Notes under the pieces: model-generated
Database searches by the model: none
What the model saw: the letters and a program-made list of their open reading frames with translations, nothing else
Told to the model about the DNA's origin: nothing
Shown here: piece by piece, positions 1-64,000 of the stretch
Position numbering within the stretch: the first letter of the stretch is position 1
Layout: the number at the start of each line of letters is the position of its first letter
Assembly: GCA_963830085.1 (NCBI GenBank)
Contig: CAWHLF010000013.1
Span: forward strand, 60,808-124,807
Length of the DNA: 64,000 nucleotides
From: an uncultured Actinomycetes bacterium
GTDB taxonomy: Bacteria; Actinomycetota; Thermoleophilia; Solirubrobacterales; Solirubrobacteraceae
Reading direction: 5' to 3'
Translations under genes and position numbers: made by a program

Positions 1-377
1 GGCTCTTCGGCCGAGAGCTCGCCCGGATCGGGGCCGGACATGAACTCGTCCGGGATCACGAGCGTGCCGTCGGGCCGGTCGATGATCCCGTCCGGCGGCC
101 AGCGCTGCGGGTACGGCGGGCGCTTCCAGACCCACTGCTCGCCGCAGTAGGCGTAATGGAAGCGGATCGTCTTCAGCAGCGCCTTGCGATGATCGGGGCA
201 GGCATAGCGGCGCGGGCCGAGCAGTCCCCCGGCGTGCCAGACGAGCCACTTGCCGGGCATCGCGTCGATGAGCTCTCCGAACAGGTCCTCGCGGGTGGAC
301 GCCCCGATGGCGCTGCGCGTCGCATCGTCGGGCTTGACCCCGCAGATCGAGCACTGGAAGAAGTACTTCACCGCCAT
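1..377 (-). CDS. hypothetical Cys-rich protein, N-terminal part only (gene runs off the left edge)
   Basis: Manual minus-strand translation from ATG 377-375 gives MAVKYFFQCSICGVKPDDATRSAIGASTREDLFGELIDAMPGKWLVWHAGGLLGPRRYACPDHRKALLKTIRFHYAYCGEQWVWKRPPYPQRW... It stays open to nt 1, so it is absent from the ORF track. G/C third-position bias is strong. No family recognised. Confidence 0.45.
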   Translation of the reverse strand, partial: MAVKYFFQCSICGVKPDDATRSAIGASTREDLFGELIDAMPGKWLVWHAGGLLGPRRYACPDHRKALLKTIRFHYAYCGEQWVWKRPPYPQRWPPDGIIDRPDGTLVIPDEFMSGPDPGELSAEE

Positions 378-481
378 GCGTTCAAGCGTATGCCCGATCG
401 CAAGCCGGCGCTAGCGGCGTGGGCTGGAAATTCGACCCTGCCGCTATTGCGACTCTGTGGCAATGACGTTAGGTTGTCAGC

Positions 482-1489
482 ATGCCGGCCGGCTCGCTGA
501 TCCTGGCGCTCGTCCTCGTGGCGGCGGCGGCCCTCGCCGCCGGTTGCGGTGACGCCGGCGGCGACGGCTCCGCCGACGACGGGCGGCTTCGCATCGCGAC
601 GACGGTCGCCCCGATCACGAGCATCGTCGCGAACATCGGCGGCGACCGCGTGCGGATCACCGGCATCGTCCCGGAGGGGACGAACTCGCACACGTTCGAG
701 CCCAAGCCGAGCGTCGCCGAGCTGCTCTCGGAGGTCGACGTCCTCTACGTCAACGGCCTGAAGCTCGAGGAGCCGACGAAGGAGCTCGCCGAGCAGAACC
801 TCGGCGACGACGCGGAGATCGTCGAGCTCGGGACGAAGTCGATCGCGCCGAGCGAGTACGCCTACGACTTCTCGTTCCCGAAGTCCGGCGGCAAGCCCAA
901 CCCGCATCTCTGGACGGATCCGAAGTACGCGGTGAAGTACGCGCAGGTCGTCCGCGACGACCTCTCGCGCCGCGACCCCGCGAACGCGGCCGCCTACGAG
1001 TCGAACTTCAAGCGCTTCGCCGCGAGGGTCGACGCGCTCGACAAGGCGATGCGCGCGTCCTTCGACACGATCCCGCGCGCGAAGCGCAAGCTCCTGACCT
1101 ACCACGACGCGTACGCGTACTTCGCCCGCAGCTACGACTGGGACGTCATCGGCGCGATCCAGGTCTCCGACTTCGAGGATCCGACCGCCAAGGAGCTCGC
1201 GGCGCTCATCGACCAGGTGCGCGAGGAGAAGGTTCCGGCGATCTTCGGCTCCGAGGTCTTCCCGAGCCCGGTGCTCGAGCAGATCGGCAACGAGACCGGC
1301 GTGAAGTACGTCGACGTGCTGCGCGACGACGACCTTCCCGGCGAGCCCGGGGACGCCGAGCACTCCTGGCTGGGGCTCATGCACTTCGACTACGTGACGA
1401 TGACCGAGGCGCTCGGCGGCGACGCCTCGGAGCTGAAGGCCTTCAAGCCGCGAAACGCGGTCCCCGACACGGCGAGCTATCCGCAATGA
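482..1489 (+). CDS. znuA: metal ABC transporter substrate-binding lipoprotein (cluster A-I, ZnuA/TroA-like, probably Zn)
   Basis: 335-aa ORF with a lipobox (LAAGC). Metal-ligand motifs of the family are present: NSHTFEP, NPHLWTDP and YHDAYAYF (His at the third ligand position, as in Zn-type members). Followed by ATPase and permease genes, with a Fur-family gene adjacent. Confidence 0.85.
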   Translation: MPAGSLILALVLVAAAALAAGCGDAGGDGSADDGRLRIATTVAPITSIVANIGGDRVRITGIVPEGTNSHTFEPKPSVAELLSEVDVLYVNGLKLEEPTKELAEQNLGDDAEIVELGTKSIAPSEYAYDFSFPKSGGKPNPHLWTDPKYAVKYAQVVRDDLSRRDPANAAAYESNFKRFAARVDALDKAMRASFDTIPRAKRKLLTYHDAYAYFARSYDWDVIGAIQVSDFEDPTAKELAALIDQVREEKVPAIFGSEVFPSPVLEQIGNETGVKYVDVLRDDDLPGEPGDAEHSWLGLMHFDYVTMTEALGGDASELKAFKPRNAVPDTASYPQ

Positions 1490-2280
1490 CGCTCGTCGAG
1501 CTCGCCGGGGTGACCTACGGCTACGCGGCCGAGGCGGTCCTCGAGGACATCGACATCGCCGTCGGCTCGGGCGAGTTCGTCGGCATCGTCGGCCCGTCGG
1601 GGGCCGGCAAGACGACGGTGCTGCGGATCATCGCCGGCAGCCTGCGGCCCGCCCACGGGCGCGTCGAGCGCCGCGACGGCCTGCGGATGGCGTACGTCCC
1701 GCAGGTCGAGACGATCAACTGGAACTTCCCCGTGACCGTTCGCGAGTGCGTGCTCATGGCGCGCGTCGGCAGCGGGCGGCGGCTGCCGTGGTCCAGCCGC
1801 GCGGAGCGCGCCGAGGTCGAAGCGGTGCTCGCGCGACTCGACATCGGCGACCTCGCCGGCCGCCACATCCGCCAGCTCTCCGGCGGCCAGCAGCAGCGGG
1901 TCTTCATCGCACGGGCGCTGCTCGGCGAGCCCGAGCTCCTGCTCATGGACGAGCCGACGTCGGGCGTCGACGTCCGCCTGCGCCACGAGCTGCTGCACCT
2001 CCTCGACGACCTCCACGCGCGCGGCATCGCGATCGTCCTGACGACGCACGACCTCAACGGCATCGCCGCGCACCTGCCGCGCGTCGTGTGCCTCAACAAG
2101 GCCGTCATCGGAGACGGCGTGCCCCACCACGTCCTGACCGAGGACGTGCTCGAGCGCACGTACGGCGCGAGCATGGAGGTGCTCGTCCACGGCGGCATGC
2201 CGGTCGTCGTCGACAACTTCCGCCATCACGCGCCGCACCACGCGCCGCACCACGACCCCCATCACGAGGCGCACGCGTGA
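1486..2280 (+). CDS. znuC: metal ABC transporter ATP-binding protein with His-rich C-terminal tail
   Basis: Walker A GPSGAGKTT, signature LSGGQQQR and Walker B LLLMDEP. The start overlaps the znuA stop (ATGA). C-terminal tail is HHAPHHAPHHDPHHEAHA. Confidence 0.9.
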   Translation: MTLVELAGVTYGYAAEAVLEDIDIAVGSGEFVGIVGPSGAGKTTVLRIIAGSLRPAHGRVERRDGLRMAYVPQVETINWNFPVTVRECVLMARVGSGRRLPWSSRAERAEVEAVLARLDIGDLAGRHIRQLSGGQQQRVFIARALLGEPELLLMDEPTSGVDVRLRHELLHLLDDLHARGIAIVLTTHDLNGIAAHLPRVVCLNKAVIGDGVPHHVLTEDVLERTYGASMEVLVHGGMPVVVDNFRHHAPHHAPHHDPHHEAHA

Positions 2281-3131
2281 TCGACGAGCTCCTGCGCCCG
2301 TTCGACTTCGAGTTCTTCCGCAACGGGCTCATCGTCGCCACGATGGCCGGGGCGCTGTGCGGCGCGATCGGCGTCTACGTCGTCCTGAAGGGCATGAGCT
2401 ACATCGGCCATGGCCTGTCGCACGCGATCTTCGGCGGCTTCGCGGCGAGCGCGCTGCTCGGCGTGAACTTCCTGCTCGGCGCGGGGGCGTGGGGGATCGC
2501 CTCGGCGCTCATGGTCAACGGCGTGACGCGGCGGCGCGTCATCGGCTCGGACGCCGCGATCGGCGTCATCACGACGGCCTCGTTCGCGCTGGGCCTCGCG
2601 CTCTTCGCGCTCTTCGGCCGCGCCGGGACGAACTTCGACGCCGCGCTCTTCGGCAGCATCCTCGGCGTCGGGACCGACGACGTCATCGCGATCGCGGTCG
2701 TGAGCCTGCTCGCCGGGGCGCTGATCTTCCTGCGCTACCGCGCGCTGCTGTTCTCGACGTTCGACCCCGAGGTCGCCGACGTCGCCGGCGTCAACACCGC
2801 CCGGATGGACGCCGTGCTGACGGTCGTCCTCGCGTGCTCGATCCTCGCGACGATGCAGGTCCTCGGCGTGACGCTCATCGCCGCCGTGCTCGTCATCCCG
2901 GCCGCGGTCGCGCGGATGCTGACGAACTCGTTCGCGCGGATGCTGCAGCTCGCGACCGGGATCGGCGCGGTGTGCGGCTTCGTCGGGATGAACCTCAGCT
3001 ACCACCTCGACATCCAGTCCGGTCCGACGATCGTGCTCGTCGCGGCGACGCTCTTCGCGGCCGTCTTCCTCGCGACCGGCATCACCGGCCGGCGGCGCGC
3101 GGCCGGGCTCGTCGCCGCCGGCGGTCGCTAG
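2277..3131 (+). CDS. znuB: metal ABC transporter permease (ZnuB/MntD-like)
   Basis: GTG at 2277 overlaps the znuC stop (GTGA). It lies in frame inside track ORF 1746..3131. Polytopic sequence: VIDELLRPFDFEFFRNGLIVATMAG...SYIGHGLSHAIFGG... Confidence 0.85.
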   Translation: MIDELLRPFDFEFFRNGLIVATMAGALCGAIGVYVVLKGMSYIGHGLSHAIFGGFAASALLGVNFLLGAGAWGIASALMVNGVTRRRVIGSDAAIGVITTASFALGLALFALFGRAGTNFDAALFGSILGVGTDDVIAIAVVSLLAGALIFLRYRALLFSTFDPEVADVAGVNTARMDAVLTVVLACSILATMQVLGVTLIAAVLVIPAAVARMLTNSFARMLQLATGIGAVCGFVGMNLSYHLDIQSGPTIVLVAATLFAAVFLATGITGRRRAAGLVAAGGR

Positions 3132-3604
3132 CTCGCGCGCTTCTCGGCGCAGCGCGGGCAGAGCCCGACGATCGGGAAGTGCGAGAAGCGGGCCTGGAAG
3201 CCCGACAGCTCGCGGATCTCGTCGCGCACGCCGTCGAGGGCCGCGGGCTCGACGGACTCCAGGGCGCCGCAGGACTCGCAGGCGAGGTACTCGCGGTCGC
3301 CGAAGCCCGTCAGCACGTAGCGGCCCGGGCCGTGGCCGGCATGGAAGTGGCGCACGAGGCCGAGCTCGCCGAGCGTCTCGAGGTTGCGGTAGACCGACGC
3401 GATGTCGGACTGCGTCATGCGGCCGCCGAGGCCGTCGGCGATGTCCTCGGCGGAGATCGGCTCACCCGCCGCCAGCAGCGCCTCGAGCACGAGCCGGCGC
3501 GCCGAGGTCAGGCGCAGGCCGCCGCGCCGGACGACCTCGATCGCCTCCTCCAGATCGGTGACGACGACGGGCTTGCGGTCCGGCGAGACGGTCACGCCGA
3601 GCAA
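3128..3604 (-). CDS. zur: Fur-family metalloregulator (Zur-like)
   Basis: 158 aa. Winged-helix N-domain (RLTSARRLVLEALL...SAEDI), then HFHAGH and CESC...CPRC metal sites. Convergent with znuB; the two stop codons share the tetranucleotide CTAG at 3128-3131. Confidence 0.8.
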   Translation of the reverse strand: MLGVTVSPDRKPVVVTDLEEAIEVVRRGGLRLTSARRLVLEALLAAGEPISAEDIADGLGGRMTQSDIASVYRNLETLGELGLVRHFHAGHGPGRYVLTGFGDREYLACESCGALESVEPAALDGVRDEIRELSGFQARFSHFPIVGLCPRCAEKRAS

Positions 3605-3613
3605 CGTAGCGCA

Positions 3614-3796
3614 TCAATCCTCCTCCGGAGGATGCAGCAGCGCGCCGACGATGCCGCTCGCGAACATGGCCAGGACGAGCAGCGAGACGAAGGTCAGGAC
3701 GCTGACGCCGGACGTCACGACGACGTAGACGGTGAGCGACGCGAGGATCGCGATGAACAGGAGCGCGGCGCCGAGGATGACGGCGCGCGCCCGCAT
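3614..3796 (-). CDS. small two-TM membrane protein (60 aa), hypothetical
   Basis: MRARAVILGAALLFIAILASLTVYVVVTSGVSVLTFVSLLVLAMFASGIVGALLHPPEED. Its ATG overlaps the rhomboid stop (ATGA at 3794-3798), which suggests translational coupling. Confidence 0.5.
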   Translation of the reverse strand: MRARAVILGAALLFIAILASLTVYVVVTSGVSVLTFVSLLVLAMFASGIVGALLHPPEED

Positions 3797-4569
3797 CAAT
3801 AGACGGGGTACTTCGGCGGCGGCGAGTAGTCCTTGTCGCGATTGGCGAAGAGCTTGATCGCCAGCATCCCGAAGACGAAGCCGCCGATGTGGGCGAAGTA
3901 CGCGACGCCGCCGCCACCACCGACCGGGTTGGAGACCTCGTAGAAGCCGAAGAAGAGCTGCTGGAGGAACCAGAAGCCGAGGATGAGCATCGCCGGCAGT
4001 TCGAGGATCGTGAAGAAGAAGACGATGAAGATGAGCGTGACGACCCGGGCGCGGGGATAGAGCAGGATGTAGCCGCCGAGCACGGCCGCGACCGCTCCGG
4101 AGGCGCCGATCGTCGGCACCGCGGCGTTCGGCTCGACGGCGACCTGGAGCGCGATCGCCGCGAGGCCGCCGAGGAGGTAGAAGACGACGAACCGGATCGG
4201 GCCCATCGAGTCCTCGACGTTGTTGCCGAAGATCCAGAGGAACAGCATGTTGCCCGCGAGGTGCAGGATGCTGCCGTGCATGAACATCGAGCTGAAGACC
4301 GTGAGGATCGTCGGCGGCTGGTCGGGCGCCTGCCCGACGACGCCGGGCTGGCCCTCGCAGGCGAGCACCTGCCCGGCGATCGCGCACTCGTCGCCGGGAT
4401 GGGTGATCTCGTAGGGGATCGCGCCCCAGTCGACGACGATCGCATCGTCCGGGCCGCTGAGCACGCCGCCCTTCTGCAGCGCGAAGTAGACGATGACGTT
4501 GATGACGATCAGCGCGATCGTGATGATCGGCGTGCGATCCGTCGGGATGTTGTCCTTGAGCGGGAACAC
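3796..4569 (-). CDS. rhomboid-family intramembrane serine protease
   Basis: 257 aa. Motifs: HGSILHLAGNMLFLWIFG, catalytic GASGAV and HIGGFVFG. Multi-TM. Confidence 0.9.
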   Translation of the reverse strand: MFPLKDNIPTDRTPIITIALIVINVIVYFALQKGGVLSGPDDAIVVDWGAIPYEITHPGDECAIAGQVLACEGQPGVVGQAPDQPPTILTVFSSMFMHGSILHLAGNMLFLWIFGNNVEDSMGPIRFVVFYLLGGLAAIALQVAVEPNAAVPTIGASGAVAAVLGGYILLYPRARVVTLIFIVFFFTILELPAMLILGFWFLQQLFFGFYEVSNPVGGGGGVAYFAHIGGFVFGMLAIKLFANRDKDYSPPPKYPVY

Positions 4570-4619
4570 GCGCCGTCGGATCCGACCCTACCCAGCTTGC
4601 GGCGCGGGCAGCGGCGGAC

Positions 4620-5196
4620 TCAGGGGCGCCGGGGACAGGCGAGATGCGCCTGCACGGTCGCCATGAGGTCGTCGGGGACGCCGCCCGGATCGATGAGGCG
4701 CTCGAGGGCGAGACCGTTGGAGAGCGCGAGCGTCACGATCGACCAGCGCTCAGAGCCGAGCGGGTGCTCGGCCGGCATGAGCTCCGCGAGGCTCTCGCGC
4801 ATGCGCCGGTAGCGTTCGGAGAACGCGTCGAGCAGTTCGGGCTCGCGCGCGGCGTGCAGCCAGAACTCGATCGCCAGCAGCAGGAAGCGCGCGTTGTCCT
4901 TGTCGACCGGCTGGCGAGCGAGGGCGTCGAGGAGGTCCTCGGGACGCGCCTCGATGAGCTCGCGGATCTCGCGCAGGCGGCGGTCCATCATCTCGTCGAA
5001 GAACGCGAGGAAGAGGCCGCCCTTGCTCTTGAACGTCGAGTAGACGGCGCCCTTCGTGTAGCCGGCCTCGTCGGCGATGTCGTCGAGCGTCGTGCCGTGG
5101 TAGCCGTGCTCGAAGAAGCGCCGCTCGGCCGCCTGCGAGCAGCTCGCGGCGCGTCTGCGCGGTCCGTTCGTCGCGCGTCAGCCGGGTGGTCGACAT
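4620..5196 (-). pseudogene. TetR-family transcriptional regulator, frame-disrupted near 5133
   Basis: ATG at 5196 gives MSTTRLTRDERTAQTRRELLA. After one extra nt near 5133 the HTH continues in the next frame: AAERRFFEHGYHGTTLDDIADEAGYTKGAVYSTFKSKGGLFLAFFDEMMDRRL... That frame joins track ORF 4620..4991, the TetR C-domain. Confidence 0.8.
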
Positions 5197-5976
5197 CGCC
5201 GGCTCATGGGCTTGGATCGGACGAGCGTCGCCTCGCGTAGCGGCTGGAGCCACTCGGGCGGCAGGATGCGGCCCAGATGGCCGTGGTAGTCGGGCGCGAC
5301 GCGGCGGGCGAGCGCGGCGGCCGGGCGGCCCTCGACGAACGGGGCGACGTCCTCGGACAGCATGAGCAGCCGAGACGTTCGACGCGATCTGGAAATCGGC
5401 GGCGTTGAGCTCTTCGCCGCCGAGCAGGCCCTCCTCGATCCAGGCGTCGATCCGGTCCAGGCGCTCGGGCAGCAGCCGCAGATCCTCCTCGCCGGCGGGA
5501 TCGGAGGCCCGGTGGGCGCCGGTCGCGAGGCGGATGACGAGCGGCGCCGACGCGCGCAGGACGAGGCGCATGAGCGGCCCGCGCTCGGCCGTCATGAGGC
5601 TCGTGAACGCGCGGTGGTCGCGCCTCGCCGCGCAGTAGAAGATGCGGCGCGTCGCGTTCTGGAACTCCTCGCCCCAGCGCTCGGCCTCCTCGACCGCGCG
5701 CCGGCGGACGGGGTCGGCCGGGAACAGCGGCGGCTCGGGCACGACCTCGTCGAGCGCGCGGGCGATCCAGCGCGTGCCCTGGACCCGGCGCCCGTCGATC
5801 TTCAGCGCGGGCACGCTCATCGAGGGGAAGCCGAGCGCGAGCATGACGAACGCGTGCGGCCCCGGCATGAGCTTGCGGACCCGGTACTCGAGGCCCTTGT
5901 GCTCGAGCATGAGGCGCCCGGTGTAGACGGCGTTCGAGCCAGGGAACATGTAGAGCTTGACCTTGTGGTCCGGCAC
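5178..5976 (-). pseudogene. glutathione S-transferase-like protein, frame-disrupted near 5372
   Basis: GTG 5976 is preceded by GGGGAGGAG. Sequence: VPDHKVKLYMFPGSNAVYTGRLMLEHKGLEY...SVPALKIDGRRVQGTRWIARAL...NAADFQIASNV. It continues after a 1-nt shift as (R)LLMLSEDVAPFVEGRPAAALARRV..., which is track ORF 5178..5363. Confidence 0.65.
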
Positions 5977-6002
5977 GGCGCTCCTCCCCGATGACGACAG
6001 AC

Positions 6003-6033
6003 GTACCGTCGGTACGCCGATACCGTCGGTATC
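6003..6033. promoter_or_regulatory. tandem palindromic operator candidate (GTACCGTCGGTAC / GATACCGTCGGTATC)
   Basis: The 11-bp palindrome TACCG-T-CGGTA occurs twice, at 6004-6014 and 6021-6031. The copies sit 17 bp centre to centre, 15-50 nt upstream of the RBS of the GST-like/TetR gene pair. Confidence 0.55.
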
Positions 6034-6038
6034 TGTAG

Positions 6039-7038
6039 TCAAGCAGAACGCGACGATGAGCTGCGCCGCGAGCGGGCCGCTGCCCGGCTCGTCCTGCGCG
6101 ACGTGCTGGTCGGCGTGGTAGCTCGAGCGCACGAGCGGGCCGGCCGCGATGTGGTCGAAGCCGAGCTCGTAGGCGGCCTGCTCGAGCGCCTTGAACTCGT
6201 CCGGGTGCCAGTAGCGGACGACCGGCAGGTGGCGCTCGGTCGGGCGCAGGTACTGGCCGACGGTGAGCACCTGGACGCCGTGCTCGCGCAGGATGCCGAA
6301 CGCCTCGACCATCTCCTCGTGCGTCTCGCCGAGGCCGACCATGAGGCCCGACTTCGTCGTGACCGCGTCGCCGCCCATCTCCTTGGCGTTGCGCAGGACG
6401 CGGCAGGAGCGCTCGAAGCGCGACCCGCGGCGCGCGACCGGATACAGCCGCGGCACGACCTCGACGTTGTGGTTGAAGACGTCGGGGCGCTCGGCGACGA
6501 CCTTCGCCAGCGGCATCTCCTGGCCGCGGAAGTCGGGGGTCAGGACCTCGACCTTGCAGCGCGGCGCCTGGCTGCGGATCTGGCGGATGACGCCGACGAA
6601 CGCGCTCGCGCCATAGTCCGGGAGGTCGTCGCGGTCGACCGAGGTGATGACGGCGTGGCGCAGGCCCATCTTCGCGATCGAGCGCGCGACGCGCGCGGGC
6701 TCGAGCGGGTCGTTCCAGGTCGGCTTGCCGGTGCGGACGTTGCAGAAGCCGCAGCGCCGCGTGCAGGTGTCGCCGAGGATCATGAACGTCGCGGTGCCGC
6801 GCTCCCAGCACTCGCCGACGTTCGGGCAGGCGGCCTCCTGGCAGACGGTGTGGAGGTTCTCGTCCTTGATGAGCTTCGTGAGCTCGCGGTACTTCTCGCC
6901 GCCGGGCGCCGGCACCTTGAACCAGGGCGGCTTGCGCTCGCGCAAGGGGCGCACGTCGGGGCCGAGGACGCTCAGGACGTCCATCCCGCCGGGGTTCGAG
7001 CGCGACCGCGTGGAGAGGCGGCGTTCGTCGGTGGCCAT
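6039..7038 (-). CDS. lipA: lipoyl synthase; 3' end uncertain (no in-frame stop)
   Basis: Radical-SAM and auxiliary clusters are present: CQEAACPNVGEC and CTRRCGFCNV, ending ...GPLVRSSYHAD. The frame has no stop until 4750 (track ORF 4750..7038). The nearest stop, TGA at 6039-6041, is in the +1 frame. Confidence 0.85.
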
Positions 7039-7065
7039 GCTTCGAGAGTAGCGGCCGGGCGGCCT

Positions 7066-7786
7066 TTAGCCCGGACGGCAGATGTAGATGAGATCGGACG
7101 CCAGCAGGCCGAGGCGGGCGGCGGCGCGCGGCCCGAGCTCGGCGTGGAGGTCGGCGGTCTCGACGGCGAAGCCCGCGTCCGCGAGCCGCTGCGCGATGTC
7201 GGGCGCGTAGAGGCGGACGTGGTCGTGCCTGGAGGAACTCGCGGCGGCGGTCCTCGGGGCTCGTGACCGAGGGGTCCTCGTACGTCGTCGCGCGGTGCAG
7301 CGCGAGCGGGACCATGACGAGCGTGAAGCCGCCCGGCGCCGTGATCCGGCGCAGCTCGGCCATCGCCGCGCGATCGTCGGGGACGTGCTCGAGGACGTGC
7401 GAGCACAGGACGGCGTCGAAGGCGTCGTCGGGCAGGTCGATCGCCGTGACGTCGAGGCGCAGGTCGACGTCGCCGCGGGCGGGGTCGAGGTCGGTCGTGA
7501 CGTAGCGCAGGCCGGGCAGCGCCTCGAGCTTGCGCCGCAGGCACCACTCGGGTGAGAAGTGCAGCAGCGATCGCGCGCCGGCCAGCAGCTCGGGGCGGCG
7601 CTCGAGCAGGAGCCACTGCGCGCGATGGCGCTCGTGCGAGCCGCAGCGCCAGCAGAGCGCGTTCGGGCGGTTCCAGTCGTCCTTGAAGTGGTGAAAGCCC
7701 TTGTCGCAGAGCGGGCAGTACACGGCGCTGCCGCGATGGCGCGCGGTCGCGGCGCGCACGCGGACGGCATCGAGCACGCGGCTCAT
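7066..7786 (-). pseudogene. class I SAM-dependent methyltransferase with N-terminal Zn-ribbon, frame-disrupted near 7231
   Basis: MSRVLDAV...CPLCDKGFHHFKDDWNRPNALCWRCGSHERH...LLHFSPE...DAVLCSHVLEHVPDD...ITAPGGFTLVMVP...SPEDRRREFLQ. After a 1-nt shift it continues HDHVRLYAPDIAQRLADAGFAVE...DLIYICRPG (track ORF 7066..7770). The ATG overlaps the lipB stop (ATGA). Confidence 0.75.
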
Positions 7787-8491
7787 GCGGGCGCGGGCAG
7801 CGCGGGGGCCAGCTCGTCGAGGGCCGCGAGCTCGACGTCGCGCGGGCCGCGCTCGAAGGCCTCCGCGAAGCGCCGGGCGATGCTCGCCCGCACGGCGGGC
7901 AGCGGCAGCTCGGTCGCGTCGGCGCGCGTCTCCTCGACGACCGACGTCATCTGCACGCCCGTCGAGACCGCACGCGACGACCCAGCCGAACGGCTGCAGG
8001 TCGTTCTGGACGTTGATCGCGAAGCCGTGCGTCGTGACGCCGCGCGAGACGTGGACGCCGATCGACGCGATCTTGCGGTCGGCGGTCCAGACGCCGGTGA
8101 AGTCCGGTCCCTCGTCGGGCCGCGCGCGGGCGGTCACGCCGACGTCCGCGAGCGTCGCGACGATCGCGCGCTCCATCGTGCGCAGGTAGGCGATGACGTC
8201 GTCGATCGCCATGATCGGATAGCCGACGAGCTGGCCCGGGCCGTGGTAGGTCACGCGGCCGCCGCGGACGGTGTCGACGACGTCGATCCCCTGGGTGCGA
8301 TACCAGGCCTCGCCCATCGGCAGCTCGCTGGGATCCGAGCGGCGCCCGCGCGTGTAGACCGGCGGGTGCTCGAGCAGCAGCAGCGTGTCGGGGATGGCGC
8401 CGGCCTGCCGCGCGGCGCGCACGCGCTCCTGCAGCGCGAGCGCGTCGCGGTACTCGATCGTCCCGACGCTGCAGACCCAGAGCTCCGTCAT
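7783..8491 (-). pseudogene. lipB: octanoyltransferase LipB, frame-disrupted at the C-run 7958-7960
   Basis: MTELWVCSVGTIEYRDALALQERV...LLLLEHPPVYTRGRRS...VTYHGPGQLVGYPI...KIASIGVHVSRGVTTHGFAINV...ACGLDG. After a 1-nt shift it continues VQMTSVVEETRADATELPLPAVRASIARRFAEAFE...APALPAPA*. Confidence 0.85.
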
Positions 8492-9402
8492 GACTCCATG
8501 ATCGCCGATGACTCGTCGAACATCTCCAGCGTCTGGGCGCGGAACGCGAGCGCCGCGGGCGAGAGCCGGCGCTGGGCCCGCGAGGCCAGCGAGACGTCGC
8601 GGCACAGCGTCGGCCCGTCGAGCGTGCAGACGGCGACCGACGCGCCCGGCCCCTCGGCATCCGAGCGCGGGAGGAGCGCGACGCCGAGCCCGCGCGAGAC
8701 GAGGCCGCGGATGCGGCGGCTCTCGTTGGACTCCAGGGCGATCCGCGGCTCGAAGCCGGCCGTGGCGGCCGCGGACTCCAGCAGCTCGCGCAGGCGCGCG
8801 CCCTCGCGAAAGGCGATGAAGGCGTCGCCGGCGAGGTCGGCGAGGTGGACGGTGCGACGGCGCGCGAGCCGGTGGTCGGCGGGCAGGACGGCGACGAGCT
8901 CCTCGCTGACGAGCCGGTCGAGCGTCAGCCCGTGGGTGCGCATGCGCTCGGTCACCGAGAGGAAGGCGAGGTCGACCTCGTCGTCGCGGAGCATCGCGGC
9001 GAGCTCCTCGCTGGACTGCTCGCGGACCGTGAGCTCGACGCCCGGGTGGGTCCGGTGAAAGGACGCGAGCAGCAGCGAGAGGTCGACGGGGCCCATCGTG
9101 TGCAGCGCGCCGACCGACAGCCGTCCCGCCTGGACGCCGGCGAGGCTCTGCAGCTCGGCCGTCGCGGCCTCGAGCTCGGCGATCGCGCGGCGCGCCCGGG
9201 CGACGAGCATCTCGCCGGCCTCCGTCATCGCGACGCTGCGCGTCGTGCGCTGGACGAGCGTCAGCCCGAGCTCGGCCTCCAGGCGCCGGATCTGCTGGGA
9301 GAGCGCGGGCTGGGCGACGTGCTCGCGCGCGGCGGCGCGGGTGAAGTGCTGCTCCTCGGCGACCGCGACGAGATACCGCAACTGGCGGAGTTCCATAGCC
9401 AC
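8488..9402 (-). CDS. LysR-family transcriptional regulator
   Basis: 304 aa with N-terminal HTH MELRQLRYLVAVAEEQHFTRAAAREHVAQPALSQQIRRLE and a LysR substrate-binding domain. The stop overlaps the lipB ATG (ATGA). Confidence 0.9.
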   Translation of the reverse strand: MAMELRQLRYLVAVAEEQHFTRAAAREHVAQPALSQQIRRLEAELGLTLVQRTTRSVAMTEAGEMLVARARRAIAELEAATAELQSLAGVQAGRLSVGALHTMGPVDLSLLLASFHRTHPGVELTVREQSSEELAAMLRDDEVDLAFLSVTERMRTHGLTLDRLVSEELVAVLPADHRLARRRTVHLADLAGDAFIAFREGARLRELLESAAATAGFEPRIALESNESRRIRGLVSRGLGVALLPRSDAEGPGASVAVCTLDGPTLCRDVSLASRAQRRLSPAALAFRAQTLEMFDESSAIMES

Positions 9403-9552
9403 AGCTTATGAGTTCGCGCTGCGATACGTCTTGGACTTCTTGATCGGGGTGCACGACGATGATCGAGCACCGCGCCGCACCTCCCCCCCGTCAGATCGGC
9501 TTTCCTCTCCTCCCTTGCCGGTCTGGCGGGGCGCGCGCGTTAAGCCGCCCGG

Positions 9553-10825
9553 TCAGGTCTCGTAGCTCTCGACGCGCTTCTTGATGTTCGCGAGGAAGCG
9601 CGCGGCGAGCGCGCCGTCCATCGCGCGGTGATCCCAGGAGAGGCCGAGGATGACCATCGGCCGGATCGCGATCGCGTCGTCGCCGAACTGGTCGGTGACG
9701 ACGACGGGGCGCTTGATGATCGCCTCGACGTCGAGGATCGCGATCTGCGGCTGGCTGATGACCGGCGTCGCCATCATCGAGCCGAACTGCCCGGGGTTCG
9801 TGATCGTGAACGTCGCGCCGCGGACGTCGTCGGGGCTGAGCTGGCGGGAGCGGGCGCGGCGGGCGAGGTCGCGGATCCGGCGCGACAGTCCTTCGGGGCT
9901 GAGGTCCTGGGCGCCGCGGACGACCGGCACGATGAGCCCGTCCTCGCCGAGCGCGACCGCGATGCCGAGGTTCACCTGCTCGTGGACGGTGTGGACGTCG
10001 TCCTCGAGCCAGGCGTTGAGGAGCGGGAACTCGACGAGCGCGCCGATGACGCAGCGCGCGATGAGCGGGAGCGCGGTGATGCCGAGCTGCTTGCGCGCGA
10101 GCTCGATGCGCGAGACGTCGACCTCGATCCACGTCGTGCACGTCGCCGCGGTGTCCTGCGAGCGCTTCATGTGCTCGCCGATCTGCTGGCGCATCCGCGA
10201 GAGCGGGCGGCCCTCCGGCGGCGTGTACGGGCCGCTGGCGGCGGCGCCGGCGCCGGCGCCGGGTCGGTACGGGCTCTCGATGTGGATCGTCGGCTCGTCG
10301 CCGGCGGGCGCGGCGGTGGGCAGGCCGCCGTGGGCCTGCACGTACGCGAGGACGTCCTGCTTGCGCACGCGCCCCTCGCGGCCGGTGCCCTCGATCTCGT
10401 CGAGGTCGACGTCGTGCTCGTCGGCGATGCGCTGCACGACCGGCGAGTAGCGGCGGATCGGGCCGGTGCGGCGGGCGGGCGCGGGGCGCGCCGGGGCGGG
10501 CGCCGGACCGTTCGCGGCGACCGGTCGCGGCGGCGGCGGCGGATACCGAGGCCGGCCGCGGCGGCGGCGGATCGTCCTCGGCGCTGTGCGGCTGGCCGGG
10601 GCGCGCGTCGGTCGAGATGCGCGCGAGCGTCACGCCGACGTCGACGGTCACGCCGACGTCGACGAGGATCTCGACGACGCGGCCGGTGACGGGCGACGGG
10701 ACCTCGGTGTCGATCTTGTCCGTCGAGATCTCGCAGATCGTCTCGTCGGCCTCGACCCAGTCGCCGCGCTGCTTGCGCCACTCGACGAGCGTGCCCTCCG
10801 CGACGGAGACGCCCATCTGCGGCAT
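9553..10825 (-). pseudogene. dihydrolipoamide acyltransferase (E2) of a BCKDH/acetoin-type complex, frame-disrupted in the linker (about 10480-10560)
   Basis: The lipoyl domain MPQMGVSVAEGTLVEWRK...EISTDKIDTEVPSP is in track ORF 9491..10825. The PSBD and catalytic domain (RYSPVVQRIADEHDVDL...LSWDHRAMDG...) are in track ORF 9553..10437, in another frame. Confidence 0.85.
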
Positions 10826-10850
10826 CGTGACGTCGACGATCGTCGACGGA

Positions 10851-11816
10851 TCAATACTCGAGGAGCTGACGGCAGGCCTCCCTCACGCGATCGACGGATG
10901 GCAGCACCGCCGCCTCCAGCGGCGGCGAGAACGGGATCGGGATGTCCGGCGACGCGACGCGGACGACCGGGCCGTCGAGGTCCTCGAAGGCGTGCTCGGC
11001 GATGAGCGCGGACACCTGGGCGCCGGCGGCGCAGGTCTGGTTGGCCTCGTCGACGACGACGACCTTCGAGCATGCCCGGACGGCGGCGAGGATCGCCTCG
11101 TCGTCGAGCGGGACGAGCGAGCGCAGGTCGAGGACCATGATCGACGCGCCGTCGATGTCCTCGGTCGCCTCGAGCGCCGTGTGGACCATCGCGCCGTACG
11201 TGATGACCACGAGGTCGGAGCCCTCGCGCGCGACGCGCGCCTTGAAGGGGGTCTCGTAGGAGCCCTCGGGAACCTCGCCCTTCGCCCGGCGGTAGAGGTT
11301 CTTGTGCTCCATGTAGATGACCGGGTTGGGGTCGCGGATCGCGGCGATGATGAGCCCCTTGGCGTCCTCGGGCGTGCTCGGCGCGACGACCTTCAGCCCC
11401 GGTGAGTGCATGAACCACGCCTCCGGGTTCTGGGAGTGGAACGGACCGCCGGAGAAGCCGCCGCCGCTCGGCAGGCGGACGGTGATGTTCACCGGCAGGC
11501 CCTGGCGGTAGAGCATCTTGCCCGCGACGTTGATGATCTGGTCGAAGCCGCAGGAGACGAAGTCGGCGAACTGCATCTCGCAGACCGGCCGCAGCCCGAC
11601 GACCGCTGCGCCGACGGCGGTGCCGACGATCCCGGACTCCGCCAGCGGCGTGTCCATGACGCGGTCGGGTCCGAACTCGTCGATGAAGCCGTCGGTGACC
11701 TTGAAGGCCCCGCCGTAGACGCCGATGTCCTCGCCCATGAGCAGGACGCGCTCGTCGTCGCGCATCTCCGTGCGCAGGCCGTCGGAGATCGCGCGGAGGT
11801 AGGTCATCTCCGTCAT
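10851..11816 (-). CDS. 2-oxoacid dehydrogenase E1 beta subunit
   Basis: MTEMTYLRAISDGLRTEMRDDERVLLMGEDIGVYGGAFKVTDGF...DTPLAESGIVG... The ATG overlaps the E1-alpha stop (ATGA at 11813-11816). Confidence 0.9.
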   Translation of the reverse strand: MTEMTYLRAISDGLRTEMRDDERVLLMGEDIGVYGGAFKVTDGFIDEFGPDRVMDTPLAESGIVGTAVGAAVVGLRPVCEMQFADFVSCGFDQIINVAGKMLYRQGLPVNITVRLPSGGGFSGGPFHSQNPEAWFMHSPGLKVVAPSTPEDAKGLIIAAIRDPNPVIYMEHKNLYRRAKGEVPEGSYETPFKARVAREGSDLVVITYGAMVHTALEATEDIDGASIMVLDLRSLVPLDDEAILAAVRACSKVVVVDEANQTCAAGAQVSALIAEHAFEDLDGPVVRVASPDIPIPFSPPLEAAVLPSVDRVREACRQLLEY

Positions 11817-12889
11817 GTCGCGCTCCTGAAGCCGCTCCACGGCGCCGCCCCGTCCTCGAGCAGGATCTCGTCGGCCTCGCGCGGGTGAAAGAGGCGGTCG
11901 GTCGCCGTCGCCGGATCGGGCATCGGGCCGGCGAGCGCGATCTTCGTCGCGCCCTCGACCTCCGACAGGACGTCGGCCTTCAGCGCCTCGACGTCGATGC
12001 CGAGCGCTGCGACGCGCGCGCTCTGGCGGTCGATCGGGTCCTTCTTGCGCCACTCCTCGACGAGCGCCTTGGGCACGTACTTCATGTCGTCGTGGGCGCC
12101 GTGGCCGTGCATCCGCATCGTGACGGCCTCGATGAGCGTCGGGCCGCCGCCGGAGATCGCGCGCTCGCGCGCGACGCGGGTGGCCTCGAACATCGCCTCG
12201 ACGTCGTTGCCGTCGATGCTGACGCCGGGGAAGCCGTAGCCCGCCGCGCGCTCGACGGGGTTGACGGCGAACTGCTGGTCGATCGGCGTGGAGTACGCGA
12301 ACTGGTTGTTCTCCATGACGAAGATCACCGGCAGGCGCTGGACGCCGGCCCAGTTCATCGCCTCGTGGAAGTCGCCGCGCGAGGTCGAGCCGTCGCCGAA
12401 CCATGTCAGCGCGCAGCGCGACTCGCCGCGGAGCTTGAAGGCCATCGCCATGCCCGTGGCGACGAGCATCATGTCGGGGAGCATCGAGACCATCCCGACG
12501 CAGCCGGTGCGGTAGTCGCCGAAGTGCACGTTGCCGTCGCGCCCGCTCGTGATGCCGGCCTCGCGACCCATGTACTGGCTCAGCACGCGCGCCGGCTGCA
12601 CGCCGCGGACGAGGTGCGCGCCGAGGTCGCGGTGCAGGACGCAGAGCCGGTCGGCGGCGGCCATCGCCCAGGTCGCGCCGACGGACACGGCCTCCTGGCC
12701 GAAGCCGTCGTAGAAGGAGCCCGGGACCTTGCCCTGCCGGTAGAGGTTCATCGCGCGCTGCTCGATCGCGCGCATGAGGAGCATGGCGCGCAGCAGACCG
12801 ACCCGGTCTTCCTGGGTCAGGTGCGCGGGGGAGGCCTCGTGGGCGGGTGTGTTGGGACCGATCGGAACGTCCGTGCTGCGGGTCGCCAT
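11813..12889 (-). CDS. 2-oxoacid dehydrogenase E1 alpha subunit (ThDP-dependent)
   Basis: 358 aa with ThDP motif GDGSTSRGDFHEAMNWAGVQRLPVIFVMENNQFA. Confidence 0.9.
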   Translation of the reverse strand: MATRSTDVPIGPNTPAHEASPAHLTQEDRVGLLRAMLLMRAIEQRAMNLYRQGKVPGSFYDGFGQEAVSVGATWAMAAADRLCVLHRDLGAHLVRGVQPARVLSQYMGREAGITSGRDGNVHFGDYRTGCVGMVSMLPDMMLVATGMAMAFKLRGESRCALTWFGDGSTSRGDFHEAMNWAGVQRLPVIFVMENNQFAYSTPIDQQFAVNPVERAAGYGFPGVSIDGNDVEAMFEATRVARERAISGGGPTLIEAVTMRMHGHGAHDDMKYVPKALVEEWRKKDPIDRQSARVAALGIDVEALKADVLSEVEGATKIALAGPMPDPATATDRLFHPREADEILLEDGAAPWSGFRSAT

Positions 12890-13013
12890 CGTCGCCTTTC
12901 TCTCGGGCGGTGAGGAGGGATCTCCTCCTCTACCTCTTCGACATCTCGTCGGGATCTCCGCGCAAGATGCGTACCGTCATGGCCGAGGGTACCGGGTACG
13001 TAGGCTGATCTGC

Positions 13014-13631
13014 ATGCACGCGCAGGACGCCAGGGGGAGACGCGGCGGGCTGCGGCGGCTGCGCTGGCGCGTGCGCGGGGCGTGGCTGTGGCCCTCGTTC
13101 GCGGCCGTGACGCTGCTGGAGATGCCGCTGCTGCACTGGCTGCCGCTCGTCGGTGACGACACGAGCCTGCTCGAGGCGCTGCTGCTCGCGGGCTGCCTGA
13201 ACGTCATCGCGATCGCGCTGCTCGGCGGCCTCGGCGGCGTGGCGTTGCGCCGCCGGCGGCCGGACATGCCGAAGGTCGTCGCCGACAACTACGCGGGAAC
13301 CGCCGCGCTGCTCGCCGTCGCGGTCGCGTTCGTCGTCGCGGGGCTCGTCCACCGGCCCGCGATCGTCGACGAGCGCGCCGCGTTCACCGAGGCCTCGATC
13401 GCGGTGCGGCGCTGGGTGGACGCCAACGGCGACGGCTTCACGCGCGCGCACGTGGGGGCCGCGACGCTGCTGCGGGTCGATACCGATCTCTACCGCTCGT
13501 GCGTGCCCGGGCGCGACACGAAGCGCTGGGTGTGCCTCTTCGTCGACACGTCCTCGTCGCCGCCGCTCGTCCGGCGCGACCCGAGCCACGAGTCCAACGC
13601 CGAATTCAATCCCCGCGGGGGGTTCAGGTAG
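13014..13631 (+). CDS. hypothetical membrane protein
   Basis: ATG 13014 lies within track ORF 12774..13631. Three predicted TM helices, then a Cys-containing soluble tail. High GC3. Confidence 0.55.
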   Translation: MHAQDARGRRGGLRRLRWRVRGAWLWPSFAAVTLLEMPLLHWLPLVGDDTSLLEALLLAGCLNVIAIALLGGLGGVALRRRRPDMPKVVADNYAGTAALLAVAVAFVVAGLVHRPAIVDERAAFTEASIAVRRWVDANGDGFTRAHVGAATLLRVDTDLYRSCVPGRDTKRWVCLFVDTSSSPPLVRRDPSHESNAEFNPRGGFR

Positions 13632-13646
13632 GCCCGCGTTCTGCCG

Positions 13647-14270
13647 ATGAGGCTCGTAATGGGCAGTACGCGGGCACTCTTTGCATCCATCGGCGTCAGC
13701 GTCTCGCTCGTCGCCGCGGCCGCACTGTCGCTCTTCACCGTCAGCGTCGTCATCGCCTTCGGCGGCTGGTCGGCCGGGATGGGCTCGGCGACGACGCCGA
13801 CCGCCCTCGTCTTCGACGGCTTCTCGGCGATGCCGTCCCAGCGCGAGCCGACGCGCCTCGCGAGCTCCGATCCCGTCGTCATGCGCGCGCCCGTGCAACA
13901 GCAGGCGCGCCGCGCGGAGACGACCCCGGCGCGCGCCGCCGCGGCGCCCGCCGGCCCGACCGCCGCGACCGTCGTCAGCCGCCGGTCGACCGTCTCGCGC
14001 GCTCCCACGTACACGCCGCCCGCCGATCCGCCGGTCGCGGCGAAGCCCGCGCCCGCCCCGCAGACCCACGCCGGCGACGCCGTGCGCCGCGTCGGCGAGG
14101 GCCTGAGCTCCACCGCCCAGAGGACGGGCTCCGCCCTCGGCGACGTCACCGCGCCGCTCGGCCCGCCGGTCAGCGAGGCCGTGCAGCAGGTGCTCGATCT
14201 CGTCGCGCTCGTGCTCCAGCGCACGACGAACAGCCTCGGCGGCACGCTCGACAAGGTCGGGCAGCGGTAG
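13647..14270 (+). CDS. hypothetical signal-anchored Pro/Ala-rich protein
   Basis: 207 aa. N-terminal TM (LFASIGVSVSLVAAAALSLFTVSVVIAFGG), a Pro/Ala-rich linker and a helical C-terminus. High GC3. Confidence 0.55.
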   Translation: MRLVMGSTRALFASIGVSVSLVAAAALSLFTVSVVIAFGGWSAGMGSATTPTALVFDGFSAMPSQREPTRLASSDPVVMRAPVQQQARRAETTPARAAAAPAGPTAATVVSRRSTVSRAPTYTPPADPPVAAKPAPAPQTHAGDAVRRVGEGLSSTAQRTGSALGDVTAPLGPPVSEAVQQVLDLVALVLQRTTNSLGGTLDKVGQR

Positions 14271-14281
14271 TGGGTCGTCCA

Positions 14282-14421
14282 CAAACGTTGCACCCGAAAC
14301 CCCGGGCGCCGATCACCGCCTGACGGCGTCCTCGGACGCTCGATGTGGCAGAGCCACACCTTCGGTCCTGCGTCCTTGTCAGCCGGCGCCGGCATCCCGG
14401 GTTTTCAGGCACAACGTTCTG
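14282..14421. repeat. long imperfect inverted repeat (about 25-bp arms, about 89-bp spacer) between convergent genes
   Basis: Left arm 14282-14306: CAAACGTTGCACCCGAAACCCCGGG. Right arm 14396-14421: CCCGGGTTTTCAGGCACAACGTTCTG. About 21/25 positions are complementary. The interior holds further small hairpins (GTGGCagaGCCAC). Confidence 0.5.
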
Positions 14422-14457
14422 GGCGACGCACTAGCCCCCGACCCCGCCGACGCCTTC

Positions 14458-16005
14458 TCACACCGCGGGCTGGACCACTGCCGTCGGCCGCGGCGCGGCC
14501 TCGCTCCTCGCGGCGGCCTTGCGGCCGTCCGGGAGGCGCAGCAGCACGAGCAACCCGCCGGCGAACGCCACGACCGCCGCGGCGGTGAGGCCGATCCCGA
14601 GCGCCTCGGTGAAGGCCCGTCCGGCGGTGCCGGCGAGCTGCTCGCCGGCGCTGCCGCCCAGCTGCCCGGCGACGGCATGCGCCGCGCCGATCGAATCCCC
14701 GGCCGCGGCCGGGGCGCTCGCCATGTCGCCCGAGTACGCGCTGCCGATGATCGAGCCGATGACGGCGACGCCGAGCGCGCCGCCGACCTGCCGGGTCACG
14801 TCGTTCATCGCCGAGCCGACACCAGCCCGCGACTCGGGCACGGCGCTCATGACCGAGGCGGTCGCCGGCGCCATCGTGAAGCCCATCGAGAGGGCGAGGC
14901 CGAACGACACGAAGCACAGCAGCACCGGGGACATCTCGGGCGTCCACGCGAGGCTCGAGGCCAGGACGACGGCGACGCCGAACAGCCCGCCGGCGACGAC
15001 CCGGGGGCGGCCGACGTGCTCGGCGAGCTTCGTGGACAGCCCCGCGCCCATGACGAGGCCGAAGGCGAGCGGCACCATCGCCGCGCCCGCCTCGAGCGCG
15101 CTGAGCCCGTGCGCGAACTGGAGGAACTGCGTGAAGGCGAAGATCGAGCCCATCATCGCGAAGAAGATGAGGCCGATCCCCAGCGACGCGACGGTGAAGC
15201 TCGGGTTGCGGAAGAAGGCGAGCGGCAGCATCGGCGACGCCGCCCGGCGCTCCCAGGCGACGAAGGCGGCCGCGAGCACGGCCGCGGACGCGAAGCACGC
15301 CAGGACGACGCTGTCGGTCCAGCCGCGCGGCGTCGCCTCGATGAGGCCGTAGACGAGGGTCACGAGCATCGCGATCGACAGCGCCGCGCCGCGGAGGTCG
15401 AACGCGCCGGGGCGGGGGTCCCTGCTCTCGGGCACGAGGGCGAAGCCGGCGCCGAGGGCGACGGCGACGATCGGGACGTTGAGCCAGAAGACCGAGCTCC
15501 AGGAGGACCACTCGAGCAGCAGCCCGCCGACGAACGGCCCGAGGCCGATGCCGACGCCGGCGATCGCCGACCAGATCCCGATCGCCTTCGCGCGCTCCTC
15601 GCGCGGGAAGACGTCCATGATCACCGACAGCGTCGCCGGCATGATCATCGCGCCCGCGATGCCCATGACCGCGCGCAGGGCGATGAGCTGATCGGCGTTC
15701 TGGGCCAGCGCCGCGAGGACGCTCGCGAGGCCGAACAGCGCGAGACCGGACTGGAGCACGCGCTTGCGGCCGAAGCGGTCGCCGAGCGTGCCCATCGTGA
15801 GCAGGACGCCGGCGAAGGCGAGCAGGTAGGAGTCGACGATCCACTGCAGCGTCGAGCCTGTAGCCGAGAACTCGGTCTGCAGCGTCGGCAGCGCGACGTT
15901 CAGGACGGTGTTGTCCAGCCCGATGATGAGGAGGCTGAGGGCGAGGACGGCGAGCGTCTTCCAGCGCTGCGCGTACGTCTTGGGGTCGATCGTGTCTGGT
16001 CGCAT
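14458..16005 (-). CDS. MFS transporter, DHA2 (EmrB/QacA, 14-TM) drug-efflux type
   Basis: 515 aa with motifs LDNTVLNVALP and GTLGDRFGRKRVL. 14 hydrophobic segments. Confidence 0.9.
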   Translation of the reverse strand: MRPDTIDPKTYAQRWKTLAVLALSLLIIGLDNTVLNVALPTLQTEFSATGSTLQWIVDSYLLAFAGVLLTMGTLGDRFGRKRVLQSGLALFGLASVLAALAQNADQLIALRAVMGIAGAMIMPATLSVIMDVFPREERAKAIGIWSAIAGVGIGLGPFVGGLLLEWSSWSSVFWLNVPIVAVALGAGFALVPESRDPRPGAFDLRGAALSIAMLVTLVYGLIEATPRGWTDSVVLACFASAAVLAAAFVAWERRAASPMLPLAFFRNPSFTVASLGIGLIFFAMMGSIFAFTQFLQFAHGLSALEAGAAMVPLAFGLVMGAGLSTKLAEHVGRPRVVAGGLFGVAVVLASSLAWTPEMSPVLLCFVSFGLALSMGFTMAPATASVMSAVPESRAGVGSAMNDVTRQVGGALGVAVIGSIIGSAYSGDMASAPAAAGDSIGAAHAVAGQLGGSAGEQLAGTAGRAFTEALGIGLTAAAVVAFAGGLLVLLRLPDGRKAAARSEAAPRPTAVVQPAV

Positions 16006-16085
16006 CGTCAGGCCTCCGGTTGTGTGGGTGGATCAGCTGTGGGCCGCGAAGTGCCTGCAGCCTGCCACCGGCGCCGGCCCCCTAC

Positions 16086-16117
16086 ATCAGGGACCGACCC
16101 TGAACCGTGTCCCTGAT
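16086..16117 (-). terminator. hairpin 5 nt downstream of the globin stop (no U-tract)
   Basis: ATCAGGGAC (16086-16094) pairs with GTCCCTGAT (16109-16117), with a 14-nt loop. Confidence 0.35.
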
Positions 16118-16121
16118 CTGT

Positions 16122-16589
16122 TCACGGCTGGTAGGGCGGGGCGACGCCCCAGCCCCAGCGCGGCACCGGCGCGTGCTGCACCGGCGCGGCCCCGCGCTGT
16201 GAGTTCTCGACCGCCAGGCGCGTGCCCCACTCGGCGTAGCCCATGATCGCGGCGCGGAACTCCGGATCGGCGGGCAGGCCGGCATCGTCCGCGGCGCGGC
16301 TGAGGAGCGTGACGAAGCGCAGCCGCTGCTCGCCGGAGATCGCCAGGCCGCGGTGCTTGGCGAGCATGTGCTCGTAGCCGCCGTGGCGCTCGGTGTACGT
16401 CGCGGCGCCGCCCATGACCTCGCACCACCACGCCGTCGCGTGGTCGCGGTGCTCCTCGTCGACGCGGCCGCCGAAGACGGGCCCGAGCAGCTCGTCGGCC
16501 TCGACGAGGTCGTAGAAGACGTCGAGCCAGCGCCGGAACGCCTCGTCGCCGCCCGCCCACTCGTGGATCGTGGGCGTGTCGCCCGCCAT
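16122..16589 (-). CDS. group II truncated haemoglobin (trHbO-like globin)
   Basis: 155 aa: ...FRRWLDVFYDLVEADELLGPVFGG...EHRDHATAWWCEVMGGAATYTERHGGYEHMLAKHRGLAI... The ATG overlaps the stop of the PDH E2 gene (ATGA at 16587-16591). Confidence 0.75.
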   Translation of the reverse strand: MAGDTPTIHEWAGGDEAFRRWLDVFYDLVEADELLGPVFGGRVDEEHRDHATAWWCEVMGGAATYTERHGGYEHMLAKHRGLAISGEQRLRFVTLLSRAADDAGLPADPEFRAAIMGYAEWGTRLAVENSQRGAAPVQHAPVPRWGWGVAPPYQP

Positions 16590-17876
16590 CAGTAGACGAG
16601 CGCGAGCGGCTGCTCGAGCAGCGCCCGGATGCGGGCGAGGAACTGCGCGGCGTCGGCGCCGTAGAGGATGCGGTGGTCGCAGGCGAGCGTCACGCCCATC
16701 GTGTGGCGGGCGACGAGCGCGCCGTCGCGGGCGACCGCCCGCTCGGCGAGCGCGCCGACGGCGAGGATCGCCGCCTGCGGCGGGTTGATGACCGCGGTGA
16801 AGTCGGTGACGCCGTACATCCCGAGGTTCGAGACCGTGAACGTCCCGCCGCTGAGCTCCGGCGGCGTGACCGTGCCGGCGCGGACGCGCTCGGCGAGCGC
16901 GCGCGTCTCGCGCGCGATGTCGCGCAGGGACTTGCGGTCGGCGTCGAAGACGGTCGGCACGACGAGCGCGTCGGGGGCGGCGACCGCGACGCCGACGTTC
17001 ACCCGGCCGTGGAGCTCGAAGCGGCCGTCGCGGTAGCTGCCGTTCGCGCGCGGGAACTCGCGCAGCGCGAGCGCGCAGGCCTTGACGATCATGTCGTTGT
17101 AGGACGGGACCTCGTCGCCGATCGCCTTGAGCTCGGCGCGCAGCGCGACGCAGCCCTCCATGTCGATCTCGCTGCGCAGGGTGAACTCCGGGACGGTCGC
17201 CTTGGACTCGGCCATCCGGCGGGCGATGAGCTGCTGCGTGCGGGTGAGCTCCTGGATCGTGATGTCGCCCTTCGCGGTCCCGGTCTCGCGGTCTCGCTGG
17301 CGCGGGCGCCGGGGGCGGCGGGGCCGGCGCGGGCTGCGCGGTGGCGGGTCGGCGCGGCGGGAGCCTCGGCGGGCGGTGGCGGCGGAGCGGCCGCGGCGTG
17401 CTCGACGTCGGCCTTCACGATCCGCCCGCCAGGACCGCTGCCGGCGATCTGACGCAGGTCGATTCCCTGCTCGCGGGCGATGCGCCGGGCGAGCGGCGAC
17501 GCCTTGACCCGGGCGCCCGGCACCGGCGGCGGCGGGGCGGGTTGCGCGCGGCCGGCGGCGGCTGGGAGGCGGCGGGCTGCGGCGCCGGCGCGGCCGGTTG
17601 CGGCGCCGCCTCCGCGGCGGGCGGCGCCGCGCCGTTGCCCGCGCCGTCGTCGAGGCGCGCGATGACGCTGCCGATCGGCAGCGTGTCGCCGGCGGCCGCG
17701 ACGATCGTCAGGACGCCGGCGGCATCGGACTCGTAGGTCAGCGTCGCCTTGTCGGTCTCGATCTCCGCGAGCGGCTCACCGCGGGCGACCGCGTCGCCGT
17801 CGGCCTTCAGCCACTTGAGGATCGTCCCCTCCTCCATCGAGTCCGACAGCCGCGGCATGACGATCTCGGCGGTCAT
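16589..17876 (-). pseudogene. pdhC: dihydrolipoamide acetyltransferase (PDH E2), at least two frame disruptions (about 17540 and 17276)
   Basis: The three domains sit in three different frames. Lipoyl domain: MTAEIVMPRLSDSMEEGTILKWL...EIETDKA. PSBD: [40 protein letters not shown]. Catalytic domain: ...[19 protein letters not shown]...ACDHRILYGADAAQFL. Confidence 0.85.
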
Positions 17877-18862
17877 CAGCGCTCCCGGATCGTCGCCAGC
17901 ACGGCGTCGATGATCTGCGGCTCGTGGGGGAACGCGATCTGCTCCAGCGGCTTGGAGTACGGCATCGGCACGTCGGCGCCGGTGACGCGCTGGACCGGGG
18001 CGTCGAGGTCGTCGAAGGCCTGCTCCTGGATGAGCGCGGCGAGGTTCGCGCCGACCCCGCCGTGCGGCCAGCCCTCCTCGACGATGACGCAGCGATTCGT
18101 CTTTCGCACCGACGCCAGGATCGTGTCGAGGTCCAGCGGGCGCAGCGTGCGCGGGTCGATGACCTCGCACTCGATGCCGTGCTCCTCGCTGAGCGTCTTC
18201 GCCGCGCGCGCGGCGGTCAGCGCCATGCGCGAGATGCCGACGATCGTGACGTCGTCGCCCTCGCGGCGGATCGCGGCCTCGCCGAAGCGCACGGTGAAGT
18301 CCTCGTCGTCGGGCACCTCTCCGCGCTGGCCGTAGAGGTACTCGTGCTCGATGAAGACGACGGGGTTGTCGTCGCGGATCGCCGACTTCAGCAGCCCCTT
18401 GGCGTCGGCGGCCGTCGTCGGCACCGCGACGAGCAGCCCCGGGACGTGGAGGAAGAGCGCCTCCCAGGAATGCGAGTGCGTCGGGCCGAGCTGGTGACCG
18501 GCGCCCTGCGGCATCCGCACGACGAGCGGGACCTTCACCTGGCCGCCGAACATGTAGCGGATCGTCGCGGCGTGGTTGACGATCTGGTCCATCGCCAGGA
18601 GCGAGAAGTTGATCGTCATGAGCTCGACGACCGGCCGCAGGCCGGTCATCGCCGCGCCGACGCCCATGCCGACGATCGTGTTCTCGGAGATCGGCGTGTC
18701 GCGGACGCGCTTCTCGCCGAACTCGTCGAGCAGGCCGGCGGTGACCTTGAAGGCGCCGTTGAAGACGCCGATGTCCTCGCCCATGAGCATGACGTTCGGA
18801 TCGCGCGCCATCTCCTCGCGCAGCGCGGCGTTCAGCGCCTCGCGGTAGCGCATGATCGCCAT
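17876..18862 (-). CDS. pdhB: pyruvate dehydrogenase E1 beta subunit
   Basis: MAIMRYREALNAALREEMARDPNVMLMGEDIGVFNGAFKVTAGL... ATGA overlaps at both ends. Confidence 0.9.
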   Translation of the reverse strand: MAIMRYREALNAALREEMARDPNVMLMGEDIGVFNGAFKVTAGLLDEFGEKRVRDTPISENTIVGMGVGAAMTGLRPVVELMTINFSLLAMDQIVNHAATIRYMFGGQVKVPLVVRMPQGAGHQLGPTHSHSWEALFLHVPGLLVAVPTTAADAKGLLKSAIRDDNPVVFIEHEYLYGQRGEVPDDEDFTVRFGEAAIRREGDDVTIVGISRMALTAARAAKTLSEEHGIECEVIDPRTLRPLDLDTILASVRKTNRCVIVEEGWPHGGVGANLAALIQEQAFDDLDAPVQRVTGADVPMPYSKPLEQIAFPHEPQIIDAVLATIRER

Positions 18863-20016
18863 CAGTCGGCGTCTCTCTGGGCGGCGTCGGCGGGCTTCGG
18901 CGCGGCGCCGCTCTCGCCGTGGTCGGGGAGGTCGGCGCGGTCCATCCCGCGCTCGTCCTCGCCGCGGTGCGGGTGCGGCGTGCGCTCGTCGACGGAGTAC
19001 CAGCCGCCGACCTGGTCGCCGAGGACGTAGATGTCGTCGTAGAGCGCGTTGGGCGGCGGGTGCGGCGAGGCGTCGGCGAACGCGACGGCGGCGTCGACGC
19101 GGGCGATCGTGTCGTGGTCGATCTCGGCGCGCTCGTCGTCGGTGAGGATGCCGGCGGCGACGAGCTGGTCGCCGAAGACCGCGAGCGGGTCGCGCTTGCG
19201 CCACTCGTCGACCTGCTCCTTCGTGCGGTACTCCTCGGGATCGGCCATCGAGTGGCCGCGGAAGCGGTAGGTCACGGCCTCGACGAGCATCGGCCGGCGC
19301 TCCTCGCGGGCGATCGCGAGCGCCTCGCTCGTGACCCGGTAGGTGTCCATGACATCCATGCCGTCGCAGCGCATGCCCGGCACGCCGAAGCCCTCGCCCT
19401 TGCGCAGGAGGTCGGTGATCGCCGAGTGGCGGTCCAGCGCCGTCCCCATCCCGAACTGGTTGTTCGTGATCATGAAGACGACGGGCAGCTTCCACAGCGC
19501 GGCGAGGTTCATCGTCTCGCCGAACGTGCCCTGGTTGGAGGCGCCGTCGCCGAACTGGCAGAGCGTGACCTCGTCGAGGCCGAGATAGTCGGAGGCGAGC
19601 GCGAAGCCCGCCGCGAGCGGGAGGTTGCCGCCGACGATCCCGTAGCCGCCCATGAAGCGATTCGCGAGATCGAACATGTGCATCGAGCCGCCGCGGCCCT
19701 TGCAGAGGCCGTCGACGCGGCCGAAGAGCTCGGCCATCACGCGGTTGGGATCGCTGCCGCGCGCGAGCGTGTGGCCGTGCGAGCGGTACGTCGAGATGAG
19801 GTAGTCCTGGTCGCGCAGCGCGCGCGTGGACCCGACGATCGTCGCCTCCTCGCCGATCGCGAGGTGCAGGAAGCCGCCGACCTTCGCCTTCGCGTACATC
19901 TCGCCCGCGCGCTCCTCGAAGCGCCGGATGAGGATCATCGTCTCGAGCCACTCGCGCGCGACGTCCGGCTCCGGGAGGCCGGCGTTCTCGGCAGTGTCCG
20001 CGACGTGTTCTGCCAT
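18862..20016 (-). CDS. pdhA: pyruvate dehydrogenase E1 alpha subunit (with acidic C-terminal extension)
   Basis: ATG 20016 gives MAEHVADTAENAG...RRFEERAGEMYAKAKVGGFLHLAIGEEA...GDGASNQGTFGETMNLAALWKLPVVFMITNNQFGMGT. The track ORF extends further upstream without support. Confidence 0.9.
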   Translation of the reverse strand: MAEHVADTAENAGLPEPDVAREWLETMILIRRFEERAGEMYAKAKVGGFLHLAIGEEATIVGSTRALRDQDYLISTYRSHGHTLARGSDPNRVMAELFGRVDGLCKGRGGSMHMFDLANRFMGGYGIVGGNLPLAAGFALASDYLGLDEVTLCQFGDGASNQGTFGETMNLAALWKLPVVFMITNNQFGMGTALDRHSAITDLLRKGEGFGVPGMRCDGMDVMDTYRVTSEALAIAREERRPMLVEAVTYRFRGHSMADPEEYRTKEQVDEWRKRDPLAVFGDQLVAAGILTDDERAEIDHDTIARVDAAVAFADASPHPPPNALYDDIYVLGDQVGGWYSVDERTPHPHRGEDERGMDRADLPDHGESGAAPKPADAAQRDAD

Positions 20017-20065
20017 CCGCGAGTTAGCGTAGCGGTCGCACGGGGCTGATCTAAGATCGCGGGGG

Positions 20066-20406
20066 ATGGCAGCCCGCCCCGAAGGCGATCCCGCCGCGAT
20101 GGAGGCCACCGCGCGAGCGATCATCGAGATCGTGGGCCGGCTGCAGGGGGTTGACGGCCTGATCATGCGGGCGCTGCCGGCGAAGGCCTTCGAGGCGCGC
20201 GGGCGCACGGCGCTCAACGAGAAGCTCAAGGGCGCGGCGCTGGGCGTCGAGCACACCGCGACGAACCTCCAGCGCCTCGCGACGCAGCTCGGGCAGGGGG
20301 CCGAGCAGCTGCGCCACGACCAGCAGCAGTGGGAGGCGGCGAACGCGCCCGCCGCGAGCGCGAGCGGGAGGCCGAGCGGCGCGAGGCGGAGGCGAGGACG
20401 CGGTGA
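20066..20406 (+). pseudogene. small all-helical protein (possible WXG100/EspC-class partner), frame-disrupted near 20338
   Basis: MAARPEGDPAAMEATARAIIEIVGRLQGVDGLIMRALPAKAFEARGRTALNEKLKGAALGVEHTATNLQRLATQLGQGAEQLRHDQQQWEAA. The adjacent frame then gives ERARREREREAERREAEARTR*. Its TGA (20404-20406) overlaps the GTG of the next gene. Confidence 0.5.
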
Positions 20407-21386
20407 GCGGTCGCGTCCGCTTCGACCCGCCGGAGATGATCCGCGCGGCGGGCCGCCTGGAGGCGATCGCCGAGGATCTCATCGGCGCCGGGGTCGCCGT
20501 CGGCGCGGTCCCGACGGCCGGCCTGGCGCCCGCGCCGGCGAGCAACGCGCGGATCGTGCTCTCCGAGGCCGGCTGCGACCTCGGGACAGCGCAGACGACG
20601 ATCGACCGGGCGGCGCGCGAGATCGTCGGGCGCGCGATGAAGGCGCTCGCGCTCGACGACGGAGGCGGCGCGTTCAAGCACCTGCTGCTGCTCAAGAAGC
20701 GGCTCGGCAAGGGCTGGGGCGACTTCGTCAAGGGTCTCAGGGATCCCAGCGGCTGGGACGCCGCGAGCTTCCTGAACTCGATCCGCAAGGAGGGACGCGA
20801 GTGGCTCGGCAAGACGACGAAGGAGCTGAGCCGGACGCGCAAGCTCAAGTGGGCGCAGCAGTACTGGGACGAGAACGCGTGGGTCCGGCGCCGGTTCGAC
20901 TCGGCCAGGGACCTGCAGAAGCACGCCGGACGGACGTTCGGCAAGGAGGTCCGCGCCCTCGAGAAGGCGACCCGGCTGCTCGACAAGCTCGAGCCGGTCG
21001 CGCACCTCCCCGCCGGCCTGCGCAAGAACCCGCTCGTCAAGCGGGCGCCCGGCCTCGGCAGCATCATCACGTTCGCGGAGGGGATGAGCGAGGGGCGCGG
21101 CGTGACCGAGTCCGCCGAGAAGGCCGCCGCGCAGGCCGCCGGGAGCGCGGGTGGCGCCGCGCTCGGCGGCGCCGCCTGCGGGACGGCGGCCGCCGCGACC
21201 CTCGGCCTCGGCGCGTTCACGTGCCCGGTCCTCATCGGCGGCGGCGCGGTCATCGGCGACTACGTCGTCGGCAAGGCCTACGACCCGTTCATCAAGCCGG
21301 TCGTGGGCGTCGTCCACGAGGGCGGCAAGAAGATCCTCGACGGCGGCAAGAAGGTCGTCGGGTTCGTCGGGGGGCTGTTGGATTGA
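20403..21386 (+). CDS. putative secreted membrane-active toxin: helical-hairpin N-domain, basic helical middle, C-terminal glycine-zipper domain
   Basis: 327 aa. N-terminus: VRFDPPEMIRAAGRLEAIAEDLIGAG... C-terminus: AAQAAGSAGGAALGGAACGTAAAATLGLGAFTCPVLIGGGAVIGDYVVGKAY...GGKKILDGGKKVVGFVGGLLD. No enzymatic motif seen. Confidence 0.6.
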   Translation: MSGRVRFDPPEMIRAAGRLEAIAEDLIGAGVAVGAVPTAGLAPAPASNARIVLSEAGCDLGTAQTTIDRAAREIVGRAMKALALDDGGGAFKHLLLLKKRLGKGWGDFVKGLRDPSGWDAASFLNSIRKEGREWLGKTTKELSRTRKLKWAQQYWDENAWVRRRFDSARDLQKHAGRTFGKEVRALEKATRLLDKLEPVAHLPAGLRKNPLVKRAPGLGSIITFAEGMSEGRGVTESAEKAAAQAAGSAGGAALGGAACGTAAAATLGLGAFTCPVLIGGGAVIGDYVVGKAYDPFIKPVVGVVHEGGKKILDGGKKVVGFVGGLLD

Positions 21387-21859
21387 GCACTCCCCGAGCG
21401 TCGGCGGCCAGGGGCGGGTTCCGGCCGGGACGGGTCGCGACGGTCGTCGCGATCTGGTTCGGGCTCGCGGTCGCGATCGACGCCGCGTTCGCGGCCGCCG
21501 GGTTCGTCGATGCGCTCGTGCTCGTGTTCCTCGCGGCGCTCGTCGTCCTCGCGACGCCGAGGGCGATCGGGCTGTGGCGCGGGACCGTCTCGCACACGGA
21601 GATCACGCACGCGTTCCGCAGCTACTCGATCGAGAGCTGGCAGGCCTTCACGCCGTCGGGCGTCATCGCGATGGACGGCATCGCCGTCTCGTTCGCCGTC
21701 CTCGTGACGACGAACGGAGAAGGCGCCGTGGCCGGGGCGATCGGGCTGGCGGGCGGCGTCGTCTTCGTCGTCTTCATGCTCGGCGGCCTGACCGCGGCGC
21801 TCGTGCGCCGGCCCAGCTTCCTGCTGCCCGCGACGATGCGACCGGGGAGGTCCGCGTGA
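21383..21859 (+). CDS. polytopic membrane protein (candidate immunity protein)
   Basis: TTG 21383 overlaps the upstream stop (TTGA). It is the in-frame tail of track ORF 20066..21859. About four TM segments: VATVVAIWFGLAVAIDAAFAAAGFVDALVLVFLAALVVLA...GIAVSFAVLVTT...AIGLAGGVVFVVFMLGGLTAAL. Confidence 0.55.
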   Translation: MSTPRASAARGGFRPGRVATVVAIWFGLAVAIDAAFAAAGFVDALVLVFLAALVVLATPRAIGLWRGTVSHTEITHAFRSYSIESWQAFTPSGVIAMDGIAVSFAVLVTTNGEGAVAGAIGLAGGVVFVVFMLGGLTAALVRRPSFLLPATMRPGRSA

Positions 21860-22302
21860 TCCCGCCCGCCTTCGACCTCACGGTCCCCGACGACTGGACG
21901 GCGCTGCCGCCGACGCCCGGCTGCGTGGCGCTCGTCGCCGAGCCCGAGACCGAGGCCGACGACTTCCGCTGCTCGGTGTCGCTCGTCTTCGAGGAGATCC
22001 CCGAGGATCAGCGTGAGCTCGGGCTCTACGTCCGCACGCGGATCGGGGCGCTGACCGACCTGCTGACCGATCCCGTCGTCATCGACCTCCAGCCGGCGAC
22101 GCTCGCGGGCGCCGACGCGGTCGTGTCGACGATCGCCTACCGGCAGGGCAACGACGCGCGCACCCTGCGCCAGTGGGCGACCGTCACCGCCGCCGGGCTC
22201 GGCGTGCTCGTCGGCGCCGTCTGCTCGAACGACCGCTTCCCGGGGCTGCAGGCGACGCTCGACGAGATCGCCGGCTCGCTCGTGCTCGGGGACGGCACGT
22301 GA
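21856..22302 (+). CDS. hypothetical soluble protein, DcrB/DUF1795-like by sequence pattern
   Basis: GTG 21856 overlaps the upstream stop (GTGA). Sequence: VIPPAFDLTVPDDWTALPPTPGCVALVAEP...FRCSVSLVFEEIPED...LDEIAGSLVL. The family assignment is from pattern recall only. Confidence 0.5.
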   Translation: MIPPAFDLTVPDDWTALPPTPGCVALVAEPETEADDFRCSVSLVFEEIPEDQRELGLYVRTRIGALTDLLTDPVVIDLQPATLAGADAVVSTIAYRQGNDARTLRQWATVTAAGLGVLVGAVCSNDRFPGLQATLDEIAGSLVLGDGT

Positions 22303-22881
22303 GCGTCCGCACCGAGCTGCTGCCGCCGCGGCTGCGCGCGGCGATCGAGGGCGGGGCGGCCGTCGACGACGTCGCCGCCGAGCTGCTCGAGGATCCCACG
22401 GGCGCGATCGAGGTCGCGATCCGCGCGCCGGCGCGAGGCGGCCTGGGCCGACGGGCTGTTCGGCGCGGCCGGCTTCGTGCTCGCGGCGTCCGACGACGAG
22501 AGCGCGCTCATGACGGGCATCGTCGCCGCCGTCCCGCTGCAGATCGCGATGCTCGCCGGCCTCGGGCCACGGCCGGTCGCCGAGGACGGCGCGATCGTCA
22601 TCGGCGACATCGACGATCCGCTCGCCGCGGATGAGCTGCCCGCGGCGGTCGCAGCCGTCGTCGCGGCGCCCGACGTGATGCGCTGGAGCGCGCGGGCGAG
22701 CTGGAACGGGCACGACGGCCCGGCGGAGCGCGAGGTCGTCGTCATCGACGGCGGATCGGCGGGGCTCCTGCTCTGCACGCCTGTGCCCGGCGAGGAGGGC
22801 ACGGCCTTTCAGACGTGCAGCTCGACCGACGTCTGGCGGCTGCTGTGCGCGCTGCTGCCGTATCCATCCGAGCTCGGCTGA
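22299..22881 (+). pseudogene. hypothetical protein with an EspG-like C-terminus, frame-disrupted near 22432
   Basis: GTG 22299 overlaps the upstream stop (GTGA). It reads VSVRTELLPPRLRAAIEGGAAVDDVAAELLEDPTGAIEVAIRAPA. After a 1-nt shift it continues EAAWADGLFGAAGFVLAASDDESALMTG...EREVVVIDGGSAGLLLCTPVPGEEGTAFQTCSSTDVWRLLCALLP (track ORF 22477..22881). Confidence 0.5.
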
Positions 22882-22900
22882 GCGCGGATACCCTCGGCGG

Positions 22901-23539
22901 ATGCTGCCGACGGAGCATCTCCTCGCCTTCCTCGTCATCGCGACCGTGCTCATCGTCGTGCCCGGCCCGAGCGTCCTGTTCGTCGTCACGCGCTCGCTGA
23001 CGCTCGGTTCGCGCGCCGGCCTTGCGACCGTCGTCGGCAACGCCGCCGGCGTCTACGTGCAGGTCATCGCGGTCGCCTTCGGGATCGGCGCGCTCGTGCA
23101 GGAGTCGATCGCGGTCTTCACGGCGATCAAGCTCGTCGGGGCGGCGTACCTCGTCTACCTCGGCGTGCAGACCTTCCGTCACCGCCGCGAGCTCATGGCG
23201 GCGCTCGACGCGCCGGTCGAGCGCAAGCACCTGCGGCGGATCTTCGGCGACGCCTTCCTCGTCGGGATCTTCAACCCGAAGGTCATCGTGTTCTTCATGG
23301 CGATCCTGCCGCAGTTCGTCGACCGCTCGGCGGGCTCGGTCCCGATCCAGCTGCTGGCGCTCGGCGCGGTGTTCTGCCTCATCGCGCTCGTCTGCGACAG
23401 CATCTGGGCGCTCGCTGCGGGTGCCGCGCGCTCGTGGCTCGTGCGCTCCCCGCGCCGCCTCGAGGCGATCGGCGGGGCCGGCGGCGTCGCGATGGTCGGC
23501 CTCGGCGCCGGCCTCGCGCTGAGCGGCCGCAAGGACTAA
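22901..23539 (+). CDS. LysE/RhtB-family amino-acid exporter
   Basis: 212 aa: LLAFLVIATVLIVVPGPSVLFVVTRSL...FNPKVIVFFMAILPQFV. Confidence 0.9.
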   Translation: MLPTEHLLAFLVIATVLIVVPGPSVLFVVTRSLTLGSRAGLATVVGNAAGVYVQVIAVAFGIGALVQESIAVFTAIKLVGAAYLVYLGVQTFRHRRELMAALDAPVERKHLRRIFGDAFLVGIFNPKVIVFFMAILPQFVDRSAGSVPIQLLALGAVFCLIALVCDSIWALAAGAARSWLVRSPRRLEAIGGAGGVAMVGLGAGLALSGRKD

Positions 23540-23541
23540 GC

Positions 23542-23772
23542 TCAGGACTCGCCCCAGCGCTCGAGGAACGCGACCTCGTCGAGGCCGGCGAGGTCCTCGC
23601 GCAGCCGGCGGGCCTGGCGGGCCGCGTCGGGGGCCGCCAGATCCCAGAAGAGCACGACCTCGCCCGAGGCGACCTCGACGACCTCGAGGTGGTCCACCCG
23701 CGACGGCGCGAGGGCGGCGGGAGTGCGGCCGGCGCGCGTGTGCAGCAGCCGGTAGCTGCGATTGGCCCTCAT
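23542..23772 (-). CDS. small hypothetical protein (76 aa)
   Basis: ATG 23772 lies within track ORF 23542..23892. Sequence: MRANRSYRLLHTRAGR...HLEVVEVASGEVVLFWDLAAPDAARQARRLREDLAGLDEVAFLERWGES. High GC3. Confidence 0.4.
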   Translation of the reverse strand: MRANRSYRLLHTRAGRTPAALAPSRVDHLEVVEVASGEVVLFWDLAAPDAARQARRLREDLAGLDEVAFLERWGES

Positions 23773-23824
23773 GCGGCCAAACGTAGCTCGCGCCCGGCGA
23801 CGGTGCGGCACCAGGCTCGATGCA

Positions 23825-24436
23825 CTACGCGGCGAGGGCTCGTGCGACGCCGTCGCATGCGTCGTCGCCGTGGAAGACCCGCGCCGCGGCATCGGGACAC
23901 AGCCCGGCCGGCACCCACAGCGCCGGGACGTCGCGGACGCCGCGCTGGGCGGCCAGCGCCGTCGCGTCGTCCAGCGCGTCGGCGATCGAGCGCAGGGCGG
24001 CGCCCTTGAGGACGGCGCGCGGGTGCATCTCGCAGGCCGCGGCGGCGATGAGGACGTTGTCGGGCGCGCCGAGGTCGCGGCCGGCGGCGAAGGACTGCCG
24101 GAACGCCGCGAGCGAGAAGGCGACGGCGCGGCCGATCTGGCGCGCGTAGGTCGCGGCCCGCATCGCGAACGCCGTGTCGCAGGGAAACGGCTCCGGCCAG
24201 CGGACGGGCTGCAGCCCGCGGCGCTCGGCGGCGCGCTCGATGCGATCGAAGAACGCCTCGCGATCGGCCTCGCAGCGCCAGCCCTCGAGCGTGTCGGCGG
24301 CGGGCAGCCGCGGCGCGGCCACGGGGATCCATTCGGCCGCCGGCAGCAGCGAGATGACGCGCTCGGCGACGAGGTAGGCCTCCGGACTCGCGAGGTCGAA
24401 GTAGAAGGCCGTCCTGCCGGGAACGTCGGGCTCCAC
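23825..24436 (-). CDS. DsbA-like thioredoxin-fold protein (2-hydroxychromene-2-carboxylate isomerase / kappa-GST family)
   Basis: 203 aa. It starts FYFDLASPEAYLVAERV, typical of the HCCA-isomerase family, and ends VPALWV... Confidence 0.7.
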   Translation of the reverse strand: MEPDVPGRTAFYFDLASPEAYLVAERVISLLPAAEWIPVAAPRLPAADTLEGWRCEADREAFFDRIERAAERRGLQPVRWPEPFPCDTAFAMRAATYARQIGRAVAFSLAAFRQSFAAGRDLGAPDNVLIAAAACEMHPRAVLKGAALRSIADALDDATALAAQRGVRDVPALWVPAGLCPDAAARVFHGDDACDGVARALAA

Positions 24437-24463
24437 GCCTCAACCGTAGCCGCGTCGCGGGCG

Positions 24464-25846
24464 TTACCCGTGGATGAGCCAGCCGTCGGCGTCGCGGGCG
24501 GCCTCCATGACCGCCTCCGACAGCGTCGGATGGCCGTGCACGATGCGTCCCACCTCGGCGAAGCCGCCCTCGAGCGCGCGGACGTTGACGAGCTCCTGGA
24601 TGAGCTCCGTCGCCTTCGTCCCGACGATGTGCCCGCCGAGCAGCTCGCCGTACGTGCGGTCGCCGACGATCTTCACGAGGCCGGTGCGATCGCCGTAGAC
24701 CGTGCCCGCGCCGACGGCGCCGAACTGCAGCCTGCCGACGACGACGTCGTGACCGGCGTCGATCGCCTGCTGCTCGGTGAGGCCGAAGCTCGCGACGTTC
24801 GGGTAGCAGAAGGTCGCGCGCGGGATGTCGATGTACTCGATCGGATGCGTCTCGAGGCCGGCGGCGTCCTCGACGGCGATGATGCCCTCGTCGGAGGCCT
24901 TGTGCGCGAGCGCCGGGCCCGGGACGAGGTCGCCGATCGCGTAGACGCCGGCCAGCGAGGTGCGCTGCGCGCCGTCGACGGCGACGAGGCCGCCGTCGGT
25001 GAGCGCGATGCCCGCCTCCTCGAGGCCGAGGCCCTCGACGTCAGGCGCCCGGCCTGCCGCGATGACGAGCCAGTCGGCCTGCGCGGGCTCGCCGGCGACG
25101 GTGAACGTCACGCCGCCGTCGCCCGAGACGACGTCCTCGACGAAGACCCCGGTGCGGACGGCGATCCCCTGCTTCTTGAACCCGCGGTCGGCGATCTTCG
25201 AGATGTCCGGGTCCTCGGTCGGCAGGACGCGGTCGAGGCCCTCGTAGAGCGTCACGTCGCTGCCCAGACGGGCGTAGGCGGACGCGATCTCGGTGCCCGA
25301 CGCGCCGGCGCCGACGACCGCGAGCGTCGCGGGCAGCTCCTGCAGCGCCCACGCCTCCTCGGTGCCGATGACGCGGCCGCCGAACTGCGTGCCGGGCAGC
25401 GGCTTCTTCACCGAGCCGGTCGCGAGGACGACGGTCGTCGCAGCGATCTCGGTGCCGTCGAAGTTGCCGCCGACCTTGACGTTGCCGTCGTCGGTGACCG
25501 AGCCGTGGCCCTCGATGACGTCGATGCCGTGCTTCTTCATGAGGCCCGACACGCCGCCGGTCAGCGTCTTGACGACCTTCTCGCGCCGCGCGCCGACCGC
25601 CGCGAAGTCGACCTCGGGCGCGCCGACGGTGATGCCGAAGTCGCCGGCCCCGCGGATCTCGGTGAGGACGTCGGCGACGCGCAGGACGGCCTTGGCGGGG
25701 ATGCAGGCGTAGTTCAGGCAGCGCCCGCCGATGCGGTCGGACTCGACGACGGCGGTGCGCATCCCGAGCTGCGCGGCCCGGATGGCGGCGACGTACCCGC
25801 CCGGACCGGAGCCGATGACGATGCAGTCATAGGAGGATTCGGCCAT
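24464..25846 (-). CDS. lpdA: dihydrolipoyl dehydrogenase (E3)
   Basis: ATG 25846 gives MAESSYDCIVIGSGPGGYVAAIRAAQLG...GGRCLNYACIPAK (redox-active CxxxxC)...HGHPTLSEA. Confidence 0.95.
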   Translation of the reverse strand: MAESSYDCIVIGSGPGGYVAAIRAAQLGMRTAVVESDRIGGRCLNYACIPAKAVLRVADVLTEIRGAGDFGITVGAPEVDFAAVGARREKVVKTLTGGVSGLMKKHGIDVIEGHGSVTDDGNVKVGGNFDGTEIAATTVVLATGSVKKPLPGTQFGGRVIGTEEAWALQELPATLAVVGAGASGTEIASAYARLGSDVTLYEGLDRVLPTEDPDISKIADRGFKKQGIAVRTGVFVEDVVSGDGGVTFTVAGEPAQADWLVIAAGRAPDVEGLGLEEAGIALTDGGLVAVDGAQRTSLAGVYAIGDLVPGPALAHKASDEGIIAVEDAAGLETHPIEYIDIPRATFCYPNVASFGLTEQQAIDAGHDVVVGRLQFGAVGAGTVYGDRTGLVKIVGDRTYGELLGGHIVGTKATELIQELVNVRALEGGFAEVGRIVHGHPTLSEAVMEAARDADGWLIHG

Positions 25847-25857
25847 GGCCGCTGACC

Positions 25858-26292
25858 CTATCGAGTCGGCATCTGGAGCCTGGCCATCGGCCGCACGAGC
25901 TTCCAGAACAGCCAGCCGAGCAGGCCGATCGTGATGATGCAGACGATCGCCTGCCACCACTTCTGCACGCCGATGAGGTAGAGCGAGAAGAAGACGATCT
26001 GCAGGCCGAGGATCGTCTGGAAGCCGAGCACCGCCCAGTACTGGCGGGCGAGCATCCCGAAGCCCGCGACGAGCAGGACCGCCGTCGTCACCGCGGTCGT
26101 CACGTACGGGTCGCCGGTGGCGCCGGAGAGGTCGTTGCCGGTCAGGGCGGTCAGGACGTTGCCGATCGCGAAGACGAACGCGACGCCGGCGGCGAACGTC
26201 ACGATGCCGGGCCGCTCGCCGGGCGCGAGCGGCTCGAGGCTCGCGCGGATGGCCTCGTCGCGCGCGCGGCCGCGGGCGTATCCGCGGCGCAT
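25858..26292 (-). CDS. hypothetical four-TM membrane protein (an alternative upstream ATG at 26409 would add a basic Pro-rich N-terminus)
   Basis: MRRGYARGRARDEAIRASLEPLAPGERPGIVTFAAGVAFVFAIGNVL...YWAVLGFQTILGLQIVFFSLYLIGVQKWWQAIVCIITIGLLGWLFWKLV. Ends 11 nt upstream of lpdA. Confidence 0.6.
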   Translation of the reverse strand: MRRGYARGRARDEAIRASLEPLAPGERPGIVTFAAGVAFVFAIGNVLTALTGNDLSGATGDPYVTTAVTTAVLLVAGFGMLARQYWAVLGFQTILGLQIVFFSLYLIGVQKWWQAIVCIITIGLLGWLFWKLVRPMARLQMPTR

Positions 26293-26395
26293 CGAGTCAT
26301 CGCCGGCGGGTGGCTCCGGCGGCGGCGGTGCGGGCGGCGCCGGGGTGCGCGCCGGCGGGCGTGCGCCGGCGCCGGCGGCCCGCCCGCGCTTGCGG

Positions 26396-27064
26396 CTACG
26401 CGAGCCCATGGGCGAGCTCGGCATCGAGGGCCGCGCGCAGCCCGCTCGCGGCGGCGCGCGGGTCGGCGGCCTCGGCGATCGCGCGGACGACGGCGACGCG
26501 GCGGGCGCCCGCCGCGAGGACGTCGCCGACGTTGGCGGCGTCGATGCCGCCGATCGCGAAGAACGGGACCGGCGCATGAGCGGCGGCGTGACGCACGAGC
26601 TCGAGGCCGACGGCGGGACGGCCGGGCTTCGTCGGCGTCGCGTTGACGGGGCCGACGCCGATGTAGTCGGCGTCGCCGGCGGCTGCGATGTCGGCGGGCG
26701 AGTGCGTCGAGCGGCCGACGAGCGCCTCCGGCCCCGCGAGCTCCCGTGCGCGCGCGACGTCCATGTCGTCCTGGCCGACGTGGCAGCCGTCGGCGCCGGC
26801 GGCGGCGACGAGGTCGGGCCGGTCGTTGAGGATCAGCAGCGCGCCGGCGGCGACGCAGAGCGAGCGGGCCGTCGCGGCGGCCGCGAGCAGCTCGTCGTCG
26901 GTCGCCCGCTTGTCGCGCAGCTGGACGACGTCGACGCCGCCCGCCAGCGCCGGCGCGAGGACGTCGTGCAGGGGACGCCCCCCGGGTGCGACCGGGCAGA
27001 CGAGATAGAGCGCGGCCCGCTGCAGCCGGGCGCGCCGATGGCCGAGGGCGGACACGCGACCCAT
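26396..27064 (-). CDS. thiE: thiamine-phosphate synthase
   Basis: ATG 27064 gives MGRVSALGHRR...LYLVCP...GGVDVVQLRDKRATDDELL...LILNDRPDL...ADGCHVGQDD...STHS...DYIGVGPV..T.TKPG...FAIGGI. Confidence 0.85.
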   Translation of the reverse strand: MGRVSALGHRRARLQRAALYLVCPVAPGGRPLHDVLAPALAGGVDVVQLRDKRATDDELLAAAATARSLCVAAGALLILNDRPDLVAAAGADGCHVGQDDMDVARARELAGPEALVGRSTHSPADIAAAGDADYIGVGPVNATPTKPGRPAVGLELVRHAAAHAPVPFFAIGGIDAANVGDVLAAGARRVAVVRAIAEAADPRAAASGLRAALDAELAHGLA

Positions 27065-27097
27065 TGTCGCAACGCCCGCGGGGCGGGGTGCGCGACC

Positions 27098-27196
27098 GGC
27101 TAGGATTCGGGGCCTAACGGGAGCCCGTGACGCGGGCTGAGAGGGCTTGGAGCCGACCGTCAACAGCTGATCCGGATCATGCCGGCGAAGCGAGGT
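27098..27196 (+). promoter_or_regulatory. TPP (THI-box) riboswitch upstream of thiO-thiS-thiG; boundaries approximate
   Basis: Both conserved cores are present on the + strand: GGGCTGAGAGG, then ...CAGCTGATCCGGATCATGCCGGCGAAGCGAGG. This matches the CUGAGA and ACCUGAUCUGGAUAAUGCCAGCG cores. The 3' end abuts the SD (GAGG) and the ATG at 27200. Confidence 0.8.
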
Positions 27197-27199
27197 GTC

Positions 27200-28350
27200 A
27201 TGCCGCAGGACCCAACAGCATCACCGGACGTCGTCGTCATCGGCGGCGGCGCCATCGGGCTCGCGATCGCGTGGCGCGCCGCACAGCGCGGCGCCGCCGT
27301 CTGCCTGCTCGAGCGCGGCGAGCTCGGCGGCGGGACCTCGCGCGTCGCGGCCGGGATGCTCGCGCCCGTCACCGAGGCCGATCCCGGCGAGCTCGCCCTG
27401 CTGGCGCTCGGGCTGCGCGCCGCCCGCGAGTGGCCGGCGTTCGCCGCCGAGCTCGCCGAGGCGTCCGCGACCGACCCGGGCCTGCGGCGCTGCGGCGCGC
27501 TCGTCGTCGCCCGCGACGGCGACGAGGCCGCGGCGCTCGAGCGCGAGCTCGCGCTGCGCGTCGATCTCGGGCTCGCCGTCGAGCGGCTGCTGCCGAGCGC
27601 CGCGCGGCGCCTGGAGCCCGCGCTCGCGCCGACCGTGCGCCTCGCGCTCGCCGTCGACGGCGACCACGCGGCCGACCCGCGCGCGCTCGTGCTCGCGCTG
27701 GGCGAGGCCGCCCGCCGCGCGGGCGCGCGGCTGCGCACCGGCGCGCACGTGCGCGGCATCCGCGTGCGGCACGGCCGCGTCGCGGGGGTGCAGCTCGACG
27801 GCGGCGAGGTCGTCGAGGCGCGCCAGGTCGTCGTCGCGGCCGGTCCGTGGAGCGGCGCGATCGACGGCGTGCCGGAGGACGCGAGGATCCCGCTGCGCCC
27901 GGTCAAGGGGCAGATCATGCGCCTGCGCGACCCCGCGGGCCCGGGCCTGCTCGAGCGCATCGTCCGCTTCGAGGGCGGCTACCTCGTCCCGCGCGGCGAC
28001 GGGCGCTACGTCCTCGGCGCGACGATGGAGGAGCGCGGCTTCGACACGACCGTGACGGCGGGCGGGATGTACGAGCTGCTGCGCGACGCCGGCGAGCTCG
28101 TGCCGGGCGTCCACGAGCTCGTCGTCGAGGAGACGGCGGCCGGCCTGCGCCCGGCGACGCCCGACAACGCGCCCGTCATCGGGCGCTCGGAGGCGGTCGA
28201 GGGCCTCGTCTGGGCGACCGGCCATCACCGCAACGGCATCCTGCTCGCGCCGGTGACCGCCGAGATCGTCGCCGGCGTGCTCGCGGGGACCGCCGCGCCC
28301 GCCGCGTTCGCGCCCGGCCGCTTCGCCCCGACCCGCGTGAGGGCGACGGC

Positions 28351-28354
<4 letters not shown>
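27200..28354 (+). CDS. thiO: glycine oxidase ThiO (FAD-dependent)
   Basis: MPQDPTASPDVVVIGGGAIGLAIAWRAAQRG...HHRNGILLAP. I prefer ATG 27200 (SD GAGG 8 nt upstream) over the track start at 27179, which lies inside the riboswitch core. Confidence 0.85.
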
Positions 28355-29817
<1,463 letters not shown>

Positions 29818-29838
29818 CCCGCCCGCAGACGCCGGTGC

Positions 29839-30246
29839 CTACTCCGTGACGGTGATCGTCCCGGCCTGCCCCTGGTGGAGCGTGCAGACGTAGTCGATCG
29901 TCCCGGCCGCCGTCGGCGTGTACTCGTACGTGCCGGTGGCGAAGTCGTCGGACTTGAAGTCGGCGCCGTCGGTCGCCGTGACGTTGTGCGGGTAGCCGTC
30001 GTCGTTCGTCCAGACGATCTTCTGGCCGACCTTCGCGGTGCTCTCGTCGGGCACCATCTTGTTGCCCTTCATCGAGATCTCGACGCTCGCGGTCTCCTCG
30101 GCGGCAGGGGCCTCCGCGGTGGCCGCCGGCGCCTCGGTCGTCGCAGCGGTCCCGCCGTCCTCGTCGTCATCGCCGCAGCCGGCGACGAAGGCGCCCCCGA
30201 GCGCCAGGGCTCCACACGACAGCAACGTGATGATCCGGCGTGACAT
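29839..30246 (-). CDS. cupredoxin (plastocyanin/amicyanin-like) lipoprotein
   Basis: 135 aa. Lipobox FVAGC and an acidic Ala/Thr-rich linker. Cu-ligand motifs are GYPHNV and YVCTLHQGQAGTITV; compare plastocyanin C-x-P-H-Q-G-A-G-M. Confidence 0.8.
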   Translation of the reverse strand: MSRRIITLLSCGALALGGAFVAGCGDDDEDGGTAATTEAPAATAEAPAAEETASVEISMKGNKMVPDESTAKVGQKIVWTNDDGYPHNVTATDGADFKSDDFATGTYEYTPTAAGTIDYVCTLHQGQAGTITVTE

Positions 30247-30286
30247 ACGACCTCCCCTGCATCGGCGGGCAGTTTCGCGCGCGAGA

Positions 30287-30967
30287 TTAGCCGTCGGCGG
30301 GGTGCCCGTGCGCCAGCAGCGCGAGGCGCAGCGGGGCGTGGTCGGACAGCTCGCCGCGATCGAGCACCTCGAGCGGCCCGGCCGCCGTGACGCGGCGGCC
30401 CAGGATGTGGTCGACGCCGCGCCCGCCGAGGTGCTCGAATCCCGGCGCCGACGGCGCGCGGACGTTGAAGTCGCCGCCGAGGATCGCGGGCGCGCGCGCC
30501 GCCCAGCCGAGCGCCGCCGCCGCGGCTCGCTCGATGTCGGCCTGCGCGCGGGCGTCGGAGTGGACCTGCGCGTGGAGGTTGGCGACCCACAGCCCGGAGT
30601 CCAGCGCGACCGCGTGGCAGACGCGCCGCTCCGGCCAGCGGCGCAGGAGCACGCGGCGGTGCTCGGCGATCGCCCGCCCGCGGACGAGGATGACGTTCGC
30701 CCCGCCGCCGCCGGACTTCACGACGTCCGGCGCGCGCTCGGCGAGCGCGCGGCGCAGCGCCGGCAGCTCGTTGCGCGACGTCAGGGCGGTGCGGGCGCCG
30801 GCGCGGCAGGCGCGGCCGAGTGGGAGCGCCCACCACGGCGGGACCTCCTGCAGGAGCGCGACGTCCCACTCCCAGCCGGCGAGCGCGCCGGCGAACTCGG
30901 CCTGCAGATCGCGGCCGGCCGGCGGCACGGCACGGCCATGGAAGAGGTTCCACGTCAGGACGCGCAC
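30287..30967 (-). CDS. endonuclease/exonuclease/phosphatase (EEP) family protein
   Basis: GTG 30967 gives VRVLTWNLFHGRA...WDVALLQEV...WVANLHA...LGGDFN...LSDHAPL. Confidence 0.8.
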   Translation of the reverse strand: MRVLTWNLFHGRAVPPAGRDLQAEFAGALAGWEWDVALLQEVPPWWALPLGRACRAGARTALTSRNELPALRRALAERAPDVVKSGGGGANVILVRGRAIAEHRRVLLRRWPERRVCHAVALDSGLWVANLHAQVHSDARAQADIERAAAAALGWAARAPAILGGDFNVRAPSAPGFEHLGGRGVDHILGRRVTAAGPLEVLDRGELSDHAPLRLALLAHGHPADG

Positions 30968-30995
30968 ACGAGGACCGGAGCCTAGACTGCCCGTC

Positions 30996-31868
30996 TTGAC
31001 GCGCCACCTGCTCACCGGGACCGAGCTCGATCGCGACGAGCTGCTCGCGCTGCTCGACCGCGCCGACGCGCTGAAGGCGGCGCCGCTGTCCTCGCGGGCG
31101 CTCGAGGGGCGCAGCATCGCGCTGATCTTCGAGAAGCACTCCACGCGCACGCGGCTGTCGTTCGAGGCCGGGATCTTCGAGCTCGGCGGCCAGCCGGTCG
31201 TCCTGCGCCGCGACGAGCTGCACCTCTCGCGGGGCGAGTCGGTCGCCGACACCGCGCGCGTGCTGTCGCGCCACATGGCCGCGATCGGCGTGCGCACCGG
31301 TCCCGACGAGCTGCTGCAGGAGCTCGCCGAGGTCGCGACGGTGCCGGTCTTCAACATGCTCACGGCCGGCCATCACCCCTGCCAGGCGCTCGCCGACCTC
31401 ATGACGCTGCGCGAGACGTTCGGCCGCCTCGAGGGGCTGAAGCTCGCCTACGTCGGCGACGGCAACAACGTCGCTCGCTCGCTCGCCCTGCTCGGGGCGA
31501 TCGCGGGCGTCGAGGTCGCGGTCGCGTCGCCGCGGGCCTACGCGCTCACCGGCGCGCCGGCGGCGCTGCTCACCGACGACCCCGCCGAGGCCGTGAAGGG
31601 CGCTCACGCCGTCTACGCCGACGTCTGGGTGAGCATGGGCGACGAGGAGACCGCCGACGACAGGCGCGCCGCGCTCGGGCCCTACCGCCTCGACGACGAG
31701 CTGCTCGATCTCGCCGCGCCCGACGTCATCGCGCTGCACTGCCTGCCGGCGCATCCGGGCGAGGAGATCACCGCCGAGGTCCTCTACGGGACGCGCCAGC
31801 GCATCTGGGATCAGGCCGAGAACCGGCGCCATGCGCAGAAGGCGTTGCTGGAGCTGCTCCTGCGTTAG
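30996..31868 (+). CDS. argF: ornithine carbamoyltransferase
   Basis: TTG 30996 gives (M)TRHLLTGTELDRDELLALL...FEKHSTRTRLSFE...HHPCQALADL...DVWVSMGDEE...LHCLPAHPGEE. The start codon choice is tentative. Confidence 0.85.
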   Translation: MTRHLLTGTELDRDELLALLDRADALKAAPLSSRALEGRSIALIFEKHSTRTRLSFEAGIFELGGQPVVLRRDELHLSRGESVADTARVLSRHMAAIGVRTGPDELLQELAEVATVPVFNMLTAGHHPCQALADLMTLRETFGRLEGLKLAYVGDGNNVARSLALLGAIAGVEVAVASPRAYALTGAPAALLTDDPAEAVKGAHAVYADVWVSMGDEETADDRRAALGPYRLDDELLDLAAPDVIALHCLPAHPGEEITAEVLYGTRQRIWDQAENRRHAQKALLELLLR

Positions 31869-31910
31869 CCTCGTCCGGCACGGGGATCGATCGTGGTAGG
31901 AGGCTCGCCG

Positions 31911-32585
31911 ATGCCGCAGCCGAAGAAGCAGGGCACGTCCGCACGCAAGACGCCCGGGAGCAAGCCCGCCGCCCGCAAGCCCGCGCGCAAGGCGGCCTCC
32001 CCGAAGCCCGCCCGCAAGAAGCCGGTCGTCGGCGCGGCGCCGGGCAGGCCCGCGCCACCGCCGCCCGAGCGCTCCGACGACGACGCCGTCCACGCGGCGA
32101 TCGCGATGCTGCGCGACCTGCTCTCGCGCGGCGTCGTCATCAGCAGCGACCGCCTCCAGGAGACCGTCGACGAAGCGGTCCGGCGCGGCCGGATGACGCG
32201 CGACGACGCCGAGGACCTCGTCGCCAACCTCGTCCAGATCGGCCGCCGCCAGACGCAGGACACGCTCGCCGAGCTCGAGTCGCTCGTCGGGCGCTCGGCG
32301 ACGCAGACGCGCCGCATGGCGCGCTCGCGCGTGCGCAGCGTCGCCTCCGCGGCCCGTCAGGCGCCCGGCACCGACCGCGCGCTGCGCGCCGTCGACCGCG
32401 CGCGCCGCGCCGCCGGCCTGGGCTCGCAGTTTCCGATCAGCGGCTACGACGACCTGACCGCGGCGCAGGTCAAGGAGCGCCTCGGCGAGCTGTCGGCCGC
32501 GGAGCTGCGCAAGGTCCGCGATCACGAGCGTCGCAACGCGAACCGCAAGTCGATCCTCGCCGCCGTCGAGAAGCTGCTGCGGTAG
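31911..32585 (+). CDS. phasin-like / PHA-granule-associated-type protein with a Lys/Pro/Ala-rich histone-H1-like N-terminus
   Basis: ATG 31911 with TAGGAGG 7 nt upstream. Sequence: MPQPKKQGTSARKTPGSKPAARKPARKAASPKPARKKP...RLQETVDEAVRRGRMTRDDAEDLVANLV...GYDDLTAAQVKERLGELSAAELRKVRDHERRNANRKSIL. Confidence 0.6.
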   Translation: MPQPKKQGTSARKTPGSKPAARKPARKAASPKPARKKPVVGAAPGRPAPPPPERSDDDAVHAAIAMLRDLLSRGVVISSDRLQETVDEAVRRGRMTRDDAEDLVANLVQIGRRQTQDTLAELESLVGRSATQTRRMARSRVRSVASAARQAPGTDRALRAVDRARRAAGLGSQFPISGYDDLTAAQVKERLGELSAAELRKVRDHERRNANRKSILAAVEKLLR

Positions 32586-32605
32586 GCACGCCGGCGGACC
32601 CTGCG

Positions 32606-33997
32606 ATGCTGGTGTGGATGGAAGCATCCACGACCTTCACGCGCCCCGAGCGCGGCGCGACGATCGAGCTGAGCGTCGAGGCGCTCGCCTACGGCGGCAA
32701 CGGGATCGCGCGACTCGCGACCGGCGAGGACGATCGCGGCGGCTACGTCGTCTTCGTCGGCGGCGCCGTCCCGGGCGACCGCGTGCGCGCCGTCGTCACG
32801 AAGCGCAAGCGCGGCTACGCCGAGGCGCGCACGCTCGAGGTGCTCGAGCCGAGCCCCGAGCGCATCGAGCCCGTCGCCGACCATCCCGGCGCGCCCTGGC
32901 AGGTCCTGCCCTACGAGCGCCAGCTCGCCGTCAAGCAGGAGCAGGTCCATGACGCGCTGACGCGCATCGGCCACCTCGAGGGCTTCGTGCTCGACGACAT
33001 CGTGCCCGCCGAGCAGACGTGGCGCTATCGCAACAAGCTCGAGTACTCCTTCGGCACCGGCGACGCCGGCGAGCTCGTCTGCGGCTTCCACGCCCCGGGC
33101 TCGTGGCACGAGATCGTGCCGATCACGGATTGCCTGCTGGCCTCCGAGCGCTCCAACGCCGTCCGCGACCAGGTCGTCGCGTGGTGTCGCTCGCAGGGCC
33201 TCGCGGCGATGGACCGCCGGACTCAGACCGGGATGCTGCGCAACCTCGTCATCCGCGAGGGGCGGCGCACCGGCGAGCTCCAGGTGCGCCTCGTCACCGG
33301 TCCCGGCGAGCTCGACACCGAGAGCCTCGCCGCCGCGGTCGACTGCGAGGGCCTCATGTGGACGCGCACGGACGCGCTCGCCGAGACGACGCAGGGCGGC
33401 GAGACCCAGCTCGTCGCGGGCGCGCGCAAGCTCCAGGAGGAGCTGTCCGGGCTGCGGCTGGCGATCTCGCCGCTGGCGTTCTTTCAGACGAACACCGAGA
33501 TGGCCGAGAAGCTCTATGCGATCGCCGCGGACCTCGCCGGCCTGCAGGGCTGGGAGCGCGTCTACGACCTCTACTGCGGGATCGGGACCGTCGGCCTCAG
33601 CGTCGCGGACCGCGCCGGCGAGATCTGGGGCCTGGAGATCGTCGAGGAGGCCGTCGCCGACGCGATCGCCAACGCGAAGCGCAACCAGATCGACAACACG
33701 CGCTTCTTCGCCGGCGACGTCCGCCTGGCGCTGCGCGAGCTGACCGAGGAGGCCGGCCGGCCCGACGTCTGCCTCGTCGATCCGCCGCGCGCCGGCCTGT
33801 CGCAGAAGATCGTGCGGCGCATCATCGAGGCCAACCCGCGCCGGATCGTCTACATCTCGTGCAACCCGACGACGCTCGCGCCGAACGCCGCGCAGCTCGT
33901 CGAGGCGGGCTACGCGCTGCGCCGCGTCGTCCCGGTCGACATGTTCCCGCAGACCCCGCACATCGAGTGCGTGGCGCTGCTGGAGCGCGTCGCCTGA
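32606..33997 (+). CDS. RNA (uracil-5)-methyltransferase, TRAM + SAM-MTase (RlmD/TrmA family)
   Basis: 463 aa. TRAM-like N-terminus (IELSVEALAYGGNGIARL...), then FFQTN, DLYCGIGTVGL and DPPRAGL. An alternative ATG lies at 32618. Confidence 0.85.
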   Translation: MLVWMEASTTFTRPERGATIELSVEALAYGGNGIARLATGEDDRGGYVVFVGGAVPGDRVRAVVTKRKRGYAEARTLEVLEPSPERIEPVADHPGAPWQVLPYERQLAVKQEQVHDALTRIGHLEGFVLDDIVPAEQTWRYRNKLEYSFGTGDAGELVCGFHAPGSWHEIVPITDCLLASERSNAVRDQVVAWCRSQGLAAMDRRTQTGMLRNLVIREGRRTGELQVRLVTGPGELDTESLAAAVDCEGLMWTRTDALAETTQGGETQLVAGARKLQEELSGLRLAISPLAFFQTNTEMAEKLYAIAADLAGLQGWERVYDLYCGIGTVGLSVADRAGEIWGLEIVEEAVADAIANAKRNQIDNTRFFAGDVRLALRELTEEAGRPDVCLVDPPRAGLSQKIVRRIIEANPRRIVYISCNPTTLAPNAAQLVEAGYALRRVVPVDMFPQTPHIECVALLERVA

Positions 33998-34001
33998 CGC
34001 G

Positions 34002-34227
34002 CTACGGATCCAGCAGCGCCGTCAGCGCCGCGATGTCGCGCTCGTCGCGCGGGCGACCGCTCTTTCGCGGTGTCGGGCGCCGGCACGACGTCGAGGTCCA
34101 TCGTGGTCCGGCGATGTCCGTGGACCTGCACCGCGACGCCTCCGATGATCGTATACCGGACCTCGTGGCGCGCGAGCGCGGCGAGCAGCTCGCGCAGGTC
34201 CAGAGGGTGCGAGGGCTCCTCGATCAC
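34002..34227 (-). pseudogene. nucleotidyltransferase-fold protein remnant (toxin-like partner of the XRE gene), frame-disrupted near 34060 and very short
   Basis: GTG 34227 gives VIEEPSHPLDLRELLAALARHEVRYTIIGGVAVQVHGHRRTTMDLDVVPAPD... A plausible C-terminus, RDERDIAALTALLDP* (stop 34002-34004), lies in the adjacent frame. Confidence 0.45.
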
Positions 34228-34564
34228 GACCGCCGCCGGCTGCGCGCGAGCGCGCCCTCGATCTCCAGCCGGGTCGCACGAGGTTCCACGACGCCGCCTC
34301 GGCCAGCCGCTGCTCGGGCGTCATCCGCCGCGCGTGCGCGAGCTCGGCGGGCTCGACATCGAGCTCGAGCGGGACGACCTCGAGGACCGGGCGCTCGCCG
34401 AGTGCCAGCAGCAGCTGGGCGAAGCGCTCGAAGCTCGGTGACTCGCTGCCGGCCTCGATGCGGCTGATCGCCGCCTGCGTCGTGTCGGCCCGGCGCGCGA
34501 GCGAGCGCTGTGAGACGCCGTGGCGCAGGCGGGCCGCGCGGAGCTCGTCTCCGAGGATCGACAC
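34224..34564 (-). pseudogene. XRE-family HTH protein (antitoxin-like), frame-disrupted near 34280
   Basis: GTG 34564 gives VSILGDELRAARLRHGVSQRSLARRADTTQAAISRIEAGSESPSFERFAQLLLALG...MTPEQRLAEAASWN. The adjacent frame ends ...ATRLEIEGALARSRRRS*. Its TGA overlaps the GTG of the next gene (GTGA). Confidence 0.6.
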
Positions 34565-34569
34565 GACGC

Positions 34570-34589
34570 GATACCGTATCCGATATCGG
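34570..34589. promoter_or_regulatory. overlapping palindromes GATACCGTATC / CCGATATCGG just upstream of the XRE gene (operator candidate)
   Basis: GATAC-C-GTATC at 34570-34580 and the perfect 10-bp palindrome CCGATATCGG at 34580-34589. They start 6 nt upstream of the XRE start codon. Confidence 0.4.
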
Positions 34590-34659
34590 CGAGCTTGCCG
34601 GTTTCATCGCCGCGGAGGCGGGGCAACGACGTCAGAGATGGCTTCTGTGCGACAGCCTC

Positions 34660-34869
34660 GTGGCTGAGCGGGCATCGGCGTTTCGCACCGGCGCGGCCGG
34701 CTGGTGGCTCGTTCTCGCCGTGACGATCGGCGCCACGGCGGCGCTGATCGGGGTCGCGCTCGGCCTCGAGACGCTCTGGGTCGCGATCGGCGCCGGCGTC
34801 GTGGCGGCCGTGCTGCCCGCGGTGCTCGACGAGCGCCGGCGCCGGCGCGAGCGCGCGCCGCGCACCTGA
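34660..34869 (+). CDS. small two-TM membrane protein (69 aa), hypothetical
   Basis: GTG 34660 lies within track ORF 34510..34869. Sequence: VAERASAFRTGAAGWWLVLAVTIGATAALIGVALGLETLWVAIGAGVVAAVLPAVLDERRRRRERAPRT. High GC3. The upstream part of the track ORF is antisense to the XRE gene. Confidence 0.35.
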   Translation: MAERASAFRTGAAGWWLVLAVTIGATAALIGVALGLETLWVAIGAGVVAAVLPAVLDERRRRRERAPRT

Positions 34870-34877
34870 CGCGAGCC

Positions 34878-35570
34878 TCAGCGGCCGCGCAGCGCCCGCA
34901 GCTCGGCGCGCAGCTGCACGATCTCGGCCTCCAGGCGCGCGACGCGCTCCTCCAGCGGCAGCTCCTGCGCGGGCGCGCGCTCCGGCGCCGCCGGCATCGG
35001 CCGCCCGGGGGCGGCGCGCATGACCGGGGGCGCGGCGAGCAGCTCGGCGGGCGAGGGCGCCGTCACCGCGACGGGCTCGGGGACGTCGTCGTCGGACAGG
35101 CGGTGCGCGTAGCGCTCCTCCTTCTGGCCCGGGCGGCGGGGCAGCTGGGCGACGAGGTCGCGGTCGATGAGCCGTGCGAGGGTCTCGTGGATCGCGTCGA
35201 GGCCGCCGAAGGGGTGCAGGCGCTCGGTGCGGGCCTTGAGCTCGCCGGGCGTCTGGGCGCCGCGGAGCATGAGGACGCAGAGCACGGCGAGCTCGTCCGG
35301 CGCGCTCGTCAGCGACTCGTCGAGCAGGTGGCGGTACTTCGACGTCCGGCTCCCGGCGCCGCTGGACAGGCGCGCCCAGCGCCGGCGGTGCAGGCGGGTG
35401 ACCGCGTCGCGGATCGTCGCCTCGTCGTAGGCGACGACGGGATCGCGGTTCGTGGACTGGTTGCAGGCAGCGCGCAGCGCGTTGAGCGTCAGCGGGTAGG
35501 CGTCGGGCGTCGTGCGCTGCTTCTCGAGGAGGCAGCCCAGGACGCGGATCTCGGCCGCGGCGAGGTCCAC
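34878..35570 (-). CDS. YceH/DUF480-family protein
   Basis: GTG 35570 gives VDLAAAEIRVLGCLLEKQRTTPDAYPLTLNALRAACNQSTNRDPVV...LSSGAGSRTSKYRHLL...LAVLCVLMLRGAQTPGELKARTERL. Coiled-coil C-terminus. Confidence 0.8.
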   Translation of the reverse strand: MDLAAAEIRVLGCLLEKQRTTPDAYPLTLNALRAACNQSTNRDPVVAYDEATIRDAVTRLHRRRWARLSSGAGSRTSKYRHLLDESLTSAPDELAVLCVLMLRGAQTPGELKARTERLHPFGGLDAIHETLARLIDRDLVAQLPRRPGQKEERYAHRLSDDDVPEPVAVTAPSPAELLAAPPVMRAAPGRPMPAAPERAPAQELPLEERVARLEAEIVQLRAELRALRGR

Positions 35571-36580
35571 TACTCGCTTTTGGGCCCGCCCTTGGAGGGC
35601 TTGTTGTCCTCGAAGCGCTTCAGCCAGTCGGTGAGCTGCTGCCCGGCGCTGGAGACGTGCTCGCCGGCCTCGTGGAAGAGCTCCCTGAAGCGCTCGGTGT
35701 AGTGCGCCGCCGCGTCGCCGGCCTCCTCGCGGACCGGGCGCTCCTGGCCGCGACGGGTGTACTCGCCGCTGACGATCCGGTCGTAGTCGCCGTCGCGCAC
35801 CCACGCGAGCAGCTCCGAGACGCGCCGGACCGGCAGCGCGTGGGTCTGGCGCATGTCGGTCAGCAGCCGCTGGAGGCGGTCCAGGCCATCGCCGCTCTCG
35901 GTGTACTCCATCGCCTGGCGCATGAACGCGTCGAGGTTGAGGTCGGCGGCCTTCGCGCCGCCGGACATCGTCATGAGCATGCGGCAGACCAGGCGCGGGT
36001 CGCGCGTGACGATCGCCGCCGCGCGGTCGCAGGTCAGCTCGGAGGCGCGCGACCACTCCAGCAGCGCATACTGGACCGCCTGCAGCGGCACGCCGGCGCC
36101 GAGCGGCAGCCGCTGGCTGCCGATCCGCAGGAGGATCTCCAGCGCGGTCCGGTAGAGGACGTGGTCGGAGAGGATGTGGGCGACCTCGTGGGCGATGACC
36201 GCCTCGAGCTGGGCGTCGTCGAGCAGCGAGACGGTCGCGCTGTTGAGCACGACGATCGGCTTGCCCGAGCCGACGGCCATGGCGTTCGCCATCGGCTGCT
36301 GGGTGATGTAGAGGTCGTACTCCTCGGGCATGTCGAGGACGCCGAGCACGTGCTGGTAGAGCGTCCAGATCCCCGGGAGCTGGTCGGTGCCGAGGCGCAC
36401 GGACGCGCCGAGGTACGTCTGGCGCAGCGCACGCTCGTAGCCGAACTCGATGAGCTTGCGCACGACGATGTCGAGCATCGGGATCGAGCCGAGCGCGGCG
36501 GTCGCGGCGCGGTCGGCCGGGTGCTCGTAGGCCTTCGGCGAGATGCCGGTCAGCCGGTAGGCCTCCGCTGGCGTCGTCAC
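35570..36580 (-). CDS. M48-family zinc metallopeptidase
   Basis: 336 aa with HEVAH (AVIAHEVAHILSDH). The downstream motif ELTCDRAAA is typical of M48 peptidases. Confidence 0.85.
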   Translation of the reverse strand: MTTPAEAYRLTGISPKAYEHPADRAATAALGSIPMLDIVVRKLIEFGYERALRQTYLGASVRLGTDQLPGIWTLYQHVLGVLDMPEEYDLYITQQPMANAMAVGSGKPIVVLNSATVSLLDDAQLEAVIAHEVAHILSDHVLYRTALEILLRIGSQRLPLGAGVPLQAVQYALLEWSRASELTCDRAAAIVTRDPRLVCRMLMTMSGGAKAADLNLDAFMRQAMEYTESGDGLDRLQRLLTDMRQTHALPVRRVSELLAWVRDGDYDRIVSGEYTRRGQERPVREEAGDAAAHYTERFRELFHEAGEHVSSAGQQLTDWLKRFEDNKPSKGGPKSE

Positions 36581-36639
36581 CGGATCAGCTTAGTCCACAG
36601 CCCAGCACCTCCGAGGTTGCGCGTCTAGACTCCGCGGCC

Positions 36640-37586
36640 GTGCGTGCCGCCACGATCCGCGACGGCGAGGTCCTCGTCGAGGAGCACCCCGATCCGCAGC
36701 CGGGATCGGGCGAGGTGGCCGTCCGGGTGCGCGGCGCGGGGATCAACGGCGCCGACATGCTCCAGCGCCGCGGCCGCTACCCGGCGCCGCCCGGCAGCCC
36801 GGCCGACATCCCGGGCCTCGAGCTCGCCGGCGAGGTCTCGCGAGCTCGGCCCCGGCGCGCAGCGCTTCAAGGAGGGCGACCGCGTCATGGGCATCGCCGG
36901 CGGCGGTGGTCAGGCGGAGCTCGCGATCGTCCACGAGCGCCAGCTCATGCCGGTGCCCGACGGCGTCGGCATCGCCCACGCGGGCGGCCTGCCGGAGGTC
37001 TTCACGACGGCCCACGACGCGCTCTTCACCCAGGCGGGCCTGCGCCCCGGCGAGCGGCTGCTCGTCCACGGCGCCGCGGGCGGCGTCGGCACGGCGGCCG
37101 TCCAGCTCGGCCACGCGACCGGCGCGCACGTCACCGCGACGGTGCGCAACGCCGACCTGCGCGAGGCGGTCGGCAAGCTCGGCGCCGACGCGGTCCTGGA
37201 CCCGGAGGGGTTCGAGGAGGACGCGGAGCCGTTCGACGTCATCCTCGAGCTCGTCGGCGCCCCGAACCTCGGCGCGAACGTCAAGGCGCTGCGGATCGGC
37301 GGGCGGATCGTCGTCATCGGCATCGGGGCCGGCGCGAAGGGCGAGCTGAACCTCGCCGCGCTCATGGCCAAGCGCGGGCGGATCATGGCCTCGACCCTGC
37401 GCGCCCGGCCGCTGGAGCAGAAGGCGGCGACGGCCCGCGCGCTCGAGCGCGAGGTCCTGCCGCTCTTCGAGCGCAAGGCGCCTGCGCGTCCCGGTCGCCG
37501 AGACGTACCCGCTCGACGACGTCGCCGCCGCCTACGACCAGTTCGCGGCCGGCGGCAAGCTCGGCAAGATCATCCTCGTTCCGTAG
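36640..37586 (+). pseudogene. NADPH:quinone oxidoreductase (MDR/zeta-crystallin family), two frame disruptions (about 36838 and 37482)
   Basis: The sequence reads in three frames. First: VRAATIRDGEVLVEEHPDPQPGSGEVAVRVRGAGINGADMLQRRGRYPAPPGSPADIPGLELAGEV. Second: ELGPGAQRFKEGDRVMGIAGGGGQAE...LLVHGAAGGVGTAAVQL...LFERKA. Third: LRVPVAETYPLDDVAAAYDQFAAGGKLGKIILVP*. Confidence 0.85.
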
Positions 37587-38364
37587 CGCGGGCCTCGCCC
37601 GCCGGCGCCTGGGACAGCATCGCCCCGATCCGGTCGATGTTCGGCAGCAGGTAGCCCGCGGCGATGAGCGGCAGCGCCGGGATCGCGCGGTCGAGCACGA
37701 TGCTGAGCACGAGCGAGCCGATGAGGCCGAGCGTCAGGCCGATGATCGTCGCGGTCCGGCGGAAGCCGTAGTGCCACGCCCACGCGGCGAACATCGAGAG
37801 AAACAGCGCGTCGGAGAAGCCGAGGTGGCCGGCGCTGCCCTGATCGCCCCACGCCGGCATGTCGAAGCTCAGCGGGTCGGCGACCTCGGTCCCGTCGGCG
37901 AGCAGGCGCGACGACGGGCCGCTGGCGACCGACCAGACGTCGATCGCCGCGACGAACAGCGGCACCGCGATCGCGATGACCGGCGTCGCCAGCCAGCGCG
38001 CGAAGAGCAGCCCGATCGATCCGGCGACGAGCGCCTCGGCGACGTTCGCGCCGGCGCCGACGCCCGCCTCGCCGCCGGAGTTCAGCGCCGCCGCGAGCAG
38101 CCCCGCGCCGAACGCGACGAGCAGCGGGCCGTACAGCGTGCCCTCGGCCGGCGCGAGCGCGAGCGCGCTCGCCGCGAGCATGAGCAGCCCGACCCCGCCG
38201 GCGACGATCGTCGTCGTGTCGCCCGCGGCCAGCGCCGGGAGCGCCGGTGCGGCGAGGAAGTAGGCGAGCGCCACGAGCGGCGCGGCGATCGCGAGCGTCC
38301 CGGCACCGGGACGGCGCCGCCGGCGGCGGGGTGGCGTCAGTACGGCGGCAGGTCGGCGTACCAC
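37570..38364 (-). CDS. polytopic membrane protein with presenilin/signal-peptide-peptidase-like motifs (candidate A22 intramembrane aspartyl protease)
   Basis: This is the C-terminal 264 aa of track ORF 37570..40869; the GTG 38364 start is tentative. About 8-9 TM. Motif order: FVAAIDVWSV (compare YDxxSV), HLGFSDALFLSMF (compare GLGDFIFYS), AIPALPLI (PAL). Confidence 0.55.
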   Translation of the reverse strand: MVRRPAAVLTPPRRRRRRPGAGTLAIAAPLVALAYFLAAPALPALAAGDTTTIVAGGVGLLMLAASALALAPAEGTLYGPLLVAFGAGLLAAALNSGGEAGVGAGANVAEALVAGSIGLLFARWLATPVIAIAVPLFVAAIDVWSVASGPSSRLLADGTEVADPLSFDMPAWGDQGSAGHLGFSDALFLSMFAAWAWHYGFRRTATIIGLTLGLIGSLVLSIVLDRAIPALPLIAAGYLLPNIDRIGAMLSQAPAGEARATERG

Positions 38365-38942
38365 TCGCCGAGCACCCTGAAGGCCGACCAGAACGCGCGC
38401 TTGGCCGTCTCCTCGTCGAGCGCCTCGTCGATGTTCGGGACGAAGAGCGCCTCGATCGACGGCGTGAGGCGCTGCAGCTCGCCCGGCCGCGCGTGGACCT
38501 CGTGCGCGAGCGGCAGCCCGAGGTCGTTGAGGGTCGCGAGCGCCTCGTCGCCCATGACGACGACGATCTTCGGCTGGACGATCGCGAGCTCCTCGACGAG
38601 GCGGGCCACGCAGCCGGGGTCGGCGAGCGCGGTGTCGCTGACCGGGCACTTCACGCAGAGCGTCCCGTAGACGGCGAGCGGATCGATCGCCAGCCGCTTG
38701 AAGGCCTTCATGAGCGCCGCCCCGGCGCGGCCGTAGAACGCGACGCCTTCCTCGATCTCGGGCGCCGTCGGCGCGTGCTTGAGCAGCATGATGTCGGCCT
38801 GCGGGTGGCCGGAGCCCAGGACCGGCATGAGATGTCCGCGCGGGCAGTGCGGGCAGGCCTGCAGCTCGCGCGTGAAGGTGTTGAGCTCGCGGATGGCTCG
38901 CTCGAGGTACTTCTCGCGGATCTCGTCGTCGGTCGCAGGCAT
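38337..38942 (-). CDS. uracil-DNA glycosylase superfamily protein (family 4-like)
   Basis: 201 aa: CPHCPRG...PVLGSGHPQADIMLLKHAP...AFYGRAGAALMKAF...CVKCP...VVVMGDEA. Confidence 0.8.
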   Translation of the reverse strand: MPATDDEIREKYLERAIRELNTFTRELQACPHCPRGHLMPVLGSGHPQADIMLLKHAPTAPEIEEGVAFYGRAGAALMKAFKRLAIDPLAVYGTLCVKCPVSDTALADPGCVARLVEELAIVQPKIVVVMGDEALATLNDLGLPLAHEVHARPGELQRLTPSIEALFVPNIDEALDEETAKRAFWSAFRVLGEWYADLPPY

Positions 38943-38990
38943 GGCTGGCCGTGGTTTCGACGGTCCGGACGGGCCGACCCTGCGCGTGCA

Positions 38991-40913
38991 TCACGACTTG
39001 CGCGTCGCCCGTCGCACCCGCCGCTCGCGCCGCGCGGCCCGCGCCGCGGGGGGCGTCGCCTTCGTCTCGAGGAACTTCAGCGCCTGGACGTAGAGCAGCG
39101 AGGAGGGCTTCGTCGTGATCTCCGCGTCGCGCAGCGCCTCGAGGAACTCCTCGGGGCCGTCGAAGTCGGCCATCCGCACGCGCACCGAGCCGAGGCCCTG
39201 CGCGACGTGCGAGTCCGAGCCGGCGCCCGCGAGGATCCGGTACTTCGCGGCGAAGCGCTCGGCCTCCTCGTTGAAGGACCCGATCGCCACGCGCGGGTTG
39301 TAGACCTCCATCGCGTCGATGTCCTCGACGATCCCGAGCAGGTGCTCGTAGTCGGGCACCGCGTGCATGCGGTCGAACGGATGGGGCACGTAGACGAGGC
39401 CGCCCTGGCGCTTGATCTCGGCGACGGTCTCGGCGAGCGTCAGGCCGCGCGGGATCTTCTCCTCGATGAAGAGGCCGATGACCTCGCCCTGGTCGGCGGT
39501 CTTGACCTCCTCGGCGACGATGACCTTCACGCCGTACTCCGCGGCCTTCTCGCGCGCCTCGTGGGCGCCGGAGACCTCGTTGTGGTCGGTGACGGCGATC
39601 GCGCCCAGACCCTGCTCGCGCGCGGTCGCCAGCAGCACCTCGACCGGCGTCGCGCAGTCGTGCGAGTGGTCGGTGTGCATGTGCAGGTCGACGTCGATGC
39701 GCTTGCGCGTGCGGAGCTTCGCGGCGAGCTCGGGGTTGCCGGTCAGCGGGTGGCGGCGGGCGACGAGCGCGCCGTAGACCTCCTCGAGCTCGTCGGCGAC
39801 GCGGTCCCAGGACAGGCGCTCGCGCAGCGGCTCGGCAGCGGCTCGCAGGCGGTCGCGCAGCTCGGGGTCGGCGACGAGGCGGTCCAGCTGGGCGGCGAGC
39901 GTGTCGACGTCGCGCGGCTCGAAGTGCAGCCCGCGGGCGCCGTCGTCGAGCGCCTCCTCGTAGACGAGCAGCCGCGACGCCAGCGGGACGGCGCCGGCGT
40001 GCATCGCGCGCAGCAGGAGCGTCGGCGCGGGCGCGGCGCCGTCGGAGGCCGCGACGAGAACGTCGATCCGGGCGAGGGCGGCGCCCTCGGCAAGCTCGCC
40101 GGGGGCCACGTACGTCACGCGCTCCTCGACGTCGGCACGCAGCGGCGTGCTGCTCGAGGGGCCGCGCTCGGAGACGATCGTCGCCTCCCAGGCGGCGTCC
40201 GGGTCCAGGCGGCGCAGCGCGCGCAGGAAGAGCCGCAGCGCGGCGCGCTCCTCGACGTCGACGAACCCGATCCGGACGGGCCCGCCGGGCTCGTCGGCGC
40301 GGGGCGGCGGCGCGTCGGCGCCGGGCGGCAGGACGCGGTAGTCGGCCGGGAAGTAGCGCTGCATGAGCTCGCAGGTCGTCGCGAAGCTCGCGGTCCGCGC
40401 GTCGAGGCGCCCGAGGACGAGCTGGACGACCTTGCGGGCGACCTGCGTCGAGAGCAGGCGCTCGGTCGGCGCGTGGAACGTCCCGACGTTCAGCGCGCGC
40501 GAGTGGCGCAGCGCGGCGCTCGACGTCGACGGCGCGAACGGCTCGTGGACGTGGCAGATGTCCAGCGGGACGATCGTCAGGAGGTCCTCGATCGTCCGCG
40601 AGACGTCGACCGGCAGCGCCGGCACGCGCCCGCGCGCGCCGGGCAGGTCGGGCAGCGCGTCGCCGACGGCGAGGACGCGCGGCTCCCCGCCGGGCTCGGG
40701 CAGCAGCGCCGCCGGATCCTCCCGCGCGGCCCGCAGCGCGGCGCGCGTCTCGCGCACCGCCTCCTGCGAGCGCGACGGCGCGACGATGAGCACGCGATGT
40801 CCGCGCGACGCCAGCTCGGCGGTCACCCGCTCGACGTACGTCGTGATCTCGTGGCGTCCGGCGCCCCACGGGTAGGGCGTCACGTGGGCGATCGCGAGCG
40901 GCTCTGAGGTCAC
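38991..40913 (-). CDS. fusion protein: GT4-type glycosyltransferase (N) + PHP-family phosphoesterase (C)
   Basis: 640 aa, uninterrupted. N-terminal half is GT-B/GT4-like (IAHVTPYPWGAGRHEITTYV...HVHEPF...). C-terminal half is PHP (VDLHMHTDHSHDC...AIAVTDHNEVSGA...VYVPHPFD...AGSDSH). Confidence 0.8.
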   Translation of the reverse strand: MTSEPLAIAHVTPYPWGAGRHEITTYVERVTAELASRGHRVLIVAPSRSQEAVRETRAALRAAREDPAALLPEPGGEPRVLAVGDALPDLPGARGRVPALPVDVSRTIEDLLTIVPLDICHVHEPFAPSTSSAALRHSRALNVGTFHAPTERLLSTQVARKVVQLVLGRLDARTASFATTCELMQRYFPADYRVLPPGADAPPPRADEPGGPVRIGFVDVEERAALRLFLRALRRLDPDAAWEATIVSERGPSSSTPLRADVEERVTYVAPGELAEGAALARIDVLVAASDGAAPAPTLLLRAMHAGAVPLASRLLVYEEALDDGARGLHFEPRDVDTLAAQLDRLVADPELRDRLRAAAEPLRERLSWDRVADELEEVYGALVARRHPLTGNPELAAKLRTRKRIDVDLHMHTDHSHDCATPVEVLLATAREQGLGAIAVTDHNEVSGAHEAREKAAEYGVKVIVAEEVKTADQGEVIGLFIEEKIPRGLTLAETVAEIKRQGGLVYVPHPFDRMHAVPDYEHLLGIVEDIDAMEVYNPRVAIGSFNEEAERFAAKYRILAGAGSDSHVAQGLGSVRVRMADFDGPEEFLEALRDAEITTKPSSLLYVQALKFLETKATPPAARAARRERRVRRATRKS

Positions 40914-40933
40914 GCCCTGAGGATACGCAGGCG

Positions 40934-40969
40934 GCGCGGGCCCGCCGGGTCGCCCCGGCGGGCCCGCGC
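40934..40969 (-). terminator. perfect 16-bp GC hairpin downstream of the C25 peptidase gene
   Basis: GCGCGGGCCCGCCGGG (40934-40949), loop tcgc, CCCGGCGGGCCCGCGC (40954-40969). Confidence 0.6.
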
Positions 40970-40994
40970 CCGCGTCATCGCCTGCGCGCCGGCG

Positions 40995-43924
40995 CTAGAG
41001 CTGCACGACGAACGAGCAGGGGCCGCCCTGCGACGCCTGGAAGCCGGTCGCGCCCGCGTAGCTCGAGCGCGCGGTCCAGGTGCCGAGATCGAGCCGGTCC
41101 GACGTCGGCGCCGTCGTGGCCGTCCAGTTGCCCTGGGCGTCGGTGTTGACGACGACCGTCTCGGTCGGCGTCACCTGGTCGTTGCCGATCGTGCGCGTCG
41201 GCTTCGTGAACGTCACGCTGACCGCCGACCCCGCGGGCGCGCCCGCGAGGTTGCCGCTGATCGAGAACGTGCTCGGCGCGGTGGGGCTGAACGTCTGCGG
41301 CGACGGGCAGGACTGCGTCAGCGTCGTCGCCACGGGCCCGGGCGGCGGTGTCGTGCCGCCCTGGACGGGGATCTTCACGGGCGCCGCATCGCTGGCGTCG
41401 ATCGCGATCTCCAGCTCGCCGGGCGCCGGCGGGCCGTCGTTGAACTCCGCCTCGACCGACACCGAGCCGTCGCCGGCGATCGCCTTGCCGACCGGCTCGC
41501 CCCTGCGCAGCAGGGTGACCGGCTGGCCGGCGAGCCCGAGACCGCCCGGGAACGTCATCTCGACGAGGAACGGCGGCGGGTCGCCGGGCTTCGGGATCGG
41601 CTGCTCCTTGTAGACCGCCGTGAACACCGCGGGGTTGAAGACGATCGGCGCGGACCCGCCGCCGAACATCTGCATCGTCGGATCCCCGAAGTAGTGCCAG
41701 AGGTACAGCTCGTTGCGGGTGTTGCCGTCGCCGCCCGCGATCCCGGGCCCGGACGGCGGCGAGAGCCCGGCGAGCCGCAGCTTGCCGTGCACGAGCGCGT
41801 CGCCGACGCGCTGCTTCGTCGCCGGTCCCTCCCCGCCGAGCACGCTCGGCAGCATCGCGTCGACGAAGCCGAGCGCGATCTGCGAGTTGTGCCAGGACGG
41901 CGAGTTGCGGGTGTCGCCGAAGGCGCCGACCGCGCCGCCGGTGGGCTTCACGAGCGCGTTCTGGACGAACGACGTCTCGTCGGTGTCGTATTGCGCGCTC
42001 GCGCAGTTGATGCTCAGCACGACGGGCAGGTTGGCGTTGGAGTTCGCCAGCGCGTCGACCTCGGTCGTCGTGAAGAACGGGTCGCCCCAGCCGTCGGACC
42101 AGCCATGGTCGCGGTGGACGACCATGAACCGCCCCTGGTTCCACGCGGCGCTGACGTCGGCAGCGTCACCGTCCCAGGCGAACGCCGGCTTCTTCAGCGA
42201 CGCCGGCAGGTCGGTGCCGTCGTTGAACTTCAGCGGGTTCGTCGCCGGGTTGTCGTCGTAGATCCGGTCGACGGCGACCCCGCGCGGCGACGAGCCCGCT
42301 GCGGAGCGGTCTCGGCGAACTGGATGAACGTCCGGTCCTCGCGGCCGTCGTTGACCTCGCCGGCCTCGTCGGTGTCCTGGAACTGCGCCGCGATCATGGC
42401 CTTCGTCAGCATCGGCCCGGTCGGCGGCGTCGTCTCGTAGCCGATGATCTTCGCGAGCTGCGCGTCGATCTGGGCGACGTCGTTGCCGAGGATCCGGCCG
42501 ACGGCGACGTCGGGCAGCTCGTCGGTGTCGTTCTTCGTCGAGTACGGGTTGTCGGACGGGATCCCGGCGGGCCCGGTCGTGAACGTCGGGACGAGCTCGT
42601 CGTCGCCGATGACCGTCACGTAGCTCGGGCGGATGCAGAGCGGGTGGTTGAGGTGCGAGCGGATGAACGCCTGGATCGACGTCGCCGTCGAGCCGACCGC
42701 CGCGGTCCCGGTCTGGAACACGCGCGTGAGGTAGCCGGCGTTGCGCCGGGCCGTCGCGTACGTGTTCGCCGAGGCGAGCGTCGCCGGGTTCGTGATGACG
42801 AGCAGCTCCTCGCCGCACGGCTGGTAGACGATCGGCCGGTCGAGCTTGCGCACGACGCTCGCGTTGAGGAGGCCGCCCACGATCCGGTTCTGCGCTGCCT
42901 CCCACGGCGAGAGCGGGGCATCGCTGAACCCCTGGCCGCCGGGGAACGTCACCGCGATGTCGACCTGCGTCAGGACCTCGAGCTTGTCCGTCTTCGGGTT
43001 GTACTGCGCCGCCGGCACCTGGACCCCGGCGATGTTCATGTCGCGCGCCTGACCGAGCTTCTTGCCGAACGCGGGGGCGGCCGGGACGTTGCCGTCCTGC
43101 GCATAGGCGCCTTGGTTGACGGTGAACGGCGCGGCCGCGAACGGCGCCGCGCCGAAGTTCGGCTTCGGCGTGAGGCCCGGGGACTGGTCGACGCTGTCGG
43201 GCTGCACGGGGTAGACCTCGACGCCGTCGAGCGTGTAGGAGGTCGTCTTCGTCGCCTTGACGTCGAGCGTCGCGCCGTCGGGCACGGCGATGAGGCTCGA
43301 GGCGACCGGGATGCCGGGCGTGCCGGGCGCGCCCGGGGCGTCGGTGTTCGGCAGGACGAGCTTCGTCCACGTCTTGCCGCCGCCGGTCTCCGGGACGAAG
43401 CGCAGCTGCGGGAGCTGCACGCGGATGCTCATGCCGTTCTCGTCGCTGCGCAGGACCCTCGTCCTCGTGTCAGCGAGTGTGCTCGCGGCGACGCCCCCGC
43501 CGCAGGCCTTCGTGCGCCGGTCCGCGAGCAGCCGCCGGCTGGCGGTCATCGAGGACGTGCCGACCGCCGCGAGGCGCTTGCGCAGCGTGTCGCGCGCCTT
43601 GGCGCGCAGCGTCGAACGGACCTTCGTCGACTTCAGTGACCTGCGGTAGCTCGCGAGGTCGCGGACGGCGACGCACGGCCGTGCGCGCGCGGCGCCGCGC
43701 GCCTTGCGGGCGCGGCGCAGGAGCGTGCTGCGCTTCGCCGGCGAGATGCCGGTGCGGGGCAGCGCGGTCGTCTGGCGCACGAGCGCCGAGAGCGCCGACG
43801 CGGCGGTCGGCGTCTTCTTCTTCGGCGCTGCCGCGGGAGCGCTCGTGCCCCCGGCGACGAGCGCGGCGGACAGGAGCGTCGCGGCGGCGGCGATCGCCCA
43901 GCGGCCCCTCGAATTCGTGGACAT
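40995..43924 (-). pseudogene. large secreted peptidase C25 (gingipain-like, caspase-fold) protein, frame-disrupted around 42260-42310
   Basis: N-terminal part is track ORF 42230..43924. It has a signal peptide (MSTNSRGRWAIAAAATLLSAALVAGG) and an Arg/Lys-rich helical region. C-terminal part is track ORF 40995..43370. It has VVHRDHGWSDGWG (His) and VLSINCASAQYD (Cys), plus Ig-like C-terminal domains. Confidence 0.7.
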
Positions 43925-43957
43925 CCTCTTGCCTTCCCCTCGGTTTGCGGAATGTCA

Positions 43958-43985
43958 GCGGGGAGCGGCGCCGGCCGCTCCCCGC
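43958..43985 (-). terminator. perfect 12-bp hairpin 8 nt downstream of collagen-like gene A
   Basis: GCGGGGAGCGGC (43958-43969), loop gccg, GCCGCTCCCCGC (43974-43985). Confidence 0.55.
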
Positions 43986-43992
43986 GGGATTG

Positions 43993-44644
43993 TCATGCGT
44001 CGACGCAGATGACCCAGACCTCGGGCCTGATCCCGGCCGCGACCCCTCCGGCGAGGTTGACCACCGTGATGCGCCAGCCCGTGAAGCCCTGGCCGTCTGG
44101 CGGGCGGCTCGGTGTCGGCGCTGCTCTTGGCCGGTCGCGACGACGTCACCGACGTCTCCTCGGAGTTGACGTCGTCGCCGCGGGCGCCGCCGCCGATCGC
44201 CTGCTGGCCGGCCGGGCAGAAGACGTCGTACGACGCCTTGAGCCCATCGCCGAGGTCGGCGGCGGCCTGCTCGAACCGGACGGTGGCGGGACCGGTCGAG
44301 CCGGTGTCGCCCTCCGGTCCCTGAGGACCGGTCTCGCCGGTGGCGCCTGCGGCGCCCGTCGCGCCGGTGGCGCCGGTGGCGCCCGTCGTGCCGGTGGCGC
44401 CCCGCGGCACCTCCCCGGGAGCGAAATCGGACGCCAGCAGCGATCCGTCCTTGACCTTCGCCGCTGTCACGACATCGGCTCTGATGTCCGATGCTGCGAC
44501 GCCGTTGCGCTTGATCTGCGTCGTACCGACGCTGTTCTTCGGAAGGACGACCGCGGCGTAGCTCGTGCCGCCGAGCGCGATCGTCAACGCGAGGAACGAC
44601 GCGACATTTGCGAACGACAGATGCCGGCGAATCCGTTGCGCCAT
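43993..44644 (-). pseudogene. collagen-like (GXY) signal-anchored protein, paralog A, frame-disrupted near 44098
   Basis: ATG 44644 with GGAGGA upstream. Sequence: MAQRIRRHLSFANVASFLALTIALGGTSYAA...VKDGSLLASDFAPGEVPRG + GATGTTGATGATGATGAAGATGETGPQGPEGDTGSTGP + head CPAGQQAIGGG... After a 1-nt shift it continues DGQGFTGWRITVVNLAGGVAAGIRPEVWVICVDA*. Confidence 0.7.
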
Positions 44645-44900
44645 GAGCAAGTCCTCCAAGAGATGCGGGCGCGTTCGCCGCGCCCGGACGAGGCGGCCAG
44701 TCCCTGGCCGCTACGTGAAATTCTTCTCTGTGATCGCGCTACTGACAAGTGGCCACGTGCGAAAGAGGACGAATAGCCGGTGCAAGGCGACGCAGAGCCT
44801 GCGGATCGCCGAGGACGGGCGAGATTCTCATGCGCGGAGTTGCCTCGGGGTCGCCGGCGGGCGTAGTGTCGGCGATCCGACGTTTCTCCAAGGAGGGCAT

Positions 44901-45621
44901 ATGAAGCGAGCGCTTGGCAGGGGGCGGTACGCGAACGTGACGTCGACGATGGCGCTCCTCGTGGCGCTGGGCGGGACCGCGTACGCGGCGAACACGATCA
45001 GAAGCAGCGACATCGTCAACGGTCAGGTCAAGCGGGTCGACATCGCCAACAACGCGATCACGTCGGGGAAGGTGGCGGACGGGAAGCTGCTCGCCAAGGA
45101 CTTCAAGGCCGGCCAGTTGCCGGCCGGGCCGAGGGGCGATGCCGGTGCCGCGGGCGCGGGCGGTGCGCCCGGCGCCAAGGGAGACACGGGAGGCAAGGGA
45201 GACAAGGGCGACATCGGGGCGACCGGCCCGTTCCCCGACGGCGACATCCCGAGCGGAAAGACGATCCGCGGCAACTACATCATCGCCGAGAGGCAGGGCG
45301 TCACCGGCGAGTTCAAGTCGACCGCCGCGTCCTTCGGCTATCGACTGGCCGCAGCGCCGACCCCGCACTTCATCCCGGTCGGGCGGCGTCGCGCCCGCCG
45401 AGTGCCCCGGCACGGCGGCGAGCCCCGAGGCAGCAGCAGGGCACCTGTGCGTCTTCGAGGCGGTCACCGCCAATCAGGCTGGGGAGCCGAGTATCTTCGA
45501 TCCGTCGACCGGTGTAGGCGGCGCCAACCGCGTCGGGTTCGGCGTGTTCGTGGCTCGGCGGCGCGTCGACTGGTCGCTCAACGTCTTGACCTACGGAACC
45601 TGGGCCGTCACGAGCGGTTGA
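44901..45621 (+). pseudogene. collagen-like (GXY) signal-anchored protein, paralog B, frame-disrupted at the G-run 45381-45383
   Basis: ATG 44901 with AGGAGGG upstream. Sequence: MKRALGRGRYANVTSTMALLVALGGTAYAA...VADGKLLAKDFKAGQLPAG + PRGDAGAAGAGGAPGAKGDTGGKGDKGDIGATGP + head ...HFIPVG. After a 1-nt shift it continues GVAPAECPGTAASPEAAAGHLCVFEA...NVLTYGTWAVTSG*. Confidence 0.7.
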
Positions 45622-45628
45622 TCCATAG

Positions 45629-45653
45629 GGAGGCGCCGGGCGCGGGCGTCTCC
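45629..45653. terminator. hairpin between convergent genes (collagen-like B and fadD)
   Basis: GGAGGCGCC (45629-45637), loop gggcgcg, GGCGTCTCC (45645-45653). 9 bp including one G-U pair. Confidence 0.45.
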
Positions 45654-45659
45654 GCGGGC

Positions 45660-47481
45660 TCAGCCGTCGTACAAGCCCGCGAAGACGTCCGCATAGCGCT
45701 CGTAGACGACGCCGCGCTTGACCTTCAGCGTCGGCGTGAGCTCGTCCTCCTCCTGGGAGAGGTCGCGGTCGAGGACGGCGAAGCGCTTGACCTGCTCGAT
45801 GCGGGCGAAGCGCTTGTTCGTCGCGTCGACGGCCTGCTGGAGCTCGGCGCGCACCTTGGGGTCGGCGGCGAGCGCGGCCATGTCGGCTCCGGCGGCGCCG
45901 ATCTTCTCGGCGAGCGCCGGGGCCTCGTCGGGATCGAGCGTCAGCACCGCGGTGAGGTAGGACCGGCGGTCGCCGTAGACGACGGCGCGCGAGATCCAGC
46001 GCGACTGCGCGAGCGCGCTCTCGATGTTCGACGGCGAGACGTTCTTGCCGCTCGACGTGATGATGAGGTCCTTCTTGCGGCCGGTGATGCGCAGGTAGCC
46101 GTCGTCGTCGAGCTCGCCGAGGTCGCCCGAGCGCAGCCAGCCGTCGCGCATCGTCGCCCGCGTCGCCGCGACGTCGCGGTAGTAGCCGGTGAAGATGTTG
46201 GCGCCGCGCATGAGGATCTCGCCGTCCTCGGCGATGCGCACCTCGCACCCGGGCACGGGTTTGCCGACCGTCCCGAACCGGTGCTCGGCGGGCGTGTTGA
46301 GCGTCGCGACCGCCGACGTCTCGGTCATGCCGTAGCCCTCGAGCACGAGCACGCCGGCGGCGTCGAAGAACTCGAGGATCTGCTGGTCGATCGGCGCCGC
46401 GCCGGTGATCGCGAACCGGATCCGGCCGCCGAACAGCGCGCGCACCTTGCTGAGGACGAGCGCGTCGGCGACCGCGAGCTTGGCCTGGAGCACGCGGCCG
46501 GGGCGCCGGCCGGCGCGCTCCATCGCCCGCGCCTTTCGCCCGACGCCGAAGGCCCAGCGGAAGAGCCTGAGCTTCGCGCCGCCGGATGCCTCGACGCGCG
46601 CCGTCGCCGTCGTGTGGATCTTCTCGAAGATCCGCGGCACCGAGGGCAGCTGCGTCGGCTTGGCCGCCGCGACGTCGGCGACGATGAGCTTCGGGTCCCG
46701 TCGCCAGTACACGAGCTCCCCGCCCGCGTCGATGTTGAAGATCTGCACGATCCGCGTGAGGACGTGCGCGAGCGGCAGGAAGATGTAGGTGACCTCGTCG
46801 CCGGGGACGACCTCGACGCGCTGGCGCACCATGCCGACGCAGGAGACGAGGTTCGCGTGCGTGAGCATGCAGCCCTTCGGGGGGCCCGTCGTGCCCGACG
46901 TGTAGACGATCGTCGCGAGGTCGCCGGGCGCGACCGCGCCGGCCCGCTCGGCGAGCTCCTCCTCGGAGGTCTCCTTCGCGCGGTCGCGCATGTCCTCGAG
47001 CGAGAGCGCGTCCTCGGCGGGCCCGTCGAAGACGATGACGTGGCGCAGCGCCGGAAGCTCGGAGCGGATCTCGCGGAGCTTCGCGAGCTGCTCCTCGTCC
47101 TCGCAGAAGATCGCCTTCGCGCCGGAGTGCTCGAGGACGTAGAGGCACTCCTCGGGCGAGTTCGTCTGGTAGACCGGGACGACGACGGCGCCCGCGCAGA
47201 GCGTGCCGAAGTCGGCGAGCGTCCACTCCGCGCGGGTGTTGGAGAGGATCGCGACGCGATCGCCGGGCTGCACCCCGAGGGCCATGAGCCCGGCCGCGAG
47301 CTGGCGCACGCCCTGCCCGAGCGCGGGGAACGTGATCCGCCGCCACTCGTTTGTCGTCGGGGTAGCGCAGGGCGGTCCCCTCGTGTCGCATGGCGGCATC
47401 GAGGACGAGCGCTGCGAGCGTGCGCGGGCCATGGTCGGCGTCGGTCACCGTGGGTTGCGACTTCGGCCACAGCGCGAGCAT
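45660..47481 (-). pseudogene. fadD: long-chain fatty-acid--CoA ligase (AMP-forming), frame-disrupted at the TTT run near 47350
   Basis: AMP-binding motifs TSGTTGPPKG and GYGMTETS, ending ...TPTLKVKR. The N-terminus (M)LALWPKSQPTVTDADHGPRTLAALVLDAAMRHEGTALRYPDD lies in the neighbouring frame (track ORF 45370..47619). The start codon is tentative. Confidence 0.85.
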
Positions 47482-47551
47482 ACGCGGAGGCTGGTCGAAG
47501 GTCGTGGGTTCTCCCCGGCGCGGCGCCGCGGAGGCTACTGTCGGTCCTGGG

Positions 47552-48335
47552 ATGAGACGGATGATCGGCAGCGGCAGGTATGCCAACGTCGCGGCGACGC
47601 TCGCCGTCGTGCTGGCCATGAGCGGAACGGGCTACGCCGCGACGAAGCTCGCCCAGAACAGCGTGACGTCCAAGCACGTCAAGGACCGCTCGCTGCTGCG
47701 CCGGGACTTCAAGGCCGGGCAGCTCCCGGCGGGCGCGACGGGCGAGCGCGGGGCGACGGGTGCCGCCGGCGCGGCCGGCGGCCCCCGGCGCACCCGGCCC
47801 GCAGGGCAACCCGGGCCTCCAGGGCGGTCAGGGCATCCCCGGCCCGCGCGGGCCCCAGGGCATCGAGGGCCTCCGGGGCGAGTCCGGCGCGCAGGGTCCC
47901 GAGGGCCCGGCCGGTCCGGCCACCGGCGTCCCCGGGCCCGCCGGTCCTCCCGGGCCCGGCGGGGGCGCACCGCCCGCCGTCTTCCAGCGCGTCGCGGGCC
48001 CGATCGCGATCGCGCCCGGCGGCGGCGACCAGACGATCCAGACGATGAACCTGCCGGCCGGCAACTGGGTCATCACGCACAAGTCGGTCGCCGTGAACAC
48101 CGGTGGCGACGCGAGCATCAGCTGCCGGCTCGCGCTCGGCGCGACGACGATCGACAGCCTCGGCGCCGACGGCTTCGAGTTCGGCACGGGAACGAACAAC
48201 ACGACGCTCGTCGGTGCGGGCACGCTGGCGGCGCCGGGCACGGCGACCGTCGTCTGCCTCACGAACGCAGGCGGCGGCAGCTACCACGCGCTGAGCATGG
48301 TCGCCACCCAGGCGCTGAGCCTCACCGCGGGCTGA
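47552..48335 (+). pseudogene. collagen-like (GXY) signal-anchored protein, paralog C, frame-disrupted at the C5 run 47782-47786
   Basis: MRRMIGSGRYANVAATLAVVLAMSGTGYAATKLAQNSVTSKHVKDRSLLRRDFKAGQLPAGATGERGATGAAGAAGGP. After a 1-nt shift it continues GAPGPQGNPGLQGGQGIPGPRGPQGIEGLRGESGAQGPEGPAGP...GNWVITHKSVAVNTGGDASISCRL...VVCLTNAGGGSYHALSMVATQALSLTAG*. Confidence 0.75.
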
Positions 48336-48356
48336 CCCGCCGGCGCAACACGTCGC

Positions 48357-48379
48357 GAGGGCGCCGCCGCGGCGCCCTC
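48357..48379 (+). terminator. perfect 9-bp hairpin after collagen-like gene C
   Basis: GAGGGCGCC (48357-48365), loop gccgc, GGCGCCCTC (48371-48379). Confidence 0.5.
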
Positions 48380-48420
48380 TCATCGCAGGCTCATCATCGG
48401 GTGGGCTAGATCTTCGCCAC

Positions 48421-49201
48421 ATGAACCGGCTCTTCGGCGGCAGGTACGCGGCCGTCACGGCAACGCTGGCGCTCATCGCGGCCCTCGGCGGGACGAGCTA
48501 CGCGGCGACGAAGCTCCTGCCCAACAGCGTGACGTCGCGGAGCCGTCAAGGACGGCTCCCTGCTGCGCAAGGACTTCAAGGCCGGGAAGCTGCCGGCCCC
48601 CAGGCCGGGACCCGCCGGTCCGGCCGGGGCAGCGGGCGCTGCGGGGCCCCCGGGGGCCCCCGGCAACACCGGCCCGACGGGCCCGCTCGGACCGCAGGGC
48701 GCCACCGGCGGCCAGGGCCTGCCGGGCGTCCAGGGCCCGCAGGGATCCAAGGGCGACACCGGGGCCGATGGTCCCGCCGGAGGACCGCCCGGTCCCCAGG
48801 GTCCTCCGGGTCCGGGTGGCGGCGCGCTGCCGGGCATCTTCAAGTTCACCGCCGGCCCGGTCGCGATCGTGCCCGGCGGCGGGACGCAGACCGTGCAGAG
48901 CATCAACCTGCCCGGCGGCAGCTGGATCGTGTCCGCCCAGTTCGTCGCGGTCAACGCCGGCAACGACGCCACGATCGCCTGCCGGCTCGTGCTGAACCCG
49001 GGCAACACGACGATCGCGTCCCTCGGCGGCAACGGCATCGATCTCGGCGGCCTCGGCGCGAGCAACCAGGCGCTCACCGGCGCGGGGACGCTCGGCGCCG
49101 CGGGCACGGCGCAGGTCACCTGCACGACCTCCGTGAGCGCCGGGAGCTATGAGTCGGTGAGCATGACCGCCACGCAGGTGGCCTCGCTCACCGCCGGCTG
49201 A
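48421..49201 (+). pseudogene. collagen-like (GXY) signal-anchored protein, paralog D (closest to C), frame-disrupted near 48541
   Basis: [40 protein letters not shown]. After a 1-nt shift it continues [78 protein letters not shown]...[24 protein letters not shown]...[28 protein letters not shown]. Confidence 0.75.
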
Positions 49202-50397
49202 CGCCTACTTCTTCGCTGCGGGCTTGGCCGTCTTGGCGGCCTTCGGCTTCCGTCGCGGGCTTGCGCGCGTACTTCGCGATGAACGTCTCGGTGTCGGCGT
49301 GCGCCTCGTCGTCGGGCCGCTGGTTCATCGGCGACTTCATGAGGTACGAGGACGGGCCGTCGAGCTGGCCGGAGAGGCCGTGGTTCAGGGCGAGCTTGCA
49401 GCAGCGCACCGCGTCGATGACGATCCCGGCGCTGTTGGGCGAGTCCCAGACCTCGAGCTTGAGCTCGGCGGTCAGCGGGACGTCGCCGAAGGCCTGGCCC
49501 TCGAGGCGGATGTGGGCCCACTTGCGATCGGTGAGCCACGGCACGTAGTCCGACGGGTCCGACGTGGACGTCGCCCGGCGGGAGCTCGTGGCCCATGATC
49601 GACGTCACGGCGTTCGTCTTGGAGATCTTCTTGGACTCCAGGCGCTCGCGCTCGAGCATGTTGAAGAAGTCCATGTTGCCGCCGACGTTGAGCTGCGACG
49701 TGCGCATGAGCTTCACGCCGCGGTCGTGGAAGAGGCGGGCGAGGTTGCGGTGCACGATCGTCGCGCCGACCTGGGACTTGATGTCGTCGCCGACGATCGG
49801 CAGCCCGGCCTTCTTGAAGCGCTTGTGCCAGTAGTCCTCGCGGGCGATGAAGACGGGGATGCAGTTCACGAAGCCGCAGCCGGCCTCGAGCACCTGCTCG
49901 ACGTACCACTTCGTCGCGTCCTCGGAGCCGACCGGCAGGTAGGAGACGACGACGTCGGTGTGCGTGTCCTTGAGGATCTGGACGATGTCGGCGGTCTCGC
50001 CGGGCGCCTTCGTGATCTTCTGCTTGAGGTACTTGCCGAGGCCGTCGTGCGTCATCCCGCGGTGGACCGGGACGCCGAGCTTCTTCGGGACCTTCGCGAA
50101 CTTGATCGTGTTGTTCTGGCCGGACCAGATCGCGGTGCCGAGGTCCTTGCCGACCTTGTCGGCGTCGATGTCGAACGCGGCCGTGAACTCGACGTCGCGG
50201 ATGTGGTAGCCGCCGAGGTCGACGTGCATGAGGCCCGGCACGTCGAGCTCGGCATCCGCGTCGCGGTAGTAGTGGACGCCCTGCACGAACGAGTTCGCGC
50301 AGTTGCCGACGCCGACGATCGCGACCCGGACCTTGTCGTGCTGGTACCGCGCCGCGCCGTTCGTCGAGGCGGCGCCGTTGCCGTTGGTGGGGCTCAT
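49188..50397 (-). pseudogene. ino1: myo-inositol-1-phosphate synthase, frame-disrupted at 49555-49557 (possibly also near 49238)
   Basis: ATG 50397 gives [44 protein letters not shown]...[11 protein letters not shown]...GDVHVGP. After a 1-nt shift it continues [43 protein letters not shown]... An alternative Lys/Ala-rich end, [11 protein letters not shown], stops at 49205. Confidence 0.85.
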
Positions 50398-50460
50398 GTG
50401 CTGTTCAGTTCCCTTCGTAAGACCGTTCCGGGGCTTACACACCCCGTCAACACTTGCTCG

Positions 50461-51123
50461 TTACAGGACCGCCGGCTCGCTGAGCGCGCGCTTGACGTGG
50501 AGGATCCGCTGCACGACGGTGATGCTCGACAGCGCGGCCAGGACGTAGACCGCCGGCTCGAGGGCGCCGAGATCGGCGAAGACGAGGCCCGCCGACAGGA
50601 TGATGACGCGTACGAGCCGATCGGCGATCCCGACCTTGCACTCGACGCCCAGGGCCTCGGCTCGCGCACGCGTGTAGGAGACGACGAGCGACGCCATGAC
50701 GGCCACGACGACCGCCGCGACCGCGAGCTCGTCGCCCTCCTCCGTGAACGTCGTCGCGACGGCCGTGAGGACGATCCCCTCGACGATGCGGTCGAGCGTC
50801 GAGTCCAGGAACGCGCCGAACGGCGTGCCCTTGCCCGACATCCGCGAGTAGCCGCCGTCGAGCGTGTCGCAGATCGACCCGATGATGAAGACGACGCCGC
50901 CGATGAAGAACTCGTGCTGCCAGACGAGCGCCGCGGCGACGACGTTCAGGACGAAGCCCGCCATCGAGATCTGGTTCGGCGTCAGGCGCGAGGCGACGAG
51001 GCGGTCGCGCAGGACGGCGAGCTGCACCGCGCCGGGCCGCGGGCGGCCCTCGGCCGCGCCCGGGCGCCGGCGGGGGCTGGGCTCGGTCGGTGGGGGCGGG
51101 GGCTGCTGCGTTCCCGCGCGCAT
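50461..51123 (-). CDS. CDP-alcohol phosphatidyltransferase (phosphatidylinositol-phosphate synthase-like)
   Basis: ATG 51123. CDP-OH transferase motif: CDTLDGGYSRMSGKGTPFGAFLDSTLDR. Adjacent to ino1. Confidence 0.8.
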   Translation of the reverse strand: MRAGTQQPPPPPTEPSPRRRPGAAEGRPRPGAVQLAVLRDRLVASRLTPNQISMAGFVLNVVAAALVWQHEFFIGGVVFIIGSICDTLDGGYSRMSGKGTPFGAFLDSTLDRIVEGIVLTAVATTFTEEGDELAVAAVVVAVMASLVVSYTRARAEALGVECKVGIADRLVRVIILSAGLVFADLGALEPAVYVLAALSSITVVQRILHVKRALSEPAVL

Positions 51124-51941
51124 CAAGTCGAAGCCGGCGCGACGTCGACGGCGGGGGCCGCTTTCCCGGCGGTGCGCGGCGGCGACCGGAACGACCACAC
51201 GTCGGGGCGCAGCCGCGCCATGCCCATCGCCGCCAGCGCGCCGAGGCCGGCGGCCATCGCGCCGAGGACGGCGTCGGCGAGGAAGTGGTTGGCCGTCACG
51301 ACGATGACGAAGACGACGAGCAGCGGATAGAGCCACCAGAAGACCTTCACGGCGCGCCAGCGCACGAGCAGCGCGAGCGGGACGCTGATCATGAGCGCGA
51401 AGCCCACGTGCATCGAGGGCACCGCCGCGTAGGGGTTGAAGAGCTTGCCGATCGTGACGCTGTCCTGCGGGACGCCGGTGAAGTCCGAGACGGCGTCGAA
51501 GAAGCCCCACTCAGGGAAGAAGCGCGGCGGCGCGGTCGGAAAGACGGTATAGCCGATGAGCGCGATCCCGAAGGCGACGAGGAACATGTTGCGCACGAAG
51601 TAGAAGCTCTGGTTGCGGAAGAGGTACAGCCAGGCGAGCGCGCCGACGGTGATCGAGGTCTGCGCGTTGATGTACATCCAGGCCGAGCCGTCGATGAGCC
51701 ACTGCTGGCCGGACGTGAACGACTGGATCGACGGCTCGATGAAGACGTTGAGCGTGCGCTCGATGCCGATGAGGTCGCGCGCGTTCTGGAACGCGGCGGT
51801 CGCCGCGTCGGGGTGGTTGACGAGGCCGCGGGTCAGCCGGTAGAGCTGGTAGGCGGCGACGAACAGCAGCACCTGGCGCACCACGTCGAGGGGACCGTGG
51901 GGCAAGAGGCGCGCCTGAAACGAGCTGAGGCGGGCGGTCAT
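51123..51941 (-). CDS. PAP2_3 (AUR1/IPC-synthase-like) membrane protein
   Basis: 272 aa with motifs AVPSMHVGFALMI and TANHFLADAVLG. The stop overlaps the ATG of the CDP-alcohol transferase gene (ATGA). Confidence 0.75.
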   Translation of the reverse strand: MTARLSSFQARLLPHGPLDVVRQVLLFVAAYQLYRLTRGLVNHPDAATAAFQNARDLIGIERTLNVFIEPSIQSFTSGQQWLIDGSAWMYINAQTSITVGALAWLYLFRNQSFYFVRNMFLVAFGIALIGYTVFPTAPPRFFPEWGFFDAVSDFTGVPQDSVTIGKLFNPYAAVPSMHVGFALMISVPLALLVRWRAVKVFWWLYPLLVVFVIVVTANHFLADAVLGAMAAGLGALAAMGMARLRPDVWSFRSPPRTAGKAAPAVDVAPAST

Positions 51942-51986
51942 GGCGGGTGAGCCATGCTATCGACCGCGCTGATTTGTGACGAACGT

Positions 51987-53586
51987 TCACGTTCGCTGCG
52001 CGGCGGCCGGCGCGCTGCGCGAGCAGCGGGCGTCCTGGCGCAGCAGCCGGCGCGCGTCGAACGCCGCCTCGACACGGATCGTGCCGGTGCTCAGCGCGTA
52101 GACGAGCGTCCAGCCGCCCGGGGCGCGCAGGACGCAGCCGCGGCCGGCCGAGATCCGCCAGTACGGCGTGAAGCGGACGCGCACGAGCGTGAAGCCCGGC
52201 CGCCCCACGCGCAGCCGGAAGGACTGCGGCGCCAGGTGCGTGACCGTGCCGACGCCGTCCGCCAGCCCGGGCGTGCCGACGACCTCGAAGATCCGCCAGT
52301 GGCGGTCGCGGAAGACCGGCCGCAGGAACGGCTGGCCGGCGCGGATGAGGCGCGCCTCGTCGCGACCGCTGGGGTCCAGCGCGACGTCCGGCAGCGCGAC
52401 GTAGCGCACGCCCTCGCGGTCGAGCCACGCGCGGTAGCGCGCGGGCGTGAGCTTGCCGTCGCCCTCGCGGAAGAGCGCGTTGTACTTGCGGTCGAGCTGG
52501 GTGACCCAGCCGCGGGCCAGCGGGATGCGGCGCGCGACGTGGACCGATTCCCAGTGCAGGCGCGTGAACGGCACCTCGACGCGCACGGCGCCCTCGGCGC
52601 GGGTGTCGATGAAGCTCACGAGCGGGCTGAAGTAGGCCGCCTGGGCCGACGGGTCGAAGCCCTTGAGCGTCTCGCGCACCGGCGCCCACCACTGCCAGAC
52701 GAGCAGCCCGGCGGCGACGCTCAGCACCTGGCGGCGGCGGCGCGCCGTGTTGCAGCGGCGACAGCGCGGCGCAGAGCAGCAGCGGCCCGGCGAACGCGAC
52801 GCCGAGCCGGCTCGCGTTGTCGCCCATCGGCGAGGCCACCGCGAACGCCAGCAGCGCCGAGGCGAGGTAGACGAGCGCGCCGGCGCGCAGCGTGCGCTCG
52901 CGCGCCGGCAGCAGCCAGAGCAGCAGCAGGCAGCAGACGACGATCGCCGCCAGCGTGCTCGTGTTGAACGGCTGGCTGCCGCCCTCCGGGAAGAGGACCG
53001 TCAGCACGACGGCGGGGGCGACCGACACCGCGGCCAGCCAGAGCCCGATCCGCTCGCGGCGGTCGACGGCGAGCCAGTGCGCGACGCCGGCGAGCGCGAG
53101 GAACAGGCCGGCGACGGGGCTGGCGAGCGTGCAGGCGACGCCGAGCGCGAGGCCGGTCCGGCGATATCCGCGCTGGATCGCGAAGACGGCGGCGAGGGCG
53201 AACGTCACGCCGAGGGCGAACGTCATGCGGCCGATGAGCAGGTCCGCCGCGGTGCCGGCGCCGAACCACAGCGCGCCCCAGCGTGCGGCGGCGTCGCCGA
53301 AGTGCCGGCGCGCGATGCGCTCGAAGAGGACGGCGGAGGCGACCGCCGCCAGCGCCCCGGCGATGCGGGCGCCGAGCAGCGCGCCGATCGGCGGGTAGAG
53401 GATCGAGTACGCCGGGGTGTGGTGGCCGCCGTACCAGTTGGCGTTGAAGAGCGTGAAGCCCTCGCGCTCGAAGAGGCCGGCGCGGTAGACCGCCGCGGCG
53501 AGGTCCGGCGTCGCGGGCGCGAACAGCAGCCACGCGACCGCGAGGGCGGCCGCGATGAGCCACGGTGTCGTGGTCGCGCGCGCCAT
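51987..53586 (-). pseudogene. large polytopic membrane protein with soluble C-domain (GT-C-like glycosyltransferase candidate), paralog 1, frame-disrupted near 52740
   Basis: The N-terminal 280 aa are in track ORF 51511..53586: MARATTTPWLIAAALAVAWLL...FNANWYGGHHTPAYSILYPPIGALLG... The C-terminal 246 aa are in track ORF 51987..52727. The function call is inferred from architecture only. Confidence 0.6.
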
Positions 53587-53634
53587 CGTGCGGCGACGCT
53601 AGACGGGCGTTGTCGCGACGGTGTTTCCGGCGTG

Positions 53635-55196
53635 TCACCGGCGGCAGGAGCTGCCATCCAGGCGCGCCTGGACGCGCACGACGCCGGCGACCGACACGCT
53701 GCACGCGCGTCATCCCGCCGGGGCCGCGCCGCACGCACGCGCGCCCGCCGGTGACGCGCCACCAGCGCGTGTGGCGGACGCGCACGACGGCCGTGCCCGC
53801 GCGCCGCGCGCGCAGCTCGAAGCCGTCGGCTGTGAGCCGCACGGCGCCGCGCGCGCGCCCGCTCGCGAGCGGCTCCGGGTCGCGGACGGCGAAGACGCGC
53901 CAGTGCTCGTCGCGCCAGACCGGGCGCAGGTAGGGCAGGCCGCGCGCGACGAGCCGCGCCTCGTCGCGGCCGGCGTCGTCGAGCGCGACGTCGGGCAGCG
54001 CGACGTACGCGACGGCGTGCTCGCCGAGCCAGGCGCGGTAGCTGTCGGCGGTGAGGCTGCCGTCGTAGAAGAGCGCGCCGTAGCGGCGGTCGAGCTGGCG
54101 CTGCCAGCCGCGCGCGAGCGGGACGTGACGCGCGACGTGCGCGCCCTCCCAGTGGTTCTCGGTGTACGGGATCTCGACGCGGAAAACGCCGCGGACGGCT
54201 CTCGAGGAAGCGGACGAGCGGCGCGTGGTAGGCCGCCTGCACGGACGGATCGCCCGTCGCCCGCACGACGTCGCGGACCGGCGGATAGAGCGCCCAGTAG
54301 GCGAGCGGCAGCGCGACGGCGGCCAGGAGCGCGGGCCGCCTGCGGCCGACGAGCGTCCCGAGGACGACCGGGCCGGCGACGAGCGCGCCGAGCCGCGTGA
54401 CGTTGCCGCCGACCGGCGTCGAGAGCGCGAACGCCGCGACGGTCGCGAGGGCGTAGAGGCCGGCGCCCGCGCGCAGCGCCCGCTCGCGCGCGGGCAGGAG
54501 CACCGCGACGAGCGCGATCGCCGCCAGCGCGGGCCAGAACGACGATGCGACGAACGGCTCGTCGCCGCCCTCCGGGAAGAGCGCGGCGAGCGCGAGGGCG
54601 GGCGCGAGCGCCGCGGCGGCGACGAGCAACGCGCCGGTTCGCCGCTCGGGCGTCGTCGCCGCGACCGCGACCGCGGCGAGGGCGAGGAACAGCGCCGCGA
54701 CGGGGCTCGCCGCCGCGGTCAGCGCGGCCAGGACGACCGCGGCCGTGCGCCTGGCGCCGCTCAGCGCGAGCAGCGCGCCGGTGGCGATCGCGACGCCGAG
54801 CAGGAACGTCATCCGGCCGGTCAGCAGCATCGCGACGCAGCCGAGCGCGAACCACGCGGAGGCCGCGGTCGCCGCCGGCGGGGCCCAGTGGCGGCGCGCG
54901 AGGCGCGCGAAGAGCGCGGCCGCCGCGACGACGGCGAGCGCGCCCGCGAGCCGCACGCCGAGCAGCGCGCCCAGCGGCGGGAAGAGGACGCTGTAGGCGG
55001 GCGTGTGGTGGCCCGCGAACCAGCCGTTGTCCCAGATGGCGAGGCCCGCGTCGCGGACGAGCTGCGCGCGGTACTCCTGGGCGGCGAGGTCGGCGCTCGG
55101 CGGGTCGAGCAGGAGGTAGACGGCGGCGCCGAGCGCCGCCACGACCCAGGGCATCGTCGTGCGCGCGCGGCTCACGCCCGCAACCCTCGCAGGCAT
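53635..55196 (-). pseudogene. paralog 2 of the preceding membrane protein, at least two frame disruptions (about 54200 and 53690)
   Basis: Sequence runs ...WDNGWFAGHHTPAYSVLFPPLGALLG...HAPLVRFLE. After a shift it continues AVRGVFRVEIPYTENHWEGAHVARHVPLARGWQRQLDRRYGALF...RVTGGRACVRRGPGGMTRVQ. After a second shift it ends VSVAGVVRVQARLDGSSCRR*. It is colinear with paralog 1. Confidence 0.6.
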
Positions 55197-55200
55197 CCAC

Positions 55201-56004
55201 TCAGCCGCTGAGGTGCTCGACGATCCGGACGGCGAGCTCGGGCCGGTCGATCCACGGCCAGTGGCCCGCGTCCTCGGCGACCTCGAGCGTCGCGTCGCCG
55301 AGCGTCGCGGCGTAGCCGGCGCCGAAGCGGGCGGGGATCCAGGGATCGTCGGCGCCCCAGAGGACGAGCGCGGGGGCGTCGATCGCGCCGAGCTCCGCGC
55401 CGGCGCTCGCGAGCGACTCGGGCGAGGCGGAGCGCAGGAGGCGCAGCACCGCCCGCTCGGTCCCGAGGTCGAAGGCCGCGGCGACGCTGGCGACGAACGG
55501 CGCAGGCATCGGCCCGGGTCCCGCCGACGCCCGCTTGGAGAGCCGTCGCAGGATCCGCTTCGTCGCGGCGCCGACCGCGATCGGGCCGACGACCGGCGTC
55601 CGCACGAGGCGCGCCGGCCCGCGCCAGCGAAACCCGCCGAGCAGCGGCACGCCGTTTGCGACGACGAGCCGCGTCACCCGCTCGGGGTGCGACATCGCCC
55701 AGCGCAGGCCGACCGCCGCGCCCCAGTCGTGCAGGCAGAGGCGGACGCGGTCGATCGCGAGCTCGTCGAGCAGCCGGTCGACGAACGCGACGTGGCCGGC
55801 GAGCGAGTAGTCGAGGTCGCCGCGCTTGCCGCTGCGACCGAAGCCGGGCAGGTCGACCGCGATCCCACCGCCGAGCTGCAACGGCTCGATCCAGTCGAAG
55901 GAGCTCGTCGGGATGCCGTGCAGGTAGAGGGTCGGCACGGCGTCGTCGCCCGCCCGGCGCAGGAAGACGGGCTGGTCGTCGAGCTCGATCGTCTCCTCTG
56001 TCAC
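55201..56004 (-). CDS. alpha/beta-hydrolase fold protein (haloalkane-dehalogenase/epoxide-hydrolase-like)
   Basis: GTG 56004 gives VTEETIELDDQPVFLRRAGDDAVPTLYLHGIPTSSFDW...LCLHDWGAAVGL (nucleophile elbow)...AGHWPWID. Confidence 0.8.
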   Translation of the reverse strand: MTEETIELDDQPVFLRRAGDDAVPTLYLHGIPTSSFDWIEPLQLGGGIAVDLPGFGRSGKRGDLDYSLAGHVAFVDRLLDELAIDRVRLCLHDWGAAVGLRWAMSHPERVTRLVVANGVPLLGGFRWRGPARLVRTPVVGPIAVGAATKRILRRLSKRASAGPGPMPAPFVASVAAAFDLGTERAVLRLLRSASPESLASAGAELGAIDAPALVLWGADDPWIPARFGAGYAATLGDATLEVAEDAGHWPWIDRPELAVRIVEHLSG

Positions 56005-56040
56005 GGCCTGGCACGGGCCGCGGAAGATAGCCTGGTCGCA

Positions 56041-56943
56041 GTGCGGACCCTCTGCTTCGGCGAGGCCATCGTCGATCTCATCTGCCAGCGCCCCGTCGCC
56101 TCGTTGCAGGAGGCCGACGCGTTCGTGCCCTACGCCGGGGGCGTGACCGCGAACGTCGCGGTCGCGGCGGCGCGGGCGGGCGCCGAGATCACGCTCGCCG
56201 GCGGCGCGGGCGACGACCGCTGGGGCGCCTGGATCACCGACCGGCTCGCAGCCGAGGGCCTCGACCTGCGCTGGTTCGGGCTCGCCGACGGCCCGGCGAC
56301 CGCGCTGGCGTTCGTGACGCTCGACGAGCACGGCGACGCCTCCTACGAGCTCTACGGCGACGGGATCGGCGCGGCGGTCCAGGCGGTGGGCGACGGCCTG
56401 CTCGACGCGGTCGCCCACTGCGACGCGTTCTTCTTCACCTCCAACACGCTCGCGCGGCCGGACGCCGCGAAGCTCACGCTCGCCGCCCGCGACCGCGCGC
56501 TCGAGCTCGCGCGCCCGATCGTCTTCGACGCGAGCCTGCGCCTCGGGCGCTGGGACTCCAACCCGGGCCGCGCCGGCGCCGCGGCCGGCGCGTGCGTGCC
56601 GGGCGCGTTCCTCGTGAAGTGCAACGAGGCCGAGGCGCGCCTCATGACCGGCGAGGACGATCCCGAGGCGGCCGCGCAGTCGCTGCTCGCGGCGGGGGCC
56701 GAGCACGCGATCGTGACGCTCGGCGAGCGCGGGGCGATCCTCCGCGCGAAGGGCATGCGCTTCGACGTCGGCGCGCGGACCGTGCAGGTGCGCAGCACCG
56801 TCGGCGCGGGCGACGTCTTCCTCGGCACGCTGCTCGCGCGGCTCGGGACGACCGACTTCTATCCGGCGGCGCTCGCCGCGGCGCTGCCCGAGGCCGCCGA
56901 GGCGGCCGCCCGCGCGTGCGAGCGATGGGGCGCGCTGGAGTGA
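56041..56943 (+). CDS. PfkB-family carbohydrate kinase
   Basis: GTG 56041 gives VRTLCFGEAIVDLI...GGVTANVAVAAARAG...VRSTVGAGDVFLGTLLA (PfkB signature 2). Confidence 0.8.
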   Translation: MRTLCFGEAIVDLICQRPVASLQEADAFVPYAGGVTANVAVAAARAGAEITLAGGAGDDRWGAWITDRLAAEGLDLRWFGLADGPATALAFVTLDEHGDASYELYGDGIGAAVQAVGDGLLDAVAHCDAFFFTSNTLARPDAAKLTLAARDRALELARPIVFDASLRLGRWDSNPGRAGAAAGACVPGAFLVKCNEAEARLMTGEDDPEAAAQSLLAAGAEHAIVTLGERGAILRAKGMRFDVGARTVQVRSTVGAGDVFLGTLLARLGTTDFYPAALAAALPEAAEAAARACERWGALE

Positions 56944-57728
56944 GCCGCGCCGGCTGGCGGGCGCCGGCCCGCGCGCGCGTGGCCCGGATCCGCGCGCGGC
57001 TGGCGGAGGTCTACGGCGTGCCGGTCCAGGAGCCCCACGGCGACGGGCTCGCCGAGCTCGTCCTCACGGTCCTCTCGCAGTCGACGAACGACCGCAACCG
57101 CGACGTCGCGTACCTGCGCCTGCGCGAGCGCTTCCCGAGCTGGGAGGCCGTCCGCGACGCGCCGGTCGAGGAGATCGAGGAGGCGATCCGCCCGGGCGGG
57201 ATCTCGAAGGTCAAGTCCGTGCGCATCCAGGCGATCCTCGAGGCGATCGGGGACCCGCTCGACCTCTCGTGGATGCGCGACGCGCCGGTGTCCGAGTCGC
57301 AGGCCTACCTCTGCTCGCTGCCGGGCGTCGGGCGCAAGACCGCGGCCTGCGTGCTGCTGTTCGCCTACGGCCTGCGCGACGTCCCGGTCGACACGCACGT
57401 CTCGCGCGTCGGCACGCGGCTCGGGCTCCTGCGGCCGAAGGCGCCGTTCGAGGAGCTGCACGACTCGATGCTCGCGCTGACCCCGCCGGGCGCGGAGCTC
57501 GAGTTCCACGTCAACCTCCTGCGCCACGGCCGGCGCACGTGCCACTCCCAGCGCCCGGCATGCGACGAGTGCGCGCTCGCGCGGATGTGCCCGCGCGGGG
57601 CGAGTTCGCGGCGGGTGGCGACTCCAAACCGCGCGCGGGCGCCGGCGCTCGCGACCGGCATCTCTGAGGAACCGACGGATCGCGGCCGGCAGGGGCGGGG
57701 AGCGGCGGGCGGGAGGGGTGTGGTCTGA
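56940..57728 (+). CDS. nth: endonuclease III-like HhH-GPD DNA glycosylase with a long C-terminal tail
   Basis: GTG 56940 overlaps the kinase stop (GTGA). Sequence: LTVLSQSTND...LPGVGRKTAACVLLFAYG...VPVDTHV. The FeS motif is CHSQRPACDECALARMC. The last codons and the stop lie inside the first 59-nt palindromic unit. Confidence 0.8.
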   Translation: MSRAGWRAPARARVARIRARLAEVYGVPVQEPHGDGLAELVLTVLSQSTNDRNRDVAYLRLRERFPSWEAVRDAPVEEIEEAIRPGGISKVKSVRIQAILEAIGDPLDLSWMRDAPVSESQAYLCSLPGVGRKTAACVLLFAYGLRDVPVDTHVSRVGTRLGLLRPKAPFEELHDSMLALTPPGAELEFHVNLLRHGRRTCHSQRPACDECALARMCPRGASSRRVATPNRARAPALATGISEEPTDRGRQGRGAAGGRGVV

Positions 57729-57826
57729 ACCGGACCATATGCGTCCGGTTGAGACCAAACCCCCCGCGCGGGAGGGGTGTGGCCCAGAACGTCCGCTATG
57801 CCGTCGTTTCCGGCCACACCCCCCGC
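57709..57826. repeat. two tandem 59-nt palindromic units (REP/MITE-like or stacked terminators)
   Basis: Unit 1, 57709-57767: GCGGGAGGGGTGTGGTCTGAACCGGACCATATGCGTCCGGTTGAGACCAAACCCCCCGC. Unit 2, 57768-57826: GCGGGAGGGGTGTGGCCCAGAACGTCCGCTATGCCGTCGTTTCCGGCCACACCCCCCGC. The first 15 nt are identical and the last 13 nt differ at one position. Within each unit the termini are mutually complementary. Confidence 0.7.
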
Positions 57827-57920
57827 TCGGCCATGCCGGCAACCGTCCGTTCGCCCTCAGTGACTGCCGTCAGCGCCGACCCCGCAGCGAGCGCGCCGCG
57901 GCAGACAGCCGATCAGCCGG

Positions 57921-58403
57921 TCAGCCCGAAGCCGAAGCCGGCTCGAGCTCCGCGAGCGCCTTGAGCACCGCGTCGTCATGCGTCTTCGGCGAGGCCTTCG
58001 GGATGACGTGGAGGATGACGCCGTCGCCGCCGATGATGAACGTCGCGCGCTGGGCGCCCCAGTACTTGCGCCCGTACATCGACTTCTCGACCCAGACGCC
58101 GTACTCGTCGCAGACCGCGTGGTCGGCGTCGGCGAGCAGCGTGAAGTTCAGGTCCCTCTTGTCGTGGAAGCGCTTGACCTTGGCGACCGGGTCCGGCGAG
58201 ACGCCGATGACCTTCACGCCCGCGCTGGCGTAGTCGGCCTGGCGATCGCGGACCGAGCAGGCCTGCGTCGTGCACCCCGGCGTGTCGGCCTTCGGGTAGA
58301 AGTAGAGGACGACCGTCCGCCCGCGCAGGGCCGAGAGGCGCATGGGCGCGCCATCCTGGTCGGGCAGCTCGAAGTCTGGGGCGTGGGCACCGGCGCCGAT
58401 CAC
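57921..58403 (-). CDS. bcp: thiol peroxidase / peroxiredoxin Bcp
   Basis: GTG 58403 gives VIGAGAHAPDFELPDQDGAPMRLSALRGRTVVLYFYPKADTPGCTTQAC... The longer track ORF would overlap the divergent gene that starts at 58441. Confidence 0.85.
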   Translation of the reverse strand: MIGAGAHAPDFELPDQDGAPMRLSALRGRTVVLYFYPKADTPGCTTQACSVRDRQADYASAGVKVIGVSPDPVAKVKRFHDKRDLNFTLLADADHAVCDEYGVWVEKSMYGRKYWGAQRATFIIGGDGVILHVIPKASPKTHDDAVLKALAELEPASASG

Positions 58404-58440
58404 GGGGTTGATGTTGCCAGTTCCGTAGCATCGACCGGGT

Positions 58441-60219
58441 ATGACGACGAGCATGGGGCCCACCGAAGAGTCCGCTGACACGACCGCGCAGGACCGCGCG
58501 TGCGAGGCCGCGTCGGCCGCGGCTTCCGCGGCCATCCTCATCTGCTACATGCGGGAGGGCGGCAACTGGCGGCCGATTCCCGCCGCTGACGTGCCCGATC
58601 TCGCCCAGGAGGGCGACACGTTCCTGGCCGCGCTGCCCTTCCCCGACGAGCGCTCGATGCTGCTCGCGGGCGTGCGCTACCTCTCGCCGACGCACCGTCA
58701 CCGCTTCCGGCTGCCGGTGCGGATCGCGATGGCCGGCGGCGAGCCGTGGCCCGTGTCGCTCGACACGCTCTCGGGGATGCTCGCCGACGAGTTCGGCGAG
58801 GACCCCGCGCTCGGCGACGACCCGAGCCCCGCCGGCACCCGCGGCCCCGACCCGACGTTCCTGCTCGCGCGGATGCGCCAGAGCGTCGCCGCGATGAGCT
58901 CGTTCCTGCGCGCCCGCGACGCCGACATCGACGAGCTCTACAGCGCCGAGCCGATGAGCTTCATCGCCAGCGAGCAGGCGTCGCTGCTCGGCGACGCCGC
59001 GCAGCCGTCGGCGAAGAGCCGCTGGGAGCTGACGCCCGAGCACATCGCCGCCTACGCGCCCGAGACGCGCGCGAGCTTCGCGCTGCGCTGGCTGGCGATC
59101 GATCCCGCGCTCGTCGAGCACGACAGCGCCTCGGAGACCGCCGCCGCGCCGCAGCTCGTCGAGCAGCTCCTGCGCGAGGATCCGGCGACCGACGGCGCGG
59201 CGCTCGACGCCGCGCTCGAGGGCCTCGGCGAGCGCGTGCTCATGCCGGTCCACCCGTGGCAGCTCGAGCGCCTGCGCGACGAGCAGCCGTTCGCCAGGCT
59301 CCTCGACGAGGGCCGCATCGCCGACCTCGGCGAGCACGGCAGCCCCGTCACGCCGACGGCGGCGCTGAACACCGTCTACAACGCCGGCTGGGCCTGGCAG
59401 CTGACGTTCCCGCTGACCGCGCACCTCAGCAACGACGCGCAGGCCGCCGGGGCGCGGGAGCTCGAGCGCGGCGTCGTCGCCGCCCGCCAGCTCGCCGGCG
59501 ACATCGGCGGCCAGGCCGCCGAGCTCGCCCCGCAGCTCGTGCTGCTGTCCGACCCCGCGTACCTCTCCGTCGGCCACGACGGTCAGCCGGTCGACGGGCT
59601 CGCCGTCCAGCTGCGCTCCAACCGCTGGCGCAGCGGCTCGGATGCGGCGGACGCCGACGTCAGCTCGGTCGCGACGCTCACCCAGGACCACCCCTACGGC
59701 GGCGCCAGCCGGCTCGCCCGGATCGTCAGCGGCCTCGCCGAGGCCGCCGGCCGCAGCGAGGAGGAGGTCGCGCGCGAGTGGTTCGGCCGCTACCTCGACG
59801 TCGTGACGACGGCGCTCGTCCGGCTGCACCTCGAGGTCGGGCTCGCGCTCGATGCCGACCAGCAGGCGATGCTGCTCGAGCTCGACGGCGGCTGGCCGGC
59901 GCGCGGCGTCCTGCGCGGCGGTCACGGCTACCTCGAGCCGGGCGCCGATGCCGGCGCCGGGGTCGAGGCGCTCGTCCCGCTGGGGATCATCAACGCGCTC
60001 GGCGTCGCCGGGTTCGTCGACGAGCGCGTCCTGCTCGGCGACCTCCGCGACCTGCTCGAGCGCGAGCGCGAGCGCGGCGGCCGCTACCCGACGACGCTCC
60101 TGGACCGGGTCCTCGACGACGCGATGTGGCGCTGCGAGTCGACGCTGGGCCGGGGCCTCGAGCACGCCGACGACGTCTTCGTCGACGTGCCCAATCCGCT
60201 GCACGGGCTCGACCGCTGA
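58441..60219 (+). CDS. IucA/IucC-family (NIS siderophore synthetase-like) protein, divergent
   Basis: 592 aa. It has the PVHPWQ motif and the length and architecture of the family, including a FhuF-like C-terminus. The usual GH..HP..K.R motif reads GDAAQPSAKSR. Confidence 0.65.
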   Translation: MTTSMGPTEESADTTAQDRACEAASAAASAAILICYMREGGNWRPIPAADVPDLAQEGDTFLAALPFPDERSMLLAGVRYLSPTHRHRFRLPVRIAMAGGEPWPVSLDTLSGMLADEFGEDPALGDDPSPAGTRGPDPTFLLARMRQSVAAMSSFLRARDADIDELYSAEPMSFIASEQASLLGDAAQPSAKSRWELTPEHIAAYAPETRASFALRWLAIDPALVEHDSASETAAAPQLVEQLLREDPATDGAALDAALEGLGERVLMPVHPWQLERLRDEQPFARLLDEGRIADLGEHGSPVTPTAALNTVYNAGWAWQLTFPLTAHLSNDAQAAGARELERGVVAARQLAGDIGGQAAELAPQLVLLSDPAYLSVGHDGQPVDGLAVQLRSNRWRSGSDAADADVSSVATLTQDHPYGGASRLARIVSGLAEAAGRSEEEVAREWFGRYLDVVTTALVRLHLEVGLALDADQQAMLLELDGGWPARGVLRGGHGYLEPGADAGAGVEALVPLGIINALGVAGFVDERVLLGDLRDLLERERERGGRYPTTLLDRVLDDAMWRCESTLGRGLEHADDVFVDVPNPLHGLDR

Positions 60220-60229
60220 AGCGGCGGGC

Positions 60230-61078
60230 ATGCCGGAGCTTCCCGAGGTCGAGATCACCGCGCGGCGCCTGGACGCCGCGCTGCGCGGCGCGCGGATCGA
60301 GTCCGCGCTCGCGCCCGGCATCAACGCGCTGAAGACCTTCGACCCGCCGCTGACGGAGCTCGCCGGCAAGGCCATCACCGGCGTCGGCCGGCGCGGCAAG
60401 CAGCTCGTCGTCGAGGTCACCGGCGAGCTCGTGCTGCTCGTCCACCTCATGAGCGCCGGGCGCCTGCAGCTCTACGACAAGCGCGCGGGCCCGCGCGACC
60501 GCACGTCGCGGCTGCTCGTCAGGATCGACGACGGCCGCGAGCTGCGCCTGCGCGAGTTCGGCACGAAGCAGGCGGCGTGGGTCAAGCTCCTGCGCGCGGC
60601 CGAGCTCGACGACGACGAGATGCTCGCGACGCTCGGCCCCGAGGCCTGGCCCGACCCGCCCGAGGACCTGCGGTCGCTGCTGGACGCACCGCGCCCGCTG
60701 CACACGATGCTCCGCGACCAGCGCGTCATCGCCGGCATCGGGCGCTCGTGGGTCGACGAGATCCTCTGGACCGCGCGCCTGTCGCCGTTCAAGCGCGGCG
60801 ACGACCTCACCGACGAGGAGGCCGCGACGCTGCGCGACGCGATCGCCACGGTCCTCGACGGGGCGCTCGAGCACTACGAGCGCGTCGTGACGCTGCCGAT
60901 CCCCGACAAGCTCCCGCTGCCGCTCCAGGTCCATCGCAAGGCCGGCGAGCCGTGCCCGCGCTGCGGCACGCCGATCGAGGCGGTCCACTACGAGGACTAC
61001 GTCATGTGCTACTGCCCGGCCGAGCAGACGGGCGGGAAGGTCCTCAAGGACCGGCGGCTGTCGCGGCTGCTGAAGTGA
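60230..61078 (+). CDS. formamidopyrimidine-DNA glycosylase family protein (Fpg/Nei)
   Basis: MPELPEVE N-terminus, H2TH region and C-terminal zinc finger CPRCGTPIEAVHYEDYVMCYCPAEQ. Confidence 0.85.
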   Translation: MPELPEVEITARRLDAALRGARIESALAPGINALKTFDPPLTELAGKAITGVGRRGKQLVVEVTGELVLLVHLMSAGRLQLYDKRAGPRDRTSRLLVRIDDGRELRLREFGTKQAAWVKLLRAAELDDDEMLATLGPEAWPDPPEDLRSLLDAPRPLHTMLRDQRVIAGIGRSWVDEILWTARLSPFKRGDDLTDEEAATLRDAIATVLDGALEHYERVVTLPIPDKLPLPLQVHRKAGEPCPRCGTPIEAVHYEDYVMCYCPAEQTGGKVLKDRRLSRLLK

Positions 61079-62425
61079 GCCGGCGGCTGGCCATCGTCGG
61101 CGGCGACGCGGCGGGCATGAGCGCCGCGAGCATCGCGCGCCGCCGCGACGACACGCTCGACGTCGTCGCGTTCGAGCGCGGCCCGTACACGTCCTACTCG
61201 GCGTGCGGGATCCCGTACCTCGTCGGCGGCCTCGTCGACGGCGCCGACCGGCTCGTCAGCCGCAGCCCCGACGAGCACCGCTCGCGCGGGATCGACGTGC
61301 GCATCCGCTGCGAGGTCGTCGCGATCGACCTCGGCGCACGCAAGCTGACCGTTCGCGACGCCGCCGGCCGCGAGTCCGAGGAGCCCTTCGACGAGCTCGT
61401 CGTCGCGACCGGCGCCGAGGCCGTCACCCCGCCGATCGAGGGCGCCGACGCGATCGAGCCGGCGCGCACGATCGGGGCCGCCGAGCGGCTGCGGCACGCG
61501 ATCGACCGCAGCGGCGAGCACGCGGCCGCCGTCGTCGTCGGCGCGGGCTACATCGGCCTCGAGATGGCCGAGGCGTTCGCCGATCGCGGCCTGCGGGTCA
61601 CGATGATCGAGGCGTCAGGCCAGGTCATGAGCACGCTCGACGCCGACATGGCCGCGCACGTCCAGGACGCCGCCGAGGGGCACGGCATCCGCGTGCTCGT
61701 CGGCGCCGAGGTCGAGGAGATCGTCCTCGGCGACGACGGCCGGCCGGTCGCGGTGCGCACCGCCGGACGAGACGATCGACGCCGACCACGTCGTCGTCGG
61801 CACCGGCGCGCGGCCGGCCGTCGACATCGCGCGCGAAGCCGGGCTCGAGGTCGGCGACAGCGGCGCGCTGCGCGTCGACGACCATCAGCGCTGCCCCGGC
61901 CACGACGGCGTGTACGCCGCCGGCGACTGCGCCGAGAGCCACCACCGCGTGCTCGACCGCATGGTGAACATCCAGCTCGGCACGCACGCCAACAAGCAGG
62001 GCCGGATCGCGGGCGTCAACGCGACCGGCGGCGACGAGCGCTTCCCGGGCGTCATCGGGACCGCGGTCTCGAAGATCTGCCGCTACGAGGTCGCGCGCAC
62101 GGGCGTCGGCGAGGCCGAGGCGAAGGAGGCCGGACTCGAGGTCGTCAGCGCGACGATCAAGGACCGCACGCGCGCGGGCTACTACCCGGGCGCCGGGCCG
62201 ATCTGGGTCAAGCTCGTCGCCGACGCGCAGAACGGGCGGCTGCTCGGCGGTCAGATCGTCGGCGTCGAGGGCGCGGCCAAGCGCATCGACGTCCTCGCGA
62301 CCGCGATCTGGACGGGGCTGCACGTCGGCGAGCTCGCGCTGCTCGACCTCTCCTACGCGCCGCCGTTCAGCGGCGTCTACGACCCGCTGCTCATCGCCGC
62401 GCGGGCGACGGCGAAGCTCATCTGA
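61075..62425 (+). pseudogene. pyridine-nucleotide-disulfide oxidoreductase (CoA-disulfide reductase / NADH oxidase family), frame-disrupted near 61768
   Basis: GTG 61075 overlaps the upstream stop (GTGA). Sequence: VSRRLAIVGGDAAGMSAA...YTSYSACGIPY...VVVGAGYIGLEMAEAF...VAVRTAG. After a 1-nt shift it continues ETIDADHVVVGTGARPAVD...VYAAGDCAE... (track ORF 61910..62425). Confidence 0.8.
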
Positions 62426-62885
62426 TCCGGTCGATCTCGCGCGGGCGCAGGAGCGCGATGAGCTCCCCGCGGCGCCCGTGCCGGCGGACCGCGGCGATGC
62501 CGCCCTTCTTGAGCTCGATCGTCCCGCCGGTGAGGTCGCCGACGATCTCGACGAAGTCCGGGTTGTGGCCGACGAACAGCACGCGCTTGTCGTCGCCGGC
62601 GGCGTGCGCGAACTCGAGCGCGGCGTCGAGGTCGAAGCCGGACGACAGCGCGTCGTCGACGACCGGCGTGCAGCCGAGCGACTCGCAGGCGAGCTTCGCG
62701 GTGTCGAGCGCGCGCGTGCGCGGGCTCGTGACGACGAGCTGGAAGTTCAGCCCGAGCGCCTGCAGGGCGCGCCCGGCCGCCCGTGACTGCTCCTCGCCGC
62801 GGGCGGTGAGCCGGCGATCGAAGTCCGGGCGGGCGTCGTGCGGCTCGGCCTCGCCGTGACGCAGGAACCACAGCTGCTGTGCCAT
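62418..62885 (-). CDS. sixA: histidine-phosphatase-family protein (SixA-like)
   Basis: ATG 62885 gives MAQQLWFLRHGEAEPH...LTARGEEQS...VTSPRTRALDTA...FVGHNPD. Confidence 0.75.
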   Translation of the reverse strand: MAQQLWFLRHGEAEPHDARPDFDRRLTARGEEQSRAAGRALQALGLNFQLVVTSPRTRALDTAKLACESLGCTPVVDDALSSGFDLDAALEFAHAAGDDKRVLFVGHNPDFVEIVGDLTGGTIELKKGGIAAVRRHGRRGELIALLRPREIDRIR

Positions 62886-62898
62886 GCTGGACTGGAAT

Positions 62899-63533
62899 CT
62901 AGGCCAACTTGCGCCACGGGACGAATGCTGACCCAGCTCTTCGACGAGCGGGCCGAGGCGCTCGGCGCGCGGCGGGCCGAAGAGCGCCTCCATCTCCGCG
63001 CGGCGCAGAAGCTCGATCTCCTCCCACCCGCCGGCGACGCCGAGGCGCCAGTACGGCCTGCGCACGGCGACCGGCAGCCAGTGCGCGAACGGCAGCAGCG
63101 CGTGCGGCTCGACCGGGAACGAGTAGGCGGGCGTCTGGACGTACCACCCGCGCGCGACGCGGCGCAGCTCGCGCGCGAACGCCGGGCGGTCCTCGGGCGC
63201 GACGTGCTCGATGACGCTGCTGCAGTACGCGAGCTCGAACTCGCCGTCTCCGAACGGCAGGCCTTCGAGGACGTCGGCCTGGACGAACGGGCCCGGGTAG
63301 TCGGGGCGCGGGTGCAGGTCCACGCCCGTGATGTCGTGGCCGGGCGCGTGGCGGCGCAGGCCGAGGCGCCCGCAGCCGATATCGAGGATCCGCGTCTGCG
63401 CCGTCGCGCCGGCCAGCGCGAAGAGGCGGTCGTGGCGGCGCTCGCGCGCGCGCCCGCTGGCGGCCGCGGCCGCGCGCGAGCGCAGGCCGGGCTTGGCCGT
63501 CCCATAGACGTTCTCCGGGGCCCACCGCGACAC
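62899..63533 (-). pseudogene. class I SAM-dependent methyltransferase; 3' end frame problem near 62920
   Basis: GTG 63533 gives ...RILDIGCGRLGL...FELAYCSSVIEHV...GWYVQTP... The frame has no stop before it runs into sixA (track ORF 62418..63533). The nearest stop, TAG 62899-62901, is in another frame. Confidence 0.6.
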
Positions 63534-63559
63534 GGCAGCTAGCCTACGACCGCGCCCGC

Positions 63560-64000
63560 ATGAGCGAGATCTACACCCCCGAGAACCTCCTCGACCGGCT
63601 CAGCGATCCGCGGACGCTCGCCGCGCAGTACGAGCGCGGCAAGCGCCGCGAGCGCGAGCTGCTGGACCGCCATCTCGGCCTCGCGGGCGGCGACGCGATC
63701 TCGATCGGCTGCGGCTGGCACCCCGGCCGCCACCTGCTGCCCAAGCCGTCGTGGCGGCTCGTCGCCGCCGACATCGACCCCGCCCGCCCGGCGCACGCGG
63801 TGCACAACGGCGAGGCCGACGAGGGGCTGACCGGCGCCGCGGGCCGCCTCGACATGCTCGCCGACGAGTCCTTCGACGTCGTCCTGCACCGGCTCGTCCT
63901 GCACCACGTCGCCTACGCGGGGCCCTTGGAGCCGTGCCTCGCGGAGGCACGGCGGCTGCTGCGCCCCGGCGGCGCGCTCGTCGCGATCGAGCCGAACGTC
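63560..64000 (+). CDS. class I SAM-dependent methyltransferase, N-terminal part (runs off the right edge)
   Basis: Manual translation from ATG 63560 gives MSEIYTPENLLDRLSDPRTLAAQYERGKRRERELLDRHLGLAGGDAISIGCGWHPGRH...FDVVLHRLVLHHV...LLRPGGALVAIEPNV. It is open to the window end, so it is absent from the ORF track. Confidence 0.6.
   Translation, partial: MSEIYTPENLLDRLSDPRTLAAQYERGKRRERELLDRHLGLAGGDAISIGCGWHPGRHLLPKPSWRLVAADIDPARPAHAVHNGEADEGLTGAAGRLDMLADESFDVVLHRLVLHHVAYAGPLEPCLAEARRLLRPGGALVAIEPNV

Follow-up and report, generated by a model that had tools for sequence, protein, structure and literature searches.

A candidate type VII secretion toxin-immunity module in an uncultured actinomycete

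Antibacterial type VII toxins have been studied in depth in Bacillota but very little in Actinomycetota, where the known role of EspG is to chaperone PE/PPE proteins. In type VI secretion (T6SS), Eag (DUF1795) proteins are effector chaperones, and the RHS protein Tse5 carries a C-terminal membrane-depolarising domain, with Tsi5 as its immunity protein. The glycine-zipper type VII toxin EsxX of S. aureus ST398 has small helical proteins as partners, is held in check by soluble neutralisers and membrane immunity proteins, and forms a pre-secretion complex with LapX3/LapX4, ExiA/ExiB and ExiC/ExiD (PMC12744356, in which the Eag chaperones and pore effectors of T6SS are also discussed). TelE/TipE of Streptococcus gallolyticus is a related system (PMC10434224). 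EsaE is described as an EspG-fold chaperone of a type VII toxin (PMC11217815), and actinomycete Esx effectors that are encoded away from the secretion machine, beside a small hairpin gene, have been described (PMC13622651).

Here we analysed five plus-strand genes at positions 20066-22881 of a 64,000-nucleotide stretch of DNA (the window) from an uncultured actinomycete. These genes probably constitute a type VII secretion (Esx) effector module composed of an exported membrane toxin, its partners and an immunity protein. As such, the module would bring together, in an actinomycete from soil, a toxin-immunity pair and a protein of the EspG fold. It is most likely a known type of weapon made of proteins from families without a database entry; the novelty claimed for it in a sequence-only reading of the locus was overstated, given the precedents of EsxX (PMC12744356) and EsaE (PMC11217815).

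A conserved five-gene operon

The five genes are chained by four 4-nt start/stop overlaps on the plus strand, all of which were found where the sequence-only reading had reported them: GTGA at 20403-20406 (ORF1/ORF2), TTGA at 21383-21386 (ORF2/ORF3), GTGA at 21856-21859 (ORF3/ORF4) and GTGA at 22299-22302 (ORF4/ORF5). Such overlaps would hold the five products at a fixed proportion. The GC content of third codon positions (GC3) was 0.9-1.0 along the coding path of all five ORFs, which confirms their coding status. This path runs in frame 2 from 20066 to about 20338, in frame 1 to 20406, in frame 0 through ORF2, in frame 2 through ORF3, in frame 1 through ORF4, in frame 0 from 22299 to about 22432 and in frame 1 to 22881. 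None of the five proteins had a sequence match in Pfam, NCBIfam, PADLOC or the PDB.

The order of the module was found in at least eight contigs besides the window, and the conservation in relatives that had been proposed as a check was thus observed. The five-gene order with its 4-nt overlaps was repeated in L002, L004, L005, L007 and L009 and partly in L006 and L008, and a distant version of the module was present within another genomic context in L010. This arrangement of genes is far beyond chance. In most relatives the module occupies one fixed site, flanked on one side by a pyruvate dehydrogenase operon and on the other by a gene for an amine oxidase or LysE, and it occurs in single copy and without orphan immunity genes. 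Most competition toxins sit in variable islands, unlike this fixed-site module.

ORF2 identity among the fixed-locus relatives ranged from 32 to 76%. Comparison with L001 indicated purifying selection on the module (NG86 dN/dS 0.38-0.46), with dN/dS below 1 in all five genes, and the dN of the module was 2-9 times that of flanking genes. In L001, ORF1-3 are kept, and ORF4 retains its start, which an in-frame deletion has fused to the end of ORF5; neither of the two genes is therefore indispensable in this relative.

The ORF2 C-terminal domain and ORF3

ORF2 (20403..21386, plus strand, frame 0; 327 aa) had about 20 full-length relatives among 1.84 billion representatives. The protein has no signal peptide, and strong hydrophobicity is confined to one segment close to the C terminus (hydrophobic region, aa 249-292). 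The candidate toxin domain (aa ~196-300; 20988..21302, plus strand) is marked by the motifs LPxGLRxNP..V and GRSxxDAAGK, two invariant cysteines (C259 and C274-P275) and a glycine zipper, with (G/A/S)xxxGxxxG at aa 243, 247 and 252 and GxxxG at aa 281. The glycine-zipper families PF05433, PF13488, PF13441 and PF13436 matched neither ORF2 (E <= 1) nor other carriers of the domain (E <= 0.01), and the ORF2 family profile had no sequence match to any PDB chain.

A profile search of the 1.84 billion representatives yielded 90 matches, and aa ~210-300 of ORF2 aligned gap-free with the C termini of proteins of several types. These carriers included RHS-repeat proteins of 1287-1752 aa, which were checked with Pfam, and longer matches of up to 2627 aa, the Pfam scan having covered only the 1287-1752 aa proteins. 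Further carriers were proteins of ~400-480 aa with near-threshold WXG100 or T7SS_signal N termini, one Flp-like prepilin fusion and one signal-peptide protein. In P0071 the domain directly follows an RHS-associated core domain (Rhs_assc_core, E 1.4e-18), and in L011 it ends an RHS protein of 1716 aa. In L015, two small genes with Pfam matches to WXG100 and T7SS_ESX_EspC precede the 400 aa toxin P0051.

Because it ends both RHS proteins and WXG100-type proteins, the latter beside Pfam WXG100/EspC genes, the C-terminal domain of ORF2 bears the sequence signature of a polymorphic-toxin domain, with varied delivery regions, a demarcating core and an adjoining immunity gene. The suggestion that ORF2 ends in a glycine-zipper toxin domain is supported by these results, as the zipper is present and the domain is transferable across RHS and WXG100-type proteins. 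The last ~130 residues of ORF2 would form a glycine-zipper hairpin with two invariant cysteines, and the exported domain would insert into the membrane of a neighbour cell and dissipate its potential.

ORF3 (21383..21859, plus strand, frame 2; 158 aa, TTG start) contains hydrophobic blocks at aa 16-66, 89-112 and 112-144, which fit four TM helices, and the motifs LWRG and RPxFLLP. In L012 the gene that directly follows the toxin domain is a relative of ORF3 (23 bits; LWR and RPxFL(V/L)P in common), and the gene in this position in L010 has LWTG and RPRWLLP. In L015 the domain is directly followed by a TM protein with LWWRG, whose likeness to ORF3 is by motif only, and in the RHS locus L011 no ORF3-like gene was found downstream of the domain. 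That relatives immediately follow the domain in toxins of other types strengthens the case of ORF3 as a membrane immunity candidate, as it had been named from its position. A zipper in a hydrophobic C-terminal segment and a neighbouring gene for a polytopic membrane protein are features of the glycine-zipper membrane toxins (TelE, EsxX, TspA, Tse4 and Tse5-CT), and both are present here. We infer that ORF3 is a membrane immunity protein, which would act at the membrane to shield the producing cell and its kin.

Partner proteins

The first part of ORF1, a small helical candidate partner protein, spans 20066..20338 (plus strand, frame 2; aa 1-91, GC3 0.87-1.0). The second part (20341..20406, plus strand, frame 1) encodes a charged tail after a conserved W-x-x-x-D/E, aligns with the tails of orthologues and ends in a TGA stop at 20404-20406. 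Intact orthologues of 103-117 aa are present in L001, L002, L004 and L006-L009; W-x-x-x-D/E was found in 8 of 9 ORF1 orthologues, and the loop is conserved as (F/Y)E(A/G)xG, where the helix-turn-helix of WXG100 and EspC proteins (~100 aa) has W-x-G. In all loci ORF1 lies upstream of ORF2 with a 4-nt start overlap.

AF2 placed helices at aa 9-34 and 43-85 of ORF2, with a model confidence of 68-82 there, and the invariant G40 sits in the LxG/TxG loop between them (L-x-G in 11 of 18 family members; T-A-G in the window). In LXG toxins, L-x-G occupies the first inter-helix loop of an N-terminal helical domain of ~190 aa. These helices and the invariant glycine loop agree with the view of the ORF2 N terminus as a helical hairpin of the kind found in type VII substrates. 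The AF2 model of ORF2 as a whole was poor (pLDDT 54.7; toxin domain < 40), and a fold search with it returned nothing below E = 1. ORF1 weakly resembles the N-terminal hairpin of ORF2 in sequence (hhalign probability 56%, E 1e-4, with HMM cross-hits). The Pfam LXG (PF04740), WXG100 (PF06013) and EspC (PF10824) profiles matched neither ORF1 nor ORF2, and for ORF2 no Pfam match was found at E <= 1, the LXG profile included. When aligned by hhalign with the two small L015 genes, the probability was 0.7% for the WXG100 gene and 5.6% for the EspC-like one. As a ~113 aa helical hairpin, ORF1 would pair with the N-terminal hairpin of ORF2 in a helical bundle like those of WXG100, PE-PPE or LXG-Lap proteins, with a split export signal made up of the LxG/TxG loop on ORF2 and the aromatic-xxx-D/E motif and charged tail on ORF1.

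ORF5 comprises a first part at 22299..22432 (plus strand, frame 0; aa 1-45), traced by GC3 and orthologue alignment, and a second part at 22434..22881 (plus strand, frame 1), and encodes a compact predicted EspG-fold protein of ~193 aa when repaired. Its structure was modelled with AF2 on the orthologue P0008 (pLDDT 91.9, pTM 0.87). When this model was compared with the PDB by Foldseek, the top 15 matches were all EspG1/3/5 (E 1e-6 to 1e-3, prob 1.0, TM 0.52-0.63), followed by a sharp fall to unrelated folds (TM < 0.3). Pfam EspG (PF14011) did not match ORF5 or its close relatives, and the distant relative P0021 aligned with model positions 31-231 of 245 (E 0.0025, 17.9 bits; cut-off 27). From the model, ORF5 is confidently predicted to adopt the EspG fold, with its two quasi-symmetric beta-sheet/helix halves; the Foldseek and P0021 matches extend to the whole protein a likeness that had been noted for its C terminus.

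ORF5 would hold the ORF1/ORF2 complex, most likely by binding the second helical hairpin of ORF2, as EspG does at the tip of its helical PPE partner and EsaE does with EsaD, and would guide it to an Esx machine encoded elsewhere. Type VII core genes (EccC and others) were found neither among the ten largest ORFs of the window nor in the flanks of relatives, in line with the earlier remark that no secretion machinery lies nearby.

ORF4 (21856..22302, plus strand, frame 1) encodes a soluble protein of 148 aa, a candidate cytoplasmic chaperone or neutraliser, which has 15 close relatives and no hydrophobic segment. ORF4 itself had no Pfam match and no PDB sequence match. Sub-threshold Pfam matches among the 15 relatives were to DcrB in three (best E 0.016), Lpp-LpqN in one (0.094) and PsbP in one (0.15), which did not establish the DcrB/DUF1795 likeness that had been proposed. 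By analogy, ORF4 is most likely a soluble shield of the hydrophobic toxin domain before export, and would cover this domain in the cytoplasm of the producer as ExiAB does for EsxX and Eag chaperones do in T6SS.

Alternative readings and known systems

Frame breaks were confirmed in ORF1 and ORF5 at the sites given in the sequence-only reading (~20338 and ~22432). In ORF1, one base is missing in the codon at 20339-20340, directly 3' of W-E-A; with the base restored, the tail ERARREREREAERREAEARTR, followed by the stop codon, aligns to orthologues. In ORF5, there is one surplus base at ~22433, and its removal yields a protein (...IRAPAEAAWADG...) that is co-linear with orthologues of 196-200 aa. 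When the intact proteins of a relative were compared with the window by tblastn, at least five housekeeping genes were also seen to shift frame mid-gene: 2-oxoacid dehydrogenase genes near 10500 (E2), 11900 (E1) and 17400-17500 (E2), as well as genes near 27790 and 61760, the latter an Lpd paralogue. Because these genes break likewise, the interruptions of ORF1 and ORF5 are best read as single-base assembly indels rather than pseudogenes. With two of five genes interrupted in the window and one relative without most of ORF4 and ORF5, the breaks could instead mark a decaying cluster that is already inactive in this genome. However, GC3 and the amino acid sequence are intact past each break, intact orthologues exist in at least six contigs and the housekeeping genes point to assembly indels; decay is thus highly unlikely.

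It is also unlikely that the genes serve the producer itself, as a type VII-related module of its surface or envelope. In that case ORF1 and ORF2 would be PE/PPE-like proteins with ORF5 as their chaperone, the zipper would form a channel or anchor within the producer's envelope, and ORF3 would be a membrane partner. Vertical inheritance at a fixed housekeeping locus, in relatives with 32-76% ORF2 identity, would suit such a role, as would the single copy without orphan immunity genes or mobile-element marks, the dN/dS below 1 in all five genes and the fact that the characterised clients of EspG in T7SSa are PE-PPE pairs rather than antibacterial toxins. Against this, the C-terminal domain occurs as terminal RHS cargo immediately behind the RHS core, in a place that is reserved for toxins, ORF3-like genes accompany the domain regardless of the N terminus, and non-synonymous divergence is 2-9 times that of neighbouring genes. 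Toxin-domain relatives on clearly exported proteins (RHS, WXG100-neighboured toxins and the signal-peptide protein) also argue against a non-secreted poison of the abortive-infection or addiction kind, in which ORF2 would be a tail-anchored depolariser of its own cell, restrained by ORF3-5 and freed by phage or stress. Such a poison would account for the lack of secretion machinery among the window's ten largest ORFs and for an ORF2 that has no signal peptide and a hydrophobic segment near its C-terminal end, and EsxX-type zippers are toxic from the cytoplasm too (PMC12744356). However, PADLOC models match none of the five proteins, and no role beyond type VII export is known for an EspG-fold protein or a WXG100-like partner, which makes a self-directed poison quite improbable.

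Read as an exported type VII toxin with its partners, the module defines a toxin domain and a candidate immunity family that are unmodelled in Pfam and NCBIfam, and profiles of the toxin domain and ORF3 could annotate about ninety protein clusters without Pfam or NCBIfam annotation for the domain. With five genes in ~2.8 kb, it offers a small system for how hydrophobic toxins stay harmless before type VII export. More tentatively, and with considerable doubt, a PE/PPE-EspG-style unit (ORF1, the ORF2 N-domain and a minimal EspG of ~195 aa) may have been fused to a polymorphic membrane toxin outside mycobacteria, together with an Eag/DcrB-like ORF4 shield, and the two-cysteine glycine zipper, which RHS proteins also carry, may represent a toxin family that is not yet catalogued and is matched by an immunity family. 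If true, one actinomycete operon would unite chaperone logic known separately from T7SSa, T7SSb and T6SS.

The best reading is that the module is analogous to S. aureus EsxX/ExiAB/ExiCD. Both combine an N-terminal helical domain, proposed to act in targeting here as it does in EsxX, with a known (EsxX) or predicted (module) C-terminal glycine-zipper membrane toxin, small helical partners with an aromatic-xxx-D motif encoded just upstream, and a polytopic membrane protein that confers immunity against exported EsxX and would do so against exported ORF2. Both also co-encode soluble proteins, which hold the toxin in EsxX and are proposed to do so here, and the single pre-secretion complex of all products described for EsxX is likewise proposed for the module. 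However, EsxX belongs to the T7SSb of Bacillota, has no detectable sequence similarity to the module, whose proteins leave Pfam LXG unmatched, and has two upstream partners rather than one. In place of a DUF5085 (GyrI-like) heterodimer, the module has an EspG-fold and a possible DcrB-like protein; two cysteines are invariant in its toxin domain, which RHS proteins carry as well, and no secretion locus was found among the ten largest ORFs of the window or in the flanks of relatives.

The mycobacterial PE-PPE-EspG systems (PDB 4KXR, 4W4L, 5XFS and 6UUJ) resemble the module in gene layout, in that a gene for a hairpin protein of ~100 aa precedes a longer one whose product begins with a helical domain. 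The small partner likewise ends in an aromatic-xxx-D/E motif, and there is a dedicated EspG-fold protein, the ORF5 model matching only EspG1/3/5 at E < 1e-3. In contrast, EspG is ~260-300 aa in length, whereas ORF5 has ~195 aa and does not reach the threshold of Pfam EspG. PE and PPE models match neither ORF1 nor ORF2, the module has no adjacent ESX locus, and PE/PPE pairs lack the polymorphic toxin C terminus and adjacent candidate immunity gene seen here. In the EsaD-EsaE-EsaG system of S. aureus, with EsxB/C/D, a toxin-specific chaperone with a predicted EspG fold is likewise encoded beside an LXG-type toxin, an immunity protein and small helical partners (PMC10653861, PMC11217815); EsaD is a nuclease with cytoplasmic immunity, whereas the module has a membrane domain and candidate membrane immunity. 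Although Tse5/Tsi5 and the Eag chaperones belong to Gram-negative T6SS, and a DcrB/DUF1795-type fold is only a candidate for ORF4, Tse5/Tsi5 resembles the module in having a glycine-zipper-type pore domain as RHS cargo and a membrane immunity protein, and the covering of transmembrane helices before export by a small soluble Eag/DUF1795 chaperone is the same role that is proposed for ORF4.

A conserved chain of five overlapping genes

Five plus-strand genes (ORF1 to ORF5, window 20066-22881) were chained by 4-nt start/stop overlaps: GTGA at 20403, TTGA at 21383, GTGA at 21856 and GTGA at 22299. All four overlaps were verified at the positions given in the sequence-only reading, confirming its observation of a coupled five-gene module. 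The coding frame across the module was marked by a third-codon-position GC of 0.9-1.0 in window DNA of 73% GC, and scans of this GC-rich DNA for promoter and terminator consensus sequences yielded no match.

Two genes of the chain contained a frame change. In ORF1, which encodes a helical protein of ~113 aa, one base was missing at 20339-20340, directly after W-E-A, and ORF5 carried one surplus base at ~22433. The repaired products were co-linear with intact orthologues. Comparison of intact proteins from the related contig L001 with the window by tblastn identified at least five housekeeping genes that also switch frame mid-gene (at ~10500, ~11900, ~17400-17500, ~27790 and ~61760), comprising two 2-oxoacid dehydrogenase E2 genes, a fused E1 gene, a gene near the thiamine cluster and an Lpd paralogue, each with an intact L001 orthologue. 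Since these genes are broken in the same manner, the breaks in ORF1 and ORF5 were attributed to assembly indels, and a pseudogene reading was rejected. Single-base indels are frequent in this assembly, and any 'pseudogene' call in the window therefore requires caution.

Related contigs were derived from long-read soil metagenome bins; L001 and L003 belong to the MAG of uncultured Actinomycetes bacterium isolate MFD04212.bin.1.195. A word-indexed search of 5.8 billion proteins recovered only six relatives of ORF2 and about fifteen each of ORF4 and ORF5. Only one species carried ORF2 in a scan of the genome collection, and tblastn of plasmids with ORF2 and the 400 aa protein P0051 as queries produced no match. 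Gene order and overlaps were identical in every sufficiently long contig (L002, L004, L005, L007 and L009) and partly so in L006 and L008. The five-gene order, whose conservation had been proposed as a check on the module, was also found in the distant version L010, where all five genes lie in another context, flanked on one side by a gene of the metallo-beta-lactamase fold and on the other by one for methylmalonyl-CoA mutase; ORF1 of this locus was readable in the sequence though uncalled in the source annotation. At most of the other loci, the module sits between an opposite-strand pyruvate dehydrogenase E1-alpha gene, whose start is only 49 bp from ORF1, and an amine oxidase or LysE gene.

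The module was constrained yet fast-evolving: relative to L001, ORF1-3 displayed dN of 0.17-0.29 and dN/dS of 0.38-0.46, compared with 0.03-0.10 and 0.12-0.32 for flanking genes. L001 itself retained ORF1-3 intact and has a 53 aa ORF (L001 11466-11627) in which the opening residues of ORF4 run in frame into the final ~47 residues of ORF5. Both soluble partners have in this way been deleted naturally in L001, which is the closest of the relatives with long contigs.

The sequence-only reading had stated that no secretion machinery lies nearby; in agreement, no type VII core gene was found among the window's ten largest ORFs or in the flanking genes of the L001 and L010 loci. These ten ORFs encode an MFS transporter, a carbamoyltransferase, a tRNA methyltransferase, a glycosyltransferase-PHP fusion, a C25 peptidase, an acyl-CoA ligase, an IucA/IucC enzyme, an M48 peptidase, a methyltransferase-phosphatase and a PAP2 protein. 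Three are unusual genes outside the module: the glycosyltransferase fused to a PHP domain (38991-40913, minus strand), the C25 (gingipain-type) peptidase with a propeptide (42230-43924, minus strand) and the IucA/IucC siderophore synthetase with an FhuF-like end (58441-60219, plus strand). Two separate 2-oxoacid dehydrogenase gene sets lie on the minus strand (9559-12889 and 16592-20016), one combining E2 with a fused E1 alpha-beta, the other combining E2 with E1-alpha and E1-beta as split genes; the module diverges from the second, split-E1 set. Most relatives (L001, L002, L007 and L009 compared) have an amine oxidase gene between ORF5 and the LysE exporter gene. The amine oxidase gene is absent from L008 and from the window, where LysE starts 19 bp past ORF5 (22881-22901). 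Further downstream, a plus-strand TPP riboswitch (27107-27210; Rfam RF00059, 58.7 bits) precedes thiamine biosynthesis genes at ~27.9-29.3 kb, including a DAO-family gene (ThiO-like), ThiS and ThiG.

The ORF2 C-terminal domain and its membrane protein neighbor

Searches of Pfam, NCBIfam and PADLOC with each of the five proteins produced no usable match, and family profiles compared with PDB sequences gave nothing meaningful, only compositional or chance matches (designed coiled coils for ORF1; also PprA and LRP4 at E > 0.3). When the ORF2 family profile was run against 1.84 billion representatives in a full HMM search, 90 matches were obtained. About twenty were full-length relatives of ORF2. 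In the remainder, the alignment was confined to positions ~200-300 of the profile and almost always fell at the extreme C-terminal end of the matched protein. The carriers included Pfam-scanned RHS-repeat proteins of 1287-1752 aa (P0060, P0061, P0092), the L011 RHS protein (1716 aa), RHS fragments with the domain C-terminal to the RHS-associated core (P0071, E 1.4e-18), and proteins of ~400-480 aa with near-threshold WXG100, WXG100_2 or T7SS_signal N-termini (P0054, P0064). Longer matches extended to 2627 aa (P0065). Two carriers were judged by eye: P0068, with a signal peptide and a proline-rich region, and P0059 (229 aa), from the representative search, in which the domain is fused to an N-terminus resembling a Flp/TadE-type prepilin leader (...ERGQATAEYAALLGLVALVIG...). 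Some type VII variants adjoin Tad pilus genes in a published survey (PMC11217815).

The C-terminal ends of 24 carriers aligned almost gap-free (88 columns for ~85-residue segments), with Gly39, Cys43, Gly52, Cys58 and Pro59 invariant (numbered on the P0051 C-terminal segment). Given this near-gapless alignment and these invariant residues, the match exceeds mere Gly/Ala composition. In ORF2 (327 aa), glycine-zipper motifs were located at aa 243-260 and 281-285, inside a moderately hydrophobic region at aa 249-292. A metagenome scan with the domain alignment recovered only four loci. The clearest link of the domain to type VII export was found in L015, in which P0051 comes directly after a pair of small genes that match Pfam WXG100 and T7SS_ESX_EspC. 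The occurrence of the domain at the ends of both RHS and WXG100-type proteins marks the ORF2 C-terminal region, earlier read as a glycine-zipper toxin domain, as a polymorphic-toxin domain with putative toxicity.

ORF3 has about four TM segments, with an LWRG motif after TM2 and RPxFLLP after TM4. In L012, the gene directly 3' of an RHS-type toxin-domain copy is a relative with both motifs (23 bits). The L010 version carries LWTG and RPRWLLP, and a truncated gene 3' of P0051 in L015 opens with two TM helices followed by LWWRG. No ORF3-like gene was found downstream of the RHS carrier in L011. At L014 (415-1303), the domain copy is divergent and extended at its C-terminus by a proline-rich segment; the next gene encodes an unrelated TM protein of 148 aa, and the one after that a soluble protein of 143 aa. 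Overall, the pattern of ORF3 is that of a predicted cognate immunity gene, in agreement with the membrane immunity role first proposed for it.

Soluble partners and helical N-termini

ORF5 was modelled as its intact orthologue P0008 (61-63% identical) by AF2 with a 14-sequence alignment (pLDDT 91.9, pTM 0.87). The predicted fold has two halves, and in each of them helices accompany an antiparallel sheet of four strands. The best 15 Foldseek matches in the PDB were all EspG3, EspG5 or EspG1 (E 1e-6 to 1e-3, probability 1.0, query TM 0.52-0.63), after which the list broke to unrelated folds with TM below 0.3. A distant relative, P0021 (256 aa), matched Pfam EspG nearly end to end, below threshold. 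The model thus bears out the EspG likeness noted earlier and predicts an EspG fold for a protein that is some 70 residues shorter than mycobacterial EspG.

ORF4 is soluble, with no hydrophobic segment found. When 15 relatives were scanned singly against HMMs, all matches were sub-threshold: DcrB in 3 (best E 0.016), Lpp-LpqN (0.094), PsbP (0.15) and DUF3035 in 6 (best E 0.036), the last covering 21 residues in the window ORF4. Because DcrB, Lpp-LpqN and PsbP are related folds, the original DcrB/DUF1795-like assignment is plausible. Weak alignment of the L014 143 aa protein with ORF4 (9 bits) hints that an ORF4-like partner may travel with non-RHS carriers of the toxin domain.

The AF2 model of ORF2 (18 sequences) was poor overall (pLDDT 54.7), with moderate confidence for helices 9-34/43-85 and 117-144/168-194. 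A fold search with this low-confidence model gave no match below E = 1; PE, PPE and EsxA/B hairpins present in the weak list were not counted as evidence, since helical hairpins are generic. The first inter-helix loop contains an invariant Gly followed by an invariant Pro, the Gly lying within L-x-G in 11 of 18 members and T-x-G in 6, the window among them. ORF1 was weakly similar to the ORF2 N-terminus (hhalign probability 56%, E 1e-4; HMM cross-matches at E 4e-4 to 3e-3 within a small local set), and hhalign found no significant similarity of either protein to the L015 genes of WXG100 and EspC-like type. In 8 of 9 ORF1 orthologues, the second predicted helix ends in W-x-x-x-D/E, followed by a charged tail; this motif is reminiscent of two export motifs, YxxxD/E and FxxxD, that PMC12744356 and PMC13622651 cite. 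At the motif level, ORF1 and the ORF2 N-terminus would fit a split type VII signal.

Interpretation and relation to known systems

The five genes are most economically read as a type VII effector module on the plan of Staphylococcus aureus EsxX, with secretion and toxicity both putative. The interpretation reached from sequence, a secreted glycine-zipper toxin with immunity and chaperone partners, is supported in its main lines for ORF2, ORF3 and ORF5. The EsxX system comprises an N-terminal rod bearing small helical partners and a C-terminal glycine-zipper depolariser; the zipper is sequestered by soluble proteins ahead of export, and polytopic membrane proteins protect against the exported toxin (PMC12744356). 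An EspG-fold chaperone has a precedent in EsaE, which serves the toxin EsaD (PMC11217815), and actinomycete Esx effectors remote from machine genes and adjoining a small hairpin gene were recently reported (PMC13622651).

Two minority alternatives to the type VII effector reading, a self-serving envelope function of the producer and a non-secreted poison module, persist because the module holds a fixed position and one relative has naturally lost ORF4 and ORF5. An anti-phage defence reading found no support, the five proteins having no match in PADLOC.

The module is of moderate interest, chiefly because it is a compact system from an actinomycete and can seed two families that are so far unmodelled. 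It differs from the named known systems in its lineage, with no sequence-level membership in named families, in its particular pair of soluble partners, in a two-cysteine toxin domain held in common with RHS proteins, and in its fixed chromosomal position.
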